From Alphaproteobacteria bacterium (GTDB lineage Bacteria > Pseudomonadota > Alphaproteobacteria > RF32 > CAG-239): a DNA stretch of 64,000 bases. This document shows, in pieces, positions 1-64,000 of this stretch. Each line of letters opens with the position of its first letter. The first letter of the stretch is position 1. Where the stretch lies: contig JBGULQ010000008.1 of NCBI GenBank assembly GCA_045116295.1, positions 13,147 to 77,146 of the forward strand, in the 5' to 3' direction. The notes below the pieces were generated by a model that was given only the letters and a program-made list of their open reading frames with translations, did no database searches and had not been told where the DNA came from. The position numbers and the translations under genes were made by a program.

Positions 1-383
1 TTAACCATTTTGGGATTGCGCATTGCAAAAAGTAATGCCAGAGTTGATCCCCATGAGCCTCCGCGAACAATAAGCGGCTCTTTGATGTTTAAGTGTTTTA
101 TTAAACGTTCAGCGTCTTCCAAGGCGGCTATTGAGTCATTGTGATCCATCTCTCCTGCAGGCATTGATTTTCCGCAACCGCGCTGGTCAAACATAATTAC
201 ACGGTATTTTTTACGATCAAACGGATATGCTTTTGCAACTTTTGATGTTCCACCAGGGCCACCGTTAAAAATCAACACCGGTATTCCGTCAGGATTGCCA
301 ACTTCCATGAAATATACGCGATGTCCCTCTTTTTCAGGCAGATAACCAGAATTAAAAACACGATGGGTGAATAAGTTAAACAT
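1..383 (-). CDS. pip: proline iminopeptidase (S33 alpha/beta hydrolase), N-terminal 127 codons; continues past the window edge
   Basis: My own translation of the minus strand from the ATG at 383 reads MFNLFTHRVFNSGYLPEKEGHRVYFMEVGNPDGIPVLIFNGGPGG..VIMFDQRGCGKS..VRGGSWGSTLALLFAM. GGPGG, DQRGxGxS and the GGSWG nucleophile elbow match the prolyl aminopeptidase pattern. The gene is truncated, so it is absent from the ORF track. Confidence 0.8.
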   Translation of the reverse strand, partial: MFNLFTHRVFNSGYLPEKEGHRVYFMEVGNPDGIPVLIFNGGPGGTSKVAKAYPFDRKKYRVIMFDQRGCGKSMPAGEMDHNDSIAALEDAERLIKHLNIKEPLIVRGGSWGSTLALLFAMRNPKMV

Positions 384-452
384 TTTTTACCTTTTCTTTA
401 TTTTGTAAATATAATGCAGTATAGACCATAATTATGAAAAAGGAAGTATAAA

Positions 453-1250
453 ATGCGATTGGTAATTAATCCTAATTTTGAAAAATGCTCCAACTGGGTT
501 GCAGATTATGTTGCATATAAGATAAAAGCCGCAAAGCCCACCAAAGAAAAACCTTTTGTTATGGCTCTGCCGGCAGGGAGTTCGCCGCTCAAGATGTTTA
601 AGCGTCTTATTGAGCTGTTCAAAAAAGGAAAAATATCTTTTCAAAATGTCGTATTTTTTAATATGTGCGAATATGTCGGACTGGCTAAAGACAATAAGCA
701 CAGTTTTAATTACTTCCTATGGGACAATTTTTTTAACCATGTCGATGTGAAAAAGAAGAACATTCATCTGCTTGACGGCGAGACTAAAGATTTTGCCAAA
801 GAATGCGCTGATTATGAAAAACTTATCCGTAGTTATGGCGGGATTGATTTGTTGATTGCCGGAGTTGGAGAAGATGGGCACATCGCTTTTAATGAGCCTG
901 GATCATCTTTAGCCTCACGCACAAGACTAAAGGCTCTGACGCGTGACACTATACGAGCTAATGCCAAGGCCTTTGACAACAATGAAAATAATGTGCCAAA
1001 GTTGGCTATTACTATCGGAATTGCAACTATTATGGATGCGCGTGAAGTTATGGTCATTGCTTCAGGTGATCAAAAATCTGAAGCCCTGCAAGGAGCAGTT
1101 GAAGGAAGTGTTAACCATATGTGTCCGTTGAGTATTTTGCAAATGCATCCACACGCTATAATTGCATGTGATGAAGATGCAACATCAAAGCTCAAAGCCA
1201 GCACCGTGCGTTACTTTAATGATAATGAGGCATCAAAATACGGCAGATAA
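453..1250 (+). CDS. nagB: glucosamine-6-phosphate deaminase
   Basis: 265 aa. It has ALPAGSSP and DGHIAFNEPGSSLASRTR motifs and NagB length. An AGGAAG RBS lies upstream. Confidence 0.9.
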   Translation: MRLVINPNFEKCSNWVADYVAYKIKAAKPTKEKPFVMALPAGSSPLKMFKRLIELFKKGKISFQNVVFFNMCEYVGLAKDNKHSFNYFLWDNFFNHVDVKKKNIHLLDGETKDFAKECADYEKLIRSYGGIDLLIAGVGEDGHIAFNEPGSSLASRTRLKALTRDTIRANAKAFDNNENNVPKLAITIGIATIMDAREVMVIASGDQKSEALQGAVEGSVNHMCPLSILQMHPHAIIACDEDATSKLKASTVRYFNDNEASKYGR

Positions 1251-1351
1251 TCCACAAGTAACAATCTGCAATCTTTTGTGTTTTTACTTTAATTAAAGCA
1301 ACGATTAAGCTTGAGGCAAAAGATGTTTAACTTTAAAGAGGATTTTTTATT

Positions 1352-2179
1352 ATGAGTAAAATTCACCCAACAGCAGTTATTGAAAACGGAGCACAAATTG
1401 CCGAAACCGCAGAAATAGGACCTTTTTGCGTAATCAGTTCAAAGGCTAAAATCGGAGAAAATGTGCGTTTGTTGTCAAATGTTACAATTATGGGCGATAC
1501 AACCATCGGTGAAGGTACGGTTGTTTTTCCGGGGGCTGTTTTGGGCGGTGGTCCGCAAGATCACGGCAACGAATTTCAGGAAGGTGCTCGTCTGGTTATC
1601 GGCAAACGTAATGTTATCAGAGAAAACGTTACTATGCAGTGCGGAACTCCGAAAGGTCAAAACCCAATCCGTGGTGAGGAGCCGGAAAAACTGGTGACTC
1701 GTGTCGGTGATGATGGTATGTTTATGGTAAATAGCCATATTGCTCACGACTGCGTCGTCGGAAACAACGTGATTATGACCAATAACGCAGTTATCGGTGG
1801 TCATACTCGTGTCGGCGACGGAGCAATTTTAGGTGGCAACTGCGCCGTTCACCAATTCTGCCGTATCGGTCGCAAAGCTATGATCGGCGGTATGACCGGC
1901 GTTACTCGTGATGTGATTCCGTTTGCTATGGTTACCGGTGATCGCGGTAAATTGCGCGGACTTAACCTTATAGGTATGAAACGCAGCGGTATGGATGAAG
2001 CTACGGTCAAGAGCATTACAAGAGCTTATATGTATTTGTTTAAGTCAAAAGAAGACAACTTTGAAACAAGAGTTGAAAAGGCTAAAGAAAAATATAAAGA
2101 TAATGCTATGGTCATGGAAATTGTTGAGTTTATTGAAGACGCCATGATCGGCAGACGTAATGTATTAACTGCTGAATAG
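1352..2179 (+). CDS. lpxA: acyl-ACP--UDP-N-acetylglucosamine O-acyltransferase
   Basis: 275 aa with hexapeptide-repeat N-terminus (IHPTAVIENGAQIAETAEIGPFCVI...) and a helical C-terminal domain. It is followed by lpxI and lpxB. Confidence 0.9.
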   Translation: MSKIHPTAVIENGAQIAETAEIGPFCVISSKAKIGENVRLLSNVTIMGDTTIGEGTVVFPGAVLGGGPQDHGNEFQEGARLVIGKRNVIRENVTMQCGTPKGQNPIRGEEPEKLVTRVGDDGMFMVNSHIAHDCVVGNNVIMTNNAVIGGHTRVGDGAILGGNCAVHQFCRIGRKAMIGGMTGVTRDVIPFAMVTGDRGKLRGLNLIGMKRSGMDEATVKSITRAYMYLFKSKEDNFETRVEKAKEKYKDNAMVMEIVEFIEDAMIGRRNVLTAE

Positions 2180-2186
2180 GTTTTAG

Positions 2187-3035
2187 ATGGAAAATACACC
2201 GCAGAAAAAACTTGGTATCATCGCCGGGGGAGGAACTCTTCCCCGACGTTTGATTCATTATTGTCAGGAAACGGGACGCAACTTTTTTGTTTTGGCAATT
2301 GAGGGAAATGCCCTGCCCGATTTGGTCGATGACAGTATTCCGCATCTTTGGCTGAGAATGGGACAAGCCGGCACAGGTTTGAAGCGTATGGCTCAGGAAG
2401 GTGTTGAAGAAATTGTTATGATCGGGACAATCCGTCGTCCATCGTTCAAAGATTTGGTGCCGGATTGGAAAACAACGGCATTTTTTGCAAAAGTCGGTCC
2501 GAAAGCTCTGGGCGATGACGGATTGTTACGGGCAGTAATTAAAGAAATTGAAGCGGAAAAAATGCGAGTTGTCGGCATTCAGGAAGTTATGAGCGATTTG
2601 TTGGCAAAACCGGGGATTGTTACCAAGAAAAAACCTTCAAAAGCCGACATTATTGACATTAAACGAGGTGTCGGGGTTGCTTTTGAGTTGGGCAAGCTCG
2701 ATGTCGGGCAATCAGTTGTAGTGCAGGAAGGACTGGTTCTCGGTGTTGAAGGAATTGAAGGTACCGATGAACTGATTAAACGTTGCGGCGGTTATAAAAG
2801 AAAAGGCAGTGGCGGCGTGCTGGTAAAATTACGTAAACCTCAGCAAGATATGCGAATTGATTTGCCGACAATCGGAACGAGAACTATTGAAAACGCAAAA
2901 GCCAGCGGGTTGAATGGTGTTGCGGTGCATGCCGGAAATACGTTGATTGTCGATGAAGAAGAAGTTATAAAAACCGCCAATAAACTGGGAATGTTTATTA
3001 TCGGGATTGAACCGGGAGAGTACCTTGAGCAATAA
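2187..3035 (+). CDS. lpxI: UDP-2,3-diacylglucosamine diphosphatase LpxI (DUF1009)
   Basis: 282 aa, starting LGIIAGGGTLP, with a GVEGIEGTDELI.. motif. It sits between lpxA and lpxB, as in alphaproteobacteria that use LpxI instead of LpxH. Confidence 0.85.
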   Translation: MENTPQKKLGIIAGGGTLPRRLIHYCQETGRNFFVLAIEGNALPDLVDDSIPHLWLRMGQAGTGLKRMAQEGVEEIVMIGTIRRPSFKDLVPDWKTTAFFAKVGPKALGDDGLLRAVIKEIEAEKMRVVGIQEVMSDLLAKPGIVTKKKPSKADIIDIKRGVGVAFELGKLDVGQSVVVQEGLVLGVEGIEGTDELIKRCGGYKRKGSGGVLVKLRKPQQDMRIDLPTIGTRTIENAKASGLNGVAVHAGNTLIVDEEEVIKTANKLGMFIIGIEPGEYLEQ

Positions 3036-4194
3036 GTTGAAAATATATCTGATTGCCGGCGAGCCGTCAGGTGATGCTTTAGGGGCTCGCTTTATGAAGG
3101 CAATGAAAAAGAAAACCAGCGGCAATGTTGAGTTTTTTGGTGTTGGTGGTGAAACCATGGAAGCAGAAGGTTTAAACTCTCTGTTTGATATATCTGATTT
3201 GGCTGTCATGGGGATTGCCGAGGTTATTCCAAGTATTCCGAAGGTTTTAAGGCATATCAAAGAAACCGTAAATGATATCGTGAAAATTAAACCTGATGTG
3301 GTTATTACTATTGATTCATGGAGTTTCGGTTGTCGGGTACAAAAGGCTCTGCGCAAGAAAAAACTGGGTATTCCGCAGGTGCATTATGTAGCTCCGCAGG
3401 TTTGGGCTTGGAAGAAAAAACGTGCCCGCACCATGCACAAATATGTCGATCATTTGCTGACTTTGTTGCCGCAAGAACCAAAATATTTTACTCCTTATGG
3501 GCTAGATACGACTTTTGTCGGACATCCGGTAATCGAAAGTCCGGTTGCCAAAGGAGATAAAGAAAGTTTCAGAAAAAAATATAAGATATCAAAAGATAAA
3601 CGTATTGTATGTATATTACCGGGCTCAAGACATAATGAAGTAGCGACACTGTTACCTATATTTATTGAAACCGCACAAAAACTGAATGCGACATACGATG
3701 ATTTGTTGTTTGTGGTACCGACGGTAAAAACTGTTGAAAAGCGTGTGAAAAACTTGATGGAAAATTGCGGTTTTGAAACATTGATTGTAGAAGGAAGTGA
3801 AGACCGCCATAATGCAATGTGTGCCTCTGCTGCGGCAATTGCGGCTTCAGGAACGGTGGCGTTGGAATTGGCAATTGCAAACGTGCCGCATATTATAGGT
3901 TATAAAGTATCCCGTCTTACGGCTTTTTTGGTCAAGCGCTTAATGCATATTCAGTTTGTTAATCTTTCTAATATTTTACTCGGGCGGGAGATTGTGCCGG
4001 AATTGTTGCAAGATGCTTGTGTGCCGGACAATATAGCCAGATATATCAAGAGATTTTTGGAGCAAGACGACTTGTATCGCCATGAAATTGATGGTTTTAA
4101 GAAAGTGCGTGAGGTATTGGGTTTGGGAGAGCAAACACCAAGTGAAAACGCCTGCGACGTCATACTGAATTTGATAGAAAAGAACAAGCAATAA
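3007..4194 (+). CDS. lpxB: lipid-A-disaccharide synthase
   Basis: 395-aa ORF with the IAGEPSGD N-terminal motif and GT19 length. The start is uncertain: in-frame TTG codons occur at 3007, 3025 and 3037, and no ATG precedes the conserved motif. Confidence 0.9.
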   Translation: MNRESTLSNKLKIYLIAGEPSGDALGARFMKAMKKKTSGNVEFFGVGGETMEAEGLNSLFDISDLAVMGIAEVIPSIPKVLRHIKETVNDIVKIKPDVVITIDSWSFGCRVQKALRKKKLGIPQVHYVAPQVWAWKKKRARTMHKYVDHLLTLLPQEPKYFTPYGLDTTFVGHPVIESPVAKGDKESFRKKYKISKDKRIVCILPGSRHNEVATLLPIFIETAQKLNATYDDLLFVVPTVKTVEKRVKNLMENCGFETLIVEGSEDRHNAMCASAAAIAASGTVALELAIANVPHIIGYKVSRLTAFLVKRLMHIQFVNLSNILLGREIVPELLQDACVPDNIARYIKRFLEQDDLYRHEIDGFKKVREVLGLGEQTPSENACDVILNLIEKNKQ

Positions 4195-4195
4195 A

Positions 4196-5266
4196 TTATT
4201 GCAAATATAAGTCGCTGTTTTTGTAGTTCTCGATGGCGTGGCGAATCAGAACGCCGATAACTGCGGCAACCGGAACGGCAATCATCAAGCCCAAAAAACC
4301 AAGCAAAACACCGCCGGCCAGCAAGGCAAACATTACCCATACGGGGTGTAAGCCGACGTTGTCACCAACCAGTTTAGGTGTGAGGAAGTTGCCTTCCAAA
4401 AACTGACCAACCAAAAATACACAGATTACGGCAACAAACGGTCCCCAAGTGTTAAATTGGGCAACAGCTAAGGCCATGCTCATCAAAAAGCCGGAAATGC
4501 TCCCGACATAAGGAATAAACGAGATTAAACCAGCTAAAAAGCCAACCATCAGTCCAAGGTCAAGCCCGCAGAGATGAAGTCCGATAGCATAAAAACTGCC
4601 TAAAATAATGCAGACGCTAACCTGCCCGCGGATAAAACCGGCTAAGGTGCGGTCAATTTCGCGAGCTTGTGTTTCGATGGTCTTTTTATATTTACGCGGT
4701 AAAAGACTGCGGATTTTGGCAATAAAATTATCCCAATCACGCAACATATAAAAAGCAACAACCGGTGTAATCAACAACAAAGATATGAGATTGATAATCG
4801 CCATGCCACCGGAAACCAAGCTTTTTACCAGTGAACCGAACAATTTTAAGTTATTAGACATATTGGAACGCAAATAATCTTTTACCTTATCAGCCTGTAA
4901 GCCCGGAAACTCCTCCTGAAGTTTTATTAATACCGGTTCAAACTTTTTGACCAGAGATGAAACATAACTAGGCACAGCACTAATAAATGTAGTTACCTGA
5001 CTATCAATCATATTTATCAATAAAATTAAGGTCGGTACGGCAATTATAATAACCAAAAGCATGACCAGTATGGTCGCAAGTGTGCGGTTGACTCCTTTTT
5101 TTTCAAGGCGAGAGGCAAGCGGATCAAGCAGATAGCCGATAACGATACCGGCCACAAACGGCAATAAGACCGAGCGCAAAACATATACTGCAGCGCAAAA
5201 GAATATAAATAGTGAAATCCAAAAAACAGAATTAGATCTTAGTCCGGTTGATGCCGCTTTAGCCAT
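4196..5266 (-). CDS. AI-2E (PerM/YhhT) family transporter
   Basis: 356 aa and multi-TM. It has the LLPFVAGIVIGYLLDP and C-terminal LVGDNVGLHPVWVMFALLAGG patterns typical of the family. Confidence 0.8.
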   Translation of the reverse strand: MAKAASTGLRSNSVFWISLFIFFCAAVYVLRSVLLPFVAGIVIGYLLDPLASRLEKKGVNRTLATILVMLLVIIIAVPTLILLINMIDSQVTTFISAVPSYVSSLVKKFEPVLIKLQEEFPGLQADKVKDYLRSNMSNNLKLFGSLVKSLVSGGMAIINLISLLLITPVVAFYMLRDWDNFIAKIRSLLPRKYKKTIETQAREIDRTLAGFIRGQVSVCIILGSFYAIGLHLCGLDLGLMVGFLAGLISFIPYVGSISGFLMSMALAVAQFNTWGPFVAVICVFLVGQFLEGNFLTPKLVGDNVGLHPVWVMFALLAGGVLLGFLGLMIAVPVAAVIGVLIRHAIENYKNSDLYLQ

Positions 5267-5906
5267 TATAATCTCCCATTGTACTGTATGAATTCTCTAT
5301 ATTTTTGAGAATGTACAGTCCGTCATTATTATATAGTGAAAACCCCATAGTTTCCAGCTGTTGATTGAGCTCATCAAGAGAACCAAGATAATTGATTTTG
5401 AACTGGGCTTTATCATTTGACATAGCAATTGTTTCTATGTTTTCAATATTTTTTATGGATTTTAACTGTCTTTCAAGGTTCAACCATGACGATAGAGTCG
5501 GGAATACATATAAAACCTCGATACTCTCAGATGATAGCTCTTCGGCCACGCCCTTTTCCTCAAGATATTGACGGAGAATGTTGTCTTGAATGGTGATTTT
5601 AAGACTGGCAATGTAACGTACGTCAGATGATTTTTCCTCCAATACTGTGGTATCTTTGATAAAGTAGGCAATCTGCTCGTTGCTCAGCGATTTAATTAAG
5701 TCTATACCAGATTGGGTTGCCAACATGGGAGCAACATTATTGAGTGCGCGACGATTGGCGTCAAGCATTGCTTTTTCTTTTGCAGTGGCCGCATTTACAT
5801 CGGTTACATCAACATTAACAATGCTACTGTATTCTTCAGAGGCATTGGCATGAAAGGTCGATAACGACAGCAACAAACATAAACAAGCGCAACAATATTT
5901 CATCAT
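5259..5906 (-). CDS. secreted hypothetical protein (possibly DUF2066-like)
   Basis: 215 aa with an N-terminal signal peptide (MMKYCCACLCLLLSLSTFHANA). It overlaps the perM-like start by 8 nt. Confidence 0.6.
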   Translation of the reverse strand: MMKYCCACLCLLLSLSTFHANASEEYSSIVNVDVTDVNAATAKEKAMLDANRRALNNVAPMLATQSGIDLIKSLSNEQIAYFIKDTTVLEEKSSDVRYIASLKITIQDNILRQYLEEKGVAEELSSESIEVLYVFPTLSSWLNLERQLKSIKNIENIETIAMSNDKAQFKINYLGSLDELNQQLETMGFSLYNNDGLYILKNIENSYSTMGDYNG

Positions 5907-6048
5907 TTTCTCCCGTTGGTTAACAGATCAGTTGTTCAACTGGTGGTAATGTTAGCTTATTTTATCCTAAAAATCAAAACTTTTTATAGACTTTTTAATT
6001 AATTCGTTGTTTATTACCGGTAGTTAAATTTTTATTGGGGAATGTCTT

Positions 6049-7053
6049 ATGGAACAAACTCTTTTTGTAAAAAAAATAATTGAAAAAGCAAAACAAGATA
6101 TAAAAACAATTGTTTTGCCGGAAGGCGAAGATGAACGTATCTTGAAAGCCGCACGTGAAGTTGCTCAGATTAAGGCCGCAAAGTTAATAATTTTGGGCAA
6201 TAAAGACGAGATTGAAACTTATTTTGCAAAAAATAACTGGGATTTGAACGGAATTGAGATTATTGAACCGGAAAAGTCTGCTGACTTGCAAAAATATGCA
6301 GATATGTTTTATGAAATGCGTAAGGAAAAAGGCGTTACTCCTGAAGACGCTTTCAAACAAATGCACAACTATAACTACTTTGCTACAATGATGATTAAAG
6401 CTGGAAAAGCTGACGGCATGGTTTCGGGTGCAGCTCACTCAACAGCCGATACAGTGCGCCCTGCACTACAGATTATTAAATCTAAGAAAAAAGGTCGTTC
6501 GGTTTCATCGGCATTTATCATTGTTTCGAATGACAAGCCATATGTGTTTTCTGATTGCGCAATCATTATTGATCCGACTTCGCAAGAGCTGGCTGATATT
6601 GCAATCGATGCGGCAGAAACAGCCATTCAATTCGGAATTGAGCCAAATGTGGCCATGCTTTCTTTTTCTACCAAAGGTTCGGCCAAGCACGAAAAAGTTA
6701 ACAAAGTGGTTGAAGCCACAAAGCTGGCGCAGGAACAGTTAAAACTGCCGGAATATAAGGATCTGGGCATTAAACTTGATGGGGAATTACAGCTTGATGC
6801 TGCTGTCGACTCGGTTGTTGCCGCTAAAAAAGCTAACGGAAGCGAAGTTGCCGGTAAAGCAAGTGTTTTGATTTTTCCAGATATCAATGCAGGAAATATC
6901 GGATATAAACTCTGTCAGCGTATCGGCGGTGCTGAAGCATACGGACCGTTTTTACAAGGTTTGAATGCGCCGGTAAACGACTTATCTCGAGGTGCATTGG
7001 TTGAGGATATTGTCGGAATGATTGCAATTACTTGCATACAAGCGCAAAAATAA
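6049..7053 (+). CDS. pta: phosphate acetyltransferase
   Basis: 334 aa, PTA_PTB-only short form. It has GMVSGAAHSTADTVRPALQIIK and the SRGALVEDIV tail, and sits directly upstream of ackA. Confidence 0.9.
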   Translation: MEQTLFVKKIIEKAKQDIKTIVLPEGEDERILKAAREVAQIKAAKLIILGNKDEIETYFAKNNWDLNGIEIIEPEKSADLQKYADMFYEMRKEKGVTPEDAFKQMHNYNYFATMMIKAGKADGMVSGAAHSTADTVRPALQIIKSKKKGRSVSSAFIIVSNDKPYVFSDCAIIIDPTSQELADIAIDAAETAIQFGIEPNVAMLSFSTKGSAKHEKVNKVVEATKLAQEQLKLPEYKDLGIKLDGELQLDAAVDSVVAAKKANGSEVAGKASVLIFPDINAGNIGYKLCQRIGGAEAYGPFLQGLNAPVNDLSRGALVEDIVGMIAITCIQAQK

Positions 7054-7080
7054 ATCAATAACGATAAAGGATATTAAATA

Positions 7081-8265
7081 ATGGATAAAATTTTGGTTTT
7101 GAACTCCGGATCTTCTTCTTTGAAGTATCAGCTGTTCAATGTTGATGGTGAAAAATATGAAGTTGTTGCCAAAGGTTTGGCTGAACGTATCGGTATCGAG
7201 GGCTCATTTGTCAGCATCAAAATCGGTAATGGTGATAAGGTAATCAAAGAGGTGGCTTTGGCTTCTCACCAAGAAGCAATTAAAGAAGTTTTTGATTTGT
7301 TGCTGCAAGGGCCTTTGACAAGTATGAAAGAACTTTCCGGTGTTGGGCATCGTGTTGTTCACGGCGGTGAATATTTTGATCGTTCCGTTTTAGTTACTGA
7401 TGAAGTAATTGACCGCATTGCTGAACTGTGCACATTGGCTCCTTTACATAATCCGGCTGCGCTTTTGGGGATTAAGGCGGTCAAATCTTTACTGCCTGAT
7501 GTTCCGCAAGTTGTGGCTTTTGATACAGCTTTTCACCAAACAATGCAACCGGAAGCATATATGTATGCTTTGCCTAAAGAGCAATATACAAAGTACAAAA
7601 TTCGTCGCTATGGTGCACACGGCACTTCACACCAGTTTGTTGCCCGTGAAGCCAATAAACTTATCGGCAATCCGGAACATAGCAAAATTATTACCTGCCA
7701 TATTGGAAACGGTGCCTCGATTACAGCCGTAAAGGACGGAAAATGCATGGACACTTCTATGGGCTTTACGCCATTGGCCGGTGTGGTCATGGGTACACGT
7801 TCGGGTGATGTTGATCCCTTTGTTCCGCTTTATATTATGAAGAGCCAAAACAAAACCGTTGAAGAAGTTGATAACCTGCTTAACAAACAATCGGGAATGT
7901 TCGGACTGTGCGGATATTCTGACAACCGTGATGTTGAAGTCAGATATTTTGCAGGGGAACAAGATGCAATCGTAGCAATGCAGGTATATTGCTATAGTAT
8001 TGTCAAATATATCGGCGCATATACCGCTTCTATGGGAGGTGTTGATGCCATTGTCTTTACCGGCGGTGTCGGTGAAAACGGAAGTGAAGTACGCAAGTTG
8101 GTATGTGAGCGTTTGGCGTTTATGGGAATTGAACTTGATGAAGAAGCCAACAAACTGCGTGGTAAGACCGTTGAGATTTCAAAAACCGGATCAAAAGTCA
8201 GAGTTTTTGTTATTCCTACAAATGAAGAGTTGGTTATTGCTCAGGATACTAAAAAACTGATTTAG
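7081..8265 (+). CDS. ackA: acetate kinase
   Basis: 394 aa with ILVLNSGSSSLKYQLF, RVVHGG and HIGNGASI..GTRSGDVDP motifs. Confidence 0.95.
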   Translation: MDKILVLNSGSSSLKYQLFNVDGEKYEVVAKGLAERIGIEGSFVSIKIGNGDKVIKEVALASHQEAIKEVFDLLLQGPLTSMKELSGVGHRVVHGGEYFDRSVLVTDEVIDRIAELCTLAPLHNPAALLGIKAVKSLLPDVPQVVAFDTAFHQTMQPEAYMYALPKEQYTKYKIRRYGAHGTSHQFVAREANKLIGNPEHSKIITCHIGNGASITAVKDGKCMDTSMGFTPLAGVVMGTRSGDVDPFVPLYIMKSQNKTVEEVDNLLNKQSGMFGLCGYSDNRDVEVRYFAGEQDAIVAMQVYCYSIVKYIGAYTASMGGVDAIVFTGGVGENGSEVRKLVCERLAFMGIELDEEANKLRGKTVEISKTGSKVRVFVIPTNEELVIAQDTKKLI

Positions 8266-8285
8266 TCAATCATATTCTTTTGCAA

Positions 8286-8317
8286 AAAAGCCGTCGTCAT
8301 AATTCGACGGCTTTTTT
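8286..8317 (+). terminator. intrinsic terminator after ackA
   Basis: The stem agccgtcg/cgacggct is followed by a T-run. Confidence 0.7.
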
Positions 8318-8372
8318 GTTACTTGAAAAAAAGATAAATCAGAAATATATCGACTTAAGGAGGGACAATATT

Positions 8373-8828
8373 ATGTGGCAGTATTTATTATTGGCCGGAT
8401 TTACGGCTTTTAGTGCCAATGCGCAGGACGTAATTGAAACTTTGGCAAATGAGAATAGTGAAACAGTTGTGTTTGGTGAAGCTCAAAATGCTAACGGAAG
8501 CGTGAACGAAGTTTTATTGGAGCAGCCAAAAAATGCCGGTAACCCATTGGGAAACCCCATTCCGGATTATGTTCCGCAAACTAATAACCAGCAGATTATT
8601 CATGCTCAGGCAACTCCTTTGCAAGATATAAGCGGGGTATCGCAAGTTAGTGAGCAAAACCCGTCCGACAGCCAGATGACACCGGCGCAGATGAACAATG
8701 AAATACAGAACAAATTGTATCAAGAAGGCAACCGTATTTATGACGTGCAGTCATATCCGGCATCTGACCTTGAAACTATTAATAAAAACGGGCAAGATGA
8801 AGCTATAACCAACTATCCGGCTTATTAA
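8373..8828 (+). CDS. secreted Q/N/P-rich hypothetical protein
   Basis: I place the start at the ATG at 8373, preceded by AAGGAGGG. The protein has an MWQYLLLAGFTAFSANAQ signal peptide. The longer track ORF from 8280 would run across the ackA terminator. Confidence 0.6.
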   Translation: MWQYLLLAGFTAFSANAQDVIETLANENSETVVFGEAQNANGSVNEVLLEQPKNAGNPLGNPIPDYVPQTNNQQIIHAQATPLQDISGVSQVSEQNPSDSQMTPAQMNNEIQNKLYQEGNRIYDVQSYPASDLETINKNGQDEAITNYPAY

Positions 8829-9634
8829 ATATAGCCGCAGCTGTAAAGCAACAAAAATATACCTAAACCGATACGATAAATTACAAACGGTAAAAAAGTA
8901 CGAGTTTTAAGCCATTGCATCATGACCCCGATTGCAAAAAGTGATGCCAAGAAAGAAAAGAAAATACCTTGAGAAGCTACAAAAAGGGAGACATCTCCGC
9001 CGTGTTTAATTATATCATACAAAACCAACAACCCTGCTCCGGCAATGGTGGGAACAGATAATAACATACAAAACTTGGCAGCCTCTCGGCGTTCTATGCC
9101 CAATAGGCGGCTTGTGGTAATGGTGATACCGGAGCGTGAAGTTCCCGGAATTAAGGCAAAGCACTGAGCCATACCGATAATAAGTGCATCTTTCCAATCC
9201 ATATCGTCAATTTTGCGAACAGAGGCGGCATAGCGGTCAGCAACCCACAGAATTATGCCAAAAGCAAGGATATTCCAGCCGATGATTTTGGTACTGCGCA
9301 AAGCATCTGTGCCATGATAATGCAAAGCAAGACCTACAAATACAGCCGGAATTGTGCCGATAACTACCAACCAGAATAAGCGACAGCCATAAGTTTGCAT
9401 ATTGGGAATAAATTTAGTTTTGAACAAATCGACCAATATGCGCCATATGTCTTTGAAAAAATATAGCATTACAGCAATAATTGAGCCAATATGTACGGCA
9501 ACGTCCATATCGAGTCCCTGATCAGGGAAAGAGGTGAATTTAGAAACCAAAATCAGATGCCCCGAGGAGCTGACCGGCAAAAATTCGGTTAACCCCTGCA
9601 CTACCGATAATACGATGATTTGTAATAAACTCAT
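8825..9634 (-). CDS. uppP: undecaprenyl-diphosphate phosphatase
   Basis: 269 aa with QGLTEFLPVSSSGHL and PGTSRSGITI motifs. Confidence 0.95.
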   Translation of the reverse strand: MSLLQIIVLSVVQGLTEFLPVSSSGHLILVSKFTSFPDQGLDMDVAVHIGSIIAVMLYFFKDIWRILVDLFKTKFIPNMQTYGCRLFWLVVIGTIPAVFVGLALHYHGTDALRSTKIIGWNILAFGIILWVADRYAASVRKIDDMDWKDALIIGMAQCFALIPGTSRSGITITTSRLLGIERREAAKFCMLLSVPTIAGAGLLVLYDIIKHGGDVSLFVASQGIFFSFLASLFAIGVMMQWLKTRTFLPFVIYRIGLGIFLLLYSCGYI

Positions 9635-9635
9635 T

Positions 9636-10535
9636 TTATTCTCCCATATAAGTGCCGTTAATGGTTTGGCATTTTTTATTGTTTATATCCAGCAAAGAGT
9701 GAGGGCGAAAACGCACATTGTTTAAGGACGCTCCCCAATGCAAATGCGGTCCGGTGGCGCGTCCAGTTTTGCCGACAAGTCCGATAATGTCGCCTTGTTT
9801 GACAATATCACCCTCTTTTACTTTGGCTTCTTTTAAGTGGGCATAAATGGTTTGTAAACCTTGCCCGTGGTCGATTATAACCATATTGCCGGTGTAAAAA
9901 TAATTTTTACCGCTCAAAATAACCTTGCCATCACCTGAGGCTTTGACGGGCGTTCCCTCGGTGGCGGCAATATCTGTACCGCTGTGAGGGCTTTTTGGGG
10001 TACCGTTAAAAATTCTTTGGTTGCCGAAATGACCGCTGATACGCCCCTCAACCGGCAAAATAAAGCCGTTTTTCCAATAATCTCCGGCGATGTAGCTGGT
10101 TAAGGAACGCCCGACATCTTTTTGCTCACGCAAAATTTCGGCATCATGGCTCTTGTCCGGAGTTACCTTTGATTGAGCTACACCATTAATTCTTTGAATA
10201 TTCCATTGATTGGGGGCAATTTTCAACTCATAAAATGTACCGGCTTCAATATGAGGATAACTGCCGATGGTAACGGTTGTCGGGGTATCACGATGAAAAG
10301 CCAACAAAGCAACCCCGTCCGATGTAACTTTATAATCTTTTTTATTTTTAGGACGGTATGAAATGTCCGATAGTTTGTTAATGCTTTCTCCACTAAACAA
10401 AGTTATTGCCTTGGCATTAGAATCTTTAATCAACACTAATTCGCCTTGTTTTAAATCTCCGCATATTTCAATAGCGTTAGCGGTTTGAATAAAAGTAAAA
10501 CTATAAATTATCGAACAAATCACCTTGTAATTCAT
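9636..10535 (-). CDS. M23 family metallopeptidase (secreted)
   Basis: 299 aa with a signal peptide. It has HSGTDIAA..., GNMVIIDHGQGLQTIYAHL and TGPHLHW LytM-type motifs. Confidence 0.85.
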   Translation of the reverse strand: MNYKVICSIIYSFTFIQTANAIEICGDLKQGELVLIKDSNAKAITLFSGESINKLSDISYRPKNKKDYKVTSDGVALLAFHRDTPTTVTIGSYPHIEAGTFYELKIAPNQWNIQRINGVAQSKVTPDKSHDAEILREQKDVGRSLTSYIAGDYWKNGFILPVEGRISGHFGNQRIFNGTPKSPHSGTDIAATEGTPVKASGDGKVILSGKNYFYTGNMVIIDHGQGLQTIYAHLKEAKVKEGDIVKQGDIIGLVGKTGRATGPHLHWGASLNNVRFRPHSLLDINNKKCQTINGTYMGE

Positions 10536-11805
10536 CTTTTTTTCCTACCGGTCTGGTTTTAACAACGCCGTCAACAAATCGGATATCCAAGCGATGACTG
10601 TGACGGGCATCGTTGACATTGTATATAGTTTTTCCTTGGTCATTTTTAACCCAAGAAAAGCCGCGTTTTAGTACAGATTCTATTGATACTGAGTTAAGGC
10701 GCAAGTTTAAGTTATCTATATAATCAGTTTGTTTTTCAATAATATTTTTTATATATATTGGTTTTATCTCATTTAAGCTGAGCTGATTGTTTTTGACTGC
10801 CAAATAATTGTTAAACGCAAGGTTCAAACGCTCCACTCGATCGTCCAGTTTTTGCACATTATCACTCAAAATTTGTTCAAGATTGGGAATACCGCGAGCC
10901 AGTCCATCAAGCAGATTTTTGTTTTCTGTATATAGGCGGTGGATTGAGTTAATCATGCGGCTACCATGCAACATAAGTTTTGAAGCCAATTCTGATTTTA
11001 CCGGCACAACAAATTCGGCGGCACCGGTCGGTGTCGGAGCACGGACATCAGCAACATAGTCTATCAGCATGGTATCGGTTTCGTGTCCTACGGCAGAAAC
11101 AATTGGAATATCAGAATTATAGACTGAACGAACAACAATTTCTTCATTAAAACACCACAGGTCTTCAAGACTGCCGCCACCACGGGCAACAATCAAAACA
11201 TCGGGGCGAGGTATTGGGCCATTGGGAGAAAGTCGGTTAAATCCCTCAACAGCGGCGGCAATTTGTTCAGCAGCGCCCTCGCCTTGCACCAAAGTCGGCC
11301 AAACAATAATTCGGCACGGAAAACGGTCAGTTACACGGTGGATAATATCACGAATTACCGCGCCGGTCGGACTGGTGACAACACCGATAATTGTCGGCAA
11401 AAACGGTAACGGCTTTTTGTGGGCGGGATCAAACAAGCCCTCTGAAGCAAATTTTTGCTTGCGTTCTTCAAGAAGTTTGAGCAAAGCTCCGGTTCCGGCG
11501 ACTTCGAGTTTTTCGATAACCAATTGGTATGAGCTTTTGCCGGCAAAAGTGGTTATGCGCCCCGTAGCAACGACCTCTAATCCGTCTTCGGGCTTGACTG
11601 CAAGGCTCATAGCCACGCCTTTCCAACAAACAGCGGAAAGAATAGCATTTTCGTCTTTTAGAGAAAGGTAATAATGCCCCGAGTCGGCACGTTTGCAACC
11701 GAAAATTTCACCTTTTACTCTTACTTGAGAAAAAGTGGTTTCAACCATTTTTTTAATGGCGGCAGAGATTTCGGTAACGCTGAATTCAGGCAATTGTTCT
11801 ATCAT
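10501..11805 (-). CDS. xseA: exodeoxyribonuclease VII large subunit
   Basis: 434 aa with an OB-fold N-terminus (VSEISAAIKKMVETTFSQVRVKGEI) and the ARGGGSLEDLWCFNEE motif. Confidence 0.9.
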   Translation of the reverse strand: MIEQLPEFSVTEISAAIKKMVETTFSQVRVKGEIFGCKRADSGHYYLSLKDENAILSAVCWKGVAMSLAVKPEDGLEVVATGRITTFAGKSSYQLVIEKLEVAGTGALLKLLEERKQKFASEGLFDPAHKKPLPFLPTIIGVVTSPTGAVIRDIIHRVTDRFPCRIIVWPTLVQGEGAAEQIAAAVEGFNRLSPNGPIPRPDVLIVARGGGSLEDLWCFNEEIVVRSVYNSDIPIVSAVGHETDTMLIDYVADVRAPTPTGAAEFVVPVKSELASKLMLHGSRMINSIHRLYTENKNLLDGLARGIPNLEQILSDNVQKLDDRVERLNLAFNNYLAVKNNQLSLNEIKPIYIKNIIEKQTDYIDNLNLRLNSVSIESVLKRGFSWVKNDQGKTIYNVNDARHSHRLDIRFVDGVVKTRPVGKKDELQGDLFDNL

Positions 11806-11858
11806 CTTTTATCCTTTATTGCAGATGATAGTATAGTATATATGATAAAATGCAATGC

Positions 11859-11900
11859 AAAAGAGCGTTTTCCCCCGAAAGGAAAAACGCTCTTTTTTTT
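11859..11900 (-). terminator. bidirectional-looking intrinsic terminator downstream of the 320-aa orphan gene
   Basis: The hairpin aaaagagcgttttcc / ggaaaaacgctctttttttt is flanked by A-runs and T-runs. Confidence 0.7.
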
Positions 11901-11913
11901 GAGAGTTAATGGC

Positions 11914-12876
11914 TTATTCCCAATTTAAGAAGAGCTCTGTAAGGGCAGAGGAATTTGCTATAATAAGCTGAATTCGTTCACCTTTCCAAACCTCTCGATC
12001 CTCGTGCTTAAGAATTTCTTTGATGAAATCTATGCTCTCCGTTTGGAGCTTTTGCACGATAATGCTTGTCTCAAGTTTGCCTCCTTTGGCTGCATACTTT
12101 TTGTATTGCTCCAATGTTAGTCGGCTCTGCTGACAGTGGTGCACAGCACTTTTAAGATCGTTACGAAGCTTTTCATCATTCATACCAAATACTTTTGTCA
12201 TGGTGGACTGGAATGCCCCATGTTTTTTGACACAAGCCCACACGACTGGATATAATCGGTAATCAAGAAGAAGATTAACCGCTTCTTCACTCGGAGTTTT
12301 CTTTGTGAAGTAACTCGTAAGGAGCCTCTCTTTCTGCGCACACTTTTCTTGGAGAATTTTCTCAAGTGTCGACAAGTCGATATTGATACCTTTCTCCGTA
12401 AAAAGAGGTAATGTTTCTAAACAAGCTACCTCGGCTTGGGCCTCCTTACTCATACTATCGAGTTTGTATGCATCAGGAGCTTCTTTGAAGTATTTGACCT
12501 GACTTTTCACAGGCCAATAGCTCAAGCAATGGGTTGAAGCTGCCATGTACTTCCTTTTGGCAAACCATGGCAGGAACTTGAATAGCCCATTCTCCATGAC
12601 GGTGAAGATAGCATTGAGAGGGGAAAACACCTCGTTATCCATCACCTCAGTGTTCCACTCATTATTTTTTGCATATGTTTTGGGAATTACTGTTCCCCAA
12701 AGCAGGAACGCAATGGGATTATCCCAAAAGAGAAGAGCAACAATGTAGATCGCCACAATTGCCAGCCCTCCAAAAATGCAACCGAGGGTGAGTAAAGTCC
12801 ATCCACAAGCATTCTGCACCGTTTCTTTTTTAAAAAACTTCTTAACTCTCGTTTTAAAATTGTTGTTTGTTGCCAT
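11914..12876 (-). CDS. orphan membrane-anchored hypothetical protein
   Basis: 320 aa. It has two N-terminal TM helices (WTLLTLGCIFGGLAIVAIYIVALLFW..) and then a helical soluble domain. I recognise no family. Confidence 0.55.
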   Translation of the reverse strand: MATNNNFKTRVKKFFKKETVQNACGWTLLTLGCIFGGLAIVAIYIVALLFWDNPIAFLLWGTVIPKTYAKNNEWNTEVMDNEVFSPLNAIFTVMENGLFKFLPWFAKRKYMAASTHCLSYWPVKSQVKYFKEAPDAYKLDSMSKEAQAEVACLETLPLFTEKGINIDLSTLEKILQEKCAQKERLLTSYFTKKTPSEEAVNLLLDYRLYPVVWACVKKHGAFQSTMTKVFGMNDEKLRNDLKSAVHHCQQSRLTLEQYKKYAAKGGKLETSIIVQKLQTESIDFIKEILKHEDREVWKGERIQLIIANSSALTELFLNWE

Positions 12877-13177
12877 AATGAATAATTTTTAATGGCTGTC
12901 CTATCTCCATCGGAACAAATTTGGCTAAGTTGTCAGGGAGACACAAAAATGTGCTGACAACTGTCTACTTTTAGACCACGTTATGTAAGCCAAAAATACA
13001 ACCATTGGAGAAGCAGAACTTTCACAACAATTTCATTTCAACTAATAATAACCATATCTATACGTAAACAAGGTTAGTATATCACTTTTTGGGGGTTTTG
13101 TCAAATATTACCGTATAACTTTTTTTGCTTGCGAAAGTTTATATTTGCTCTATATTGTGGGCAATAATGAGGAAAAA

Positions 13178-14221
13178 ATGGTAGAAGTCGTAACATTGGG
13201 CTGTAGAATAAACAGCTTTGAGTCCGAAATTTTGAAAGAAAAGTTCAAAGACGTTGATAATCTGGTGATTGTCAACACCTGCGCCGTGACCGGTGAGGCA
13301 GAACGTCAATGCCGTCAAACAGTTCGCAAATTGCGTAAACAGTACCCCGAAGCACGAATTGTGGTTACTGGGTGTGCAGCTCAAGTTAATGCCGAGGCTT
13401 TTGATAAAATGCCGGAGGTTGATTTGGTGTTGGGCAATAAGGAAAAAACCGCTCTTGAACAATACCTCAAAGGCGAGCTGAGTGAAAAGACCATTGTCGG
13501 CGATATTATGAGCTATGACGGCTATGATGATTATATAATTACCGGTTTTGAAGGACGGCAACGGGCGTTTGTGCAAATTCAGCAAGGATGTAATCATCGC
13601 TGTACTTATTGCATTGTGCCGTTTGCCCGCGGGAAAAACCGTTCGGTGCCGGCTGAACAGGTCTTAAAACAAATACGCACCCTGCTCGACCAAGGTTTTG
13701 AAGAAATATGCCTGACCGGTGTTGATGTATGCTCGTATCAGCCGTCGTTCAGCGGTTTAGTGCGCCAGATTTTAGAAACATTTGACGATTTGCCGTCTTT
13801 GCAGTTTGGTTCGCTTGATCCGGCGGCAATTGATGATGAATTTGTTGAATTGGTAGCAAAATATAAGAATATTCAGCCAATGTTTCATTTTTCTATTCAA
13901 TCCGGCGATGATACGGTACTAAAACGCATGGGGCGCAGACACCGCCGGCAAGATGTTATCGATTTGTGCAACAAACTGCGCAAAGCCCGACCGGAGGCGG
14001 TGTTTGGGGCTGATTTTATCTGCGGTTTTCCAACTGAAGAAGACGAAAATTTTGCCAATACGCTAAAGTTGGTTGATGAGGCAGGAATTTCTAAGCTCCA
14101 TGTTTTTCCGTATTCGGAACGACCGGGGACGGCGGCAGCAAGGTTGCCTCAGGTAGATGTTGAAATAAGGCGCGAAAGAGCTCGGATTTTGCGTGAAAAA
14201 GGAGATAATAGCGATGAGTAA
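13178..14221 (+). CDS. mtaB: MiaB-like radical-SAM methylthiotransferase (MtaB type), apparently lacking the TRAM domain
   Basis: The ATG at 13178 follows GAGGA. The protein has VTLGCRINSFESE (the MTTase N domain) and the CNHRCTYCIVP radical-SAM cluster motif. It ends shortly after PYSERPGTAAA and overlaps ftsY. Confidence 0.8.
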   Translation: MVEVVTLGCRINSFESEILKEKFKDVDNLVIVNTCAVTGEAERQCRQTVRKLRKQYPEARIVVTGCAAQVNAEAFDKMPEVDLVLGNKEKTALEQYLKGELSEKTIVGDIMSYDGYDDYIITGFEGRQRAFVQIQQGCNHRCTYCIVPFARGKNRSVPAEQVLKQIRTLLDQGFEEICLTGVDVCSYQPSFSGLVRQILETFDDLPSLQFGSLDPAAIDDEFVELVAKYKNIQPMFHFSIQSGDDTVLKRMGRRHRRQDVIDLCNKLRKARPEAVFGADFICGFPTEEDENFANTLKLVDEAGISKLHVFPYSERPGTAAARLPQVDVEIRRERARILREKGDNSDE

Positions 14222-15131
14222 CTGGCTGAATCGTTTGGGATTAGGCTTGAAAAAGTCGTCTTCTAAGCTGACGGACGGCATAAGCGGGATTTTTACCAAA
14301 AAGAAACTTGATGCCTCTACTTTGGAAGAGTTGGAAGAACTTTTAATCAGCTCGGATATGGGAGTTAAGACCTCGGCCAAAATTGTTGCTACATTCGGCG
14401 AAAATCGGCAGGATAAGGACATAAGCGAAGAAGAAATAAAGACAAAATTGGCTGAAGAAATTGAAAAGATTTTGCTACCATGCCAGAAATCTCTCGAAAT
14501 AGATAGTAATCAAAAGCCGTTTGTTATTTTAATGATTGGCGTCAATGGTGCCGGCAAGACAACAACTATCGGTAAATTGGCGCAAAAATTAAAGCTTCAG
14601 GGTAGAAAGGTTTCGCTGATTGCAGCTGACACGTTCAGAGCGGCGGCAGTTGAACAATTGCAGGTTTGGGGAGAGCGTGCTGATGTCAGAGTTTTTGCCG
14701 GTCCTAACGGTTGCGACAGTGCAGGACTGTGCTATGACGGACTGGCTCAGGCAATAAAAGCCGGAGATGATGTGGTGTTTATTGATACTGCCGGACGTTT
14801 GCAAAACAAAAGCGGTCTGATGGACGAACTGAAGAAAATTGATAAAGTTATAAAGAAGATTATCCCCACGGCACCACATGCCACGATTTTGACGTTAGAT
14901 GCGACCAATGGGCAAAATGCCATGGCGCAGGTAGAGATATTCGGCGAGGCGTTGAAAGTTGACGGCTTGGTTATGACAAAGCTTGATGGAACGGCAAAAG
15001 GCGGGATTTTGGCAGCAATCGCTGACGAGCACCCTACTCCGGTGTTTTATATCGGCGTGGGCGAAAGCATTGAGGATTTGAACGAGTTCAACGCGCACGA
15101 GTTTGCAAAAAGTTTGTTGGGTGTGGAATAG
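14214..15131 (+). CDS. ftsY: signal recognition particle receptor
   Basis: MSNWLNRLGLGLKKSS.. N-terminus with GVNGAGKTTTIGKLA, DTAGR and TKLDGTAKGG SRP-GTPase motifs. Confidence 0.95.
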   Translation: MSNWLNRLGLGLKKSSSKLTDGISGIFTKKKLDASTLEELEELLISSDMGVKTSAKIVATFGENRQDKDISEEEIKTKLAEEIEKILLPCQKSLEIDSNQKPFVILMIGVNGAGKTTTIGKLAQKLKLQGRKVSLIAADTFRAAAVEQLQVWGERADVRVFAGPNGCDSAGLCYDGLAQAIKAGDDVVFIDTAGRLQNKSGLMDELKKIDKVIKKIIPTAPHATILTLDATNGQNAMAQVEIFGEALKVDGLVMTKLDGTAKGGILAAIADEHPTPVFYIGVGESIEDLNEFNAHEFAKSLLGVE

Positions 15132-15268
15132 CTACATACAAAAATATGTCGAAAAATTAGGCATCTATATGATTTTGCACAATTATATTTAATCCTTGCA
15201 TACATAATATTTATGTTATAACATCACGGCAAATTGTTGAAAGTTAAACCTATTTGTGATGGAATATT

Positions 15269-17485
15269 ATGCAACCTAAAATTTCGGTGATTGTACCTGT
15301 ATATAATGTTGAAGAATATTTGCCTCAATGTTTGGACAGTTTGATTAATCAAACACTAAAAGATATTGAAATCATTTGTGTTAATGACGGTTCCACAGAT
15401 AACTGTCTGGAAATTTTACAAGCTTTTGCTGAGCGAGATAATAGGATCAAGGTTATTGACCAAGAAAATAGGGGGCAAGGTATTGCCAGAAATAGAGGTA
15501 TTGATTTAGCTAGAGGGGAATATATCGGCTTTGTTGATCCAGATGATTGGGTTATTAACGAGATGTACGCAGAGATGTATAACAAGGCAATTACACTAAA
15601 TTCTGATATTGTAATATGTAATAGTGTCAGAAAGCAGTACAATGGACACTCTTGGAAAATAAACTATATGATAAAGGCAGTGTCAAAAACTTGTAATAAA
15701 GAGATAAAAGTAGATGAAAATAGAAATATTGAGAAGTCGGTAATTTATGACACATTAATGATTGCACCACATCATGCGTGGAATAAAATATATAAGGCGA
15801 GTTTGATAAAAGAAAATAAGATTAGATTTTCAGATTTAAGATGTTTTGAAGATTGTATCTTTGTACTAAAATCTTTAATAGAGGCTGAAAGAGTTTCTTA
15901 TATTTCTCAACCATTTTATAAATATATGGTGAGAAAACAGTCTACATCTATAAAGATTAATAATCGTTTTGAATTATTATTAAATGTTATCTCTGAAATG
16001 AAGGAATACTGTGATGAAAAACATTTGACAAATGAGTTACAGTTAAATTTTGATTATTTTTCTGTGATGAATTTTATCTGGACATGGAATAATGTTGATC
16101 GGAAAGAAAAAAAGAAGATGCTAGGAATAGCACGAGAAAAATTGTCTAATGATAATATGAGTGAAATAAGAAGATATCTTAAAATCAGGAAAGTAGATTT
16201 ATTAAAGCGTTTTATGAGATGTTGTTTTTCCGTTACGAATTCTAAAGATAAAAAACGTAAAATCATTAATATATTTGGGTTTAAAATAAAGATAAAGAAA
16301 AGGAATATTCAGGAGAAGAAAGAGCGGCGATTAATAGCTAAAATAAAACATAACCAAAAGAAATATCCAAAAGATAGTTATTTGCTGTTTGATTGTTTGA
16401 ATGGTGACATTAGTGAATGTATAGATGCGTATTCATTGTTCAGATACATGCGTGGTGTTGGTAAAAAAGCATATTATGTTATTATGAAAGAACATCCTCT
16501 CTATAAACAGTTGGAGAAGGAAAATAATCTTGAGGGTATAATTGCTCTTGAAAAATCAATGAAAGATAATCCTGGAGATTTTTTAGAAAGAGTATATGAA
16601 ATACTGCTTAGTTCAAAAGCCATAATTACGGCGTTTGATGTATATTCTGGTAAAAGTAGACGCTTTATTAAGAAAAACAAATATTGGCAATACATATTTA
16701 TCCAGCATGGTCCAACTTTTTTGAAAGAGACCGTATTGCAAAATGGATACATATCTGAGAATAAATGGGATAGAATTCTTATTTCTTCAGAATACGAAAA
16801 GCGTGCATTGAAAAAATATGGTTGGCAAGATGAAAAAATGATAAAAATTGGATTGCCACGTTGGGATTTGCTGCAAGCACCCCTCTCATCAACTGAGAGA
16901 AGTATATTTGTCATGTTTACATGGAGACGATTTGGACGAGAGGAATTTGATCATTCTTTGTATAAAGAGAATTTATTAAAGATGTTGTATAATGAAAAAT
17001 TACATAACTACCTAAAACAACATAATATAAAAGTTTATTTTGCTCCTCATCATTCATTAATGGGGCTGAGAGGCATAAGTTTCTCTCCATCTACTGAAAA
17101 TGTGATTTGCGTCGATCCTAATGAATGTTCAAAATATATTCGAAAATGTTCCATGCTTATTACTGACTACTCTAGTGTTACTTTTGACTTTATGTTTCAA
17201 AATAAGCCTGTTATTTTATATTTGTTGGATAAAAATGATAAAAATTTAAATAAATGGGATAAAGAGGACTTACGACATTTTGAATATAAAAAATATCTTA
17301 TTCCCAACGTTATATTTGACGAGAGTAAACTGATTGAAAAAATAAAATACTATGTTGAACATAATTTTCAATTAGAACCAGATGTACAGTACAAATATGA
17401 TTCTTTTTTTTATACCAAAGATCATATTTGTCAAAGATTAACTAGAGAAATAGATAGTGCATGTGAGAACAACCTAAAACAATAA
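15269..17485 (+). CDS. fusion of a GT2 glycosyltransferase and a CDP-glycerol glycerophosphotransferase (TagF/TarF-like)
   Basis: 738 aa. The N-terminus has ISVIVPVYNVEEYLPQCLDSLINQT..VNDGSTD..DPDD (GT-A/GT2). The C-terminal half has ..YFAPHH..ITDYSSVTFDFMFQNKPVILY.. (Glyphos_transf pattern). The gene is visibly more AT-rich than its neighbours. Confidence 0.75.
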   Translation: MQPKISVIVPVYNVEEYLPQCLDSLINQTLKDIEIICVNDGSTDNCLEILQAFAERDNRIKVIDQENRGQGIARNRGIDLARGEYIGFVDPDDWVINEMYAEMYNKAITLNSDIVICNSVRKQYNGHSWKINYMIKAVSKTCNKEIKVDENRNIEKSVIYDTLMIAPHHAWNKIYKASLIKENKIRFSDLRCFEDCIFVLKSLIEAERVSYISQPFYKYMVRKQSTSIKINNRFELLLNVISEMKEYCDEKHLTNELQLNFDYFSVMNFIWTWNNVDRKEKKKMLGIAREKLSNDNMSEIRRYLKIRKVDLLKRFMRCCFSVTNSKDKKRKIINIFGFKIKIKKRNIQEKKERRLIAKIKHNQKKYPKDSYLLFDCLNGDISECIDAYSLFRYMRGVGKKAYYVIMKEHPLYKQLEKENNLEGIIALEKSMKDNPGDFLERVYEILLSSKAIITAFDVYSGKSRRFIKKNKYWQYIFIQHGPTFLKETVLQNGYISENKWDRILISSEYEKRALKKYGWQDEKMIKIGLPRWDLLQAPLSSTERSIFVMFTWRRFGREEFDHSLYKENLLKMLYNEKLHNYLKQHNIKVYFAPHHSLMGLRGISFSPSTENVICVDPNECSKYIRKCSMLITDYSSVTFDFMFQNKPVILYLLDKNDKNLNKWDKEDLRHFEYKKYLIPNVIFDESKLIEKIKYYVEHNFQLEPDVQYKYDSFFYTKDHICQRLTREIDSACENNLKQ

Positions 17486-17685
17486 ATTTTTCAGCCTACA
17501 TAACACCTACAATCAAATTCTATACTATTTATTTTTAGAATATAAGATTATAAATATACATGTATACAAGTTAACACAAGCTTTTTAATAATTTTATCTA
17601 ATTATTGCATACATAATATTTTATTGTATACATAATATTTTTGTTATAGTACTTGTGGCAGGGTGTTGGTTTGTGGTGAGGTGTT

Positions 17686-18027
17686 ATGCAGCCTAAAGTT
17701 TCGGTAATTGTGCCTGTCTACAATGTTAAAGCGTATTTGCCTCAGTGTTTGGATAGCTTGGTTAATCAAAAGCCTTGCTGTTATATGCTCAAATCCCCAT
17801 CTGATATTGAAAATAAATTTTCTGAACTAGGCAAGCAGTGTCTTGATAACTGTTACATTGCATACAACCAAGAAGAAATACTGGATTTCTTGAACAATGT
17901 AATTGTAAAAGGTATTGATCCTAAGAAGCAAAAGCGCGAACAATTTGCACATGATCGGGTAATGATTAATTATCCTCACGCATCTACAAAGATAATTAGC
18001 GAGATTAAAAACATAGTGCTGAAATAA
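17686..18027 (+). pseudogene. internally deleted duplicate of the upstream GT2/TagF-like gene (N-terminal 28 aa joined to a TagF-type C-terminal tail)
   Basis: MQPKVSVIVPVYNVKAYLPQCLDSLVNQ differs at 4 of 28 residues from the start of the 738-aa gene. It then jumps to ..NQEEILDFLNNVI..DRVMINYPHASTKIISEIKN, a typical TagF C-terminus. The upstream promoter region is also duplicated. Confidence 0.7.
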
Positions 18028-18035
18028 TGTTACAG

Positions 18036-18434
18036 TTATTTCTTCTTCAAATATTCGGGAGAGTAGCCGTGAGGGTGGCGGGCGTGCAGTTTTTCAACAT
18101 TGCGGCGGATTATGTCGTCCATATCAACACCGAGGGCTATGGAAGCGTTGGCCACGTACCAACAAATGTCCCCCAGTTCGTCAATTATTTTTTGGCGGGT
18201 TTCTTCGTTGAAATCTTTGCGGTGGTATTTCAGCTTTTTCCAAAGGTCGGCACACTCACCTGCCTCGCCGGCAAGACCGGCCATGGCGTTGTCAAAGCGG
18301 GCATAATGTCCGCCAAGTTGGTCTGACAACATATGCATGCGCTCAAAACCGGATTGATCGTTGGCACTGTCTTCGCAAGTTACAGAATCGACAAACTTGC
18401 AATATTCTTTGAAAAAATCTTTTGCGTCTGGCAT
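18036..18434 (-). CDS. MazG-like nucleoside triphosphate pyrophosphohydrolase (small all-alpha NTP-PPase)
   Basis: The start is the ATG at 18434, after AAAGAGGTAAAG. The protein has ..GLAGEAGECADLWKK..ELGDICWYV..VEKLHAR, the MazG EEXXE/D-type helical pattern. Confidence 0.7.
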   Translation of the reverse strand: MPDAKDFFKEYCKFVDSVTCEDSANDQSGFERMHMLSDQLGGHYARFDNAMAGLAGEAGECADLWKKLKYHRKDFNEETRQKIIDELGDICWYVANASIALGVDMDDIIRRNVEKLHARHPHGYSPEYLKKK

Positions 18435-18492
18435 CTTTACCTCTTTTTTTGAAATGTGGCTGGCATTCACAAGGAATGACAGCCACAATAAA

Positions 18493-19281
18493 TTAAACCG
18501 CTACCTCGCCGGTCAATTTGCCGTGGCACTGATAGTTTACAAGCTTGAAGTCTTCGTACGTAAACTTGTCAATATCCTTAACATCGGGAGTGATTTCCAT
18601 AGTGGGAAGCGGATAAGGATCGCGGGTAAGCTGAGTTTTTACCTGCTCAAAATGATTGTTGTAGATGTGGGCATTACCAAGCGTGTGAACAAACTCGCCG
18701 GGTTTTAGGCCGCAAACCTGGGCAACCATCATGGTTAACAGCGCATAAGACGCAATGTTGAAGGGAACGCCCAAAAACATGTCGCAACTGCGCTGGTAAA
18801 GCTGACAATTCAGCTTGCCGTCAGGAGTGACATCAAACTGGTAAAAGCAGTGGCACGGTGGCAATTTCATCTGAGGAATTTGCGACGGATTCCAAGCCGA
18901 AACAATCAGACGGCGGTCTTGCGAATCCTTTTTGATGCGCTCAATGACGTCCTTAAGCTGGTCGATTCCCTCGGAATTCCAATTGCGCCACTGGTGGCCG
19001 TAAACCGGACCGAGATCACCGTTTTCATCAGCCCACTCGTCCCAAATGTGAACACCATTGTCTACCAGATATTTAATGTTGGTATTACCTGATATAAGCC
19101 AAAGAAGCTCATAGATTATACCTTTCAAAAATACCTTTTTGGTCGTAACAAGCGGAAAACCTTGGCTCAAGTCAAAACGCATTTGATATCCGAAAACCTT
19201 GCGAGTCCAAATGCCGGTGCGATTGTCTCCATCTTGACCGTTCTCCATAACGTAGCGTAGTGCATCTAAATACTGTTTCAT
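18493..19281 (-). CDS. thyA: thymidylate synthase
   Basis: 262 aa with DRTGIGT-like [17 protein letters not shown] and [18 protein letters not shown] motifs. Confidence 0.95.
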
Positions 19282-19299
19282 TTTTAATCCTTTTTTTAG

Positions 19300-19869
19300 T
19301 TAAACGTTAGTAATTGCTAGAATAATTCTCTTTAATACCGATTGCTCGACAAACTCACCTTTGCGCACCATAACGCGAGTGGCGATGTTGTCTAAATCAA
19401 AATCCGGAAAAATCTGTTTGTATTTTTGATTTAATACATCAATACAGGGGGTTATGTTAACTTCTTTACCTTTTAGGTTAGGATTTATTTCACCTTTATA
19501 AACACAATCGACCACAATATCAGGCATCAATTTTGGGCCGCCGGTCATGAAAAGTTTATAAATCGAGGCTCCGCCCGAAACATAAATATCTTGCTCGAAG
19601 TCTTTGAAAAAGTTGACATCATTAACCACAAAATGATGTTCGGGATCAGTAACCTGATAATTTGTATCAAACGTTAAAACATAAATATTGCGGTCGGGCA
19701 ATGTGCGGTTAGGAAAGCTCTCATAAGTAGACTGTCCGGCAACCACATTTTGATTAGTAGTAATGCGCCGAAAACGTTGAAAATCCGACTTTATATGCCA
19801 TGGAATCTCCGAGCCTATGCCGATGATGTTATCGCCTTCATGGCGGCACCAGATTGCTACTTTGGTCAT
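19300..19869 (-). CDS. folA: dihydrofolate reductase (with an extended C-terminus)
   Basis: 189 aa. It has IGIGSEIPWHIKSDFQRFRRITTNQNVVAGQSTYES and YVSGGASIY, and sits directly next to thyA. Confidence 0.75.
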   Translation of the reverse strand: MTKVAIWCRHEGDNIIGIGSEIPWHIKSDFQRFRRITTNQNVVAGQSTYESFPNRTLPDRNIYVLTFDTNYQVTDPEHHFVVNDVNFFKDFEQDIYVSGGASIYKLFMTGGPKLMPDIVVDCVYKGEINPNLKGKEVNITPCIDVLNQKYKQIFPDFDLDNIATRVMVRKGEFVEQSVLKRIILAITNV

Positions 19870-19994
19870 TTGAAAATCTTTCCTGCAGGTTATAAACTGT
19901 CAGAATTATAGCAATATCTTTTTGCTTTACAAGTTTATCCACCAAGTTATCAGCCGCAAATTGTACTTGAAAATGGTTATAATATGCGGTATAT

Positions 19995-27935: not shown

Positions 27936-29276
27936 ATGCATTTTTTTCAAATATTACAAGACTTTGCACAACAAGATATGAGTAAATTTTTGGCGATAGC
28001 TATTTTTGCTGTTTGCTATGTGATATTGTTTTCAGAAAAAATTAATCGCGCCGTAATTGCTCTCCTCGGTGCTGAAATTATGATTTTTACCGGAGTGCTG
28101 AGTACAACAACAGCTCTTGAGGGAGTTGATTTTAACACCTTATCATTGCTTATCGGAATGATGATTATTATCGGGATTTCTGAACATTCCGGCATGTTTG
28201 AATATGCTGCCGTCGGCGGTGCAAAGCTAGTGCGAGCAAATCCGCGCGGTCTGCTGATTGTATTGGCGATTGCAACAGCTGTTTTTTCAGCGTTTCTGGA
28301 TAATGTTACAACGATTTTGCTTATTGCTCCGGTAACCATACAAATTACAAGAAAATTAAAACTCGATCCCTACCCTTATTTGATTTTGGAGATATTTGCT
28401 TCAAATATCGGTGGAACAGCAACACTGATCGGTGATCCTCCTAATATTTTGATTGGATCGGCTATTGATTTGAGTTTTATGGATTTTGCAAAAGAGCTTA
28501 CACCGATTGTGATTGTGGCACTGACGCTGATTATCTTTTTGTTTGAGTTGATGTGGCGCAAAGAATTGAAAACGGAGGATGAATTCAAAGCTGCCGTTAT
28601 GCAAATGGATGAAAAAGACGCCATAAAAAACAAGACATTATTACACAAGTCTTTATTCGTACTTTCATTAGTAATACTCGGTTTTATTACGGCTGAAGAG
28701 ACCGGATTTTCAAACGGGTCCATTGCCCTGCTGGGAGCAGCGGTAATGTTGCTCCTTTATACCTATAAGGGTAAGAAAAGCTCACGCGATCAAAAAGTTA
28801 CCCAAATTCTTGCCGGTGTCGACTGGACAACGATTTTCTTTTTCACCGGGTTGTTTGTAATTGTTCATGGATTGGAAGAAACCGGTGTTTTGGAAATTAT
28901 GGGGCAGAAATTTTTAGAATTTACAAATGCGGAAATTTCAAAAATTACGTTTTTAACGCTGTGGAGTTCGGCAATACTGTCGAGTATTGTTGATAATATT
29001 CCTTTTGTGGCAACAATGATTCCTATGTTAAAATCAATGGAAGAAACTATTGGCGGACGTGAAGCAATGATGCCGGCTTGGTGGGCATTGTCATTGGGAG
29101 CTTGTTTCGGCGGAAACGGAACATTAATCGGGGCATCGGCAAATGTTATTATGGCAGGTATTGCCGCTCGCGACGGTCACCCGATAAGTTTCTTGTCGTT
29201 TATGAAGTGGTCTGTACCGGTAATGTTGCTGACTGTTGCACTGGCTATGGTTTGGTTAAAAATACAATATTTCTAA
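27936..29276 (+). CDS. ArsB/NhaD-superfamily anion permease
   Basis: 446 aa and multi-TM, with DNVTTILLIAPVT and IGGTATLIGDPPNILIG motifs. Confidence 0.75.
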   Translation: MHFFQILQDFAQQDMSKFLAIAIFAVCYVILFSEKINRAVIALLGAEIMIFTGVLSTTTALEGVDFNTLSLLIGMMIIIGISEHSGMFEYAAVGGAKLVRANPRGLLIVLAIATAVFSAFLDNVTTILLIAPVTIQITRKLKLDPYPYLILEIFASNIGGTATLIGDPPNILIGSAIDLSFMDFAKELTPIVIVALTLIIFLFELMWRKELKTEDEFKAAVMQMDEKDAIKNKTLLHKSLFVLSLVILGFITAEETGFSNGSIALLGAAVMLLLYTYKGKKSSRDQKVTQILAGVDWTTIFFFTGLFVIVHGLEETGVLEIMGQKFLEFTNAEISKITFLTLWSSAILSSIVDNIPFVATMIPMLKSMEETIGGREAMMPAWWALSLGACFGGNGTLIGASANVIMAGIAARDGHPISFLSFMKWSVPVMLLTVALAMVWLKIQYF

Positions 29277-29368
29277 AAATCTGTTAATAAGTCTGATTTT
29301 AAGATTTTTGTTAACCTTTTGTTTGCTTTTTACATTTAAAATAGAATGCAAAACGAACGGGGATTACT

Positions 29369-30544
29369 ATGCAAAGACTTATTAAGTATACATTAGCAGC
29401 ATTTTTAATAATTTGCGGAAGTGTTAACGCAGCTCCCAAAACAACTTCTAGTATCACCATTAATATGGATACCGGCGAAGTATTGAGCAGTGAAAATCCT
29501 GACACTTTGCGTTATCCGGCTTCTTTGACAAAGCTGATGACCCTTTATTTGACTTTTGAAGCTTTGGAAAAAGGAAAAATTAAGCTCAGCACCCCGCTGA
29601 AAGTTTCCCGTGTTGCTGCAGGACGTTCTCCTTCGAAAATCGGCGTAAGAGCCGGTCAAATAATCACGGTTGAAAATGCTATTAAAGCCGTAATCATTAA
29701 GTCTGCAAATGATTGCGCCACCGTTTTAGCCGAGGGATTGGCAAAAGATGAGCGTGAATTTGCAAAAATGATGACAGCAAAAGCAAAAAAACTGGGTATG
29801 AAAAAAACAACTTTTAAGAATGCCTCAGGATTAAATAACAGTCTGCAACTCACAACCGCCCGCGACATGGCTGTATTGGGAAGCGCTGTATATCACCATT
29901 TTCCCAAATATTATAAATGGTTTTCAATGCAAAAGTTTACATACCAAGGCAGAACCTATTATACACACAACCATGTGCTGAAACAATTTAAGGGTTCTGA
30001 TGGCATGAAAACCGGATATTTAGCGGCAGCAGGATATAATATTGTGACTTCTGCCAAAAGAAACGGTATAAGAGTTTTGGCTGTTACGATGGGACATCCG
30101 ACATATCAACAACGTGATAAGAAGGTTATTGATTTGATGGATCGCGGAATTAAAAAAATTGCAATGAATAATACAAAAGCACCTAAAACGGTTATGGCAA
30201 AATTGAATGTGCCGGCAAAAGTTAAAGCCGAGAAAATTGCAATGAACGACACCCCGTTAAAAGTTAAAAAAGGTGACTGGGGTATTCAAGTCGGAGCTTT
30301 TCGCAATTATGCAAAAGCGCGCAGCTATGCCTTCAGTATCAAAAAGCGTATGCCTGAACTTAAGTCTCACCCGATCGATGTAGAAAGTGTGGAAGGCGAT
30401 ATGGTTGTGCTTTACAGATCAAGAATTACAAATATTGCAAAAAAAGATGCGGAAGAATTGTGTAATCGTTTGAAAAAAGAAAACAAGTCTTGTATAGTTG
30501 TAAATACGCAAAGAAATTCACAACTAGCAATGGCAGACGATTAA
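29369..30544 (+). CDS. D-alanyl-D-alanine carboxypeptidase (S11, PBP5/6-like) with a C-terminal SPOR domain
   Basis: It has a signal peptide, SLTKLMT (SxxK), SANDCA (SxN) and KTGY (KTG). The C-terminal GDWGIQVGAFRNYAKARSYA...LYRSRI is SPOR-like. Confidence 0.85.
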   Translation: MQRLIKYTLAAFLIICGSVNAAPKTTSSITINMDTGEVLSSENPDTLRYPASLTKLMTLYLTFEALEKGKIKLSTPLKVSRVAAGRSPSKIGVRAGQIITVENAIKAVIIKSANDCATVLAEGLAKDEREFAKMMTAKAKKLGMKKTTFKNASGLNNSLQLTTARDMAVLGSAVYHHFPKYYKWFSMQKFTYQGRTYYTHNHVLKQFKGSDGMKTGYLAAAGYNIVTSAKRNGIRVLAVTMGHPTYQQRDKKVIDLMDRGIKKIAMNNTKAPKTVMAKLNVPAKVKAEKIAMNDTPLKVKKGDWGIQVGAFRNYAKARSYAFSIKKRMPELKSHPIDVESVEGDMVVLYRSRITNIAKKDAEELCNRLKKENKSCIVVNTQRNSQLAMADD

Positions 30545-30546
30545 TT

Positions 30547-31347
30547 ATGAACAATCAAAAAGCACACATAATTACAATAAGTAACGAAAAAGGCGGAACC
30601 GGAAAGTCAACTGTATCCATGCATTTGGCAGTTTTTTTGATGCAGGAAGGTTTTAAGGTGGCCGTTGTTGATATGGATGGCAGACAGGGAACGCTTTCCA
30701 GATATGTAGAAAATCGCAGAAAGTTCGCAATCCAAAATAACCTAAACCTGATTATTCCACAATTGGTGACTGTGGCTCCTCGTGATAATTATAGTGAATA
30801 TCCCAATCATTTATCTGAGATTGAAATGGCGTTAGATGAGTTGTCAAAACAATATGATGCCATTATTATTGATACTCCGGGAGGAAAAAACTATTTGTTT
30901 GAAGAGGCTCACAAGCTTGCTGATACATTGATTACCCCTATTTCTGACAGTTTGATTGATCTGAATGTTTTATCTGAGATTGATAAGGATAATCCAGAAA
31001 AACACCACGCAGGTCATTATGCACAGTTTATATGGGATATGAGAAAATATCGCGCACAACATGGAAAACAATTGCTAAATTGGATTGTGGTCGGCAATAA
31101 AATATCATCATTGAACTCCAGAAATAAAACTTTTTTCTTTGAACAGCTGAACAATATTGCAAAACTGTATGGTTTTAGGGTTGCTGATGGAATAAAAGAC
31201 CGCGTTATTTATAAAGAGCTATTTTTGCAAGGACTGACTGTTCTTGATGTTAAATCAGAAGCTCTCAAAGGTCGTTTAACCATGTCACACTTGGCAGCAA
31301 AGCAAGAAATTAGGTCTTTGGCTGAATACATCTGCCCTCAAAGTTAA
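30547..31347 (+). CDS. mipZ: division-plane positioning ParA-like ATPase MipZ
   Basis: The start is the ATG at 30547. The product is 266 aa with IITISNEKGGTGKSTVSMHLAVFL (deviant Walker A), VDMDGRQGTLSRYVENR and IIDTPGG. Confidence 0.8.
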   Translation: MNNQKAHIITISNEKGGTGKSTVSMHLAVFLMQEGFKVAVVDMDGRQGTLSRYVENRRKFAIQNNLNLIIPQLVTVAPRDNYSEYPNHLSEIEMALDELSKQYDAIIIDTPGGKNYLFEEAHKLADTLITPISDSLIDLNVLSEIDKDNPEKHHAGHYAQFIWDMRKYRAQHGKQLLNWIVVGNKISSLNSRNKTFFFEQLNNIAKLYGFRVADGIKDRVIYKELFLQGLTVLDVKSEALKGRLTMSHLAAKQEIRSLAEYICPQS

Positions 31348-31356
31348 GGTAAAAAA

Positions 31357-31890
31357 ATGAAAGAATTGAGTTTTTTAATGCTTCTTGTTGCACTGACAGT
31401 GACGGGAATTGCTTGGATTTGTGATTTTTTGAAACTAGACGTGAAAGATAAAGCTGTTTTTTATATTCCGGACAGAGCAAAGTTTAATATTGTATGGGGT
31501 TTTGTCTTTTATAGTACATATGGTGTAATGGTTGCTAAATATTGTGCGATCGGCTATGTATTTGTGGTTTTGATAGCTGTATTAATCGGCTACTTGTTGT
31601 ATTTGTATGTATTAAAAAAAGCTTTATCGGAAAACAAGTTTGTAAAATTCCCAATAGTGCAAAAAATAATATTGCATAAAATTGAACATCAAAAAAAATT
31701 TGATAAACTTTCCAGTGAACAGAAATACACAAAAAACAAAGCACTAAAAATGCTGGGAGTATCAAAATTTGCATATAATCGGAAAGATATAATACATGAG
31801 AGGCTGGATGTATTAAAAAAGTGCAACTTTCAGCACCCGTATTACAAAACAATGATTAAATATTTGGAAGAAGCGATTGAGCGTCAATGA
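31357..31890 (+). CDS. membrane protein with a degenerate J-like C-terminal domain
   Basis: 177 aa with 3 TM segments. The C-terminus ALKMLGVSKFAYNRKDIIHERLDVLKKCNFQHPYY resembles J-domain helices II and III, but with HPY instead of HPD. Confidence 0.45.
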   Translation: MKELSFLMLLVALTVTGIAWICDFLKLDVKDKAVFYIPDRAKFNIVWGFVFYSTYGVMVAKYCAIGYVFVVLIAVLIGYLLYLYVLKKALSENKFVKFPIVQKIILHKIEHQKKFDKLSSEQKYTKNKALKMLGVSKFAYNRKDIIHERLDVLKKCNFQHPYYKTMIKYLEEAIERQ

Positions 31891-32108
31891 ACGCTATACG
31901 GCACTAAGTTGTGCTGTCTGGCAAGGATAAATGCCAGATCACGGCTATCAGTTGTTGCAAGCTCTGTTCCATCGTCAGCACACAGGCGCCAAACATTGCA
32001 GCTGGAGATTCTTTCTTGTTTAATGAACGCAGTACGATGTCTGTTTAACGAAAGAAAAGCATTAAAATCGTTTTTCTTAAATGGTAAAAATTCAAAACTT
32101 TCTGCCAT
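31884..32108 (-). CDS. DUF1150 family protein
   Basis: 74 aa. The pattern ..WRLCADDGTELATTDSRDLAFILARQHNLVPYSVH matches the DUF1150 C-terminal pattern as I recall it. Confidence 0.5.
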   Translation of the reverse strand: MAESFEFLPFKKNDFNAFLSLNRHRTAFIKQERISSCNVWRLCADDGTELATTDSRDLAFILARQHNLVPYSVH

Positions 32109-32264
32109 ATCAATACCTCAATGTAGTTGATGATATATTGATGTTGGTTAAATATTGGCTAACAGATTGCAAATTTTACGCAATTATTCAAAGAAATAAA
32201 TTGCCAAAATAAATTTTAAGTATTATACACTATGGCATTGGTACCAAACAATTAGGAAAAATTA

Positions 32265-32483
32265 ATGAAAGAAGAACTGTTAGAGCTGACCGGAGAAGTT
32301 ATTGAAAAGCTTCCTAACGCTATGTTTAGAGTAAAATTGGAAAACGGTGTCGAAATTTTAGCAATGACGGCCGGGAAAATGCGTAAATTTCGTATCAGAG
32401 TCATGGTCGGCGATAAAGTTGATATTGAAATGACCCCTTATGACCTGACAAAGGGACGTATTACATTCCGTCACAAAGATTAA
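32265..32483 (+). CDS. infA: translation initiation factor IF-1
   Basis: 72 aa: ..[62 protein letters not shown]. Confidence 0.97.
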
Positions 32484-32485
32484 TT

Positions 32486-33064
32486 CTATAAGTACTTCAA
32501 CAAATAAAAACCACCAATCAGCAGAATTAAAAATAGTATTGAAAGAAGTCCAAAGTGCTTTTCAATAAAGTTTTTGATTGGTGCGCCAAAGTGGTGGAGC
32601 AAGCCGGCAATGATAAAAAAGCGCAGACCTCTTGCAAAAATTGATGCAACACCAAAAACAAAAAGATTCAGCCCTACTGCACCACTGGCTATAGTTATAA
32701 CCTTGTACGGAAAAGGAGTAATTCCGGCGGCAAAAACAATCCAAGCTCCATATTCGTTATAATATTGTTTGAATGTCTCAAACTTTGCAAGATAACCATA
32801 AAACTCCAGCAACGGGCGAGCAATTAAATCATATCCCCAGAAACCTATGGCATAGCCAAAATAACCACCTATAACGCTGGCAAGTGTTGCAACAAATGCT
32901 ATACGCCATGCTCGAGCAGGAGCTGCAATTACCATGGGAATCAACATTATGTCCGGTGGAATGGGAAAAAATGAGCTTTCAATAAAAGAAATTGCCGCTA
33001 ATATCCATATAGCGTTACTTTTGGCTGCGGAATCGACCATCCACTGATATATTCTTTTAGTCAT
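32486..33064 (-). CDS. YqaA/DedA-related membrane protein
   Basis: 192 aa with the ESSFFPIPPDIMLIPM motif and multiple TM segments. Confidence 0.75.
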   Translation of the reverse strand: MTKRIYQWMVDSAAKSNAIWILAAISFIESSFFPIPPDIMLIPMVIAAPARAWRIAFVATLASVIGGYFGYAIGFWGYDLIARPLLEFYGYLAKFETFKQYYNEYGAWIVFAAGITPFPYKVITIASGAVGLNLFVFGVASIFARGLRFFIIAGLLHHFGAPIKNFIEKHFGLLSILFLILLIGGFYLLKYL

Positions 33065-33102
33065 GACTTATTCTCATTTTAATCTGTCAGGATTTTAGTA
33101 TA

Positions 33103-33708
33103 TTATTTAATAAAAGAAACTAAATTATTGAGATATGCAACATTTTCAACATATATTGCATTATCATTTTTCAGTTGTTGTTTTAGTTGTTTATATTGTG
33201 ATTTTGGGCAATGTATTGCAACCAATTTAGTATGATTTTTGCCTAAGAATAGTTGTGCGGCAACTGAATCGTTGACCTTAAAACACGATAGATTGCGGCA
33301 TTCAGACATAGACAACGGTGATGAAAAATCTTTTTCAACCAGCAAAACATCATAATACTGCCCTCCTTTACAATAACTATTCGTAATTTCTGGCAATAGG
33401 GTTGCTATTTCTGAGCGTTTAAGGTAGTGGGAAATTCCGTCTGATATTATATTGAGCTTGTTAGAAACTGCAACTATCGGTGCGCGATGTGAAAAATTTT
33501 GTGACATCATGTATTCTATAACCGCATGGCTATCGGTGTTTTCCATATCTGTATTGATAATGTACAAATCAGGTGTAAGTTCTTGGGCATAGCGAATAAA
33601 TTTATAGGCATTGCCGGTAAAAAATACTTCCGATCCGGTATTTTTTAAGGCATCGTGAAAAGCTGTTATATCAGTCCCGTCATCATCAATGATAAAAACC
33701 CTGCTCAT
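33103..33708 (-). CDS. orphan receiver (REC)-like domain protein with an unknown C-terminal half
   Basis: 201 aa. It has VFIIDDDGTD (an acidic pocket), LYIINTDM (a candidate phospho-acceptor Asp) and PIVAVS. No output domain is recognisable. Confidence 0.45.
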   Translation of the reverse strand: MSRVFIIDDDGTDITAFHDALKNTGSEVFFTGNAYKFIRYAQELTPDLYIINTDMENTDSHAVIEYMMSQNFSHRAPIVAVSNKLNIISDGISHYLKRSEIATLLPEITNSYCKGGQYYDVLLVEKDFSSPLSMSECRNLSCFKVNDSVAAQLFLGKNHTKLVAIHCPKSQYKQLKQQLKNDNAIYVENVAYLNNLVSFIK

Positions 33709-33749
33709 AGCATTATCCTCCGATATATACTATGATTTAGTGGGTAAAG

Positions 33750-34604
33750 TTACTTTTTCAAACTGCTATTTTGGTTTATATATGCACGCAATGTGTTGCT
33801 AAGCAACATAGTCACGGTCATTGGGCCTACACCACCCGGAACCGGTGTAATATTATCAGCTACATCTTTAACGCCCTCAAAATCAACATCTCCGCACAAC
33901 TTGCCATCAATCCGATTGATACCAACGTCAATAACTGTAGCTCCCGATTTTACCCAATCTTTTTTAACTAATTTTGCAACTCCGCAAGCGGCAACAACAA
34001 TATCAGCCGTTGATACAATTTGCGCAAGATTGTTGCTTTTGCTATGTGTTACCGTAACCGTGCAATGATTGTTGAGTAATAATGATGCAAGCGGACGACC
34101 GACTATGTTAGAACGTCCGATAATCACTGCATGCTTACCGGTAATATCGCCTAATGTATGTTGTAACATGTATAAGACAGCTTGGGGCGTTGCTGCTACC
34201 ATTGCTGATGGGTTGTTTGAGTGCAACAACCCCAAGTTATAAACTCCAAATCCATCAACATCTTTTGTGTGTGCAATATGCTCAATTACAACATTTGAAT
34301 TCAAATGTTTGGGTAGTGGCATTTGCACAATTATACCATTAACCGACAAATCTGCATTAAGGTCATCAATAAGCTGTAACAAATCTTGTTGAGTGGTATC
34401 TTCCGGAAGGTGATGAATTGTACATTTCATGCCGATTTTTTCTGCGGCTTTCTTTTTGTTGCGGTCGTAAATGATACTGGCCTCATCATTGCCAACTAAG
34501 ATTACTGCCAAATGCGGTATTGATGGCAAAAGAGCAATTTGTTGTGCTAATTTATCTTGCAGCTCTTGAGATAGTTTTTTTCCATCAATTATATGTGCGC
34601 TCAT
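33750..34604 (-). CDS. folD: bifunctional methylenetetrahydrofolate dehydrogenase/cyclohydrolase
   Basis: MSAHIIDGKK.. start at 34604, in an ATGA overlap with the yggU stop. It has VILVGNDEASIIY, GIIVQMPLP, GRSNIVGRP and PVPGGVGPMT motifs. Confidence 0.95.
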   Translation of the reverse strand: MSAHIIDGKKLSQELQDKLAQQIALLPSIPHLAVILVGNDEASIIYDRNKKKAAEKIGMKCTIHHLPEDTTQQDLLQLIDDLNADLSVNGIIVQMPLPKHLNSNVVIEHIAHTKDVDGFGVYNLGLLHSNNPSAMVAATPQAVLYMLQHTLGDITGKHAVIIGRSNIVGRPLASLLLNNHCTVTVTHSKSNNLAQIVSTADIVVAACGVAKLVKKDWVKSGATVIDVGINRIDGKLCGDVDFEGVKDVADNITPVPGGVGPMTVTMLLSNTLRAYINQNSSLKK

Positions 34605-34909
34605 GCCCTGCTCCATTGTTGAAGTTTGTTAATGATATGCTGTGATGTAGAGTTGATTTTTAACCTTTTAAAGTGATTGCTTTCTCCACTGACTATTTCA
34701 ATATCGCTTTTGGCAATATCTAGTTCCTTGCTTAAAAACTTAATCAATTCTTTATTTGCTTTGCCTTTTTCGGGGATACTGATGATGTTGATACGCAAAT
34801 ATTCAGTTCCATCGGCAGAGGTAACAACACCTTTCACAGCTCTTTCAGCAGCGTTAGGGGTTATTTTTACAAGTAGCGTAATATGGTTGTCATTTATGGC
34901 ATACATCAT
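34601..34909 (-). CDS. yggU: DUF167 (YggU) family protein
   Basis: I prefer the ATG at 34909, immediately after a terminator hairpin. The product is about 102 aa, with ITLLVKITPNAAERAVKG and a KGKANKELIKFLSKEL..IVSGESNHFKRL pattern. Confidence 0.75.
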   Translation of the reverse strand: MMYAINDNHITLLVKITPNAAERAVKGVVTSADGTEYLRINIISIPEKGKANKELIKFLSKELDIAKSDIEIVSGESNHFKRLKINSTSQHIINKLQQWSRA

Positions 34910-34911
34910 TA

Positions 34912-34940
34912 ATAAAAAACGGCGGTAAAAACCGCCGCCC
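34912..34940 (-). terminator. hairpin plus T-run between yggT and yggU
   Basis: The minus strand reads GGGCGGCGG-TTTTTA-CCGCCG-TTTTTTATTA, followed by ATGATG. Confidence 0.6.
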
Positions 34941-34957
34941 ATATTCGGTTTTATATC

Positions 34958-35227
34958 TTACAGCATCATCTGACCAAGAATTGACAGAACAACGAAAATC
35001 AGCAAAGGAGCTGTTTCAAACTCACCGAGTTTGCGCCATTTCTCAGGCAAAACTTCGGTAACTTTAGAATATACAGGAGCTGTTAGTTTATTGCAAAGCT
35101 CAACAGCCTTTTTGGTGCTGTCATTTTTACCCAAATCAACGACATTGCAGTTTTTAAGCAATTGAACAAGAATGTCAAACAGCACAATCAGTGCATAAAC
35201 AATAAAAATTAATCCAACTAAACCCAT
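34958..35227 (-). CDS. YggT-family small membrane protein
   Basis: 89 aa with 2 TM segments. It lies upstream of yggU, as in the yggS-yggT-yggU arrangement. I assign it mainly from context and topology. Confidence 0.5.
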   Translation of the reverse strand: MGLVGLIFIVYALIVLFDILVQLLKNCNVVDLGKNDSTKKAVELCNKLTAPVYSKVTEVLPEKWRKLGEFETAPLLIFVVLSILGQMML

Positions 35228-35318
35228 TTGTTACTCCTTTGCGAATGTTTGTTTAAACTACGAGAATTATTATCCAATTTTTTTTAATTGTCCAGTTATT
35301 TATATCCACTTTTTACAG

Positions 35319-36383
35319 CTACTTAGGAAGATTGTTGGAAAGACTCCTGAAACGAGATGCCAAAAAAGCTTTAATGCGGTCTTTGGAAGCGTTTGGTCTG
35401 CTTAGTTTTCTTAATTCACTTATACGTTCCTGTATACTGTTTTGGTCGTCATTATGAGGCATTATGCTTTCAAAAATAGCTCGCAACTGTTCACCGTGGC
35501 TGTTTGCCGGTGTATCATCATTGTCACTCAAAATTAGTGCTCTAAGCCGATCCATAAATGAATATCGAACTCTTTTTACAGTATTTTCAGGGTCATAATC
35601 AGGTTCATATTGACCATAAAAATATTCATATTCACCATCAAGATCATCATCATACCCACGGAACATATGCATTTTGCGTAATTGAGCTTTTGACATATTC
35701 CAATATTGTTCATGGTCGTGAAACAGTTTCATTATACGCAGGTATTGCAAAGCGGTTTCAGGATCAATTGCATAAACAGTATGTTCAATGCGTTCCCGAG
35801 TTTCATCGCTGGCATTACCTGTGCATTCTTTTATGGCATTGCGAAGTTGACGCAATTTTACCAGCTTATTATAAACCTGATTATATTTTTCTTGAGAGCC
35901 GGGGAAAGAGCTGTTGCGATATAAACCTAAACAAACCATGAGTTCCGCCTCACGTGTATACGAATCGTCAAGCCATTCATTGCGGTTTGCTAAATCCGAA
36001 TCGGTAACATATCCGTCGTTCATGTCATGTATTATTTGAGCACAATCTTCAAACCACGAAAAATACTCTTGAACAGAGTTAGTCTCTGAATTAAGCAATT
36101 CAATAGACTCGGCAATCTTAAATTGTAGATCTTCATTTTTTATTTCTTGGTTACCGACTTTGATTGTAGCATCTGTAGGTGATGACACCATTGTTTGTGC
36201 AATCTGCTGTGCTTCATTATATGAAACCGCCGGATTTACTCGTTTAATTGCCTGTGATACTATAACACTCGGGGTAACAATATTATGCGGGCTAAACTGT
36301 TTACTTCGCTGTACTAAACGAAGGCGTTCCAGTTTTGCTCGTTGCCGTTTTGCCAATGTATCTTTCGAGATAGTGTTTTCCAT
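35319..36383 (-). CDS. orphan hypothetical protein (acidic, helical)
   Basis: 354 aa. I recognise no motif. It lies downstream of, and on the same strand as, the TerB-like gene. Confidence 0.5.
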   Translation of the reverse strand: MENTISKDTLAKRQRAKLERLRLVQRSKQFSPHNIVTPSVIVSQAIKRVNPAVSYNEAQQIAQTMVSSPTDATIKVGNQEIKNEDLQFKIAESIELLNSETNSVQEYFSWFEDCAQIIHDMNDGYVTDSDLANRNEWLDDSYTREAELMVCLGLYRNSSFPGSQEKYNQVYNKLVKLRQLRNAIKECTGNASDETRERIEHTVYAIDPETALQYLRIMKLFHDHEQYWNMSKAQLRKMHMFRGYDDDLDGEYEYFYGQYEPDYDPENTVKRVRYSFMDRLRALILSDNDDTPANSHGEQLRAIFESIMPHNDDQNSIQERISELRKLSRPNASKDRIKAFLASRFRSLSNNLPK

Positions 36384-36409
36384 CGGTCAGCTCCTCTTTG
36401 TGCGTTATA

Positions 36410-36841
36410 TTACAGCTCTTCGAAAATGATTTTTGCCTCTTCTTCGGAAATAATTTTTTCAATAACCCAACTGCTAATTTGTTCAATTTTTTCGAGTTCT
36501 ACTCCCATAGCTTGCCCTACTCGTCCGATAAACAATGTTTCATCATCGCTGAGTTCGTCATCGACGTGAGCTAAAAAGCATAAATCTTTAATCAATTCAA
36601 GCGCGGTACGGCGGTTCTTAATTTGTGATAAAGCCTGAAGAAGGTCATCATCAGACGGGATTTCAAATATTTCATCAATCTGTGTTGCCGGCACGTCATA
36701 TTGCTTGGCAATTGATTTTATATATTCTTTTTCAACATTATCAAACTGACCGTCAGTTTTGGCCAAACGAGTAAATGCGCGAAGATAAGCGACCTTTTCT
36801 TCATTGCTAAGACTCATAATTGCATCAAATTGTTTGCTCAT
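36410..36841 (-). CDS. TerB-like (tellurite-resistance TerB / DjlA N-terminal type) domain protein
   Basis: 143 aa. It has ..LRAFTRLAKTDGQFDNVEKEYIKSIA.. and ..LCFLAHVDDELSDDETLFIGRV.., the two-helix DG/DD repeats typical of TerB. Confidence 0.6.
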   Translation of the reverse strand: MSKQFDAIMSLSNEEKVAYLRAFTRLAKTDGQFDNVEKEYIKSIAKQYDVPATQIDEIFEIPSDDDLLQALSQIKNRRTALELIKDLCFLAHVDDELSDDETLFIGRVGQAMGVELEKIEQISSWVIEKIISEEEAKIIFEEL

Positions 36842-36999
36842 AGATTTTCTCCATAATTAAAACTCTGAGTACATAATATCAAAATATGTAAAATTTCGCA
36901 ACAATAAAGAAAAACCTTTTTTCCGAAATAATGCTTGAAAATAGCCACAAATAGTCTAGTATAGTGTGATAATTTTAACTTTGGGAGGTATTTGTTGTC

Positions 37000-38325
37000 G
37001 TGAAATATTTTATCAAAACTTTCGGTTGCCAAATGAATGTGTACGATTCTGGGCGGATTGCCGATATTTTGGAAAATATGGGGTACAAGCCGGCAACAAA
37101 AATCAGCGATGCAGATCTGATTTTGTTTAATACTTGTCATATACGTGAAAAAGCAGCTGAAAAACTTTTTTCGGACTTAGGACGAATCGAAATTATAAAA
37201 AAAGAACGCGCGGAAAAAGGACTTGAAACCATTATCGGCGTTGTCGGTTGCGTGGTGCAAGCTGAAAATGAACAAATTGCAACTCGTGCGCCTTATGTTA
37301 ATTTTGCGACCGGTCCTCTAACCTATCACAGGATTCCGGAGATTTTGCAAAAAATAGCTCGAGAGAAAAATATCTGTATTATTGACACCGATTTTCCGGC
37401 CGAAAGCAAATTTGACTTTTTACCGCAAAACAAATGTTCGGGCGGTTGCTCATATTTGGCAATTCAGGAAGGATGCAATAATTTTTGTACATATTGCATT
37501 GTGCCTTATACACGCGGGGTTGAAACCTCTCGTCCGGTTGAAGATGTTATTGCTGAGGCAAAGCGTTTGGTCGATGGCGGCACTCTCGAAATTAATCTTT
37601 TGGGGCAGAATGTTAACTCCTACCACGGAGAAGATGCGAATGGTAAAGAGCGCAATTTGGCATATTTACTCAATAAGCTGGCAGAAATTGACGGATTACA
37701 ACGTTTGAGATATACAACTTCTTACCCTGCAGATATGAACGACGAGCTGATTGCCTGTCATAAAAATCTGAGTAAACTTATGCCTTATTTACATTTACCG
37801 TTGCAATCGGGCTCGGATAAAATTTTGAAAGCAATGAATCGTCGCCATACCAGCGGTCAATATTTGGATATTGTTGAAAAGCTGAAAGTCGCTAATCCGC
37901 ATATCGGGTTATCGTCAGATTTTATTGTCGGATTTCCTGGGGAAACAGATGAAGACTTTAAGGCAACAATGGATATGGTAGCAAAAGTTAATTATATTCA
38001 GGCTTTTTCATTCAAATACAGTCGTCGAGCAGGAACTCCGGCAGCTGTGTATTCAAATCAGGTAGAAGAAAAAGTCAAACAAGAACGACTGGCAATTTTA
38101 CAAGATGATTTATTTTCACGGCAATTAAGCTTTAATAAAGAATGTGTTGGTAAAATAATGCCGGTATTGTTCGAAAGTAAGGGACGTAAAAACGGTGAAA
38201 TATTCGGTCGCACGCCTTATATGCAAACCTTGGTAGCAAAGGCAGGACCCGAAAATTTGAATAAAATTAAAAATGTTGAAATAACTTCAGGCGGAATGAA
38301 TTCGCTAAATGGTGTAATAAAATAG
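37000..38325 (+). CDS. miaB: tRNA-2-methylthio-N6-dimethylallyladenosine synthase
   Basis: 441 aa with a GTG start. It has FIKTFGCQMNVYDS, GCNNFCTYCIVPYTRG and a TRAM C-terminus. Confidence 0.9.
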   Translation: MKYFIKTFGCQMNVYDSGRIADILENMGYKPATKISDADLILFNTCHIREKAAEKLFSDLGRIEIIKKERAEKGLETIIGVVGCVVQAENEQIATRAPYVNFATGPLTYHRIPEILQKIAREKNICIIDTDFPAESKFDFLPQNKCSGGCSYLAIQEGCNNFCTYCIVPYTRGVETSRPVEDVIAEAKRLVDGGTLEINLLGQNVNSYHGEDANGKERNLAYLLNKLAEIDGLQRLRYTTSYPADMNDELIACHKNLSKLMPYLHLPLQSGSDKILKAMNRRHTSGQYLDIVEKLKVANPHIGLSSDFIVGFPGETDEDFKATMDMVAKVNYIQAFSFKYSRRAGTPAAVYSNQVEEKVKQERLAILQDDLFSRQLSFNKECVGKIMPVLFESKGRKNGEIFGRTPYMQTLVAKAGPENLNKIKNVEITSGGMNSLNGVIK

Positions 38326-38338
38326 AAGGCAATAAATT

Positions 38339-39298
38339 ATGGCAGAAATCGAATTTGAACTTTTTAATAATCAATTTCTTCAACAATTGGTCGGTCCTAA
38401 TGACGAAAATCTCAAAATTATTGAAGAAGCACTAAAAGTAGAAATTGCTACTTTTGGCAATCGTGTTACAATCAAAGGAAATGAAGAAAATTGTAAAAAT
38501 GCCAAAGAAGCTATTGATACTTTATATTCTAAAGCAAGCCGAGGGATTGAAATCGGCTCACAAGAAGTGAAGGCCGCTGTCAGGATGAGTGGTGCTGATA
38601 TGAATGATAAGAAAAATGTCGATTTGAATAATATTGTACTTAAAACCAAAAAACGCCACATATACCCACGCTCGCAAAATCAGGCAAAATATATTTTAGA
38701 AATGATGGATAACGAACTGGTATTTGGTCTTGGCCCCGCCGGTACGGGTAAAACGTATTTGGCTGTTGCATTGGCAGTTTCTATGATGCTGGAAGGATCA
38801 ATTGATAAAATCATTCTGTCACGTCCGGCAGTTGAGGCTGGTGAAAATCTCGGTTTCTTACCGGGTGATTTGAAAGATAAAGTGGATCCTTATCTTCGTC
38901 CTTTGTATGATGCATTGTACGAGATGCTTCCGGCTGAACAGGTAGATAAAAAACTTGCAGTCGGTGAAATTGAAATTGCGCCTTTGGCATTTATGAGAGG
39001 TCGTACATTGTCTAATGCCTTTGTAATTCTCGATGAAGCACAAAATACAACTCCTATGCAGATGAAAATGTTTTTAACTCGTTTGGGCGAAAACTCTCGA
39101 ATGGTCGTCAACGGTGATTTGAGTCAGGTAGATTTGCCGAGAGGTACAATTTCGGGGCTGAAAGACGCTTTGGCTACTTTGAAAAACATTAAAGGAATAA
39201 GCTCTGTTACTTTTGGAGCAGAAGACGTTGTCCGTCATGGCTTGGTGGCAAAAATTGTCTGCGCTTATGAAAAGAAAAGCAAGGAAGAACATGATTAA
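38339..39298 (+). CDS. phoH: PhoH-family ATPase
   Basis: 319 aa with GPAGTGKTYLAV, ILDEAQN and ..GDLSQVDLP motifs. Confidence 0.9.
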   Translation: MAEIEFELFNNQFLQQLVGPNDENLKIIEEALKVEIATFGNRVTIKGNEENCKNAKEAIDTLYSKASRGIEIGSQEVKAAVRMSGADMNDKKNVDLNNIVLKTKKRHIYPRSQNQAKYILEMMDNELVFGLGPAGTGKTYLAVALAVSMMLEGSIDKIILSRPAVEAGENLGFLPGDLKDKVDPYLRPLYDALYEMLPAEQVDKKLAVGEIEIAPLAFMRGRTLSNAFVILDEAQNTTPMQMKMFLTRLGENSRMVVNGDLSQVDLPRGTISGLKDALATLKNIKGISSVTFGAEDVVRHGLVAKIVCAYEKKSKEEHD

Positions 39299-39803
39299 AA
39301 CACAGCTTAATGTTGATATTGCCGATGACAGGTGGTTGAAAGAACTGCCGGAAGCAGAAAAGTTCTCAGCAGAAATTTTTGATAAAGTGATATCAACACT
39401 TTCTCCCAAATGGTTGAATGAGAAAAAAAGCGTTATTATAAATTTGTCTTTGAATAATGATGAAGAAATACGCCAACTCAATGCTGAGTTCAGACAACTT
39501 GATAAACCTACCAATGTCTTGTCGTTTGCAAATCTTGATGACGAGGAATTTGAGGCTTATTTGGCACGAAATGATGAAATTGAGCTCGGCGATATTATTG
39601 TCGCATTTGAAACAATGTTGGATCAAAGCAAAGATCAGGAACTGAGTTTACACGATCACTATTGCCATATTTTGATTCATGGAATTTTGCATCTGCTCGG
39701 ATATGATCATATGGAAGCAGAAGAAGCAAAAGAAATGGAGAGTGAAGAAATAAAGTTACTTGAACTTTTTAATATTAAAAATCCCTATGAGGAAAGAGAG
39801 TAA
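39291..39803 (+). CDS. ybeY: rRNA maturation endoribonuclease YbeY
   Basis: The ATG at 39291 overlaps the phoH end. It has the HGILHLLGYDH zinc motif. Confidence 0.9.
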   Translation: MIKTQLNVDIADDRWLKELPEAEKFSAEIFDKVISTLSPKWLNEKKSVIINLSLNNDEEIRQLNAEFRQLDKPTNVLSFANLDDEEFEAYLARNDEIELGDIIVAFETMLDQSKDQELSLHDHYCHILIHGILHLLGYDHMEAEEAKEMESEEIKLLELFNIKNPYEERE

Positions 39804-39806
39804 GAT

Positions 39807-40688
39807 ATGAGTGATGACAGTCAAAGTCACAGTTTTTACGGTTATTTGAAAAATATTTTTGCCCCTAAGGAAGATGTGCGCGAAACAATTGAAGATATGA
39901 TTGAAGAGGCAGTTGATGATACGGGGCATGATGAGTTTAGCGAACATGAACAACAATTGTTGAGCAATGTGCTCGGGATTAAGGATAAAAAGGTTTGTCG
40001 TGTAATGATTCCGAGAGCTGATATAATCGCCTTTCAAAAAGACGGAACCGTTGAAGATTTGGCAAAATTGATGGTAGAAAAAGGTCACTCAAGGATTCCA
40101 ATTTACGGCGATTCAATTGATGATATTGTAGGGGTGTTGCATATAATTGACTTGGCTACATGCTTGTTAAAAGGACAAGATAAAATGCCGGTATCACAGA
40201 TTGAATATAATCCTATCAAACTTGCCTCTCAAGATGACACAGTATTAGATTTACTGAAGGAAATGCAACAAGGTAAAACTCATATGGCCGCCGTTGTTGA
40301 CGACTATGGCGGAGTTTGTGGTTTGGTGACTATTGAGGATTTGTTAGAAGAAATTGTCGGTGATATTGAAGACGAATATGATTTGGAGGAAAATCATATT
40401 ATAACATTGCAGGGACAGGGAGCTTTTGTTGCTGATGCCAAGGCATACCTTGATGAGGTGCGCGAAGTTACGGGATTGTCATTTGGAGAAAAAGACGAAG
40501 AAGGTAATGAAGTTGACACTCTCGGCGGATACGTTTTTGAGCTGGCTCAACGTATTCCTAACCGTGGCGAAATTATTGATGGTCACGATGGAATAAAATT
40601 TAAGATATTGGATGTCGATCCAAGCAGAATTAAAAAAATTATGATTATCTTGCCAACAAAAAATGAGGCTATAGCTGTAAATGAATAA
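39807..40688 (+). CDS. corC: CBS-pair / CorC_HlyC domain protein (TlyC/CorC)
   Basis: 293 aa with VMIPRADI, a CBS pair, GLVTIEDLLEEIVGDIEDE and a C-terminal transporter-associated domain. Confidence 0.85.
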   Translation: MSDDSQSHSFYGYLKNIFAPKEDVRETIEDMIEEAVDDTGHDEFSEHEQQLLSNVLGIKDKKVCRVMIPRADIIAFQKDGTVEDLAKLMVEKGHSRIPIYGDSIDDIVGVLHIIDLATCLLKGQDKMPVSQIEYNPIKLASQDDTVLDLLKEMQQGKTHMAAVVDDYGGVCGLVTIEDLLEEIVGDIEDEYDLEENHIITLQGQGAFVADAKAYLDEVREVTGLSFGEKDEEGNEVDTLGGYVFELAQRIPNRGEIIDGHDGIKFKILDVDPSRIKKIMIILPTKNEAIAVNE

Positions 40689-42207
40689 AAATTGGTTGCA
40701 ATACAAAAAGACAATATCTGCTCTGTTGGGAGTTATTGCAACTATGGCTTTACCTCCGCACTATCAGGTATGGCTTTTGGTACTATCACTCAGCGGATTA
40801 ATGCTTATGCTGGCAAATGTTGTAAAAACAAAACAGGCTTTTGCAATAGGTTATTGGTTCGGATTTGGATTTTTTGCAGTTGGCTTATCTTGGGTAGCAA
40901 ATGCTTTGACTCTGGATATAAAAAGTTTTTGGTGGTTGATACCGCTTGCCTTGGCTGGATCAGGAGCATTTTTTGGATTTTTTGTGGCATTACCGGCTAT
41001 AGGAAGCTGTTTTTTTAAAGGCATTTGGGCAAAAATTATTGTATTTGCAACTCTGTGGGGAATTGGTGAATGGGTGCGTTCTTTCTTGTTTACCGGATTT
41101 CCATGGAATTTGTTGGGATCAGCGCTCGCATTCGACCACAGGTTGATACAATCGGTATCGTTTTTCGGTACATACGGCTTATCGGTTCTTGTAGTTCTGA
41201 TTGCAATGCTACCGGCGGCCACTATTAAGACTCAGAAAAAAAATGTTTTAGCAGTAATTATATGCGAGATTGTTTTAATTTCAGGAATTATCGGGTATGG
41301 AAAATATCGAACAGATATTATTGACGATAATAAAAACTCTGACATTAAAATTCGTATTGTACAGCCAAGTATTCCGCAAAGCTTGAAGTGGAATTTCAGT
41401 GAACTTGAGCACAACTTTGCCGATTATATTGAAATGTCACAGGCAAGTGGCTTTGAAGACACAGATGTCGTTATTTGGGGAGAAACTGCAAGTACATTTC
41501 CACTGACACTGGATAGAACTCATCTTTATCAAGCATTACCTGCAGTACCAGATGACGGATATTTAATCGCCGGCAGTATTGATTATTATCCTGACGATGA
41601 CGACAGATGGCTACCTGTTAATGCCGGAATTGTGCTTAGGCACGGAAAAGGAATTATTGACAGTTATGCAAAATCACATTTAGTGCCGTTCGGTGAGTAC
41701 ATCCCATTAAGGAGATATATTCCGGCAAAATTGCGACCAATTACAAAAGTTATTGCTGATTTTAGAGCCGGTAACGGGGTTAAGACCATTCATACCGATA
41801 AGTTACCGCCTTTTGGTATTCTGATTTGTTATGAGATTATTTTTCCGCATGAAGTAGCCGATAAAAATGACAGACCTCAATGGCTCATAAATCTGACCAA
41901 TGACGGATGGTACGGAAAAAGTTCAGGTCCGTATCAGCATCTGGTGACGGCACAACTGCGGGCAGCAGAAGAAGGGCTGACCGTTGTCAGGGCTGCGAAT
42001 TCCGGAATTTCGGCGGTGATTTCACGAAGCGGAAAGATTTTAGCTAAAATTCCCCTGCATGAAAGAGGAAATTTGGATGTTTTGTTGCCGGAAAATTTAG
42101 AAATTGTAACCCCCTACTCTAAATATGGCAATATTATATTTGCAATATTATCTGCTGTTTTGTTAATGCTTGCCGGCAGTTTGTCTTGGTTAAATAAGCA
42201 CTATTAA
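40681..42207 (+). CDS. lnt: apolipoprotein N-acyltransferase
   Basis: 508 aa with an N-terminal polytopic domain and a CN-hydrolase domain (VIWGETA, ILICYEIIF, NLTNDGWY). Confidence 0.9.
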   Translation: MNKNWLQYKKTISALLGVIATMALPPHYQVWLLVLSLSGLMLMLANVVKTKQAFAIGYWFGFGFFAVGLSWVANALTLDIKSFWWLIPLALAGSGAFFGFFVALPAIGSCFFKGIWAKIIVFATLWGIGEWVRSFLFTGFPWNLLGSALAFDHRLIQSVSFFGTYGLSVLVVLIAMLPAATIKTQKKNVLAVIICEIVLISGIIGYGKYRTDIIDDNKNSDIKIRIVQPSIPQSLKWNFSELEHNFADYIEMSQASGFEDTDVVIWGETASTFPLTLDRTHLYQALPAVPDDGYLIAGSIDYYPDDDDRWLPVNAGIVLRHGKGIIDSYAKSHLVPFGEYIPLRRYIPAKLRPITKVIADFRAGNGVKTIHTDKLPPFGILICYEIIFPHEVADKNDRPQWLINLTNDGWYGKSSGPYQHLVTAQLRAAEEGLTVVRAANSGISAVISRSGKILAKIPLHERGNLDVLLPENLEIVTPYSKYGNIIFAILSAVLLMLAGSLSWLNKHY

Positions 42208-42318
42208 AATATCCTTATATTATAAAATTCTTATATACAATGTTATTACAAAAACGTGTTGACATCACTACTAAAGGTAGTATTTTATTTGTAGATAAGT
42301 TGGTTGGAGATTAATAAT

Positions 42319-42819
42319 ATGACATTACAAAAATCAAAAAAATCGAGCCGCGGGCGTACTCCAAGCGGACAGCCTAATCCGATTGACATCCATGTTGGCA
42401 ACCGCATTCGTTTGCGCCGTAGCATTTTGGGGTGGAGTCAAGAAAAATTAGCCAATATGTTGGGGTTGACTTTTCAACAAGTACAAAAATATGAACGTGG
42501 TAGCAATCGCGTTGGAGCAAGCCGTTTATGGGATATCGGTAATGTTATGAATGTTCCGATTAACTTCTTTTTTGAGGATATGGGGGCAAATATTGCATCA
42601 CAAAGTCCGCGTGTATTCAGCTCTCCTGAACCGGAGATTCTCAGGCTTGAGGAGATTGCTGAAGATATCGATATGGATCCAATGAAAAAACAGGAAACAT
42701 TGGAATTGGTGAAGGCGTATTATAAAATAAACAATCGTAAAACTGCTAAAATTCTGTTCGATCTGATTGTGGCTCTTTCTAAGTCAACAGCAATGCAGAA
42801 AATCCCCGATAAAAAATAA
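42319..42819 (+). CDS. XRE-family helix-turn-helix transcriptional regulator
   Basis: The start is the ATG at 42319. It has VGNRIRLRRSILGWSQEKLANMLGLTFQQVQKYERGSNRVGASRL. Confidence 0.8.
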   Translation: MTLQKSKKSSRGRTPSGQPNPIDIHVGNRIRLRRSILGWSQEKLANMLGLTFQQVQKYERGSNRVGASRLWDIGNVMNVPINFFFEDMGANIASQSPRVFSSPEPEILRLEEIAEDIDMDPMKKQETLELVKAYYKINNRKTAKILFDLIVALSKSTAMQKIPDKK

Positions 42820-42835
42820 TTTTAGATTTGCAAAA

Positions 42836-42868
42836 ATAAAGCTGGTATTTTTTAGTACCAGCTTTTAT
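42836..42868 (+). terminator. intrinsic terminator after the HTH gene, immediately upstream of metK
   Basis: aaagctggta-tttttta-gtaccagctttt. Confidence 0.7.
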
Positions 42869-42891
42869 TATACCTCAAAATGGAGGAAATT

Positions 42892-44034
42892 ATGACTTAT
42901 TTATTTACCAGCGAATCTGTTGCTAACGGACATCCGGATAAAATCTGTGACCAAATATCCGATGCAATTGTTGATTTATACCTGAAAAACGACGAAAATG
43001 CTCATACAGCGATTGAAACATTAGCAACAACTAACCGCGTTATTGTTGCCGGAGAAACTCTGAGCAGTGCAAAAATTTCCCGTGAGATGATTGACGATAC
43101 TATCCGCAAGATCATAAAAGATATCGGTTATGAACAGACAGGATTTGACTGGCGAAAAATTGAGATTACTAACTTATTGCATAGTCAATCAGCAAACATT
43201 GCGGACGGAATACAAGATTTTGGCGCCGGCGATCAAGGAATAATGTTTGGATATGCTAAGCGTGAATTCGGATTTGATACCGAGTTTATGCCTTTAACTG
43301 TCTTTTTAGCAAATAAGCTATTAATTGATTTGAAAAACTCGAAAATTGACGGCTTACAACCTGATGCCAAAAGTCAAATAACAATTGAATATAATGACAA
43401 AGGAGAAGCTGTTGCTGTCAAAAAGATTGTACTTTCAACACAGCATAGGGACGACTTGTCACTTAATGATGTGCGAGAAATTGTAAGAGATTTTATAATA
43501 AAAGATATTCCAGCAAATCTAAAACCTCAAAATGCCGATATAATGATTAATCCGGCCGGCAAATTTGTAATCGGTGGCCCTGATGGGGATACGGGATTGA
43601 CAGGAAGGAAGATTGTAGTTGATACTTATGGCGGGGCTGCTCCTCATGGTGGCGGGGCCTTTTCGGGAAAAGATCCGAGTAAGGTTGACCGCTCTGCCGC
43701 TTATATGTTGCGTTGGTTGGCAAAAAATATTGTAGCGGCGGATTTGGCTGATGAGTGCTTGCTACAAGTTTCTTATGCGATAGGAAAAGCTGAACCTTTG
43801 TCGCTGTTTGTAGATTGTAAAGGCACTGAAAAAAGTGATAAAAGTAAAATTTATGACTTTATAATTAAAAATATCAATTTAACGCCTAAAGGAATCATAA
43901 AGACATTGCAACTAAAACGTCCTATTTATTTGCCAACAGCATCATATGGGCATTTTGGCAGAAAGTGGGATGATGATGGACATTTCAGTTGGGAAAGAAC
44001 AAATTTGGTTGAGGACTTGCAACAATGCAAATAG
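42892..44034 (+). CDS. metK: S-adenosylmethionine synthetase
   Basis: The ATG at 42892 follows GGAGG. It has FTSESVANGHPDKICDQISD, GAGDQGIMFGYA and GGGAFSGKDPSKVDRSAAY motifs. Confidence 0.95.
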   Translation: MTYLFTSESVANGHPDKICDQISDAIVDLYLKNDENAHTAIETLATTNRVIVAGETLSSAKISREMIDDTIRKIIKDIGYEQTGFDWRKIEITNLLHSQSANIADGIQDFGAGDQGIMFGYAKREFGFDTEFMPLTVFLANKLLIDLKNSKIDGLQPDAKSQITIEYNDKGEAVAVKKIVLSTQHRDDLSLNDVREIVRDFIIKDIPANLKPQNADIMINPAGKFVIGGPDGDTGLTGRKIVVDTYGGAAPHGGGAFSGKDPSKVDRSAAYMLRWLAKNIVAADLADECLLQVSYAIGKAEPLSLFVDCKGTEKSDKSKIYDFIIKNINLTPKGIIKTLQLKRPIYLPTASYGHFGRKWDDDGHFSWERTNLVEDLQQCK

Positions 44035-44744
44035 ATGATAAACCGCATTTTTACGGGCGCCGGCAGGGACGACGATTGAGAAAAGCCAAGTCTGCATTGA
44101 TGGAGAATTTTCTGCCTAAAATAAAATTATCACCTTCTGAACCGTTAAAATTTCCGTTTACACCACAACAAATATTTTTAGAAATCGGGTTCGGTGATGG
44201 AGATCATTTAGCAGGACACTCTGCTCAACACCAAGATATTGCTTATATAGGTGCTGAAGTTTTCAAGAACGGCATTGCTAATCTATTGAGTTTAATGACC
44301 GGCATAAAACAAAATGATGAAGTCAGTGACAACATAAAACTCTTGAGTGAACGCAGCGATAACGTGAGAATTTGGGATGATGATATTCGCCTGTTGTTTC
44401 CATTGTTACCTGATGAGTGTTTGGATAGAATATTTTTGTTGTTTCCGGATCCGTGGCCCAAAAAACGGCATGCGTCAAGGCGTTTTATTAATCAGGAAAA
44501 TTTGAAGATATTGGCAAGGATATTAAAACCCAACGGAATTTTGAGAGTTGCAACAGACCATATGGTATATAAAGTATGGACGCTACAGCAAATGCGTAAC
44601 TGCCCTTATTTTGAATGGACAGCGACATGCGGAAATGATTGGAAGCATGAACCGACTGATTGGGTAGAAACAAAATATCAGCGAAAGGCTATACGCGAAG
44701 GACGAAAACCGGTGTTTTTAGATTTTGTAAAAATCAGCAAATAA
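44025..44744 (+). CDS. trmB: tRNA (guanine-N7)-methyltransferase
   Basis: 239 aa with LEIGFGDGDHL, LLFPDPWPKKRH and ATDH motifs. Confidence 0.9.
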   Translation: MQIDDKPHFYGRRQGRRLRKAKSALMENFLPKIKLSPSEPLKFPFTPQQIFLEIGFGDGDHLAGHSAQHQDIAYIGAEVFKNGIANLLSLMTGIKQNDEVSDNIKLLSERSDNVRIWDDDIRLLFPLLPDECLDRIFLLFPDPWPKKRHASRRFINQENLKILARILKPNGILRVATDHMVYKVWTLQQMRNCPYFEWTATCGNDWKHEPTDWVETKYQRKAIREGRKPVFLDFVKISK

Positions 44745-44746
44745 CA

Positions 44747-44779
44747 AAACAGCCTTTCTTCAAGAAAGGCTGTTTTTGT
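44747..44779 (+). terminator. intrinsic terminator after trmB
   Basis: acagcctttct-tcaa-gaaaggctgt followed by TTTTGTTT. Confidence 0.8.
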
Positions 44780-45054
44780 TTAATTCTGATAGCGAGCATT
44801 ATTCAGTAAGGTCAAACAAAGCTTGCGCTTCATCAGATAAATTCCACTGCTTTCTACTCATTCAGCGCCACTTTGCGTTCATCAGCCGGAAGTTTGAAAA
44901 AGCTCCAACTGTGCCTCCTCGCTTGGTAAGGGACGGTAACGTTTTATATAGTACAAGCACAGCACTATTAAACATCTATCGGAAGGAAGTTAAACAGCTC
45001 AAATTCCTCCTCTGCAGATAAAGAATTGTGCCCATATGATGCTGATATATATGT

Positions 45055-45090
45055 AATAAAAAAGACCTCACGAGCCGGAGGTCTTTTTTT
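45055..45090. terminator. bidirectional intrinsic terminator
   Basis: aaaaaagacctc-acgagccg-gaggtcttttttt. It could stop the minus-strand gene ending at 45108, or any plus-strand transcript of the 44.8-45.05 kb spacer. Confidence 0.75.
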
Positions 45091-45107
45091 GTATGCAGCC
45101 GAAACGA

Positions 45108-45869
45108 TTAGAAAAGATTTTTAAAGAAACCCTTAGTTCCTTCTACAGCACCTTCTGCTGCATCACCAACGGCCTTAACACCATCAACAGCGGCGTCTTT
45201 AACATTGGCAAGTCCTTTATCGACAACTGCTTGGTATGATGCAGTCAAGATCTTTTGGATAATGATTGAGACTGTTTCAGCAAGGCTAGTGCCTGTTTTG
45301 CCTTTATCACGACCTATGTCGGTAATTTTGATCGACGGAAGAGGTATACCTGCGGCAGCGCCCTTACCTGCTACAGAGGCCGCGAGATTAACCTTACCGC
45401 CATCAACATTAACCAAATCTACTACAACTTTTCGTCCTGAATCTTTCTTGGCGGAATCGGATTTTGCACCGCCGACGCCCATGATATTTTTGAGCAAATC
45501 AGAAATATTGTTATATGTAACATTGCGCAGCTCATAAGTAATTTGCGGTTTGTTTACCTGAATGTGGTTGATGACAATAACCGGTTTGGTGATTGATTTG
45601 ACATCAACTTTTGCTGAAACTTCATCAATGCTGATAACATATGGTTGAGCGTATTCCTTTGGATTGCCGATAGTCAGATTGCTGAGTTTTATGTCTCCAT
45701 TGAGCGGAGAAATATGAAAACCGCCTAACTTGACTTCAGTTCCGGTAATCGGGCTACCGTATTTGGTAACAGCGTCTTTAACAATGCTCTCCAGATTATG
45801 AACAACATAAAAAATGCCGCCAGCAATAACCAATATAATTACTGCTAAGACAATAAGTATTTTTTTCAT
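45108..45869 (-). CDS. membrane-anchored AsmA-like/DUF748-like protein
   Basis: 253 aa with an N-terminal TM segment. It has repeated ..GGFHISPLNGDIKLSNLTIGNP.. beta-rich segments. Confidence 0.5.
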   Translation of the reverse strand: MKKILIVLAVIILVIAGGIFYVVHNLESIVKDAVTKYGSPITGTEVKLGGFHISPLNGDIKLSNLTIGNPKEYAQPYVISIDEVSAKVDVKSITKPVIVINHIQVNKPQITYELRNVTYNNISDLLKNIMGVGGAKSDSAKKDSGRKVVVDLVNVDGGKVNLAASVAGKGAAAGIPLPSIKITDIGRDKGKTGTSLAETVSIIIQKILTASYQAVVDKGLANVKDAAVDGVKAVGDAAEGAVEGTKGFFKNLF

Positions 45870-45980
45870 TTTTATTGTTTCCTTTAATCAAAAATTAAAA
45901 CTATTTGTAGTTTAATGCAGATGAAGATTTTTGCAACAGTTATAATTTTTTTTGTAGCACAAATGTGTACTGGAGGAAAA

Positions 45981-46448
45981 ATGGATTTTTATTATAGTCG
46001 TAAAAAATTGTTCGGATTGTTTGTATTGAGCCTAATTGTTTTATTTGTTGCTGCATTCGTTGCTCGAGTTTTGGGAATGAGTTCCGGCGTTACGACAGTA
46101 ATTGTATTTTGTCCGATTTTGTTTGTGCTGGTTTCATACTTTTTATGGATGTTTCCGAGACGTCTTGCGCATATTGATGAAAATTCAATCCAAATTGATC
46201 ATTCTGTTCCTCTGATGTGGAAAGATGTTGTTGCTGCACGTAAGATTGTTAATAAGCATATGTGCGGAAAAAGTATCGTTGTATTTGATTTGAAACCAAA
46301 GGTCGTTTATCCGCTGACTTTTATGCAAAGTTTTTGCCAATCAACTAAGTTTACAGCGTTTTCTATTCCTTTGTATGCAATGAAAGAAAAAGATCAAGTT
46401 GCAATCTGCAAAGAAATCAGCAAACATTGTAAGCTGAAGGAAGATTAA
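45981..46448 (+). CDS. hypothetical membrane protein
   Basis: The ATG at 45981 follows GGAGG. The product is 155 aa, with 2 TM segments and then a small soluble domain. Confidence 0.5.
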   Translation: MDFYYSRKKLFGLFVLSLIVLFVAAFVARVLGMSSGVTTVIVFCPILFVLVSYFLWMFPRRLAHIDENSIQIDHSVPLMWKDVVAARKIVNKHMCGKSIVVFDLKPKVVYPLTFMQSFCQSTKFTAFSIPLYAMKEKDQVAICKEISKHCKLKED

Positions 46449-47062
46449 TTAATTGAATTGATCCAACTGATGATTTTGTTTTCTTCCTCTTGGGCGTATT
46501 TATCAGATATGTTATTGAATGCCGCATGAGGGCGTAATTTGGCATTTTGAACCATACGTTCAAAATCAATAAAGAAGCTACCGTAATTGCTTCCCTGGGT
46601 GGAAAAAGGCACGACTTTTTTGGTCTTGAAATCTGCTTTTTGAAGAAAAGCAAGTAACGGTGTTGCCGGGGCATACCACCACACCGGTCCGCCAACAAAT
46701 ATGGTGTCATATTTTGAAAAATCAGGCATTTTGCCGCTAAGCTCAGGATATTTTTTTGAAGTCAGCTGCTGACGAGCTTTAATATAAAAAGATGTATTGA
46801 GAGTGATGTCTTCGGCGGTTTTGATTTCGTATAATTCTCCTTTAGTATATTTTGCAATTTTTTCTGCAATGGCTTTAGTGTGTCCGCTTAAAGAGAAATA
46901 TACAACCAATGTGCGACCAGTCTTAGCATTTGGCTTAACGGAGGATGAATATTTAGCCATTTCATGTTTGTTTTTCTGAGCGACCTTATATAAATGTATT
47001 CCACTCCCCAAAGCTACAAATAAGGCAACTATAATTAAAACTGAAATTATGCTCTTAATCAT
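46445..47062 (-). CDS. membrane-anchored flavodoxin-like protein
   Basis: 205 aa with LVVYFSLSGHTKAIAEKIA and DTIFVGGPVWWYAPATPLLAFL motifs. Confidence 0.75.
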   Translation of the reverse strand: MIKSIISVLIIVALFVALGSGIHLYKVAQKNKHEMAKYSSSVKPNAKTGRTLVVYFSLSGHTKAIAEKIAKYTKGELYEIKTAEDITLNTSFYIKARQQLTSKKYPELSGKMPDFSKYDTIFVGGPVWWYAPATPLLAFLQKADFKTKKVVPFSTQGSNYGSFFIDFERMVQNAKLRPHAAFNNISDKYAQEEENKIISWINSIN

Positions 47063-47186
47063 CTTATCCTCACAATTAAATTTTTATATTGTTCTGTATA
47101 TACAATAAATATTTTGTTGATACCAATAATAATTGACATTAAATCACATAAATTTCCGGCAGTCGATACTGACTGCCGGATTGTGG

Positions 47187-48005
47187 TTATACAGATAAGA
47201 CTTCTGATTTGGCTTTTATAAAGAAATAGACAGCTTGGTTAATCGGAGTTACGTGAGAGCCATTATATAATCCGCTCGAAACACTGACCGAACTGGTACG
47301 TCCTTTGGTCGGGGTAGTACTCGAGCCATTAAGACGATATGCAACTGCGTGAGTTCCTGATGCTCCACCTTCTTGGCATAAATAGTTATTGGCATCAATA
47401 TTAACGCTATCTGATCCACCGGCTTTGGCACCTGCCAATAAGTGGTAGTGGCTTGGAACAGCAGGAAGACTTTCTGCCTGAGTTGTCTGAATATCGGTCG
47501 CAGAATTGCCTCCAAGCCCTCTCAAAAATTTGCCGCGATAGTCCGGTACATTAAAGGTTGTGACACCATTTCCGGCACCAAATTTGGTGCCAATAAGGTT
47601 ATATAGCTCAGGATAACTTTCTCTTTCTACTTCTTGTCCGTCACACAAAAGCCAATTGCCATGGTTGGCTGATTGTGCAGAGGCCTTGATATCGCCAACC
47701 GGCTGTAAAGCATTAATTATTGACACGACATTGCTTCCAACTCGACTGCTCATGCTATCAACTTGACTTTTAGTAACTACGTCACCGCTCAGTAAAGCAT
47801 TGCCGACATTTTTAATACGGTGTCCGCCCATATTGATATCGCCCTGCATGGCAACACGTCCGTCACGCAAGAATGTTTCGTTAAAGCCGGAAGCAAAATT
47901 ATCATCCTCTTCATCGGCATGATCTGAAACAATGTCGATATCATTGAGACGATCTTGTTCCCAGTTATGAACTCTGGTAAATTTTCCTTGTGAATCAAAA
48001 GGCAT
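47187..48005 (-). CDS. phage tail-collar (MdpB-like) fibre protein, orphan
   Basis: 272 aa with MGGHRIKNVGNALLSGDVVTKSQVD (a fibre shaft motif) and NWLLCDGQEVERESYPELYNLIGTKFG..TFNVPDYRGKFLRG (the Phage_Tail_Collar motif). Confidence 0.8.
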   Translation of the reverse strand: MPFDSQGKFTRVHNWEQDRLNDIDIVSDHADEEDDNFASGFNETFLRDGRVAMQGDINMGGHRIKNVGNALLSGDVVTKSQVDSMSSRVGSNVVSIINALQPVGDIKASAQSANHGNWLLCDGQEVERESYPELYNLIGTKFGAGNGVTTFNVPDYRGKFLRGLGGNSATDIQTTQAESLPAVPSHYHLLAGAKAGGSDSVNIDANNYLCQEGGASGTHAVAYRLNGSSTTPTKGRTSSVSVSSGLYNGSHVTPINQAVYFFIKAKSEVLSV

Positions 48006-48008
48006 TTG

Positions 48009-48083
48009 TTTTCTCCAATAAAAAAACCGCCCATTTTACGAGCGGCAGGTTAATAAAAAAGCGGAAACTTATCGTTTCCGCCA
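48009..48083 (-). repeat. leader repeat copy A: two tandem intrinsic-terminator hairpins followed by RBS and ATG of the tail-collar gene
   Basis: A 57-nt core (ccgcccatt...tttccgcca) is identical to 51461-51517. The minus strand reads GCGGAAAC-GATAA-GTTTCCGC-TTTTTT, then CCGCTC-GTAAAAT-GGGCGG-TTTTTT, then TTGGAGAAAA..ATG. Confidence 0.85.
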
Positions 48084-48114
48084 GGGTTAGTAGCTTTGTC
48101 TTTTTTAAATAACT

Positions 48115-48429
48115 TTATTTGTGTTTCCAGTTATACATAGTATATAAAGGTCTTTGACAAGTACATGAAATTGGTGAATCTATTATATTCCATATACGAG
48201 GATGCCAATTAAACATGAGAGATATTTGCATACAAAAATAAATAAACAGCATACCAATAAATATATATTGTACATCCCTATTATGGTACCAAAACCATAG
48301 TCCGCAAAGAGATAATGTCATAGTATAGAGTACGTGATTACAAAAACTATAGCTCCATCCCCTGTATAAGTAAGCTATTAAGACAGTAATCAGACATCCG
48401 ATGTAAAAGGCTAATGTCAGCTTCTTCAT
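48115..48429 (-). CDS. small 3-TM hypothetical protein
   Basis: 104 aa and Trp/Tyr-rich. Its ATG overlaps the stop of an upstream 37-codon ORF (ATGA). Confidence 0.55.
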   Translation of the reverse strand: MKKLTLAFYIGCLITVLIAYLYRGWSYSFCNHVLYTMTLSLCGLWFWYHNRDVQYIFIGMLFIYFCMQISLMFNWHPRIWNIIDSPISCTCQRPLYTMYNWKHK

Positions 48430-48539
48430 TTTTCAAACCTACTACTCGAAAACAAATAAGCTTCTTGATCAAAAAAACTATAATTAGCAAACAAATAACC
48501 TAAAGACAAACCGATTATAAAATATATTACCTTTCTCAT
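48426..48539 (-). CDS. 37-aa single-TM peptide (not in the ORF track)
   Basis: My own translation is MRKVIYFIIGLSLGYLFANYSFFDQEAYLFSSSRFEK*. It is translationally coupled (ATGA) to the 104-aa ORF. Confidence 0.4.
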   Translation of the reverse strand: MRKVIYFIIGLSLGYLFANYSFFDQEAYLFSSSRFEK

Positions 48540-48620
48540 GCACGACCTCTATTAAAATAAATAATATTTTGAAGTTAATATTTTATTTATTTTGACCAAA
48601 TTTATCTTTGTAACGGACTT

Positions 48621-48809
48621 TTATTTGATCCATTCATTATTAACGGTATTAGGCACATCTGTTGTTTGTAATTCATTTACAGATTTTTCGGGATTTTGGT
48701 TGGGGGTGATGTAATAATATTCACTTTCCCCGGGTTGAGGATTTTGCCTTTGTATCGGGTGTTTTCCGTTAAAAACACCTTGTAAATATTCATAGGTTGT
48801 GTCAGGCAT
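48621..48809 (-). CDS. 62-aa protein consisting almost only of the shared MPDTTYEY N-terminal module
   Basis: Its first 51 aa differ at 3 positions from the first 51 aa of the gene at 51440. The DNA at 48657-48830 has 7 mismatches against 51288-51460 by my count. Confidence 0.55.
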   Translation of the reverse strand: MPDTTYEYLQGVFNGKHPIQRQNPQPGESEYYYITPNQNPEKSVNELQTTDVPNTVNNEWIK

Positions 48810-48855
48810 TGATTTTCTCCAACAAAAAAAATCAATTCGGGGGCTCTCTTATGGA

Positions 48856-49194
48856 TTACATGTTTGCATCAATTCGCGACGTGTTATAATAATCGAATAT
48901 GTGGGGCCAGTATATAAATGTCCCCAACAACGATAGTAAAAGAAAAATCTCGAATGATATTATATAATATTTTTTGAACACGGGAGATTTATATTTGTAA
49001 TGGATAAATTTTGTTATACATGCAAATAACAAAGAAAAATCAAAAATTACAAAGAAGATATTAAACGGGAATTTGCCAAGGTAGATTTCTATTTGGAGAT
49101 CAAGCAGAAATAAGCTGTTAAGAAACAAGAAACATCTCATATATCTCATTATTTCTCTAAAAACCACACCCTTATCTTTTTTGAAAAATTTCAT
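48856..49194 (-). CDS. small 3-TM protein, paralogue of 50315..50671
   Basis: 112 aa. MKFFKKDKGVVFREIMRYMRC... aligns over its full length with MKFFKKDKGIVFRNFIRDARC... Confidence 0.6.
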   Translation of the reverse strand: MKFFKKDKGVVFREIMRYMRCFLFLNSLFLLDLQIEIYLGKFPFNIFFVIFDFSLLFACITKFIHYKYKSPVFKKYYIISFEIFLLLSLLGTFIYWPHIFDYYNTSRIDANM

Positions 49195-49240
49195 TTGTGC
49201 TTCCTATCAGTCGTCTACATTTTTTAACAATAATAATAAA

Positions 49241-50278
49241 TTACTTCTGACCTTTGGTATTAAAATATGTTCCGCATTTGGAATATTTACCAGCATAATT
49301 TAAAATATAATTGAAAGGACAATCCGATGAAACAAAAAAGTCAGCATCTTCATCAATAACTTTGCAAGCGTCTTTCAAGCTAACTCGTTTCTCATCTTCT
49401 TTGGTTAATTTTACCTTATCCTTATCAATGTTTTTTTCTTCCGCAACTTCACTGATAATCATATGTTCTCTCAATGCTTCAATAAAATCTAACGGAGCCT
49501 TAAAACGTTCTTCTTGCGTCCCCCAATCAGCCCTTTTGTAAAAATCGTTAATATCCGTATATTTTTCATCAGAAGCTCTTGCCAATAGAGCCATTTGGTC
49601 ATTTTCCGCTATTCCTATTTCTTCTTTGAATTTTTCTCTCACTTTATTCGGATAATTAACCATTTCATATCCTTGGGCTTTGCAAAACTCCGGATACGCA
49701 TAAGTATGACGATATATCTCACCCACAGCAAGCCCTAAATGAAAAGCAGATCTATTCGTATCAGGCATATATTTATCTTTCACTTCAAACATACCAAAGA
49801 TTCCCAGAAAAACCAAAATTGTAAAAATGATAGGGAATCGTGTTAGAAAGCTTCTTTGAGGTTCATCAACATTTTGTTTTGCAGGTCGTAAAGCAAGAAT
49901 TAAATGGGTAATCGCAGTAATACCTGAAATCAGATATATACTCCATCTGATTTCAGGGAAAAAGGATATATCAACATCAAAAGTTAATGCCATTGTATAA
50001 AGTAAGAGAACATTAGCCAGAATATACCATGTTCCTGAACTACCAAAAGACCTGGAACGTTTTTGTATTAATGCAGTCAAACAATATATCACAAGGAAAA
50101 ATACGATAATGTATGATATAAGCTCAAAAACACAAAACTTAGTTATTATCCCAAGCAACAAAACAGCTGTTATGTAAGGTATACGATAAATAATTCCTTT
50201 GTAAGAAAAAAATAGTTTTAAAATATTCCCGGAAAATAAAATTTGATTTGCTTTTTCAAAAAACTGTTTAAATTGCAT
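49241..50278 (-). CDS. hypothetical protein: N-terminal 4-5 TM domain plus a roughly 170-aa soluble C-terminal domain
   Basis: I prefer the ATG at 50278, after AAGGAGAAAG. The product is 345 aa. I recognise no family. Confidence 0.55.
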   Translation of the reverse strand: MQFKQFFEKANQILFSGNILKLFFSYKGIIYRIPYITAVLLLGIITKFCVFELISYIIVFFLVIYCLTALIQKRSRSFGSSGTWYILANVLLLYTMALTFDVDISFFPEIRWSIYLISGITAITHLILALRPAKQNVDEPQRSFLTRFPIIFTILVFLGIFGMFEVKDKYMPDTNRSAFHLGLAVGEIYRHTYAYPEFCKAQGYEMVNYPNKVREKFKEEIGIAENDQMALLARASDEKYTDINDFYKRADWGTQEERFKAPLDFIEALREHMIISEVAEEKNIDKDKVKLTKEDEKRVSLKDACKVIDEDADFFVSSDCPFNYILNYAGKYSKCGTYFNTKGQK

Positions 50279-50314
50279 GATCTTTCTCCTTGTGGCAATC
50301 CTATAATACATTAT

Positions 50315-50671
50315 TTATTCATCAAAAAGAGGAACGTATCTATTATCTAGTTTGGAATATGTAAGGTATGATAATGTATGTTTGCAGTAAAGTACAAAAC
50401 CTATTATTGAAAGCAACATGAGTACCTGACTAAATAAGACATAGTATCTTTTTAGTTTTCTGATTTTGAATTTGCGATATATAAATTTGGTCAAACAAGA
50501 ACCGATTAACATAAAATCAAAAAAATAAAAGAATGTATCCCACACATTATTTTGATGATGTAATTCTATTTGATAAATAATTAGGAATATATTATTTATC
50601 CATAAGACACATCTAGCATCTCTTATAAAATTTCTAAAAACTATACCTTTATCTTTTTTAAAAAATTTCAT
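50315..50671 (-). CDS. small 3-TM protein, paralogue of 48856..49194
   Basis: 118 aa with the same N-terminal MKFFKKDKG motif and the same topology. Confidence 0.6.
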   Translation of the reverse strand: MKFFKKDKGIVFRNFIRDARCVLWINNIFLIIYQIELHHQNNVWDTFFYFFDFMLIGSCLTKFIYRKFKIRKLKRYYVLFSQVLMLLSIIGFVLYCKHTLSYLTYSKLDNRYVPLFDE

Positions 50672-50707
50672 TGGTGTCCCTGTGTAAATGAGTGATTTAA
50701 CAATTTA

Positions 50708-51440
50708 TTATTTCTTTCTGTAGTTGCTTATAGAATTATGTAGAAGATTCTTGCCTTCTCCCGCTAATTTATTGATTATTGAGCGTATTATAGGACGTTC
50801 AACATTGTTGCCAAAAGCTTTCATTCCTCCATATGTACCTAATCCGCCACTAATTCCGCCTAGCGATGCATCAACAATAACATCTTTGGCATTGTTATTC
50901 TCATTATTACCATATCCGTCTAATGCCGACATTGCAATATTATTTTTATATATTTGTGATGATTTTACCCACCATGGTGCGGTTTTGGAATATTTGAATA
51001 GGGGAACACGGTTAGCTATTGAACCAACTCCCTCCGCAATGCGCGTATGCTATCGGATGTTCTTTGCGGGTTTGTTTTAGGATATTGCGTCTATTGTCAC
51101 GTGCTTCTTTATATCCACGACTAAAAGCTTCCCCGATGCTTTCTTGTTTATTATTGCCCAACATATTGCCTACCGCATACCCTGCCCCTTTTATTCCGCC
51201 TTCAATCTCATCGGCAAAACCGGCAGAAAGACCGTTTAGGGCGGCACTTGTTAATCCTTCGGATGTTTGTAGAATATTATTAGATATATCTGTTGTTTGT
51301 AATTCATTTACAGATTTTTCGGGATTTTGGTTGCGGGTGATGTAATAATATTCACTTTCCCCAGGTTGAGGATTTTGTCTTTGTATCGGGTATTCTCCGT
51401 TAAAAACACCTTGTAAATATTCATAAGTTGTGTCTGGCAT
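50708..51440 (-). pseudogene. glycine-zipper-rich protein with the MPDTTYEY N-terminal module, split by a frameshift near 51012-51049
   Basis: The first frame, 51440..51012, gives 142 aa. The second frame is open from 51049 down to 50708: HTRIAEGVGSIANRVPLFKY...ASLGGISGGLGTYGGMKAFGNN... I traced the two frames by hand and they overlap by about 38 nt. Confidence 0.6.
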
Positions 51441-51443
51441 TGA

Positions 51444-51517
51444 TTTTCTCCAACAAAAAACCGCCCATTTTACGAGCGGCAGGTTAATAAAAAAGCGGAA
51501 ACTTATCGTTTCCGCCA
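51444..51517 (-). repeat. leader repeat copy B: the same tandem terminator hairpins, followed by RBS and ATG of the MPDTTYEY gene
   Basis: See copy A. Outside the identical 57-nt core there is one substitution and one A-run length difference. Confidence 0.85.
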
Positions 51518-51537
51518 TAGTATATGTTCTTTGTAAT

Positions 51538-51572
51538 GTTCCAGGGTTCAAATCCCGTCCGCTTCTATACCA
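51538..51572 (+). other. degenerate tRNA 3'-half-like fragment (T-arm, acceptor and CCA), inverted relative to tRNA-Lys
   Basis: gttCCAGGGTTCAAATCCCgtccgcttctataCCA compares with the tRNA-Lys 3' half tCCAGGGTTCGAATCCCtgcgcgcctaCCA. The T-stem no longer pairs fully. Confidence 0.5.
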
Positions 51573-51573
51573 A

Positions 51574-51606
51574 TAAAAAAACCGCCCCAAAGGACGGTTA
51601 TTTTTA
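51574..51606 (-). terminator. intrinsic terminator directly after tRNA-Lys
   Basis: The minus strand reads AACCGTCC-TTTG-GGGCGGTT followed by TTTTTT. Confidence 0.7.
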
Positions 51607-51607
51607 T

Positions 51608-51684
51608 TGGTAGGCGCGCAGGGATTCGAACCCTGGACCCACTGATTAAGAGTCAGTTGCTCTAGCCAACTGAGCTACGCACCC
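51608..51684 (-). tRNA. tRNA-Lys (anticodon CUU), CCA encoded
   Basis: The reverse complement is GGGTGCG-TA-GCTC-AGTTGGCTA-GAGC-A-ACTGA-CTCTTAA-TCAGT-GGGTC-CAGGG-TTCGAAT-CCCTG-CGCGCCT-A-CCA. I folded the cloverleaf by hand. The acceptor stem contains two G-U pairs. Confidence 0.9.
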
Positions 51685-51791
51685 ATAATCTACCTGTGCA
51701 GGAATATAGACTGCTAACTTTTTTTTTGCAACAACTTTTTTATATTTTTTGCAAAATCGCGCAAGATGTGCCGCGAATCGCACCGGCAATA

Positions 51792-54056
51792 TCATATTAC
51801 CAAGCTGTTTATATTGCCTTTAGCACAGTCCGCAACATCATTGAAAGCACTTATTTGCTCAAAAATTTGCAGTACTTGTTGTGCAGAATAGTTTTTATAA
51901 CAAAAATCGGCTCGCAAGAAATCTGCTCTGACCTTACCAGCCTCAGCAGCAAAACACAGCGGACGATCATCAAATACAAAAGTTTGACAATTTCGCGATA
52001 ACGCCAAATATGTTGTCTTTTCTTGATGAAGTTCAATCCAGCGGCTACCCTTGGGGCATTGAGAACAGGGATTATCACGAATGCACACCGCACTACTGAA
52101 CAACGGCACATCGCTATAAACCGGCAAAACGACCGGCAATGGCGACTCTTGTGCAACAGTACGCATATTATTTAATGTATCTTCAAAAGACAGGCAAACA
52201 CGATTGGCACCTATCTCTTTGGCCATAGAGATTGCCTGAGTATTCAGCGTATAAAGGCTGGCGTCAAAGCTCAAGTCTATCCCCTGCTCCGGCAATAAAT
52301 CAAGCCCCCACCAGTTGCCGATAGTCCATTTTTTATATCCGGCAGACAGAAAAGCAGATATGGAATTTTTCCACGCAGCCGCATCTCGAGCCAATGCCGG
52401 TAAAACTAATCTGACTTTATTTTTGGGGAAATTGTTGATATCCGCAACCTTAGTTTCGCGACTGAGCAAAAATTCTATCTCAGCAAATTTATCAAAGTCT
52501 AAGAGGGCTAAATTTTCGGCGTTGTCAGTACGGACTATCCATTTTGATTGTTGATGGGCGCATGCTTTGATAGCCGGAGGCAGGTTTCCGTGTTTGCCGT
52601 CGAAACTGATTTTTGCATATAACTTGCGGCGTAACTCATTGAACATTGAAGCCGGAACGAATAAGCCGTCAGGATTGATGAGGTGCAATTCTTTTAGGCT
52701 CAATTCGGTATCGCCGGTTTTATTAAAGGCTTTAGTGGCGGCATCATTGGTCTTGGTAATATCTTCGGCTTTAGTAAAATTGCCTTCTATTTCGGCAGAG
52801 AAATTCCCACAAAAAGCTGTAATGTTATCTGATGTTACTTTAACTTCAACTTCTATATCATGACGGCGAATGTATTCTCCGTCTTTGGGGTGAGTGTAGT
52901 TATAGCCGCCTTTGACTTCGCTTGATGATGCAAGGTAGATGTTTTGTCCTTTGGCAATGTCCGGACTTTTTGGGGGCAAGTTTATTGACACTTCGTCTTT
53001 GGCATTAGCCTCAAAAACTCTGCGCCCATTGACAGACATATTTTGGATAGAAAAGCCAAAAGGTTTTTCCTGTCCGGCAATATCGATTTGCAAACCATCA
53101 TGACGGGCAATTTTATGATTGGGCTTAAAAATAAGTTTTCCGTTTACAATCTGTAATACTTTGCCGATCGGAAGCCCGCGGTGGCCTACAAAGTCACGAT
53201 CAACCACGCTCTTATCTTTGCCATGAAGCATAAATTTGCACCAAGGACGTGAAAAAATTTGTTTGATGTTTTCTTCTTTTTGAGCAATGGCTCCCTTGCC
53301 GTCCAAAATATTGCGGTAATAATCAGTAACAGCAGCTACATATAATGCGTTCTTTTTACGTCCTTCAATTTTGAGCGATGTAACCGGCATTTTGCGGACT
53401 TCGTCCTGCAAAGCCATGTCTTTCATTGAAAAATAGTGTTTGTTACCGCTTTTGCCGCTGAAAACCGAACGACACGGATACAAACATTTGCCACGGTTGG
53501 CACTGCGACCGCTTTCCAGAGATGAAAACATACATAATCCGCTGTATGAATAACAGAGTGCACCATGAATAAATGCTTCTGTCTCCAAGTTCGGAATTGA
53601 GGCGATATCCTTGATTTCGGCAAGAGAGAGCTCGCGCGCTAAAACAACACGCTTAAAGCCCAATTTTTGCAAAGCCAATGCGCCTTGTTTGTTATGAACA
53701 GCCATTTGAGTGCTGGCATGCAATTCTAGTTCAGGATATTGGGATTTGATAATTCTCGCAACACCTAAATCCTGCAAAATAATGCCGTCAACGCCGCAAT
53801 TTGAACAAGTATCAAGGCTGTCAATCAGCGACGGCAATTCGTTTTCTTGCACAAGGGTGTTAATAGTTACATAGACACGACGTTTCAAATGGTGAGCATA
53901 GCCGACAAAGTTATTGAGTTCCGCAGCATCAAAATTGGTAGCCGTGGCACGAGCAGAAAAATGCTTAAGCCCAAGATATACGGCATCTGCACCGTAATAG
54001 AGAGCAGCATATCCGGCCTCAATATCACCGGCGGGAGCAAGAAGTTCTGGTTTCAT
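51792..54056 (-). CDS. U32-family peptidase-like protein (long form with C-terminal extension)
   Basis: 754 aa with MKPELLAPAG, ADAVYLG, EAFIHGALCYSYSGLCMFSS and GRSANRGKCLYPCR motifs. Confidence 0.85.
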   Translation of the reverse strand: MKPELLAPAGDIEAGYAALYYGADAVYLGLKHFSARATATNFDAAELNNFVGYAHHLKRRVYVTINTLVQENELPSLIDSLDTCSNCGVDGIILQDLGVARIIKSQYPELELHASTQMAVHNKQGALALQKLGFKRVVLARELSLAEIKDIASIPNLETEAFIHGALCYSYSGLCMFSSLESGRSANRGKCLYPCRSVFSGKSGNKHYFSMKDMALQDEVRKMPVTSLKIEGRKKNALYVAAVTDYYRNILDGKGAIAQKEENIKQIFSRPWCKFMLHGKDKSVVDRDFVGHRGLPIGKVLQIVNGKLIFKPNHKIARHDGLQIDIAGQEKPFGFSIQNMSVNGRRVFEANAKDEVSINLPPKSPDIAKGQNIYLASSSEVKGGYNYTHPKDGEYIRRHDIEVEVKVTSDNITAFCGNFSAEIEGNFTKAEDITKTNDAATKAFNKTGDTELSLKELHLINPDGLFVPASMFNELRRKLYAKISFDGKHGNLPPAIKACAHQQSKWIVRTDNAENLALLDFDKFAEIEFLLSRETKVADINNFPKNKVRLVLPALARDAAAWKNSISAFLSAGYKKWTIGNWWGLDLLPEQGIDLSFDASLYTLNTQAISMAKEIGANRVCLSFEDTLNNMRTVAQESPLPVVLPVYSDVPLFSSAVCIRDNPCSQCPKGSRWIELHQEKTTYLALSRNCQTFVFDDRPLCFAAEAGKVRADFLRADFCYKNYSAQQVLQIFEQISAFNDVADCAKGNINSLVI

Positions 54057-54065
54057 GAAAATATC

Positions 54066-55889
54066 CTATTTTATTTGGCTGCGATATAATGAAGAATATA
54101 CACCATCTTCTTTGGCAATGAGTTCTTCGTGCGTACCTTCTTCAACAATCTCACCATAGTTAACAACTACAATTCTATCAGCATTGCGAACCGTAGACAA
54201 ACGGTGAGCAATAATCAGTACGGTACGATCTTTCATAAGGTTATCGATAGCTTGTTGAACCACCGCTTCTGACTTGTTATCAAGGGCTGATGTAGCCTCG
54301 TCCAGAATGACAATTGGAGCGTTTTTGATAAAGGCGCGGGCGATAGCTATACGCTGTTTTTGACCGCCGGAGAGCAGAACACCGCGCTCACCGATTTGGG
54401 TATCAAGACCTTTCTCAAGGCTTGATATAAACTCCTCAAGGCAGGCTGATCTGACAGCATAGCTGATTTCTTCCTCTGTAGCGTCTTCTTTGCCAAGCAA
54501 AATATTGTCACGGATTGAACCATCAAACAAAAAATTGTCCTGAAATACAATGGCAATTTTATCGCGTAACGAGTTGAGATCGTATTGGCGAATATCAACA
54601 CCGTCAATTTGGACTTCTCCAGATTTGACATCATAAAATCGTGGCAGAAGATTTACTAATGTAGTTTTACCACCACCTGAATTGCCAACAAATGCAACAG
54701 TTTGCCCTACTTTGATTGACAAGTTGATGTTTTTAAGAACCGGTTTGTTTTTTACGTAAGAAAAAGATACGTTTTTGTAGTCAATTTGATCTTTAACGCC
54801 ATTCAACATTATAGGATTTGCGCAGTTATGGATAGATGGAACTCTTTCCAACAGCTCAAATATGCGTTCCATGGCCATTAAAGACATCTGGACATTGTTG
54901 TAGTTGTTACCGATTGATTTAATCGGATTGTAGAGCATGATTAAAGCGGTGATAAACGAAACAAAGTTTCCGGCTGTGATTTCATGATGGACAATCAGAT
55001 AGCTCCCTGTCCAGATTACCAACGCAATACCTAAAGATACAATAAAGTGCATCAGCGGTGACATCATACCGGTACGTTGAACCATTTTTATACCGAGTTT
55101 AAAAACCTGTTTTAGTGTATCATGAAAACGCTTGCGCTGATAATCATACAGATTATATGAGGTAATAATACGATTGCCGTTATATGTTTCGTTATAATGG
55201 CTCATAACCGCCGCACCGGAAAATATAGTCTTGTCCATAACCGATTTGATGCGCCTGCGTACAGTGGTCAGCGGATATAATGCTCCAAATAATATTGCTA
55301 CGGCAATTAATGCCAACTGCCACGAATTATAAAACAAAACAGCAATTAATGATACTGATGAGAAAACTCGGGTAGTAAATAATTTTAAATTGGCAAGCAG
55401 GCCGTTACATGCAGTATCAACATCGTGATTGTAGCGCATCATGACATTGCCGGAAGTAGTGGTATCAAAATAATGGGCATCGTTCAACATCAACTTGTCA
55501 AACAAATCCATTTTAACATCATTGGCAATTTTGCGCCCTACCCAAGTGTTGAGATACGTAGCAGCATAGTTAAGTGAGCTTTGCAAACAGCTGAATACAA
55601 TAATCAGCAACGGAATATAGTTGGCAACATTGGTTGATTTTTCAACCATAACCACATCCATGTATGGTTTGAGTGACCAAGCGATGACTGCGTCCATCGA
55701 ACCAATCGGAATAGTGATTAGAACCGAAATTAAAGCTCTAATCCAATATGGTTTGACATAAGGTAATATCTTGCGATAATTGACCACAAGATTAGTCGAC
55801 ATAATCTTTTGTATAAGTTTCTTAAACATTATTTTCTTCGCTAAAATTAACTTTGACGTGATATTAGCTGATTTTGTGTATTTTGCCAA
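54066..55889 (-). CDS. ABC exporter, fused permease and ATPase (MsbA-like)
   Basis: 607-aa ORF with 6 TM segments plus an NBD (GNSGGGKTTLVNLL, LSGGQKQRIAIARA, ILDEATSALD). The true start may be an internal Met around 55829. Confidence 0.85.
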   Translation of the reverse strand: MAKYTKSANITSKLILAKKIMFKKLIQKIMSTNLVVNYRKILPYVKPYWIRALISVLITIPIGSMDAVIAWSLKPYMDVVMVEKSTNVANYIPLLIIVFSCLQSSLNYAATYLNTWVGRKIANDVKMDLFDKLMLNDAHYFDTTTSGNVMMRYNHDVDTACNGLLANLKLFTTRVFSSVSLIAVLFYNSWQLALIAVAILFGALYPLTTVRRRIKSVMDKTIFSGAAVMSHYNETYNGNRIITSYNLYDYQRKRFHDTLKQVFKLGIKMVQRTGMMSPLMHFIVSLGIALVIWTGSYLIVHHEITAGNFVSFITALIMLYNPIKSIGNNYNNVQMSLMAMERIFELLERVPSIHNCANPIMLNGVKDQIDYKNVSFSYVKNKPVLKNINLSIKVGQTVAFVGNSGGGKTTLVNLLPRFYDVKSGEVQIDGVDIRQYDLNSLRDKIAIVFQDNFLFDGSIRDNILLGKEDATEEEISYAVRSACLEEFISSLEKGLDTQIGERGVLLSGGQKQRIAIARAFIKNAPIVILDEATSALDNKSEAVVQQAIDNLMKDRTVLIIAHRLSTVRNADRIVVVNYGEIVEEGTHEELIAKEDGVYSSLYRSQIK

Positions 55890-55903
55890 GTAGTTTTATT
55901 ATT

Positions 55904-56131
55904 TTATTTACAAAGCTCTAGCTCTTGGCGAAGTTTATCTATTCTGGCCAACCATTCCCAAAAACGTGTATGCCGACTATAATCAACATTTTCAAGCTCT
56001 TTAGCCACTTCAGGGCCTGCTGTAGGATAAGACGGACAAAAGTTATAATTTGTTTTGGCGCATGAGCTCAAGCAAAGCATCGCGCCCAGCATGGGGGCTA
56101 GAATATATGGCAGATTTTTTCTTTTCAACAT
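55904..56131 (-). CDS. o-spanin (Rz1-like outer-membrane lipoprotein)
   Basis: 75 aa. It has the lipobox LCLSS-C and is Pro-rich after the Cys. Its start is embedded in the 3' part of the i-spanin gene in another frame. Confidence 0.7.
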   Translation of the reverse strand: MLKRKNLPYILAPMLGAMLCLSSCAKTNYNFCPSYPTAGPEVAKELENVDYSRHTRFWEWLARIDKLRQELELCK

Positions 56132-56249
56132 ATTTGATGACCTCTACTTGTTTGGTTACAATTTCTGTGCGAGCATGAGAGCGTCCCAGTAAATATGAAA
56201 AAACAAATATTGTTATACAGATACCGAATATCAATGCTGTCTTTGCCAT
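56043..56249 (-). CDS. i-spanin (Rz-like)
   Basis: 68 aa with an N-terminal TM segment (ALIFGICITIFVFSYLL) and then a charged helical segment. It overlaps the o-spanin by 89 nt. Confidence 0.65.
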   Translation of the reverse strand: MAKTALIFGICITIFVFSYLLGRSHARTEIVTKQVEVIKYVEKKKSAIYSSPHAGRDALLELMRQNKL

Positions 56250-56250
56250 T

Positions 56251-56394
56251 TTACCAGAGTTCCTTTATGTTTATACCGACTGCAAACATTACGGCAATCA
56301 TTCCCCAAAGAAGCCAATATATTTTTCGGTGACGCAGTGCCATACGTATTATCCATTTCAAAAAACGATAACGGCAGTTTTTATGTTCTTCCAT
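56251..56394 (-). CDS. 47-aa single-TM lysis-cassette protein (not in the ORF track)
   Basis: My own translation is MEEHKNCRYRFLKWIIRMALRHRKIYWLLWGMIAVMFAVGINIKELW*. The ATG is preceded by an AGGAG RBS. Confidence 0.45.
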   Translation of the reverse strand: MEEHKNCRYRFLKWIIRMALRHRKIYWLLWGMIAVMFAVGINIKELW

Positions 56395-56406
56395 TTAGAT
56401 CTCCTA

Positions 56407-56847
56407 TTATTTGATGTCATTATAGAACAGATGATGGGTAGTTTCATAGCAAGGACTATGATGTTTTGCCCATATTGGAAATATGCTGCGGGTGTGATAA
56501 AAGGTTGCGTTATTGGTAAAATCTATAAGTCTTCCGCTAATGGCCTTATCTGCAATTTTTAGGCATAAACAAAATATTTTATCGTTTGAATTTAATTTGA
56601 GAATTTTTGAAAAATTTGGATCGGTCTTGTTCCAACAGCTGAATTGGTATTTTTTCAGGCATGTTTGCTTGAGATCGGGTATTTTAATGCCGTCATCAAG
56701 ACGATAACCGGTAAACCATTTGCGGGCATTGAAGCGGTTCACAATCACACAGGCAACCGCTTCCATACCTTCAATACCATCGCCCCGCGCCTCTCCCCAT
56801 AGTGTAGCGGCCATTATGTGCAAATCATCCCAATCATCAGGAGACAT
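56407..56847 (-). CDS. endolysin, SleB/CwlJ-type cell-wall hydrolase (Hydrolase_2)
   Basis: 146 aa with the AATLWGEARGDGIEGMEAVACVIVNR motif. Confidence 0.8.
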   Translation of the reverse strand: MSPDDWDDLHIMAATLWGEARGDGIEGMEAVACVIVNRFNARKWFTGYRLDDGIKIPDLKQTCLKKYQFSCWNKTDPNFSKILKLNSNDKIFCLCLKIADKAISGRLIDFTNNATFYHTRSIFPIWAKHHSPCYETTHHLFYNDIK

Positions 56848-57121
56848 TTTTGCCTCCTTTATGTTTGCAATTTAACAAAAGATCAAGTTTGGTTTCAAAA
56901 CTATCAAATTTGCTTTCAAGTTTTGCCAACATTATGTTTTGCTGATTTTGCATCATGATTGCCGAGGCTGTTTCTTTATCAGCTTTATCTATGCGTTGCA
57001 GCACACCTTCCATGCGTTCTTCCAGACGGCCTTTCCAAGACCCGAGTTTAACCAAATTCCACAACATGCCGGCTAAGGCAGCTATACCGGATATTCCGCC
57101 GATTGTGTTAATAAAATCCAT
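56837..57121 (-). CDS. holin-like protein (1 TM plus coiled coil)
   Basis: The ATG at 57121 follows GGAGGTGAT. The product is 94 aa with MDFINTIGGISGIAALAGMLWNLV at its start. Confidence 0.5.
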   Translation of the reverse strand: MDFINTIGGISGIAALAGMLWNLVKLGSWKGRLEERMEGVLQRIDKADKETASAIMMQNQQNIMLAKLESKFDSFETKLDLLLNCKHKGGKNVS

Positions 57122-57160
57122 TATCACCTCCATAAAAAAAGGGGCAGAAACTGCCCCCTG

Positions 57161-57850
57161 TTAAAAACCAATTGCTAACCAAAACCACTTACCCAAGTCA
57201 CCACTGCCAAGAGTAAAACCTGTTAGAGAATGAGTAATTACAGAGGCTATGGAAAAGTTTGATGGAGCAAGCGCATCAACTATGTGCGTCAGTGATATTG
57301 AATAGGATGTAGTTTCAAACGGAATCTCATATGTGCAAGTTGTTCCAGAGCTATCATCAAGTTCAATAATTCCCCATTGTATTGTCAAACCACCGGAATA
57401 CTTGACATGATTTGTACCTTGACTAACAATGTTGCCACCGTTAACAAAGGCTGTAGTGGCAACATTGGGAGATAAATCGTTAAGCGAGGGAGTTACGGCT
57501 TGTAATGATCCTTCAAATATCTTATCTCCGCTTATAGTTTGTTCGGTGTCAGTTGTGACATAAGTCTGTTCATATTCGGCAATAGTATTATTTATGTCAT
57601 TGATGCCTGCTTGTGTAGCATTATTAATAGATGTAATTGATTGAGTAGTTTCAATGTCAATAACTTGTTTTTGGTCATTTACATAGTCAGCAAGATCCGG
57701 TTTAGATACCGCAGCAACATAATTGTCAATATCGTCTCGTCCATATTTAACGTATTGGATATCTGCGGAAGTGTTTAAGGCCGCTTCATCCTGAAAGTAA
57801 ACATCAAAATCTTTTGAAGCGTAGTTTTCAAAAATATTAAGTTCGGTCAT
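57161..57850 (-). CDS. phage tail fibre protein
   Basis: The ATG at 57850 follows AAGGAG. The product is 229 aa with the ISGDKIFEGSLQAVTPSLNDLSPNVATTAFV fibre motif. Confidence 0.7.
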   Translation of the reverse strand: MTELNIFENYASKDFDVYFQDEAALNTSADIQYVKYGRDDIDNYVAAVSKPDLADYVNDQKQVIDIETTQSITSINNATQAGINDINNTIAEYEQTYVTTDTEQTISGDKIFEGSLQAVTPSLNDLSPNVATTAFVNGGNIVSQGTNHVKYSGGLTIQWGIIELDDSSGTTCTYEIPFETTSYSISLTHIVDALAPSNFSIASVITHSLTGFTLGSGDLGKWFWLAIGF

Positions 57851-57851
57851 T

Positions 57852-58199
57852 TTACACTCCTTCAGTAATTTGGAATATTGCATTTTGACTTATATCCTGC
57901 GGAAAGACGGTATGCACATTGCCACTGGCAAAAATAATTTTTATGTTGGCTTCATAAGAACCAACTGCAAGGCGTGAATGTTGCGGAGTAATTTTGATTA
58001 AGGCCTGACCATTGCCGGCATCAATGATGTCTCCTGCAATGTGCAGAACAGTGGTTTCGTCTTGGTCTTTGACATCAAGATATATGTTTGCACCGGATAT
58101 ATCCATTACTGATCCGTCTTTATGTTTGAAACGCATGGCAATATCAAAGCTATCGCCTTGTCTAACCAAAATTCCGTTTGGTGTCATTGTTCCTGTCAT
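57852..58199 (-). CDS. small Ig-like (BppU_N-like) virion protein
   Basis: The ATG at 58199 follows AGGAG. The product is 115 aa with GILVRQGDSFDIAMRF...YEANIKI beta-sandwich-like periodicity. Confidence 0.45.
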   Translation of the reverse strand: MTGTMTPNGILVRQGDSFDIAMRFKHKDGSVMDISGANIYLDVKDQDETTVLHIAGDIIDAGNGQALIKITPQHSRLAVGSYEANIKIIFASGNVHTVFPQDISQNAIFQITEGV

Positions 58200-58203
58200 G
58201 GCA

Positions 58204-59109
58204 TTACTCCTTGTTTGGCATTTGGCAGGCAAGGTCATATCTCAGTAGGAGGTATCCGTCTGCATCTTCATAGACTGCTTCAGGAATTATTTTAAGAACA
58301 TCTTGTGCCAGTAACCCAATTTGCGGAGTTGTACTTCCCTTGAAATTGAAACAATAAACCGTTAGCCCATTGTCAAGTTTTCCGACCGGTTTAATGTTTT
58401 CTTTTAATCTTACATCTGAAAACAACATAAGACCGACCTGAGCGGCAGTACCAAGTGCGTCTCTTCCTGCTTGAATACGTGCATCAGTGTTACTCTGTTT
58501 GGCGGCTGCAATTCTACTATCTGCGCCATGTTGAATATTGTAGATATTCATAGCATTATCATAGCCTGAATGTCCAAGCTGCAACTGTGAAATAATCTGG
58601 CTTAAATAATTGTTCTTTGCATTGTTACCAAAATTGGCAACCAATGCATTGTTGTTTAAACTTTGATTGAAAGCGTTTTGACCGCTCAATACTGATTGAT
58701 AAGCTGCTTGATTATAAGCATTGTTTTGACTGTTTTGCAGATTACTCATTGCACGGTTATAGGCATCGCTACCAACTGTAATACCCTGATTTTGAAGGCG
58801 GGTTTCGAGGTCATTGGTTTGTTGAGCAAATTGCGGTCTGAGACGATCTGTATATGCCTGATAAGTCGCATTTTCGGCACGTTTGCGAGCCTCATCAGAA
58901 CCATCGATTTCGTATGTATAGTTATTCATATTGTTCATATTTTGGCTCATGTTATAGGCGTTGTTGAGCAAATTTTGAACAGTATTATCGTAATTTGTTG
59001 TGTTATAATTTTGCAAATAATTTAAGATGTTACTCTCTGATTTATATGGGGAAGTACTGGCATTGCCGGCACCCAATAGTTTTCCAACTGCTTTAAATCC
59101 GCTAGACAT
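58204..59109 (-). CDS. Q/N-rich virion protein with a C-terminal S74 intramolecular-chaperone (autoproteolytic) domain
   Basis: 301 aa. The C-terminus is FSDVRLKENIKPVGKLDNGLTVYCFNFKG...IGLLAQDV..IPEAV. Confidence 0.7.
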   Translation of the reverse strand: MSSGFKAVGKLLGAGNASTSPYKSESNILNYLQNYNTTNYDNTVQNLLNNAYNMSQNMNNMNNYTYEIDGSDEARKRAENATYQAYTDRLRPQFAQQTNDLETRLQNQGITVGSDAYNRAMSNLQNSQNNAYNQAAYQSVLSGQNAFNQSLNNNALVANFGNNAKNNYLSQIISQLQLGHSGYDNAMNIYNIQHGADSRIAAAKQSNTDARIQAGRDALGTAAQVGLMLFSDVRLKENIKPVGKLDNGLTVYCFNFKGSTTPQIGLLAQDVLKIIPEAVYEDADGYLLLRYDLACQMPNKE

Positions 59110-59566
59110 TTTTTTCTCCTGTTGATTGATGATTGATAAATTTACATTCTTTGGCCAACATGCCTAAAACAAGTGCATCTTGGTCATCTGAAAAATATTG
59201 ACGCATTTTGCCCTCAAGAACAAAACCACATCTGGTTGCTAATGAAATAGAGGCATGATTATCCGGACGTATAAGGGCATTGAGCCGACGACATTTTAGA
59301 ACATTGAATGCAATGCCAAAAATTTGTTTTAAGCAAATCTTTGAGCACCAATGTTTATCCGTGGTATATATACTGATCCATGCCGTATCATTTAACTGAT
59401 AATCGCTAAAAACAACTCCTCCGACAATTTTATTTTGGTGTATAATTGCAAAAGAATAGCCTTTTAACATTTCTTCCGGTGACAAACCTAAACCGAATGA
59501 TACATAACGCGCAATATATTCGCTTTGATCATATACCAATTTAGACAATGCCGGCTCCCTGTTCAA
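59102..59566 (-). CDS. GNAT (RimJ/RimL-like) N-acetyltransferase embedded in the tail module
   Basis: 154 aa with ..CRRLNALIRPDNHASISLATRCGFVLEGKMRQYF... It overlaps both neighbouring genes. Confidence 0.7.
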   Translation of the reverse strand: MNREPALSKLVYDQSEYIARYVSFGLGLSPEEMLKGYSFAIIHQNKIVGGVVFSDYQLNDTAWISIYTTDKHWCSKICLKQIFGIAFNVLKCRRLNALIRPDNHASISLATRCGFVLEGKMRQYFSDDQDALVLGMLAKECKFINHQSTGEKNV

Positions 59567-61088
59567 AACGAAAACCGGTATTATACCACTCTATAAGATT
59601 GCCCTTAGTTTTGGTCTTAAAAACTACTGATGCCTTAAAACCGGTTGCACTATTAGCAATCCATTGACTATGTGTGATACCTTTTAAGGTTGACCATTTG
59701 GTACCAATTTGATGTTCAAGACTACTCCATTTACTCTGATTCCATTTAGTGCCGTTATGATTACCCATGTTTTCGGAATATTCACGTTCACTGTCATCAA
59801 AATCCATATTGGCATATATATTCAAACTAAAAACCGCAGAACTTTTGGTTCGCGGATTTAACATTTGTATTTTTTTAAGATTGGGTGTACCAAGTGAACA
59901 ATAAGCTTGATGGACATTGCCGCAAATAGCAATTCCGTTATCAGAATGTCCTTCATCAAATAAAAATACACCGCCGTCAGAACCAAAGTATAGTCTTCCT
60001 TCATATAAACACCAACAAAAAGAATATATATTGGTAAATCTGCACCAAGCTCCGGAGCTCATGTTGATTACATGTTGCTCAAATTGTCCGCCGACAGGAA
60101 CATTGAATAAGACATATCCACCTCGTGGATATATAATACTCTGCCAACCGGATATATTTTTTCCGGTTTTGACACGAGATAAAACCAAACCACGAATTTT
60201 ATCACTGTATGCGGCTTTACCGGTTGAACTTTCTCCGAGAGGTAAAACAGATGAAAGAGGGACATAACCTTCTTCACAGATGACAATTATGTCGCCCTGA
60301 TATTGCATTGTACAGTGTCTTCCGATCGGACGGCTGATAAAATATTTGCCACGTAATGACCAGTTATCAGCGTTGCCGGGATTGGTACCGGAATAAACCA
60401 AAACCTCTCCTTCGGTAGTAATAAAAACAGTAAGGTCGTCAATACCCTGCCCGCCGTCCTGCGTCCAACTTGCTATGGCGGCAATGCTTCCACCACGGGT
60501 GACCAATGTTGATAAATCGACACTGCTCAGTACTCCCTCAACCTCTCCGACGCCTGATGAATACCAATATGTCAAAGAATCTTTTTCAATATAAAAAACA
60601 CGTTGTTTTGAGACTGTTAGATTACATAACTTTTTGATATCAAGTCCCTCTCCGGCAATGTCAGTATTTTTCCATGTCCAAACGTCTTCTTCATTTTTAT
60701 AGTAGGTTTGGGGAAAATCCATACCATTGACCAGAAGTAACCGATTTCGAAACTGAACATAGTTCCAATCATTATAATTTAAGTTATCTACATCTACCGT
60801 ATAGTTGCCAGATGTGATATCAATAATTTTTCCATTGGCGGCAGCAAATAGTCGACTATTTTGTGAAGAAGAAAAAGTAATCAAACTTTCGATTTTGAGT
60901 CCCAGTCCTTCCAATGCATACATTTTGTATCCGCCACGCAAACATACATTAGTTTCAGACGGATAATAATTATCCATGGTAATAGCATCGGTTTCAGACA
61001 TATTATCAAAACTGTCGCGGCAATTAAGTCCGCCTATCGGTGCCGGCAAAATATAGTTCTGCGATCGGCTAATTGCTCTGTTTAACAT
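59541..61088 (-). CDS. tail tubular protein B-like (T7 gp12-like nozzle), short form
   Basis: 515 aa. The N-terminus ..PIGGLNCRDSFDNMSETDAITMDNYYP.. resembles the T7 gp12 start (..KGGISQQPDILRYPDQG..). It occupies the position right after a gp11-like gene. Confidence 0.45.
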   Translation of the reverse strand: MLNRAISRSQNYILPAPIGGLNCRDSFDNMSETDAITMDNYYPSETNVCLRGGYKMYALEGLGLKIESLITFSSSQNSRLFAAANGKIIDITSGNYTVDVDNLNYNDWNYVQFRNRLLLVNGMDFPQTYYKNEEDVWTWKNTDIAGEGLDIKKLCNLTVSKQRVFYIEKDSLTYWYSSGVGEVEGVLSSVDLSTLVTRGGSIAAIASWTQDGGQGIDDLTVFITTEGEVLVYSGTNPGNADNWSLRGKYFISRPIGRHCTMQYQGDIIVICEEGYVPLSSVLPLGESSTGKAAYSDKIRGLVLSRVKTGKNISGWQSIIYPRGGYVLFNVPVGGQFEQHVINMSSGAWCRFTNIYSFCWCLYEGRLYFGSDGGVFLFDEGHSDNGIAICGNVHQAYCSLGTPNLKKIQMLNPRTKSSAVFSLNIYANMDFDDSEREYSENMGNHNGTKWNQSKWSSLEHQIGTKWSTLKGITHSQWIANSATGFKASVVFKTKTKGNLIEWYNTGFRFEQGAGIV

Positions 61089-61776
61089 ATGCTATTCCTC
61101 CGTCGGATATACTGTCGGTCATGCCTCCTAAACTTATATCTTTATTAGCTAATGTTGAGCCAAAACGTTTACGACATTCGGTTTCATACTCACGATATTC
61201 TTCATCATAAGCAATGCCGTTTCTAGCCTGAAGACGCCATCTGATTGCAAGTTTGACAAGATATTCATCAAAAACAGGAATATCCGTATCTTTGGTAATT
61301 TCTGTTTTTTCGGTGAACAGGCCATTTTCGTACGCGACAACAGAAGAACGATATTGAAAAACAATTTTTATTCCCTCAGGAGGCGGAGTTAAAAAACGAA
61401 ACATCGAATTTTGAATTTTAAATTTAATTGTATTATCATCGTTATGAAAATATTTTTCATGCTGCCATTGTTCGGGACGAATTGAACCAATAATTTTTTC
61501 ATTGCCGTCTTTTATATAGACCGTATTGTTTAATAACTGAAAAAAATCAGGGCAAAATGCTTTAATTAGATAATCAGTTTTATTTTTAGAGGTTATCAAT
61601 TCTCCGTCCTTGGTAAGCTCTTGCCAATCACCATAGCGCAACAGACCATTGAGCGCATCTTTAGCAATGCTCTGAAAAACGCGATTGTTTTGACTGCTTG
61701 TAGTAAATAAGCTTTGCGGTTCTTGGACGCAAGCCAAATTAGCTGCGTCTTGGCATATTTCGAGTATGTTTTTCAT
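61069..61776 (-). CDS. tail tubular protein A-like (T7 gp11-like adaptor)
   Basis: 235 aa. It shows similarity in layout to gp11: N-terminal ..ICQDAANLACVQEPQSL.. and C-terminal ..YLVKLAIRWRLQARNG..EEYREYETECRKRF. Confidence 0.4.
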   Translation of the reverse strand: MKNILEICQDAANLACVQEPQSLFTTSSQNNRVFQSIAKDALNGLLRYGDWQELTKDGELITSKNKTDYLIKAFCPDFFQLLNNTVYIKDGNEKIIGSIRPEQWQHEKYFHNDDNTIKFKIQNSMFRFLTPPPEGIKIVFQYRSSVVAYENGLFTEKTEITKDTDIPVFDEYLVKLAIRWRLQARNGIAYDEEYREYETECRKRFGSTLANKDISLGGMTDSISDGGIAYVKQSN

Positions 61777-62323
61777 TTTTGCTCCTTATTTTTTTTGATT
61801 GTTGCAAATTATCAACTTTCGTTTCTAACTCTTTGATACGTTGTTGGTATTCTTGTTCTTTTTTTTGCCACTCAACAAGAGAGAGATTGCCTTTGGCTTG
61901 TTCAACAAACTTAATTGCAAGTTCGCGTTCTTTGCTGACACCAAGCTCTTCTGCATGTGAAGCATCTAGTTTGGTTAAATGCTCAACAGTATAAATTCCA
62001 CGAACCTTAAGACCGGCAATTTCAGCTGCATCTAAAAATGCAAATTGCTCTAACGGAGTGCCATCTTCAACACATTTTTTAGCTTGTTTATATCGAGCAT
62101 ATTCATTGGGAAAACGCCTTATTTTATCTGGTGTTGCCGGCTGATTATAAACTTCGGAGCTGTTATCTTTTATGCGTATTTCACAAAAACAAACCAACTT
62201 AAATTTTGGCAACCCGTCTTTGGTAATTTGAGAAGTTTTTATTGCCTGATCATAAAAACGTGCAATTACCCCCTCCTCAGAGTTGCCGTTATGTATCACT
62301 TTTTCAAAAGTTGAAAAATCCAT
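61739..62323 (-). CDS. phage hypothetical protein (coiled-coil C-terminus)
   Basis: 194 aa. It lies between the capsid terminator and the gp11-like gene. Confidence 0.5.
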   Translation of the reverse strand: MDFSTFEKVIHNGNSEEGVIARFYDQAIKTSQITKDGLPKFKLVCFCEIRIKDNSSEVYNQPATPDKIRRFPNEYARYKQAKKCVEDGTPLEQFAFLDAAEIAGLKVRGIYTVEHLTKLDASHAEELGVSKERELAIKFVEQAKGNLSLVEWQKKEQEYQQRIKELETKVDNLQQSKKIRSKNEKHTRNMPRRS

Positions 62324-62335
62324 TACTGTCTCCTT

Positions 62336-62368
62336 TATAAAAAAGCGGCGTCATTACTGACGCCGCTC
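62336..62368 (-). terminator. intrinsic terminator immediately after the major capsid gene
   Basis: The minus strand reads GCGGCGTCA-GTAA-TGACGCCGC-TTTTTTATAAAGGAGACAGTAATG. Confidence 0.8.
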
Positions 62369-62384
62369 ATTTTTGTTTTATTGA

Positions 62385-63368
62385 TTATCCTTCATTTGAT
62401 GACGTATCAGTGAAGACTACACCTTGCAAAGCGGCATTTGACATAGTCAAGTTACCGGCCCAACCGATGATTTTATAAATTGCATCTTGGTTGACTGACA
62501 TTCTCTCACCACCGATTACTTTCATGTTGCGGTCTTTATGAGTACGCAAATACAAATAATTGGTATTAAGAAAATACATTTTGCCATCGGGGCAGCAACC
62601 ACCTTGACCACCATCACATACAACATCTGCACCCTTAAAGCGCAAGGCTTCAAAACCGGCATCTGCAAGTCTTGTATCAACAAAACGCTGCTGAGCAGTT
62701 AATGACTGTTCAAACAATGAATACCACTCATCACCGGTGACAATCAAATCCGGCTTATCAATGCCGCGTGTCAATGACATATACATTGAATCCATTGCTG
62801 AACGCAGACTATCAGATGTAATCGTGCCGGTAAGTTCTTTGGCTTTGTTACGCCAAAACTCGTTACCTGCGGTTGCACGATTGATGTTGCCTACGGTGCC
62901 ACTGCTTGGAAAATCAGCTACCAACAAACTCAACCCACCAATTGATTTGCCGTTATAACCTGTACCATCACTGTATACAGCTTCGGCCATTTTATTGCTC
63001 ATAGTCTTAACTGCGTTTTCAATGCGCTTTTCAAACAAATCTATCATTTGATATTGACCAGAATTTTTGAGCAATTCTTCACCGGAAATGGCAACAGGAA
63101 CAGCACATAATTTTAATGAGTATTCGGCTGCGCTGAACAGTTGTTTTGGGGTATATGTAATTGTGTCATATCCTGAATACCAAGACAAGTCACCTTCTCC
63201 GTATTCAAGTTCTTCAATAATTTTTGAACCGCCGGCAAGCATGCGGTTGTGTCCTTTTTCTTGCAGACGTTTTAACAATGCATTGTTGTTAGAAACAGCA
63301 TCTGCAAGCTGGCCGCTACGGCTGGTAAGTGTGGTTGTAAAAATATCATTATAATCGTTATTAGCCAT
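62385..63368 (-). CDS. phage major capsid protein
   Basis: 327 aa. I assign it from its position after the scaffold-like gene, its size, the strong terminator behind it, and general likeness to T7 gp10-class capsid proteins. Confidence 0.6.
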   Translation of the reverse strand: MANNDYNDIFTTTLTSRSGQLADAVSNNNALLKRLQEKGHNRMLAGGSKIIEELEYGEGDLSWYSGYDTITYTPKQLFSAAEYSLKLCAVPVAISGEELLKNSGQYQMIDLFEKRIENAVKTMSNKMAEAVYSDGTGYNGKSIGGLSLLVADFPSSGTVGNINRATAGNEFWRNKAKELTGTITSDSLRSAMDSMYMSLTRGIDKPDLIVTGDEWYSLFEQSLTAQQRFVDTRLADAGFEALRFKGADVVCDGGQGGCCPDGKMYFLNTNYLYLRTHKDRNMKVIGGERMSVNQDAIYKIIGWAGNLTMSNAALQGVVFTDTSSNEG

Positions 63369-63390
63369 GTTTTTATCCTTCTATAATTGA

Positions 63391-64000
63391 TTATTGTTCA
63401 TCCAATTGTGCAAATTGGCGTTCAAGAATTTGTCTTGTGGTAAGACCTGTGTAATCATCATCATTGCTACGATGTCCGGTTACAGAAAAAGCAGCCTCTT
63501 TGGCTGCTTTTGCTTCTTCAGCTTTTGCCAATAATTCAGCCTCATGTTTGTTCTTGTCGTCAAACGCAGTACGCAATGCAGATACACTCTCAATCAGCAT
63601 ATTCATGCCGTTTAGCAATGCATCAGTCTTGGCACTGTTTTCGCTACAAATTTGGGCGGTATTGCTATCAGAACTTTGTCCCATATCAATACCATATACG
63701 CGAGCCAAAAATTGCAAAACTGCCGCCGGATTTTGCTCAATCAGATCCTCTGCCAAAATAAGATGTTCAATCCACTCTCTGGCGTTTTTGAACCCTCTTT
63801 TTGAGCCTTTTGAGCTGAAAGCATCATCAATAAAACGCCGAGCGTTGACCTCGGCGTTTAATTCTTCAAGCGATTTTGAAAATTCGCCTTCTCGTTCATA
63901 AAGATATTTGCGAACTTCAAATGGCAATCCTTTAAACAATTCGCGAATTTCTCCGATATAGGCTTCGGGAGCTTCTGCAAACTGTTCATCAGAAACAATA
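63391..64000 (-). CDS. scaffolding-like protein (partial; frame stays open to the window edge)
   Basis: It has an Ala/Glu-rich helical C-terminus (..HEAELLAKAEEAKAAKEAAF..). The M shown at 63939 in the track is a TTG codon, and the frame continues upstream (..IVSDEQFAEAPEAYIGEIRELFKGL..). Confidence 0.5.
   Translation of the reverse strand, partial: IVSDEQFAEAPEAYIGEIRELFKGLPFEVRKYLYEREGEFSKSLEELNAEVNARRFIDDAFSSKGSKRGFKNAREWIEHLILAEDLIEQNPAAVLQFLARVYGIDMGQSSDSNTAQICSENSAKTDALLNGMNMLIESVSALRTAFDDKNKHEAELLAKAEEAKAAKEAAFSVTGHRSNDDDYTGLTTRQILERQFAQLDEQ

Follow-up and report, generated by a model that had tools for sequence, protein, structure and literature searches.

A single extra base splits a candidate toxin gene within a toxin/immunity-type array of an uncultured alphaproteobacterium

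The locus belongs to an uncultured alphaproteobacterium, and its relatives that carry this gene family are rumen and gut MAGs. All positions below are those of the window, the whole stretch of 64,000 nucleotides that was analysed. The array spans 4.5 kb at ~30% GC, as compared to ~40% GC for the genome, and is bounded by a tRNA-Lys(CTT) gene and a tail-collar fibre-like gene. Along the minus strand, the tRNA-Lys gene is followed by a leader with hairpins and an RBS, the broken candidate toxin gene, a 118-aa gene and a 356-aa gene. The order continues with a 112-aa paralogue, a 62-aa copy of the toxin N-terminus, genes of 37 aa and 104 aa, the leader again and the collar gene. The features are as follows.

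51608..51684, minus strand: tRNA-Lys(CTT), at the edge of the low-GC island
51440..51517, minus strand: leader with two terminator-like hairpins and then an RBS; a second copy lies at 48006-48083, before the collar gene
51012..51440, minus strand: 5' fragment of the broken candidate toxin gene (frame A), 142 aa
51278..51440, minus strand: coding sequence of the N-terminal module, ~55 aa, MPDTTYEYLQGVFNG...; forms repeat D1 with 48647-48829
51043, minus strand: single extra base causing the frameshift, C on the minus strand
50708..51049, minus strand: 3' fragment of the broken candidate toxin gene (frame B), 113 codons
50315..50671, minus strand: 118-aa polytopic membrane protein, intact, immunity candidate; starts 37 nt past the toxin stop
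49241..50311, minus strand: 356-aa membrane protein inside the array
48856..49194, minus strand: 112-aa paralogue of the immunity candidate, an orphan in the window
48621..48809, minus strand: 62-aa remnant of a second candidate toxin, with the same N-terminal module and the Tlde1-type body deleted as compared to genome G003
48115..48539, minus strand: two small membrane protein genes, 37 and 104 aa
47187..48005, minus strand: 272-aa phage tail-collar fibre-like gene, the last of the array, behind a copy of the leader
55904-64000 and beyond (G000:C8 to ~82700; L064): phage-like element

The two 78-nt leader copies (51440-51517 and 48006-48083) are 91% identical and precede the toxin gene and the collar gene, respectively. 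Copies are also found at the cassette starts in genomes G016 and G003. The hairpin leader belongs to no Rfam family, the best score being that of freshwater-2, at 29 bits and below the threshold of 49.9. Expression behind this leader may need antitermination.

At the same locus, G016 has only the toxin gene, the 118-aa gene and the collar gene, and G003 has three toxin genes with membrane genes interleaved. In G003, the homologue of the 112-aa protein comes after a deletion variant of the toxin, and the homologue of the 104-aa protein comes after a Tlde1-type toxin. The 62-aa gene of the window is a leftover of this Tlde1-type toxin, with ~420 nt missing and the downstream 104-aa membrane gene kept. 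The 356-aa protein has a membrane domain at its N-terminus, is charged in its C-terminal half and belongs to no known family; the start of its gene is also present behind a toxin deletion variant in the ENA contig L062. Sequence searches of Pfam, NCBIfam and the PDB found no family for the N-terminal module, the immunity candidates or the 356-aa protein. The collar-fibre gene is a paralogue of a fibre gene that lies ~5 kb from the capsid gene inside the phage-like element in most genomes of the genus. In the lineage of the window (its own genome G000, G016 and G003), it stands beside toxin genes instead, and it likewise adjoins a toxin gene in G015. At window position 51534, G016 has ~178 nt more between the tRNA-Lys gene and the leader.

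The toxin gene is read in two frames of the minus strand, whose coordinates are accurate as given in the initial annotation. Frame A runs from the ATG at 51440 to the TAA at 51014-51012, encodes 142 aa and ends ..RKEHPIAYAHCGGSWFNS. Frame B, offset by +1, opens at 51049 right behind a TAG at 51052-51050, reads HTRIAEGVGSIANRVPLFKY... from there, and continues for 113 codons to the stop at 50710-50708. Its first possible start is the ATG at 50932, with no ATG, GTG or TTG upstream. The two frames overlap by 38 nt (51049-51012). The frame A product comprises the N-terminal module and the first 3-4 helices of the toxin domain and ends in 10 out-of-frame residues, and an exact look-up of this 142-aa fragment returned no record.

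A search across 60 related genomes found the whole protein as a single 243-aa ORF in the same-genus genome G016 (91% identity in the search), where it reads ...RKEHPIAYGIAEGVGSIANRVP... across this region. Read through at 51043, the window protein is also 243 aa long and is identical to the G016 orthologue in 235 of 243 residues (97%). A second intact 243-aa copy, 92% identical, is present in the ENA rumen assembly ERZ1667847. In the DNA alignment with G016, the extra base at 51043 is the sole indel in the toxin gene, the lesion context being ACGCGCATT in the window and ACG-GCATT in the intact copies, and the 412 nt surrounding the insertion show no other difference. Among the distant relatives (25-40% identity), all 24 that were aligned, taken from the 570 cluster representatives of a profile search, cross the lesion site in a single frame. 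The comparison with orthologues for which the initial annotation had called thus revealed contiguous ORFs, not the two separate genes that would have spoken against its proposal. Its proposal of one gene split by a frameshift is borne out, and so is that of a single joined protein, with a read-through length of 243 aa in place of the estimated 245 aa or so. The break falls at residue 132/133, within helix 4 of the modelled core (residues 129-142), and the frameshift removes the half of the domain that bears the invariant YGxG and the second glycine-rich stretch.

If the extra base were a sequencing or assembly error of the MAG, the gene would be intact in the organism. The genome is indeed a MAG in 31 contigs, and the gene is undecayed apart from this one base and otherwise matches the intact G016 copy around it. 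A further, younger mutation that would mark the gene as long dead is absent, and when genome and metagenome collections were scanned for the two alleles, the intact one of G016 was the only hit. However, the Logan contig of SRR25030104, built from raw reads by a different assembler, is 100% identical to the window across 2,645 nt (51317..48673) and contains the extra base without a branch; since this run may share the sample or library of the MAG, the contig may be independent in method and software only. The extra base also lies outside any homopolymer, in the context CGCGC. In addition, 4,364 nt of adjacent core-gene flank aligned with G016 contain no gaps, and ORFs of at least 150 aa span 84.5% of the 1.37-Mb genome, a coverage which argues that the assembly is not rich in indels.

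Different knock-outs of the same gene in other strains also speak against an error, given that they show loss to be biologically common here. A rumen contig of Stewart-2019 carries a GGA to TGA change at codon 109, where the RGY motif has its invariant G; it is without the extra base, and the start of its immunity gene is intact. In G003 and ERZ27317979, residue 22 is followed directly by residue 129, owing to an internal deletion (aa 23-128). A related copy in G001 has an in-frame TAG, and the second toxin copy of the window (62 aa) is itself a deletion remnant. Judging by these alleles, rumen strains have lost this toxin by three or four independent routes. A 151-aa protein, P0003, was considered as another truncated allele and was rejected as a scaffold-gap artefact. 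Taken together, this indirect evidence favours a genuine lesion, and we regard an error at 51043 as unlikely. If the lesion is real, the 412 nt otherwise the same as in G016 imply that it is recent. A recently inactivated gene is accordingly the best supported of the three origins initially offered for the split, the others being a sequencing indel and a programmed frameshift.

The glycine-rich character of the protein, on which the initial annotation had based its idea of a membrane-inserting glycine zipper, is real. Both of the quoted glycine-rich stretches are present, and GxxxG occurs 9 times, as compared to 3.3 +/- 1.6 in composition-preserving shuffles (p ~0.003). However, the protein contains 12% Gly and its maximal 19-residue Kyte-Doolittle mean is 0.92, so that it has no hydrophobic segment and membrane insertion through a glycine zipper is best treated as a working hypothesis. 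The residues G70, G74, D77, E78, Y110, R118, P129, G175 and G177 are invariant in the bacterial and phage members of the family, the motif G70xxxG74 included. The conserved acidic and basic residues among them (D77, E78 and R118) leave room for a different mechanism.

Sequence searches found no relative of the toxin domain in Pfam, NCBIfam or the PDB. With 8 sequences, AlphaFold gave no usable model (pLDDT 41); with 24 sequences, it gave a four-helix bundle with pLDDT 75-93 for residues 51-142 only, and the remainder of the domain is predicted to be helical with low confidence. Foldseek found no match in the PDB (best E 1.9), and its one hit in BFVD, a weak one, was a structural protein of the phage Mx8 virion. 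These searches give no support to a pore-former fold, colicin-like or other.

The domain does match the phage profile phrog_5880 (E 7.1e-7), residues 39-199 aligning with profile positions 28-191 of 661. Among phage relatives, E values go down to 1e-48, and longer relatives of 500-1,100 aa, one of them with an N-terminal glucosaminidase, fit the profile far better. The virion module of viral contigs and of a Silvanigrella phage encodes phrog_5880 proteins of 540-680 aa, which come ahead of the tail fibres and behind a relative of a protein 'released from the phage upon host infection'. The window protein lacks the full-length phrog_5880 architecture, as it covers only the N-terminal third and its gene lies outside a structural module. 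As judged from these alignments, the domain appears to be borrowed from, or common to, phage virion proteins.

The first ~55 residues (MPDTTYEYLQGVFNG.HPIQRQNP..GES.YYY) recur throughout the genus ahead of unrelated domains. The partners of this MPDTTYEY-type module are the present helical domain, Tlde1, GH108 with PG_binding_3, an SAA-like domain and several unknown domains. A single N-terminal region is therefore combined with several unrelated C-terminal domains, as in polymorphic toxins, and recognized toxin domains are among them (PF10908 Tlde1, 7e-9; PF05838 GH108, 1.6e-19). The module itself is probably disordered. Conversely, the toxin domain (aa ~55-243) is also found behind two other N-terminal modules, one of which is PG_binding_1. 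The PG_binding_1 proteins P0070-P0131 form a second polymorphic family, in which PG_binding_1 is the shared N-terminus and the C-termini are pesticin-like, SAA-like or the present toxin domain.

A small membrane protein gene lies downstream of each toxin gene. P0001 and P0002 diverge in the last 50 toxin residues, and the membrane proteins encoded behind them diverge in their central part. The array bears what appears to be the signature of a polymorphic toxin/immunity system, from which we infer the toxicity of one product and the immunity function of the other. The family would be of the polymorphic-toxin kind, with an N-terminal module and a toxin domain that are both undescribed so far. 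The initial label of candidate toxin fits this context, given the module shared with Tlde1, GH108 and SAA-like proteins, the membrane genes after the toxin genes and the orphan remnants. The sister cassettes suggest that the target compartment is the cell envelope.

Several known systems resemble the array in part. As in the Neisseria MafB/MafI islands (PMC4287609), CDI systems and Rhs orphan modules, a conserved N-terminus is combined with swappable C-terminal toxin domains, a small cognate gene (a candidate in the present array) lies directly downstream, and tandem arrays contain truncated or orphan copies in a low-GC island with cassette-start repeats that allow recombination. Unlike these systems, the present array has an unrelated N-terminal module, no signal peptide and none of their defining domains; no MafA-like or other known secretion partner (TPS, T6SS) was found here. 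Its toxins are short (160-320 aa), and its immunity candidates are polytopic membrane proteins.

The contact-dependent glycine-zipper bacteriocin CdzC/CdzD of Caulobacter consists of proteins of 84-86 aa with 75% Gly or small hydrophobic residues and an RTX-like leader (PMC5380434). The Cdz toxins are very hydrophobic and rely on type I secretion through the adjacent cdzAB (PMC5380434). An alphaproteobacterial host, GxxxG motifs and a small transmembrane immunity protein, here a candidate, are common to both systems. In contrast, the protein described here has 243 aa, 12% Gly, no hydrophobic stretch and charged residues in its conserved core, and no membrane-fusion or outer-membrane secretion component is adjacent. 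The nearest ABC transporter gene in the tested stretch (54066-55889) is set off from the array by a U32 gene and the tRNA-Lys gene and fits the ABC-transporter profile phrog_2392 at positions 147-717 of 726 only; no membrane-fusion gene was seen in the tested stretch around it. A Cdz-like glycine-zipper bacteriocin was rejected on size (243 aa as compared to a very hydrophobic, Gly/Ala/Val/Ile-rich peptide of 5-10 kDa with an extended GxxxGxxxG motif), on the Gly content of 12% and on the hydropathy value of 0.92.

With the phrog_5880 virion proteins, the toxin shares a homologous N-terminal domain of ~200 aa with the same invariant residues, and fusions to cell-wall domains occur on both sides (glucosaminidase in the phages, PG_binding_1 in the bacterial versions). 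However, the phage proteins (540-680 aa, some longer) have a long C-terminal part and are encoded in virion modules, whereas in the bacterial versions the domain stands alone after a toxin-type N-terminal module, and a membrane protein gene comes next. The likeness to colicins and S-pyocins lies in the probably disordered N-terminus, the candidate C-terminal killing domain, the candidate immunity gene downstream, the absence of a signal peptide, a nearby lysis cassette for possible release, and the pesticin-like domain in the sister family. Unlike in colicins, no similarity to the colicin pore domain in sequence or fold and no receptor-binding domain was recognized. By analogy with them, uptake through the N-terminal module can be conjectured.

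As to export, the toxin has no signal peptide. VipB of the T6SS was found in 0 of 29 genus genomes, a contractile sheath in 2 of 29, and Hcp is missing from the window's own genome, so delivery by a T6SS or by contractile injection was rejected. The link to an export system that is typical of polymorphic toxins was not seen among these components. The phage-like element, on the other side of the tRNA-Lys gene, contains capsid, tail, fibre and lysis genes and begins ~4.5 kb from the array, with the lysis cassette nearest. Past the window end it continues with a Terminase_3 large terminase, a small-terminase-like gene and a homologue of the putative portal of G006. Its capsid gene, syntenic and single-copy in 21 of 29 genus genomes (73-98% identity), always has the same U32-family core gene as its neighbour and exceeds that gene (57-98% identity) in conservation. 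The conservation and synteny of the capsid suggest vertical inheritance under selection, and the element is possibly domesticated.

The toxin genes and the element meet in G006, a sister species. There, two module-bearing toxin genes and two small membrane genes are located inside the element, just upstream of terS/terL; this insert also holds a 452-aa glycine-rich gene (L063, G006:C11:63453-67976). An SAA-domain gene and an 84-aa membrane gene lie between terL and the putative portal (G006:C11:69762-70697). On the other hand, G001 and G022 have module-bearing genes without such a capsid, and many arrays are located more than 40 kb from the phage-like element.

These observations bear on a second alternative, that the protein is no freestanding toxin and is instead a phage-derived virion or ejection-type protein of the neighbouring element, whose loss would affect the particle. 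The homology to the N-terminus of phrog_5880 proteins, whose genes have one of the 'ejected on infection' type on one side and the tail fibres on the other, the weak fold match to the Mx8 protein, the G006 cassettes beside terS/terL, and the conservation and synteny of the element across the genus are all consistent with it. We nevertheless give it little credence, given that the same module carries the classic antibacterial enzyme domains Tlde1 and GH108, that the arrays combine the cassettes with orphan remnants and with small membrane genes that co-vary, and that module-bearing genes are found in the two capsid-less genomes and far from the element.

For a freestanding toxin, the most economical route would be release when the lysis genes of the element fire, followed by entry through the N-terminal module in the manner of colicin-like bacteriocins. 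A bolder proposal, which we put forward as improbable, is that the module-bearing proteins are cargo of a phage-like particle, with the module as a packaging or ejection signal and a domesticated capsid that delivers toxins between bacteria. The phrog_5880-type domain would then be part of an ejection protein and insert in the target envelope, and the small membrane proteins would protect kin. The virion relatives in phages, the conserved capsid, the G006 insertion and the fibre paralogue that shares the toxin leader are not at odds with such cargo. However, the two capsid-less genomes with module-bearing genes and the distant arrays argue against a strict dependence on the element.

We conclude that an antibacterial toxin candidate of 243 aa, part of a toxin/immunity array, has probably been inactivated recently and genuinely by the single-base insertion at 51043, as a case of ordinary pseudogenization. 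The proposed protein would consist of the ~55-aa N-terminal module and an all-helical, GxxxG-rich C-terminal domain (aa ~55-243). It would be released by lysis, be taken up through its module, and act at the envelope or inner membrane of the target. The insertion would cut this protein short past residue 132, with the second half of the domain lost, and would leave the 118-aa membrane protein gene, the presumed immunity gene, whole. With the toxin lost and this gene intact, the strain would be a non-producer that is probably still immune. Such a loss is the step from producer to immune non-producer that is expected in bacteriocin ecology.

The frameshift itself is routine, and its context is more useful: arrays of short toxin candidates occur in gut and rumen alphaproteobacteria that have 1.4-Mb genomes and lack a T6SS. 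The arrays are physically tied to a conserved phage-like element and offer a gene set for a possibly new route of export or uptake. The natural intact, nonsense, frameshift and deletion alleles are usable as controls.

The third origin initially offered, a programmed frameshift (here +1, at the ribosome), can be dismissed almost entirely, and so can phase variation as a way to keep the gene expressible. Frame B is open right past the point of the shift, with 38 nt shared by the two frames, but inspection of the overlap (GCA TAC GCG CAT TGC GGA GGG AGT TGG TTC AAT AGC TAA) revealed neither the slippery heptamer that the initial annotation had suggested looking for nor any other known +1 or -1 slippery motif, including a known +1 slippery codon pair, and no homopolymer or tandem-repeat tract is present for slipped-strand switching. 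The sole Shine-Dalgarno-like run, GGAGGGAG, sits downstream of where the homology resumes; the intact orthologues have it too, as the codons for AEGV. Furthermore, the homology resumes mid-codon, so a ribosome would have to skip a base within a codon to regain the conserved protein, and neither the orthologues nor the aligned relatives share the frameshift. The absence of a slippery site and the single ORFs in all of the relatives found make programmed frameshifting very unlikely.

A step in the divergence from G016 coincides with the insertion (window 51060-50648), with 6 substitutions in the 234 nt upstream and 0 in the 395 nt downstream. Past these 395 substitution-free nt, the immunity gene has 7 substitutions as compared to G016. 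The step may represent a recombination junction that coincides with the indel.

Follow-up and report, generated by a model that had tools for sequence, protein, structure and literature searches.

Introduction

RcGTA (Rhodogtaviriformidae), the gene transfer agent (GTA) of Rhodobacter and Caulobacter, is a domesticated head-tail gene cluster that co-diverges with its alphaproteobacterial hosts and is released by lysis. It is siphovirus-like, with an HK97 capsid (PF05065) and a long tail, is controlled by host regulators, and probably depends on ComEC and DprA for uptake. BaGTA (Bartogtaviriformidae; Guy et al. 2013, PMC3610622; Quebatte et al. 2017, PMC5496983; Kogay et al. 2022, PMC9662315), for which DNA transfer has been proven, is a vertically inherited cluster of ~14 kb that is fixed in small alphaproteobacterial genomes lacking RcGTA and has a neighbouring run-off replication origin. 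Its published genes (lengths in aa, converted from nt) encode TerL (447), portal (620), a 279-aa product, capsid (372) and a 487-aa product, followed by an S74 'endosialidase', a fibre and a lysozyme, and its TerL has been reported to cluster with the Sulfitobacter phages pCB2047-C and NYA-2014a. FpGTA, a podovirus-like, GTA-like operon conserved genus-wide in the gut commensal Faecalibacterium, a member of the Firmicutes, is backed by sequencing of particle DNA (PMC12946183, 2026).

The named phages nearest to the element described here are the Mx8/Pr-type podoviruses (Mx8, Mx9, ppBjS10J-1, BUCT555, Brucella Tb/Pr and Ruegeria 45A6); for the tail half, the Sulfitobacter phages phiGT1 and pCB2047-A/C are nearest (Hardies et al. 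2023, PMC10386132). All these phages have genomes of 38-53 kb, which encode an integrase and two large internal virion/injection proteins besides replication genes and a repressor region. In annotated relatives such as phiGT1, internal virion or injection proteins occupy the slot after the S74 gene, and gene 16 of phiGT1, at the position matching the element's GNAT gene, encodes a GNAT protein annotated as the equivalent of P22 gp14 and T7 IVPA (PMC10386132). The nearest free relatives are uncultured temperate phages of 34-35 kb from gut and rumen (IMG/VR contigs behind L060, L061, L062, L090 and L096), all complete genomes or proviruses, with direct terminal repeats in two and a tyrosine integrase in four of the five.

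Results

The element studied here measures 14,452 bp (38.1% GC versus 39.8% for the genome) and is carried by uncultured gut and rumen Alphaproteobacteria, the present genome being an uncultured MAG; a literature search found no paper describing it. The window, the whole 64,000-nucleotide stretch that was analysed, covers only about half of the element, its distal part. The remainder lies on the same contig beyond the window end and is given in L002 coordinates, in which position p corresponds to window position 63854+p. The gene set comprises a divergent CI/S24 repressor, two small early genes, terS, terL, a GroES-like gene, portal, scaffold, capsid, adaptor, nozzle, GNAT protein, S74 protein, Ig-like protein, fibre and a lysis cassette, and by gene content all functions for building, filling and releasing a short-tailed particle are still encoded. 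The open reading frames of the initial annotation were all found on the minus strand where it had placed them. The head and packaging genes are as follows:

L002:3786-4286, TerS (phrog_3064, PF16677)
L002:2531-3853, TerL (PF04466, 3e-34; TIGR01547)
L002:2244-2501, GroES-like gene (PF00166, 3e-11)
L002:458-2251, portal (phrog_12082, E 4e-112)
L002:204-455, 83-aa gene
63391..64000 and beyond the window end, ending at L002:271, minus strand, scaffold-like protein, 244 aa in full
62385..63368, minus strand, major capsid protein, 327 aa (phrog_9953, E 2e-102; NCBIfam NF033394 capsid_maj_Podo, E 2e-92)
62343..62368, minus strand, strong intrinsic terminator directly behind the capsid gene (11-bp stem, 7 GC pairs, T-run)
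61739..62323, minus strand, conserved 194-aa protein in the capsid-adaptor interval (phrog_20268)

The 194-aa gene had been missed by the initial annotation but is intact and present in all relatives; judged by position, its product may be a head-completion or virion protein. The terminase is of the P22/PBSX type, with a Terminase_3 large subunit and a gp3-like TerS, and the capsid is 44-46% identical to those of Mx8, Mx9, ppBjS10J-1 and BUCT555. Distal to these genes lie the tail and lysis genes, together with a collar-fibre gene elsewhere in the window:

61069..61776, minus strand, head-to-tail adaptor (tubular tail A, gp11-type), 235 aa (phrog_6013 'tail protein', E 1.5e-24)
59541..61088, minus strand, tail hub/nozzle (tubular tail B; P22 gp10 / T7 gp12 class), 515 aa (phrog_5107, E 9e-78)
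59102..59566, minus strand, GNAT protein, IVPA-type 'head assembly protein' (PF13302, PF00583, phrog_4470)
58204..59109, minus strand, S74 virion protein with a C-terminal intramolecular-chaperone domain, 301 aa (PF13884 Peptidase_S74, E 1e-10)
57852..58238, minus strand, small Ig-like, BppU_N-like protein, 128 aa from the first ATG (PF10651, E 6e-4, under the curated cut-off; phrog_1084, E 1e-10)
57161..57883, minus strand, tail fibre, 240 aa (PF21882 Gp53-like_C, E 7e-8)
57139..57159, minus strand, intrinsic terminator directly ahead of the lysis cassette (9-bp stem, 6 GC pairs, T-run)
56837..57133, minus strand, holin-like membrane protein with a hydrophobic N-terminal segment, 98 aa, preceding the endolysin
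56407..56847, minus strand, endolysin (cell-wall hydrolase) of the SleB/CwlJ type, 146 aa (PF07486 Hydrolase_2, E 3e-13)
55904..56249, minus strand, nested spanin pair
56043-56249, minus strand, i-spanin with an N-terminal TM segment, 68 aa
55904-56131, minus strand, o-spanin with lipobox LSSC, 75 aa
47187..48005, minus strand, tail-collar fibre gene, 272 aa (PF07484, E 9e-20), with a double-terminator leader at ~48017-48082

The initial annotation had recognized a podovirus-type module with genes for head, adaptor, nozzle, fibre and lysis, and fold matches uphold this. For the adaptor only a weak AlphaFold model was obtained (pLDDT 58); the top ten PDB hits of this model all come from podovirus portal, neck or tail-complex structures (VP1, A4, KHP30, N4, Pa223, SU10 and DEV), and T7 gp11 ranks 18th among the matches of this weak model. 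The beta-propeller model of the nozzle matches best the nozzles of P22 (gp10), VP1, Pan3 and Pa223 rather than T7 gp12. At 515 aa the nozzle had been described as short, yet this length is normal for the clade (phiGT1 tubeB, 1,599 nt or ~532 aa; P22 gp10 chain, 471 residues). We noted that phrog_5107 carries the wrong label 'amidase'.

Capsid and nozzle match the temperate phages Mx8, Mx9, Bradyrhizobium ppBjS10J-1, Stenotrophomonas BUCT555 and Brucella Tb/Pr as well as Sulfitobacter pCB2047 and phiGT1, and the nozzle and S74 protein of the Sulfitobacter phages pCB2047-C and NYA-2014a match those of the element. The late-gene order is common to the element and the Mx8/Pr-type phages: terminase, portal, scaffold, capsid, small structural protein, tubeA, tubeB, GNAT (IVPA), S74 virion protein, fibres and lysis. 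Against this group the nozzle is 26-29% identical (28% over 464 aa to phiGT1 tubeB) and the S74 protein 32-33%, the latter figure applying to gene 17 of phiGT1 and to the homologue in pCB2047-C. The uncultured 34-35 kb phages are closer, with nozzles 44-56% and capsids 59-70% identical and a like gene order that includes the GroES-like gene, GNAT and collar fibre. The original assignment to the T7 supergroup (Autographivirus) is contradicted by these Mx8/Pr-type relatives and by the terminase type, and that the element is an integrated member of that group is highly improbable: the adaptor and nozzle folds belong to a class common to T7 gp11 and gp12 and the terminator behind the capsid gene is T7-like, but the best nozzle folds point elsewhere, the stretch between repressor and terS holds two small ORFs only and thus could not accommodate an RNA or DNA polymerase, and PF00940 had no match in the genome, the control genomes being likewise silent.

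The suggestion that large internal-core genes are missing was borne out. In the 34-35 kb phages the S74-type protein is followed by two extra genes (307-322 aa and 640-744 aa), and homologues of these genes (~310 and 640-744 aa in complete relatives) were found nowhere in the present genome; likewise, the 643-aa and 670-aa proteins and the 417-aa integrase of pCB2047-C are all absent from the element. Their position suggests that the two missing genes encode ejection proteins; BLAST of the relatives' two genes against the phiGT1 internal virion proteins gave no similarity. The GNAT and S74 proteins do not stand in for core proteins. The former is a standard IVPA homologue at the P22 gp14/T7 gp13 position, with a GNAT gene likewise at the matching position in pCB2047-C, and the latter is a standard virion protein of the Mx8/Pr-type lineage (phrog_6121 'virion structural protein', E 9e-38; phrog_4287 'DNA ejection protein') that is the last internal or ejection-type protein left in the element.

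Integrase, excisionase, replication and primase genes are also missing. The only two tyrosine recombinases of the whole genome (307 and 342 aa) and its two serine recombinases lie on other contigs, and no att-like repeats were found at the junctions, where the longest shared word (9 nt) is that expected by chance. The junctions are tight: 14 nt separate the o-spanin stop from the ABC exporter start, and at the other end the convergent genes overlap by 4 nt. To the right of the window, where the initial annotation had pointed, portal and terminase were present, whereas integrase, att sites and room for polymerases were not; with neither integrase nor att, its term 'integrated state' is misleading. 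The element is unable to copy or move itself. Since repressor, packaging module and the full set of virion genes are present, and since a 17-kb 'Bacteriophage sp.' scaffold (MT835830.1) consists of the cluster alone without host flanks, it could be imagined as a miniature temperate phage that is autonomous, or as a satellite dependent on a helper, reinserting in either case at a single site through host or helper functions. We consider this very unlikely, given the missing mobility and replication functions, the lack of terminal repeats in MT835830.1, the absence of any other prophage-type capsid from the genome, and an inheritance pattern, described below, that misfits repeated infection.

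In several species the element occupies the tolQRA/ABC-exporter site. The order tolQ-tolR-318aa-242aa-227aa, element, ABC exporter-U32 was found in L017, L018, L020 and L027, the ABC-exporter flank only in L022-L024 and the tolA-side flank only in L025. In a sister genus the element lies beside the same ABC exporter with a permuted gene order that is fixed throughout that genus. In a sample of the family, 95 of 201 genomes in 7 of 23 genera carried the element; carriage differed between genera, with counts such as 23/23, 14/15, 11/12 and 18/22 as against genera with none (0/22, 0/13 and 0/12). Within the genus of the present genome, 21 of 29 genomes have the capsid gene, in each case intact and in a single copy. 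The element is dispensable, since the gene is absent from the other eight, at no fewer than five places on the RpoB tree, and other genes occupy the site in at least one of them (G007). A concatenated element tree is congruent with the RpoB tree (Mantel r 0.93, p 1e-4; 16 genomes), and the element thus co-diverges with its host and is inherited vertically with the chromosome. It is under strong purifying selection, with dN/dS values against the nearest species, at divergences where dS is saturated, of 0.03 for capsid and portal, 0.04 for TerL, nozzle and scaffold and at most 0.25 for any gene (flanking host genes, 0.05-0.14).

These data bear on whether the element is a grounded, otherwise selfish defective prophage, that is, a remnant, either recent or in slow decay, that lyses its host upon SOS induction, brings no benefit and is heading for loss. 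Its scattered absence from the genus, the phage-type CI/S24 switch with a full lysis cassette, and the filing of relatives as viral in public records (MT835830.1; IMG/VR contigs, L066 among them) would fit such a remnant, which we nevertheless regard as rather unlikely: every gene is intact and constrained, genomes of seven genera each have a single copy, site and phylogeny are congruent with the host, and the frameshifts or piecemeal deletions expected of an unselected remnant were found in none of the capsid genes of 95 genomes. The comparative data instead favour the second alternative of the initial annotation, a domesticated particle-forming element. The full lysis cassette it had reported at the end of the module is also present, with a holin-like protein 72-100% identical in near relatives and both spanins kept in relatives.

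The tail fibre is the fastest-evolving gene (24-73% identity among relatives), and the adjoining Ig-like gene neighbours fibre genes in relatives too. A homologue of the collar-fibre gene (40-51% identical) lies within the element, between the S74 and Ig-like genes, in L004, L020, L022-24, L027, L029, L066, L154 and L155, and this slot is empty of it in the present genome and its two closest relatives; the collar-fibre gene of the present genome is a part of the element displaced by 8 kb. The remaining features are those of the predicted switch region:

L002:5755(5833)-6501, plus strand, divergent CI/S24 repressor (HTH_3 + Peptidase_S24)
L002:5183-5716, early gene, 162/177 aa
L002:4765-5079, early gene, 104 aa
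L002:4390-4584, TM ORF, 64 aa
L002:4304-4372, double terminator

Profile searches matched neither early protein (162 and 104 aa) to a family. A terminator stands directly 5' of terS in nine of nine relatives, with hairpin sequences that vary among them, and the arrangement of hairpin, T-run and ATGGA ahead of the lysis cassette has the same layout as that ahead of terS. The same arrangement recurs behind the capsid gene, where the next gene begins at once with its RBS and ATG, and the collar-fibre gene and toxin/immunity cassettes at 47-51.6 kb share their double-terminator leader with terS and the holin gene. These shared leaders mean that the collar fibre and the cassettes could be co-induced with terS and holin, and fast-evolving fibres are expected where targeting matters, as would befit a particle domesticated for a use other than transfer, such as strain killing or competition by delivering or releasing the polymorphic toxins encoded nearby, or secretion by lysis; DNA packaging would then serve only particle stability. 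This use is unlikely, as constraint on TerL, TerS and portal is among the strongest in the element (dN/dS 0.03-0.05), which marks DNA packaging as a selected activity, and relatives retain the element without an adjacent toxin island.

Discussion

Like BaGTA, the element is a vertically inherited cluster of ~14 kb fixed in small alphaproteobacterial genomes without RcGTA, and its gene lengths and gene order resemble those published for BaGTA. DNA transfer has been proven for BaGTA and is a proposal for the element. The element has its own CI/S24 switch, no run-off replication origin is visible next to it, and over the ATPase half its TerL shares no more than 28% identity with the pCB2047-C protein. 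Domestication, co-divergence with the host and release by lysis are shared with RcGTA, but the present genome lacks an HK97 capsid of the RcGTA type, and the phage-style CI-type switch of the element, unlike the host-integrated regulation of RcGTA, counts against the GTA reading. FpGTA, likened here by description only, comes from a different phylum of host and at that level shows no sign of being related.

We propose that a LexA-like CI/S24 repressor would keep the divergent early promoter closed until RecA-type cleavage, whereupon the two small early proteins would be produced. One of these, a candidate antiterminator, may allow RNA polymerase to read through the conserved terminators before terS, behind the capsid gene, before the holin gene and before the displaced collar-fibre gene and toxin cassettes. 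The P22-type headful terminase would then pack chromosomal DNA into the capsids, the likely cargo because the element can neither excise nor replicate. If the capsid keeps the ancestral capacity of ~34 kb, a headful could carry the whole 14.5-kb element, which would not fit the classical definition of GTAs as unable to package their own genes. Particles would be released by the lysis cassette. Because the large ejection proteins are missing, the DNA would probably reach the recipient periplasm only and be taken up by ComEC and DprA, as proposed for RcGTA and BaGTA. Both proteins are encoded in the present genome; ComEC, found in 198 of 201 genomes of the family, gives no correlation with the element, as it is near-universal in carriers and non-carriers alike.

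Taken together, our analysis suggests that the element is probably a domesticated, SOS-switched, antitermination-controlled producer of gene-transfer-agent-like particles (a viriform), and it is best read as a remnant of an Mx8/Pr-type temperate podovirus that has been fixed in the chromosome and maintained in functional form by the host lineage.

Results

Gene content and extent of the element

The host genome is small (1.37 Mb in 31 contigs, 100% complete, 39.8% GC), the window corresponding to positions 13147-77146 of its contig C8, and its nearest relatives are recorded in public databases as coming from rumen, deer, yak and human-gut metagenomes. Since the minus-strand cluster of particle genes runs past the edge of the window, the next 39 kb of the contig beyond the window end were analysed too; this continuation is termed L002, with L002 position p equal to window position 63854+p. 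All of the ORFs listed in the initial annotation exist, and profile searches supplied their identities; a conserved gene of 194 aa that separates capsid from adaptor had been missed.

Genes of the element, from the repressor to the lysis genes (window genes on the minus strand)
Beyond the window, far end of the element, divergently transcribed: repressor, HTH_3 + Peptidase_S24
Beyond the window: 162/177-aa early gene
Beyond the window: 104-aa early gene
L002:4390-4584, after the early genes and ahead of terS: hydrophobic 64-aa ORF that has a promoter-like site of its own
Beyond the window: TerS, P22 gp3-like
Beyond the window: TerL, Terminase_3, PBSX family
L002:2244-2501 (window-equivalent 66098-66355), between TerL and portal: GroES-like co-chaperonin, 85 aa, PF00166 (E 3e-11)
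Beyond the window: portal, 597 aa, phrog_12082
Beyond the window: 83-aa gene
Running past the window edge: scaffold
Window: major capsid protein, 327 aa, phrog_9953 (E 2e-102) and NF033394 (E 2e-92)
Window, between the capsid and adaptor genes: conserved 194-aa gene
61069..61776: adaptor (tubular tail A), 235 aa, phrog_6013 'tail protein'
59541..61088: nozzle (tubular tail B), 515 aa, phrog_5107, mislabelled 'amidase'; curated genomes call the family tubular tail B or phage stabilisation protein
Window, after the nozzle: GNAT
58204..59109: 301-aa protein with a C-terminal Peptidase_S74 domain (S74 protein)
Window: Ig/BppU_N-like protein
Window: Gp53-like fibre
Window: holin-like protein
Window: SleB-type endolysin
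Window: spanins, a nested pair with lipobox

The GroES-like gene is kept in the 34-35 kb free phage relatives and in syntenic chromosomal copies wherever that stretch was sequenced, and its product, which recalls T4 gp31, is probably a lineage-specific helper of capsid folding. In several species (L022-L024) an additional 0.6-1 kb separates TerL from the GroES-like gene; a homing endonuclease or some other variable insert may sit here, although the cluster is rigid elsewhere. The interval from the 104-aa gene to terS also differs in length among species, from about 0.5 to 1.6 kb.

The element spans 14,452 bp between the stop codons of the spanin and repressor genes and has a GC content of 38.1%. 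Past the repressor lie host genes, namely three membrane or periplasmic proteins followed by tolR, tolQ and ybgC. On the opposite flank, 14 nt (window 55890-55903) separate the o-spanin stop from the longest ORF of an MsbA-like ABC exporter, after which come a U32 peptidase gene and tRNA-Lys. This exporter adjoins the element in every relative seen, and it may be co-transcribed with the lysis genes or have an internal start.

Of the features that the initial annotation proposed to seek to the right of the window, portal and terminase were found, whereas DNA and RNA polymerase, integrase and att sites were not. The interval from repressor to terS holds only the 162/177-aa, 104-aa and 64-aa ORFs, with no single-subunit RNA polymerase or T7-type replication module, and the RNA polymerase profile PF00940 had no match in the genome, control genomes being equally silent. 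No integrase, excisionase or replication gene was found within the element; genome-wide, the only two tyrosine recombinases (307 and 342 aa) and the two serine recombinases are all on other contigs. No repeat common to both junctions was longer than expected by chance, and no paralogues of element genes were found elsewhere in the genome. The element is in these respects what is described for gene transfer agents (GTAs): a chromosomal, phage-derived set of particle genes unable to replicate or move itself.

Affinity to Mx8-type podoviruses

The element had been assigned to the T7 supergroup, with an Autographivirus layout, in the initial annotation. This assignment is not supported, because the terminase belongs to the P22/PBSX type, the cluster leaves no space for polymerases, and its nearest relatives are temperate phages. 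Nor do T7-like phages provide the closest counterparts of its capsid, terminase and nozzle, the matches being to Mx8, Brucella, BUCT555, Sulfitobacter and P22-like phages. By tblastn against GenBank phages, the capsid protein is 44-46% identical to those of Mx8 and Mx9 (Myxococcus), ppBjS10J-1 (Bradyrhizobium) and BUCT555 (Stenotrophomonas), and 27% identical to that of the Brucella Tb/Pr group. The nozzle matched the same phages together with Sulfitobacter pCB2047-A/C, NYA-2014a, phiGT1 and EBPR podovirus 2, while TerL was nearest to Sf101 and other P22-like phages (32%). Megablast of the region against GenBank phages gave no match. As judged from these protein comparisons, the nearest phages are temperate podoviruses of the Mx8/Pr clade, which has been held separate from the T7-like, P22-like and LUZ24-like clades (Hardies et al., PMC10386132).

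The description of the two tail genes as gp11-like and gp12-like does hold at the level of fold. Sequence searches of the nozzle, adaptor and capsid proteins against the PDB returned nothing useful, and only fold comparison was informative. An AlphaFold model of the nozzle, built from an alignment of relatives (pTM 0.60, propeller pLDDT about 90), had as its top four PDB matches podovirus portal or tail-complex structures (P22, VP1, Pan3 and Pa223; E 3e-9 to 4e-8) and was closest in fold to P22 gp10. For the adaptor model, made in the same way (pLDDT 58), the top ten PDB matches were all podovirus portal, neck or tail-complex structures, with T7 gp11 further down the list at a probability of 0.87. 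The modelled folds thus place a predicted podovirus tail core, an adaptor and a beta-propeller nozzle side by side, after the capsid gene.

Gene order points in the same direction. The late genes of phiGT1, as annotated by experts, and of pCB2047-C, as recorded, stand in the same order as those of the element, and the element has the homologous capsid, tubular tail B, GNAT and S74 virion protein in the canonical order of Mx8/Pr-type phages. The GNAT corresponds to the IVPA homologue of this lineage, a virion protein at the position of P22 gp14 or T7 gp13, and the S74 protein is a regular virion protein of the lineage, its phiGT1 and pCB2047-C versions being 32-33% identical to that of the element. 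In contrast, an autonomous Mx8/Pr-type genome of about 35-50 kb contains an integrase, replication genes and full internal virion proteins, a complement that the 14,452-bp element does not have.

The element is fixed in place and co-diverges with its hosts

In four relatives (L017, L018, L020 and L027) the element has the same neighbours, the tol-side genes on one flank and the ABC exporter on the other; in L022-L024 only the exporter flank is visible, and in L025 only the tolA-side flank. An intact single capsid gene occurs in 21 of the 29 species-level genomes of the genus. Within a family-wide sample it was present in 95/201 genomes and 7/23 genera, near-universally in some genera (23/23, 14/15, 11/12 and 18/22), and was not found in others (0/22, 0/13 and 0/12), and none of the capsid matches in this sample contained a stop codon. 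Gene lengths are kept down to 50% identity. With the nearest species at unsaturated dS (0.3-1.4) as the reference, capsid and portal had a dN/dS of 0.03, TerL, nozzle and scaffold one of 0.04 and the adaptor one of 0.05, and no gene exceeded 0.25; the flanking host genes gave 0.05-0.14. Concatenated capsid, adaptor, nozzle, portal and TerL sequences gave a tree that recovered the clades of the RpoB tree, and the distance matrices of the element and RpoB were strongly correlated (Mantel r 0.93, p 1e-4, n=16 genomes). Taken together, these comparisons indicate an element that is passed on vertically, diverges in step with its host and is kept by purifying selection, as expected of a GTA.

The capsid gene is absent from the remaining 8/29 genomes of the genus, which occupy several positions in the RpoB tree, and no clean empty site could be reconstructed among these capsid-less members. 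As repressor and early genes do occur, on a short contig, in one of them (G017), at least some of the absences are due to assembly. In a second (G007), the tol-side contig runs on into unrelated small genes and the ABC exporter is on another contig; other genes at this site indicate that real losses also occur. The contig of G022 ends 0.7 kb past the tol-side 227-aa gene.

Rearrangement and dispersal of element genes also count as evidence of domestication. In a sister genus the order is permuted to repressor, early gene, GroES-like, portal, collar, Ig-like, fibre, lysis, TerL, scaffold, capsid, adaptor, nozzle, GNAT and S74; this order is fixed in at least nine species, and the permuted cluster still adjoins the same ABC exporter. 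Many relatives have a collar-fibre homologue inside the particle cluster. This genome and the two closest to it have lost the collar-fibre gene from that position in the element, and an intact homologue lies 8 kb away (47187-48005), at the end of a toxin-immunity island beside tRNA-Lys (window 47063-51607).

A PICI-like satellite was considered and rejected, as the element lacks integrase and replication genes and encodes tail and lysis proteins of its own. The suggestion in the initial annotation of a domesticated particle-forming element is well supported by comparative genomics.

Two observations bear on where similar clusters occur. The GenBank record MT835830.1 ('UNVERIFIED: Bacteriophage sp.', 16,998 bp, human faeces, Mexico) is a copy of the element with conserved synteny, derived from a host of 51% GC, with 75% identity in the capsid protein and 77% in TerL. 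It has an additional 579-aa ORF between TerL and the GroES-like gene, and neither terminal repeats nor an integrase or replication genes; it probably represents a chromosomal cluster of this type rather than the genome of a phage. A class-wide search also found nozzle homologues outside the family in small genomes of two other families (G245 and G548 in f40, G589 in f108; E 1e-237 to 1e-247), almost as close as those within it, so that the distribution of the element, or of closely similar phages, may extend beyond a single family of gut Alphaproteobacteria.

Genes present in free relatives and missing from the element

A scan of IMG/VR with the nozzle as a single protein gave no match, and an alignment-based scan was needed, which identified 61 related contigs. 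Five of about 34-35 kb were taken as complete genomes (99-100% complete by CheckV); two have direct terminal repeats and three are proviruses, and four of the five encode a tyrosine integrase. Their gene order matches that of the element throughout, including the GroES-like gene, the GNAT and a collar fibre, and immediately behind the S74-type protein they have two further genes, of 307-322 aa and 640-744 aa. In phiGT1 and pCB2047-C the same slot is occupied by proteins of roughly 520-670 aa; the annotations call them internal virion or injection proteins, and one has a muramidase domain. No homologue of the two extra genes, or of the phiGT1 slot proteins, was found in this genome. As BLAST detected no similarity between the IMG/VR and phiGT1 slot proteins, the missing genes are assigned by position as putative ejection proteins.

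Comparison with known gene transfer agents

In concept the element would be a GTA, or viriform (PMC9662315). By architecture, the closest described system is the Bartonella GTA (BaGTA), which occupies about 14 kb in Alphaproteobacteria that have small genomes and no GTA of the Rhodobacter type (RcGTA). The published gene sizes and order of BaGTA, with TerL, portal, a 279-aa protein, capsid, a 487-aa protein, an S74 'endosialidase', fibre and lysozyme, resemble those of the element (PMC3610622, PMC5496983). BaGTA was set beside the element by description only, its reference proteins being WP_034448260.1 and WP_011181178.1 (PMC9662315). BaGTA TerL is reported to group with Sulfitobacter pCB2047-type phages (PMC9662315), so that the link between the two systems is an indirect one through these phages; TerL of the element is 28% identical to that of pCB2047-C, over the ATPase half only. 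The HK97-type capsid of RcGTA (PF05065) had no match in the genome, while a Caulobacter control was positive. Literature on GTAs in connection with RF32 or Mx8-type podoviruses yielded no description of the element.

A weak hit of the class-wide nozzle search in another alphaproteobacterial genome (1.4 Mb, 34.5% GC), considered as a bridge to BaGTA, belongs to a different podovirus-like cluster whose gene order is not that of BaGTA (L157; G426:C5:9000-28900). Here, large genes of 469, 799 and 525 aa come before an adaptor-like gene of 217 aa, a nozzle homologue of 487 aa (25% identical) and a fibre of the collar type. The cluster may be another domesticated or prophage module.

Predicted control of late genes

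The repressor and early genes are divergent, with an 11/12 match to a sigma-70 promoter (TTGACA, 16 nt, TATCAT) upstream of the early gene. Directly after the 64-aa ORF, a tandem pair of intrinsic terminators (L002:4304-4372) lies immediately upstream of terS. A terminator stands within about 10-15 nt of the terS start in 9/9 relatives examined; the hairpin sequences differ among them, while position and T-run are constant. The same arrangement of hairpin, T-run and ATGGA precedes the holin gene, and the strong terminator reported earlier behind the capsid gene is real (62343-62368, 11-bp stem). Leaders of the terS and holin design, with a double terminator, RBS and ATG, are likewise found at the toxin cassettes and the collar-fibre gene in the tRNA-Lys island. 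Given this likeness, the toxin-immunity island may belong to the regulon of the element.

We infer lambdoid control as the simplest reading. Cleavage of the repressor would open the early promoter, and the 162-aa or 104-aa early protein, neither of which matched a family in profile searches, would make RNA polymerase resistant to terminators; read-through would then take in the late operon and the dispersed genes at the same time.

Discussion

As the element is unable to excise or replicate, packaging of host DNA is to be expected. The headful terminase would initiate on the chromosome, at a pac site within or close to terS or without sequence specificity, capsids would be filled with host DNA, and the lysis cassette would free the particles. 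The free relatives package 34-35 kb, which exceeds the 14.5-kb cluster if capacity is unchanged; if the capsid keeps this ancestral capacity of ~34 kb, one headful from terS would span the entire late operon, ABC exporter, U32 gene, tRNA-Lys and toxin island. In the RcGTA/BaGTA model, DNA reaches the periplasm and is imported by ComEC, ComM, ComF and DprA (PMC6899734), and by analogy the loss of both large genes behind the S74 gene would fit such periplasmic delivery. ComEC and DprA are intact in this genome; as ComEC is nearly universal in the family, their presence is permissive evidence only.

We therefore put forward tentatively, and at somewhat less than an even chance, that the element represents an undescribed third alphaproteobacterial GTA lineage, derived from an Mx8-type podovirus and long kept in several tiny-genome gut and rumen genera. 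Such a lineage would have shed its periplasm-spanning ejection proteins in favour of periplasmic delivery with uptake by ComEC and DprA, under an SOS-cleavable repressor and a terminator read-through that also reaches the displaced fibre gene and toxin cassettes.

To our knowledge, the characterised GTAs are few and all come from cultured bacteria. If the element is a GTA, their number would grow by a lineage of podovirus origin whose hosts, gut and rumen Alphaproteobacteria with genomes of 1.2-2 Mb, are abundant yet uncultured. The element also offers a natural experiment in the domestication of a temperate phage, in which integrase, replication genes and putative large ejection proteins were lost, and packaging, capsid, tail hub, fibre, lysis, repressor and terminator-based late control were retained. 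Public databases and virus-detection pipelines class such clusters as phages or proviruses, as with MT835830.1 and several IMG/VR contigs, and this misfiling would inflate prophage counts and hide a possible major route of gene exchange in the gut.
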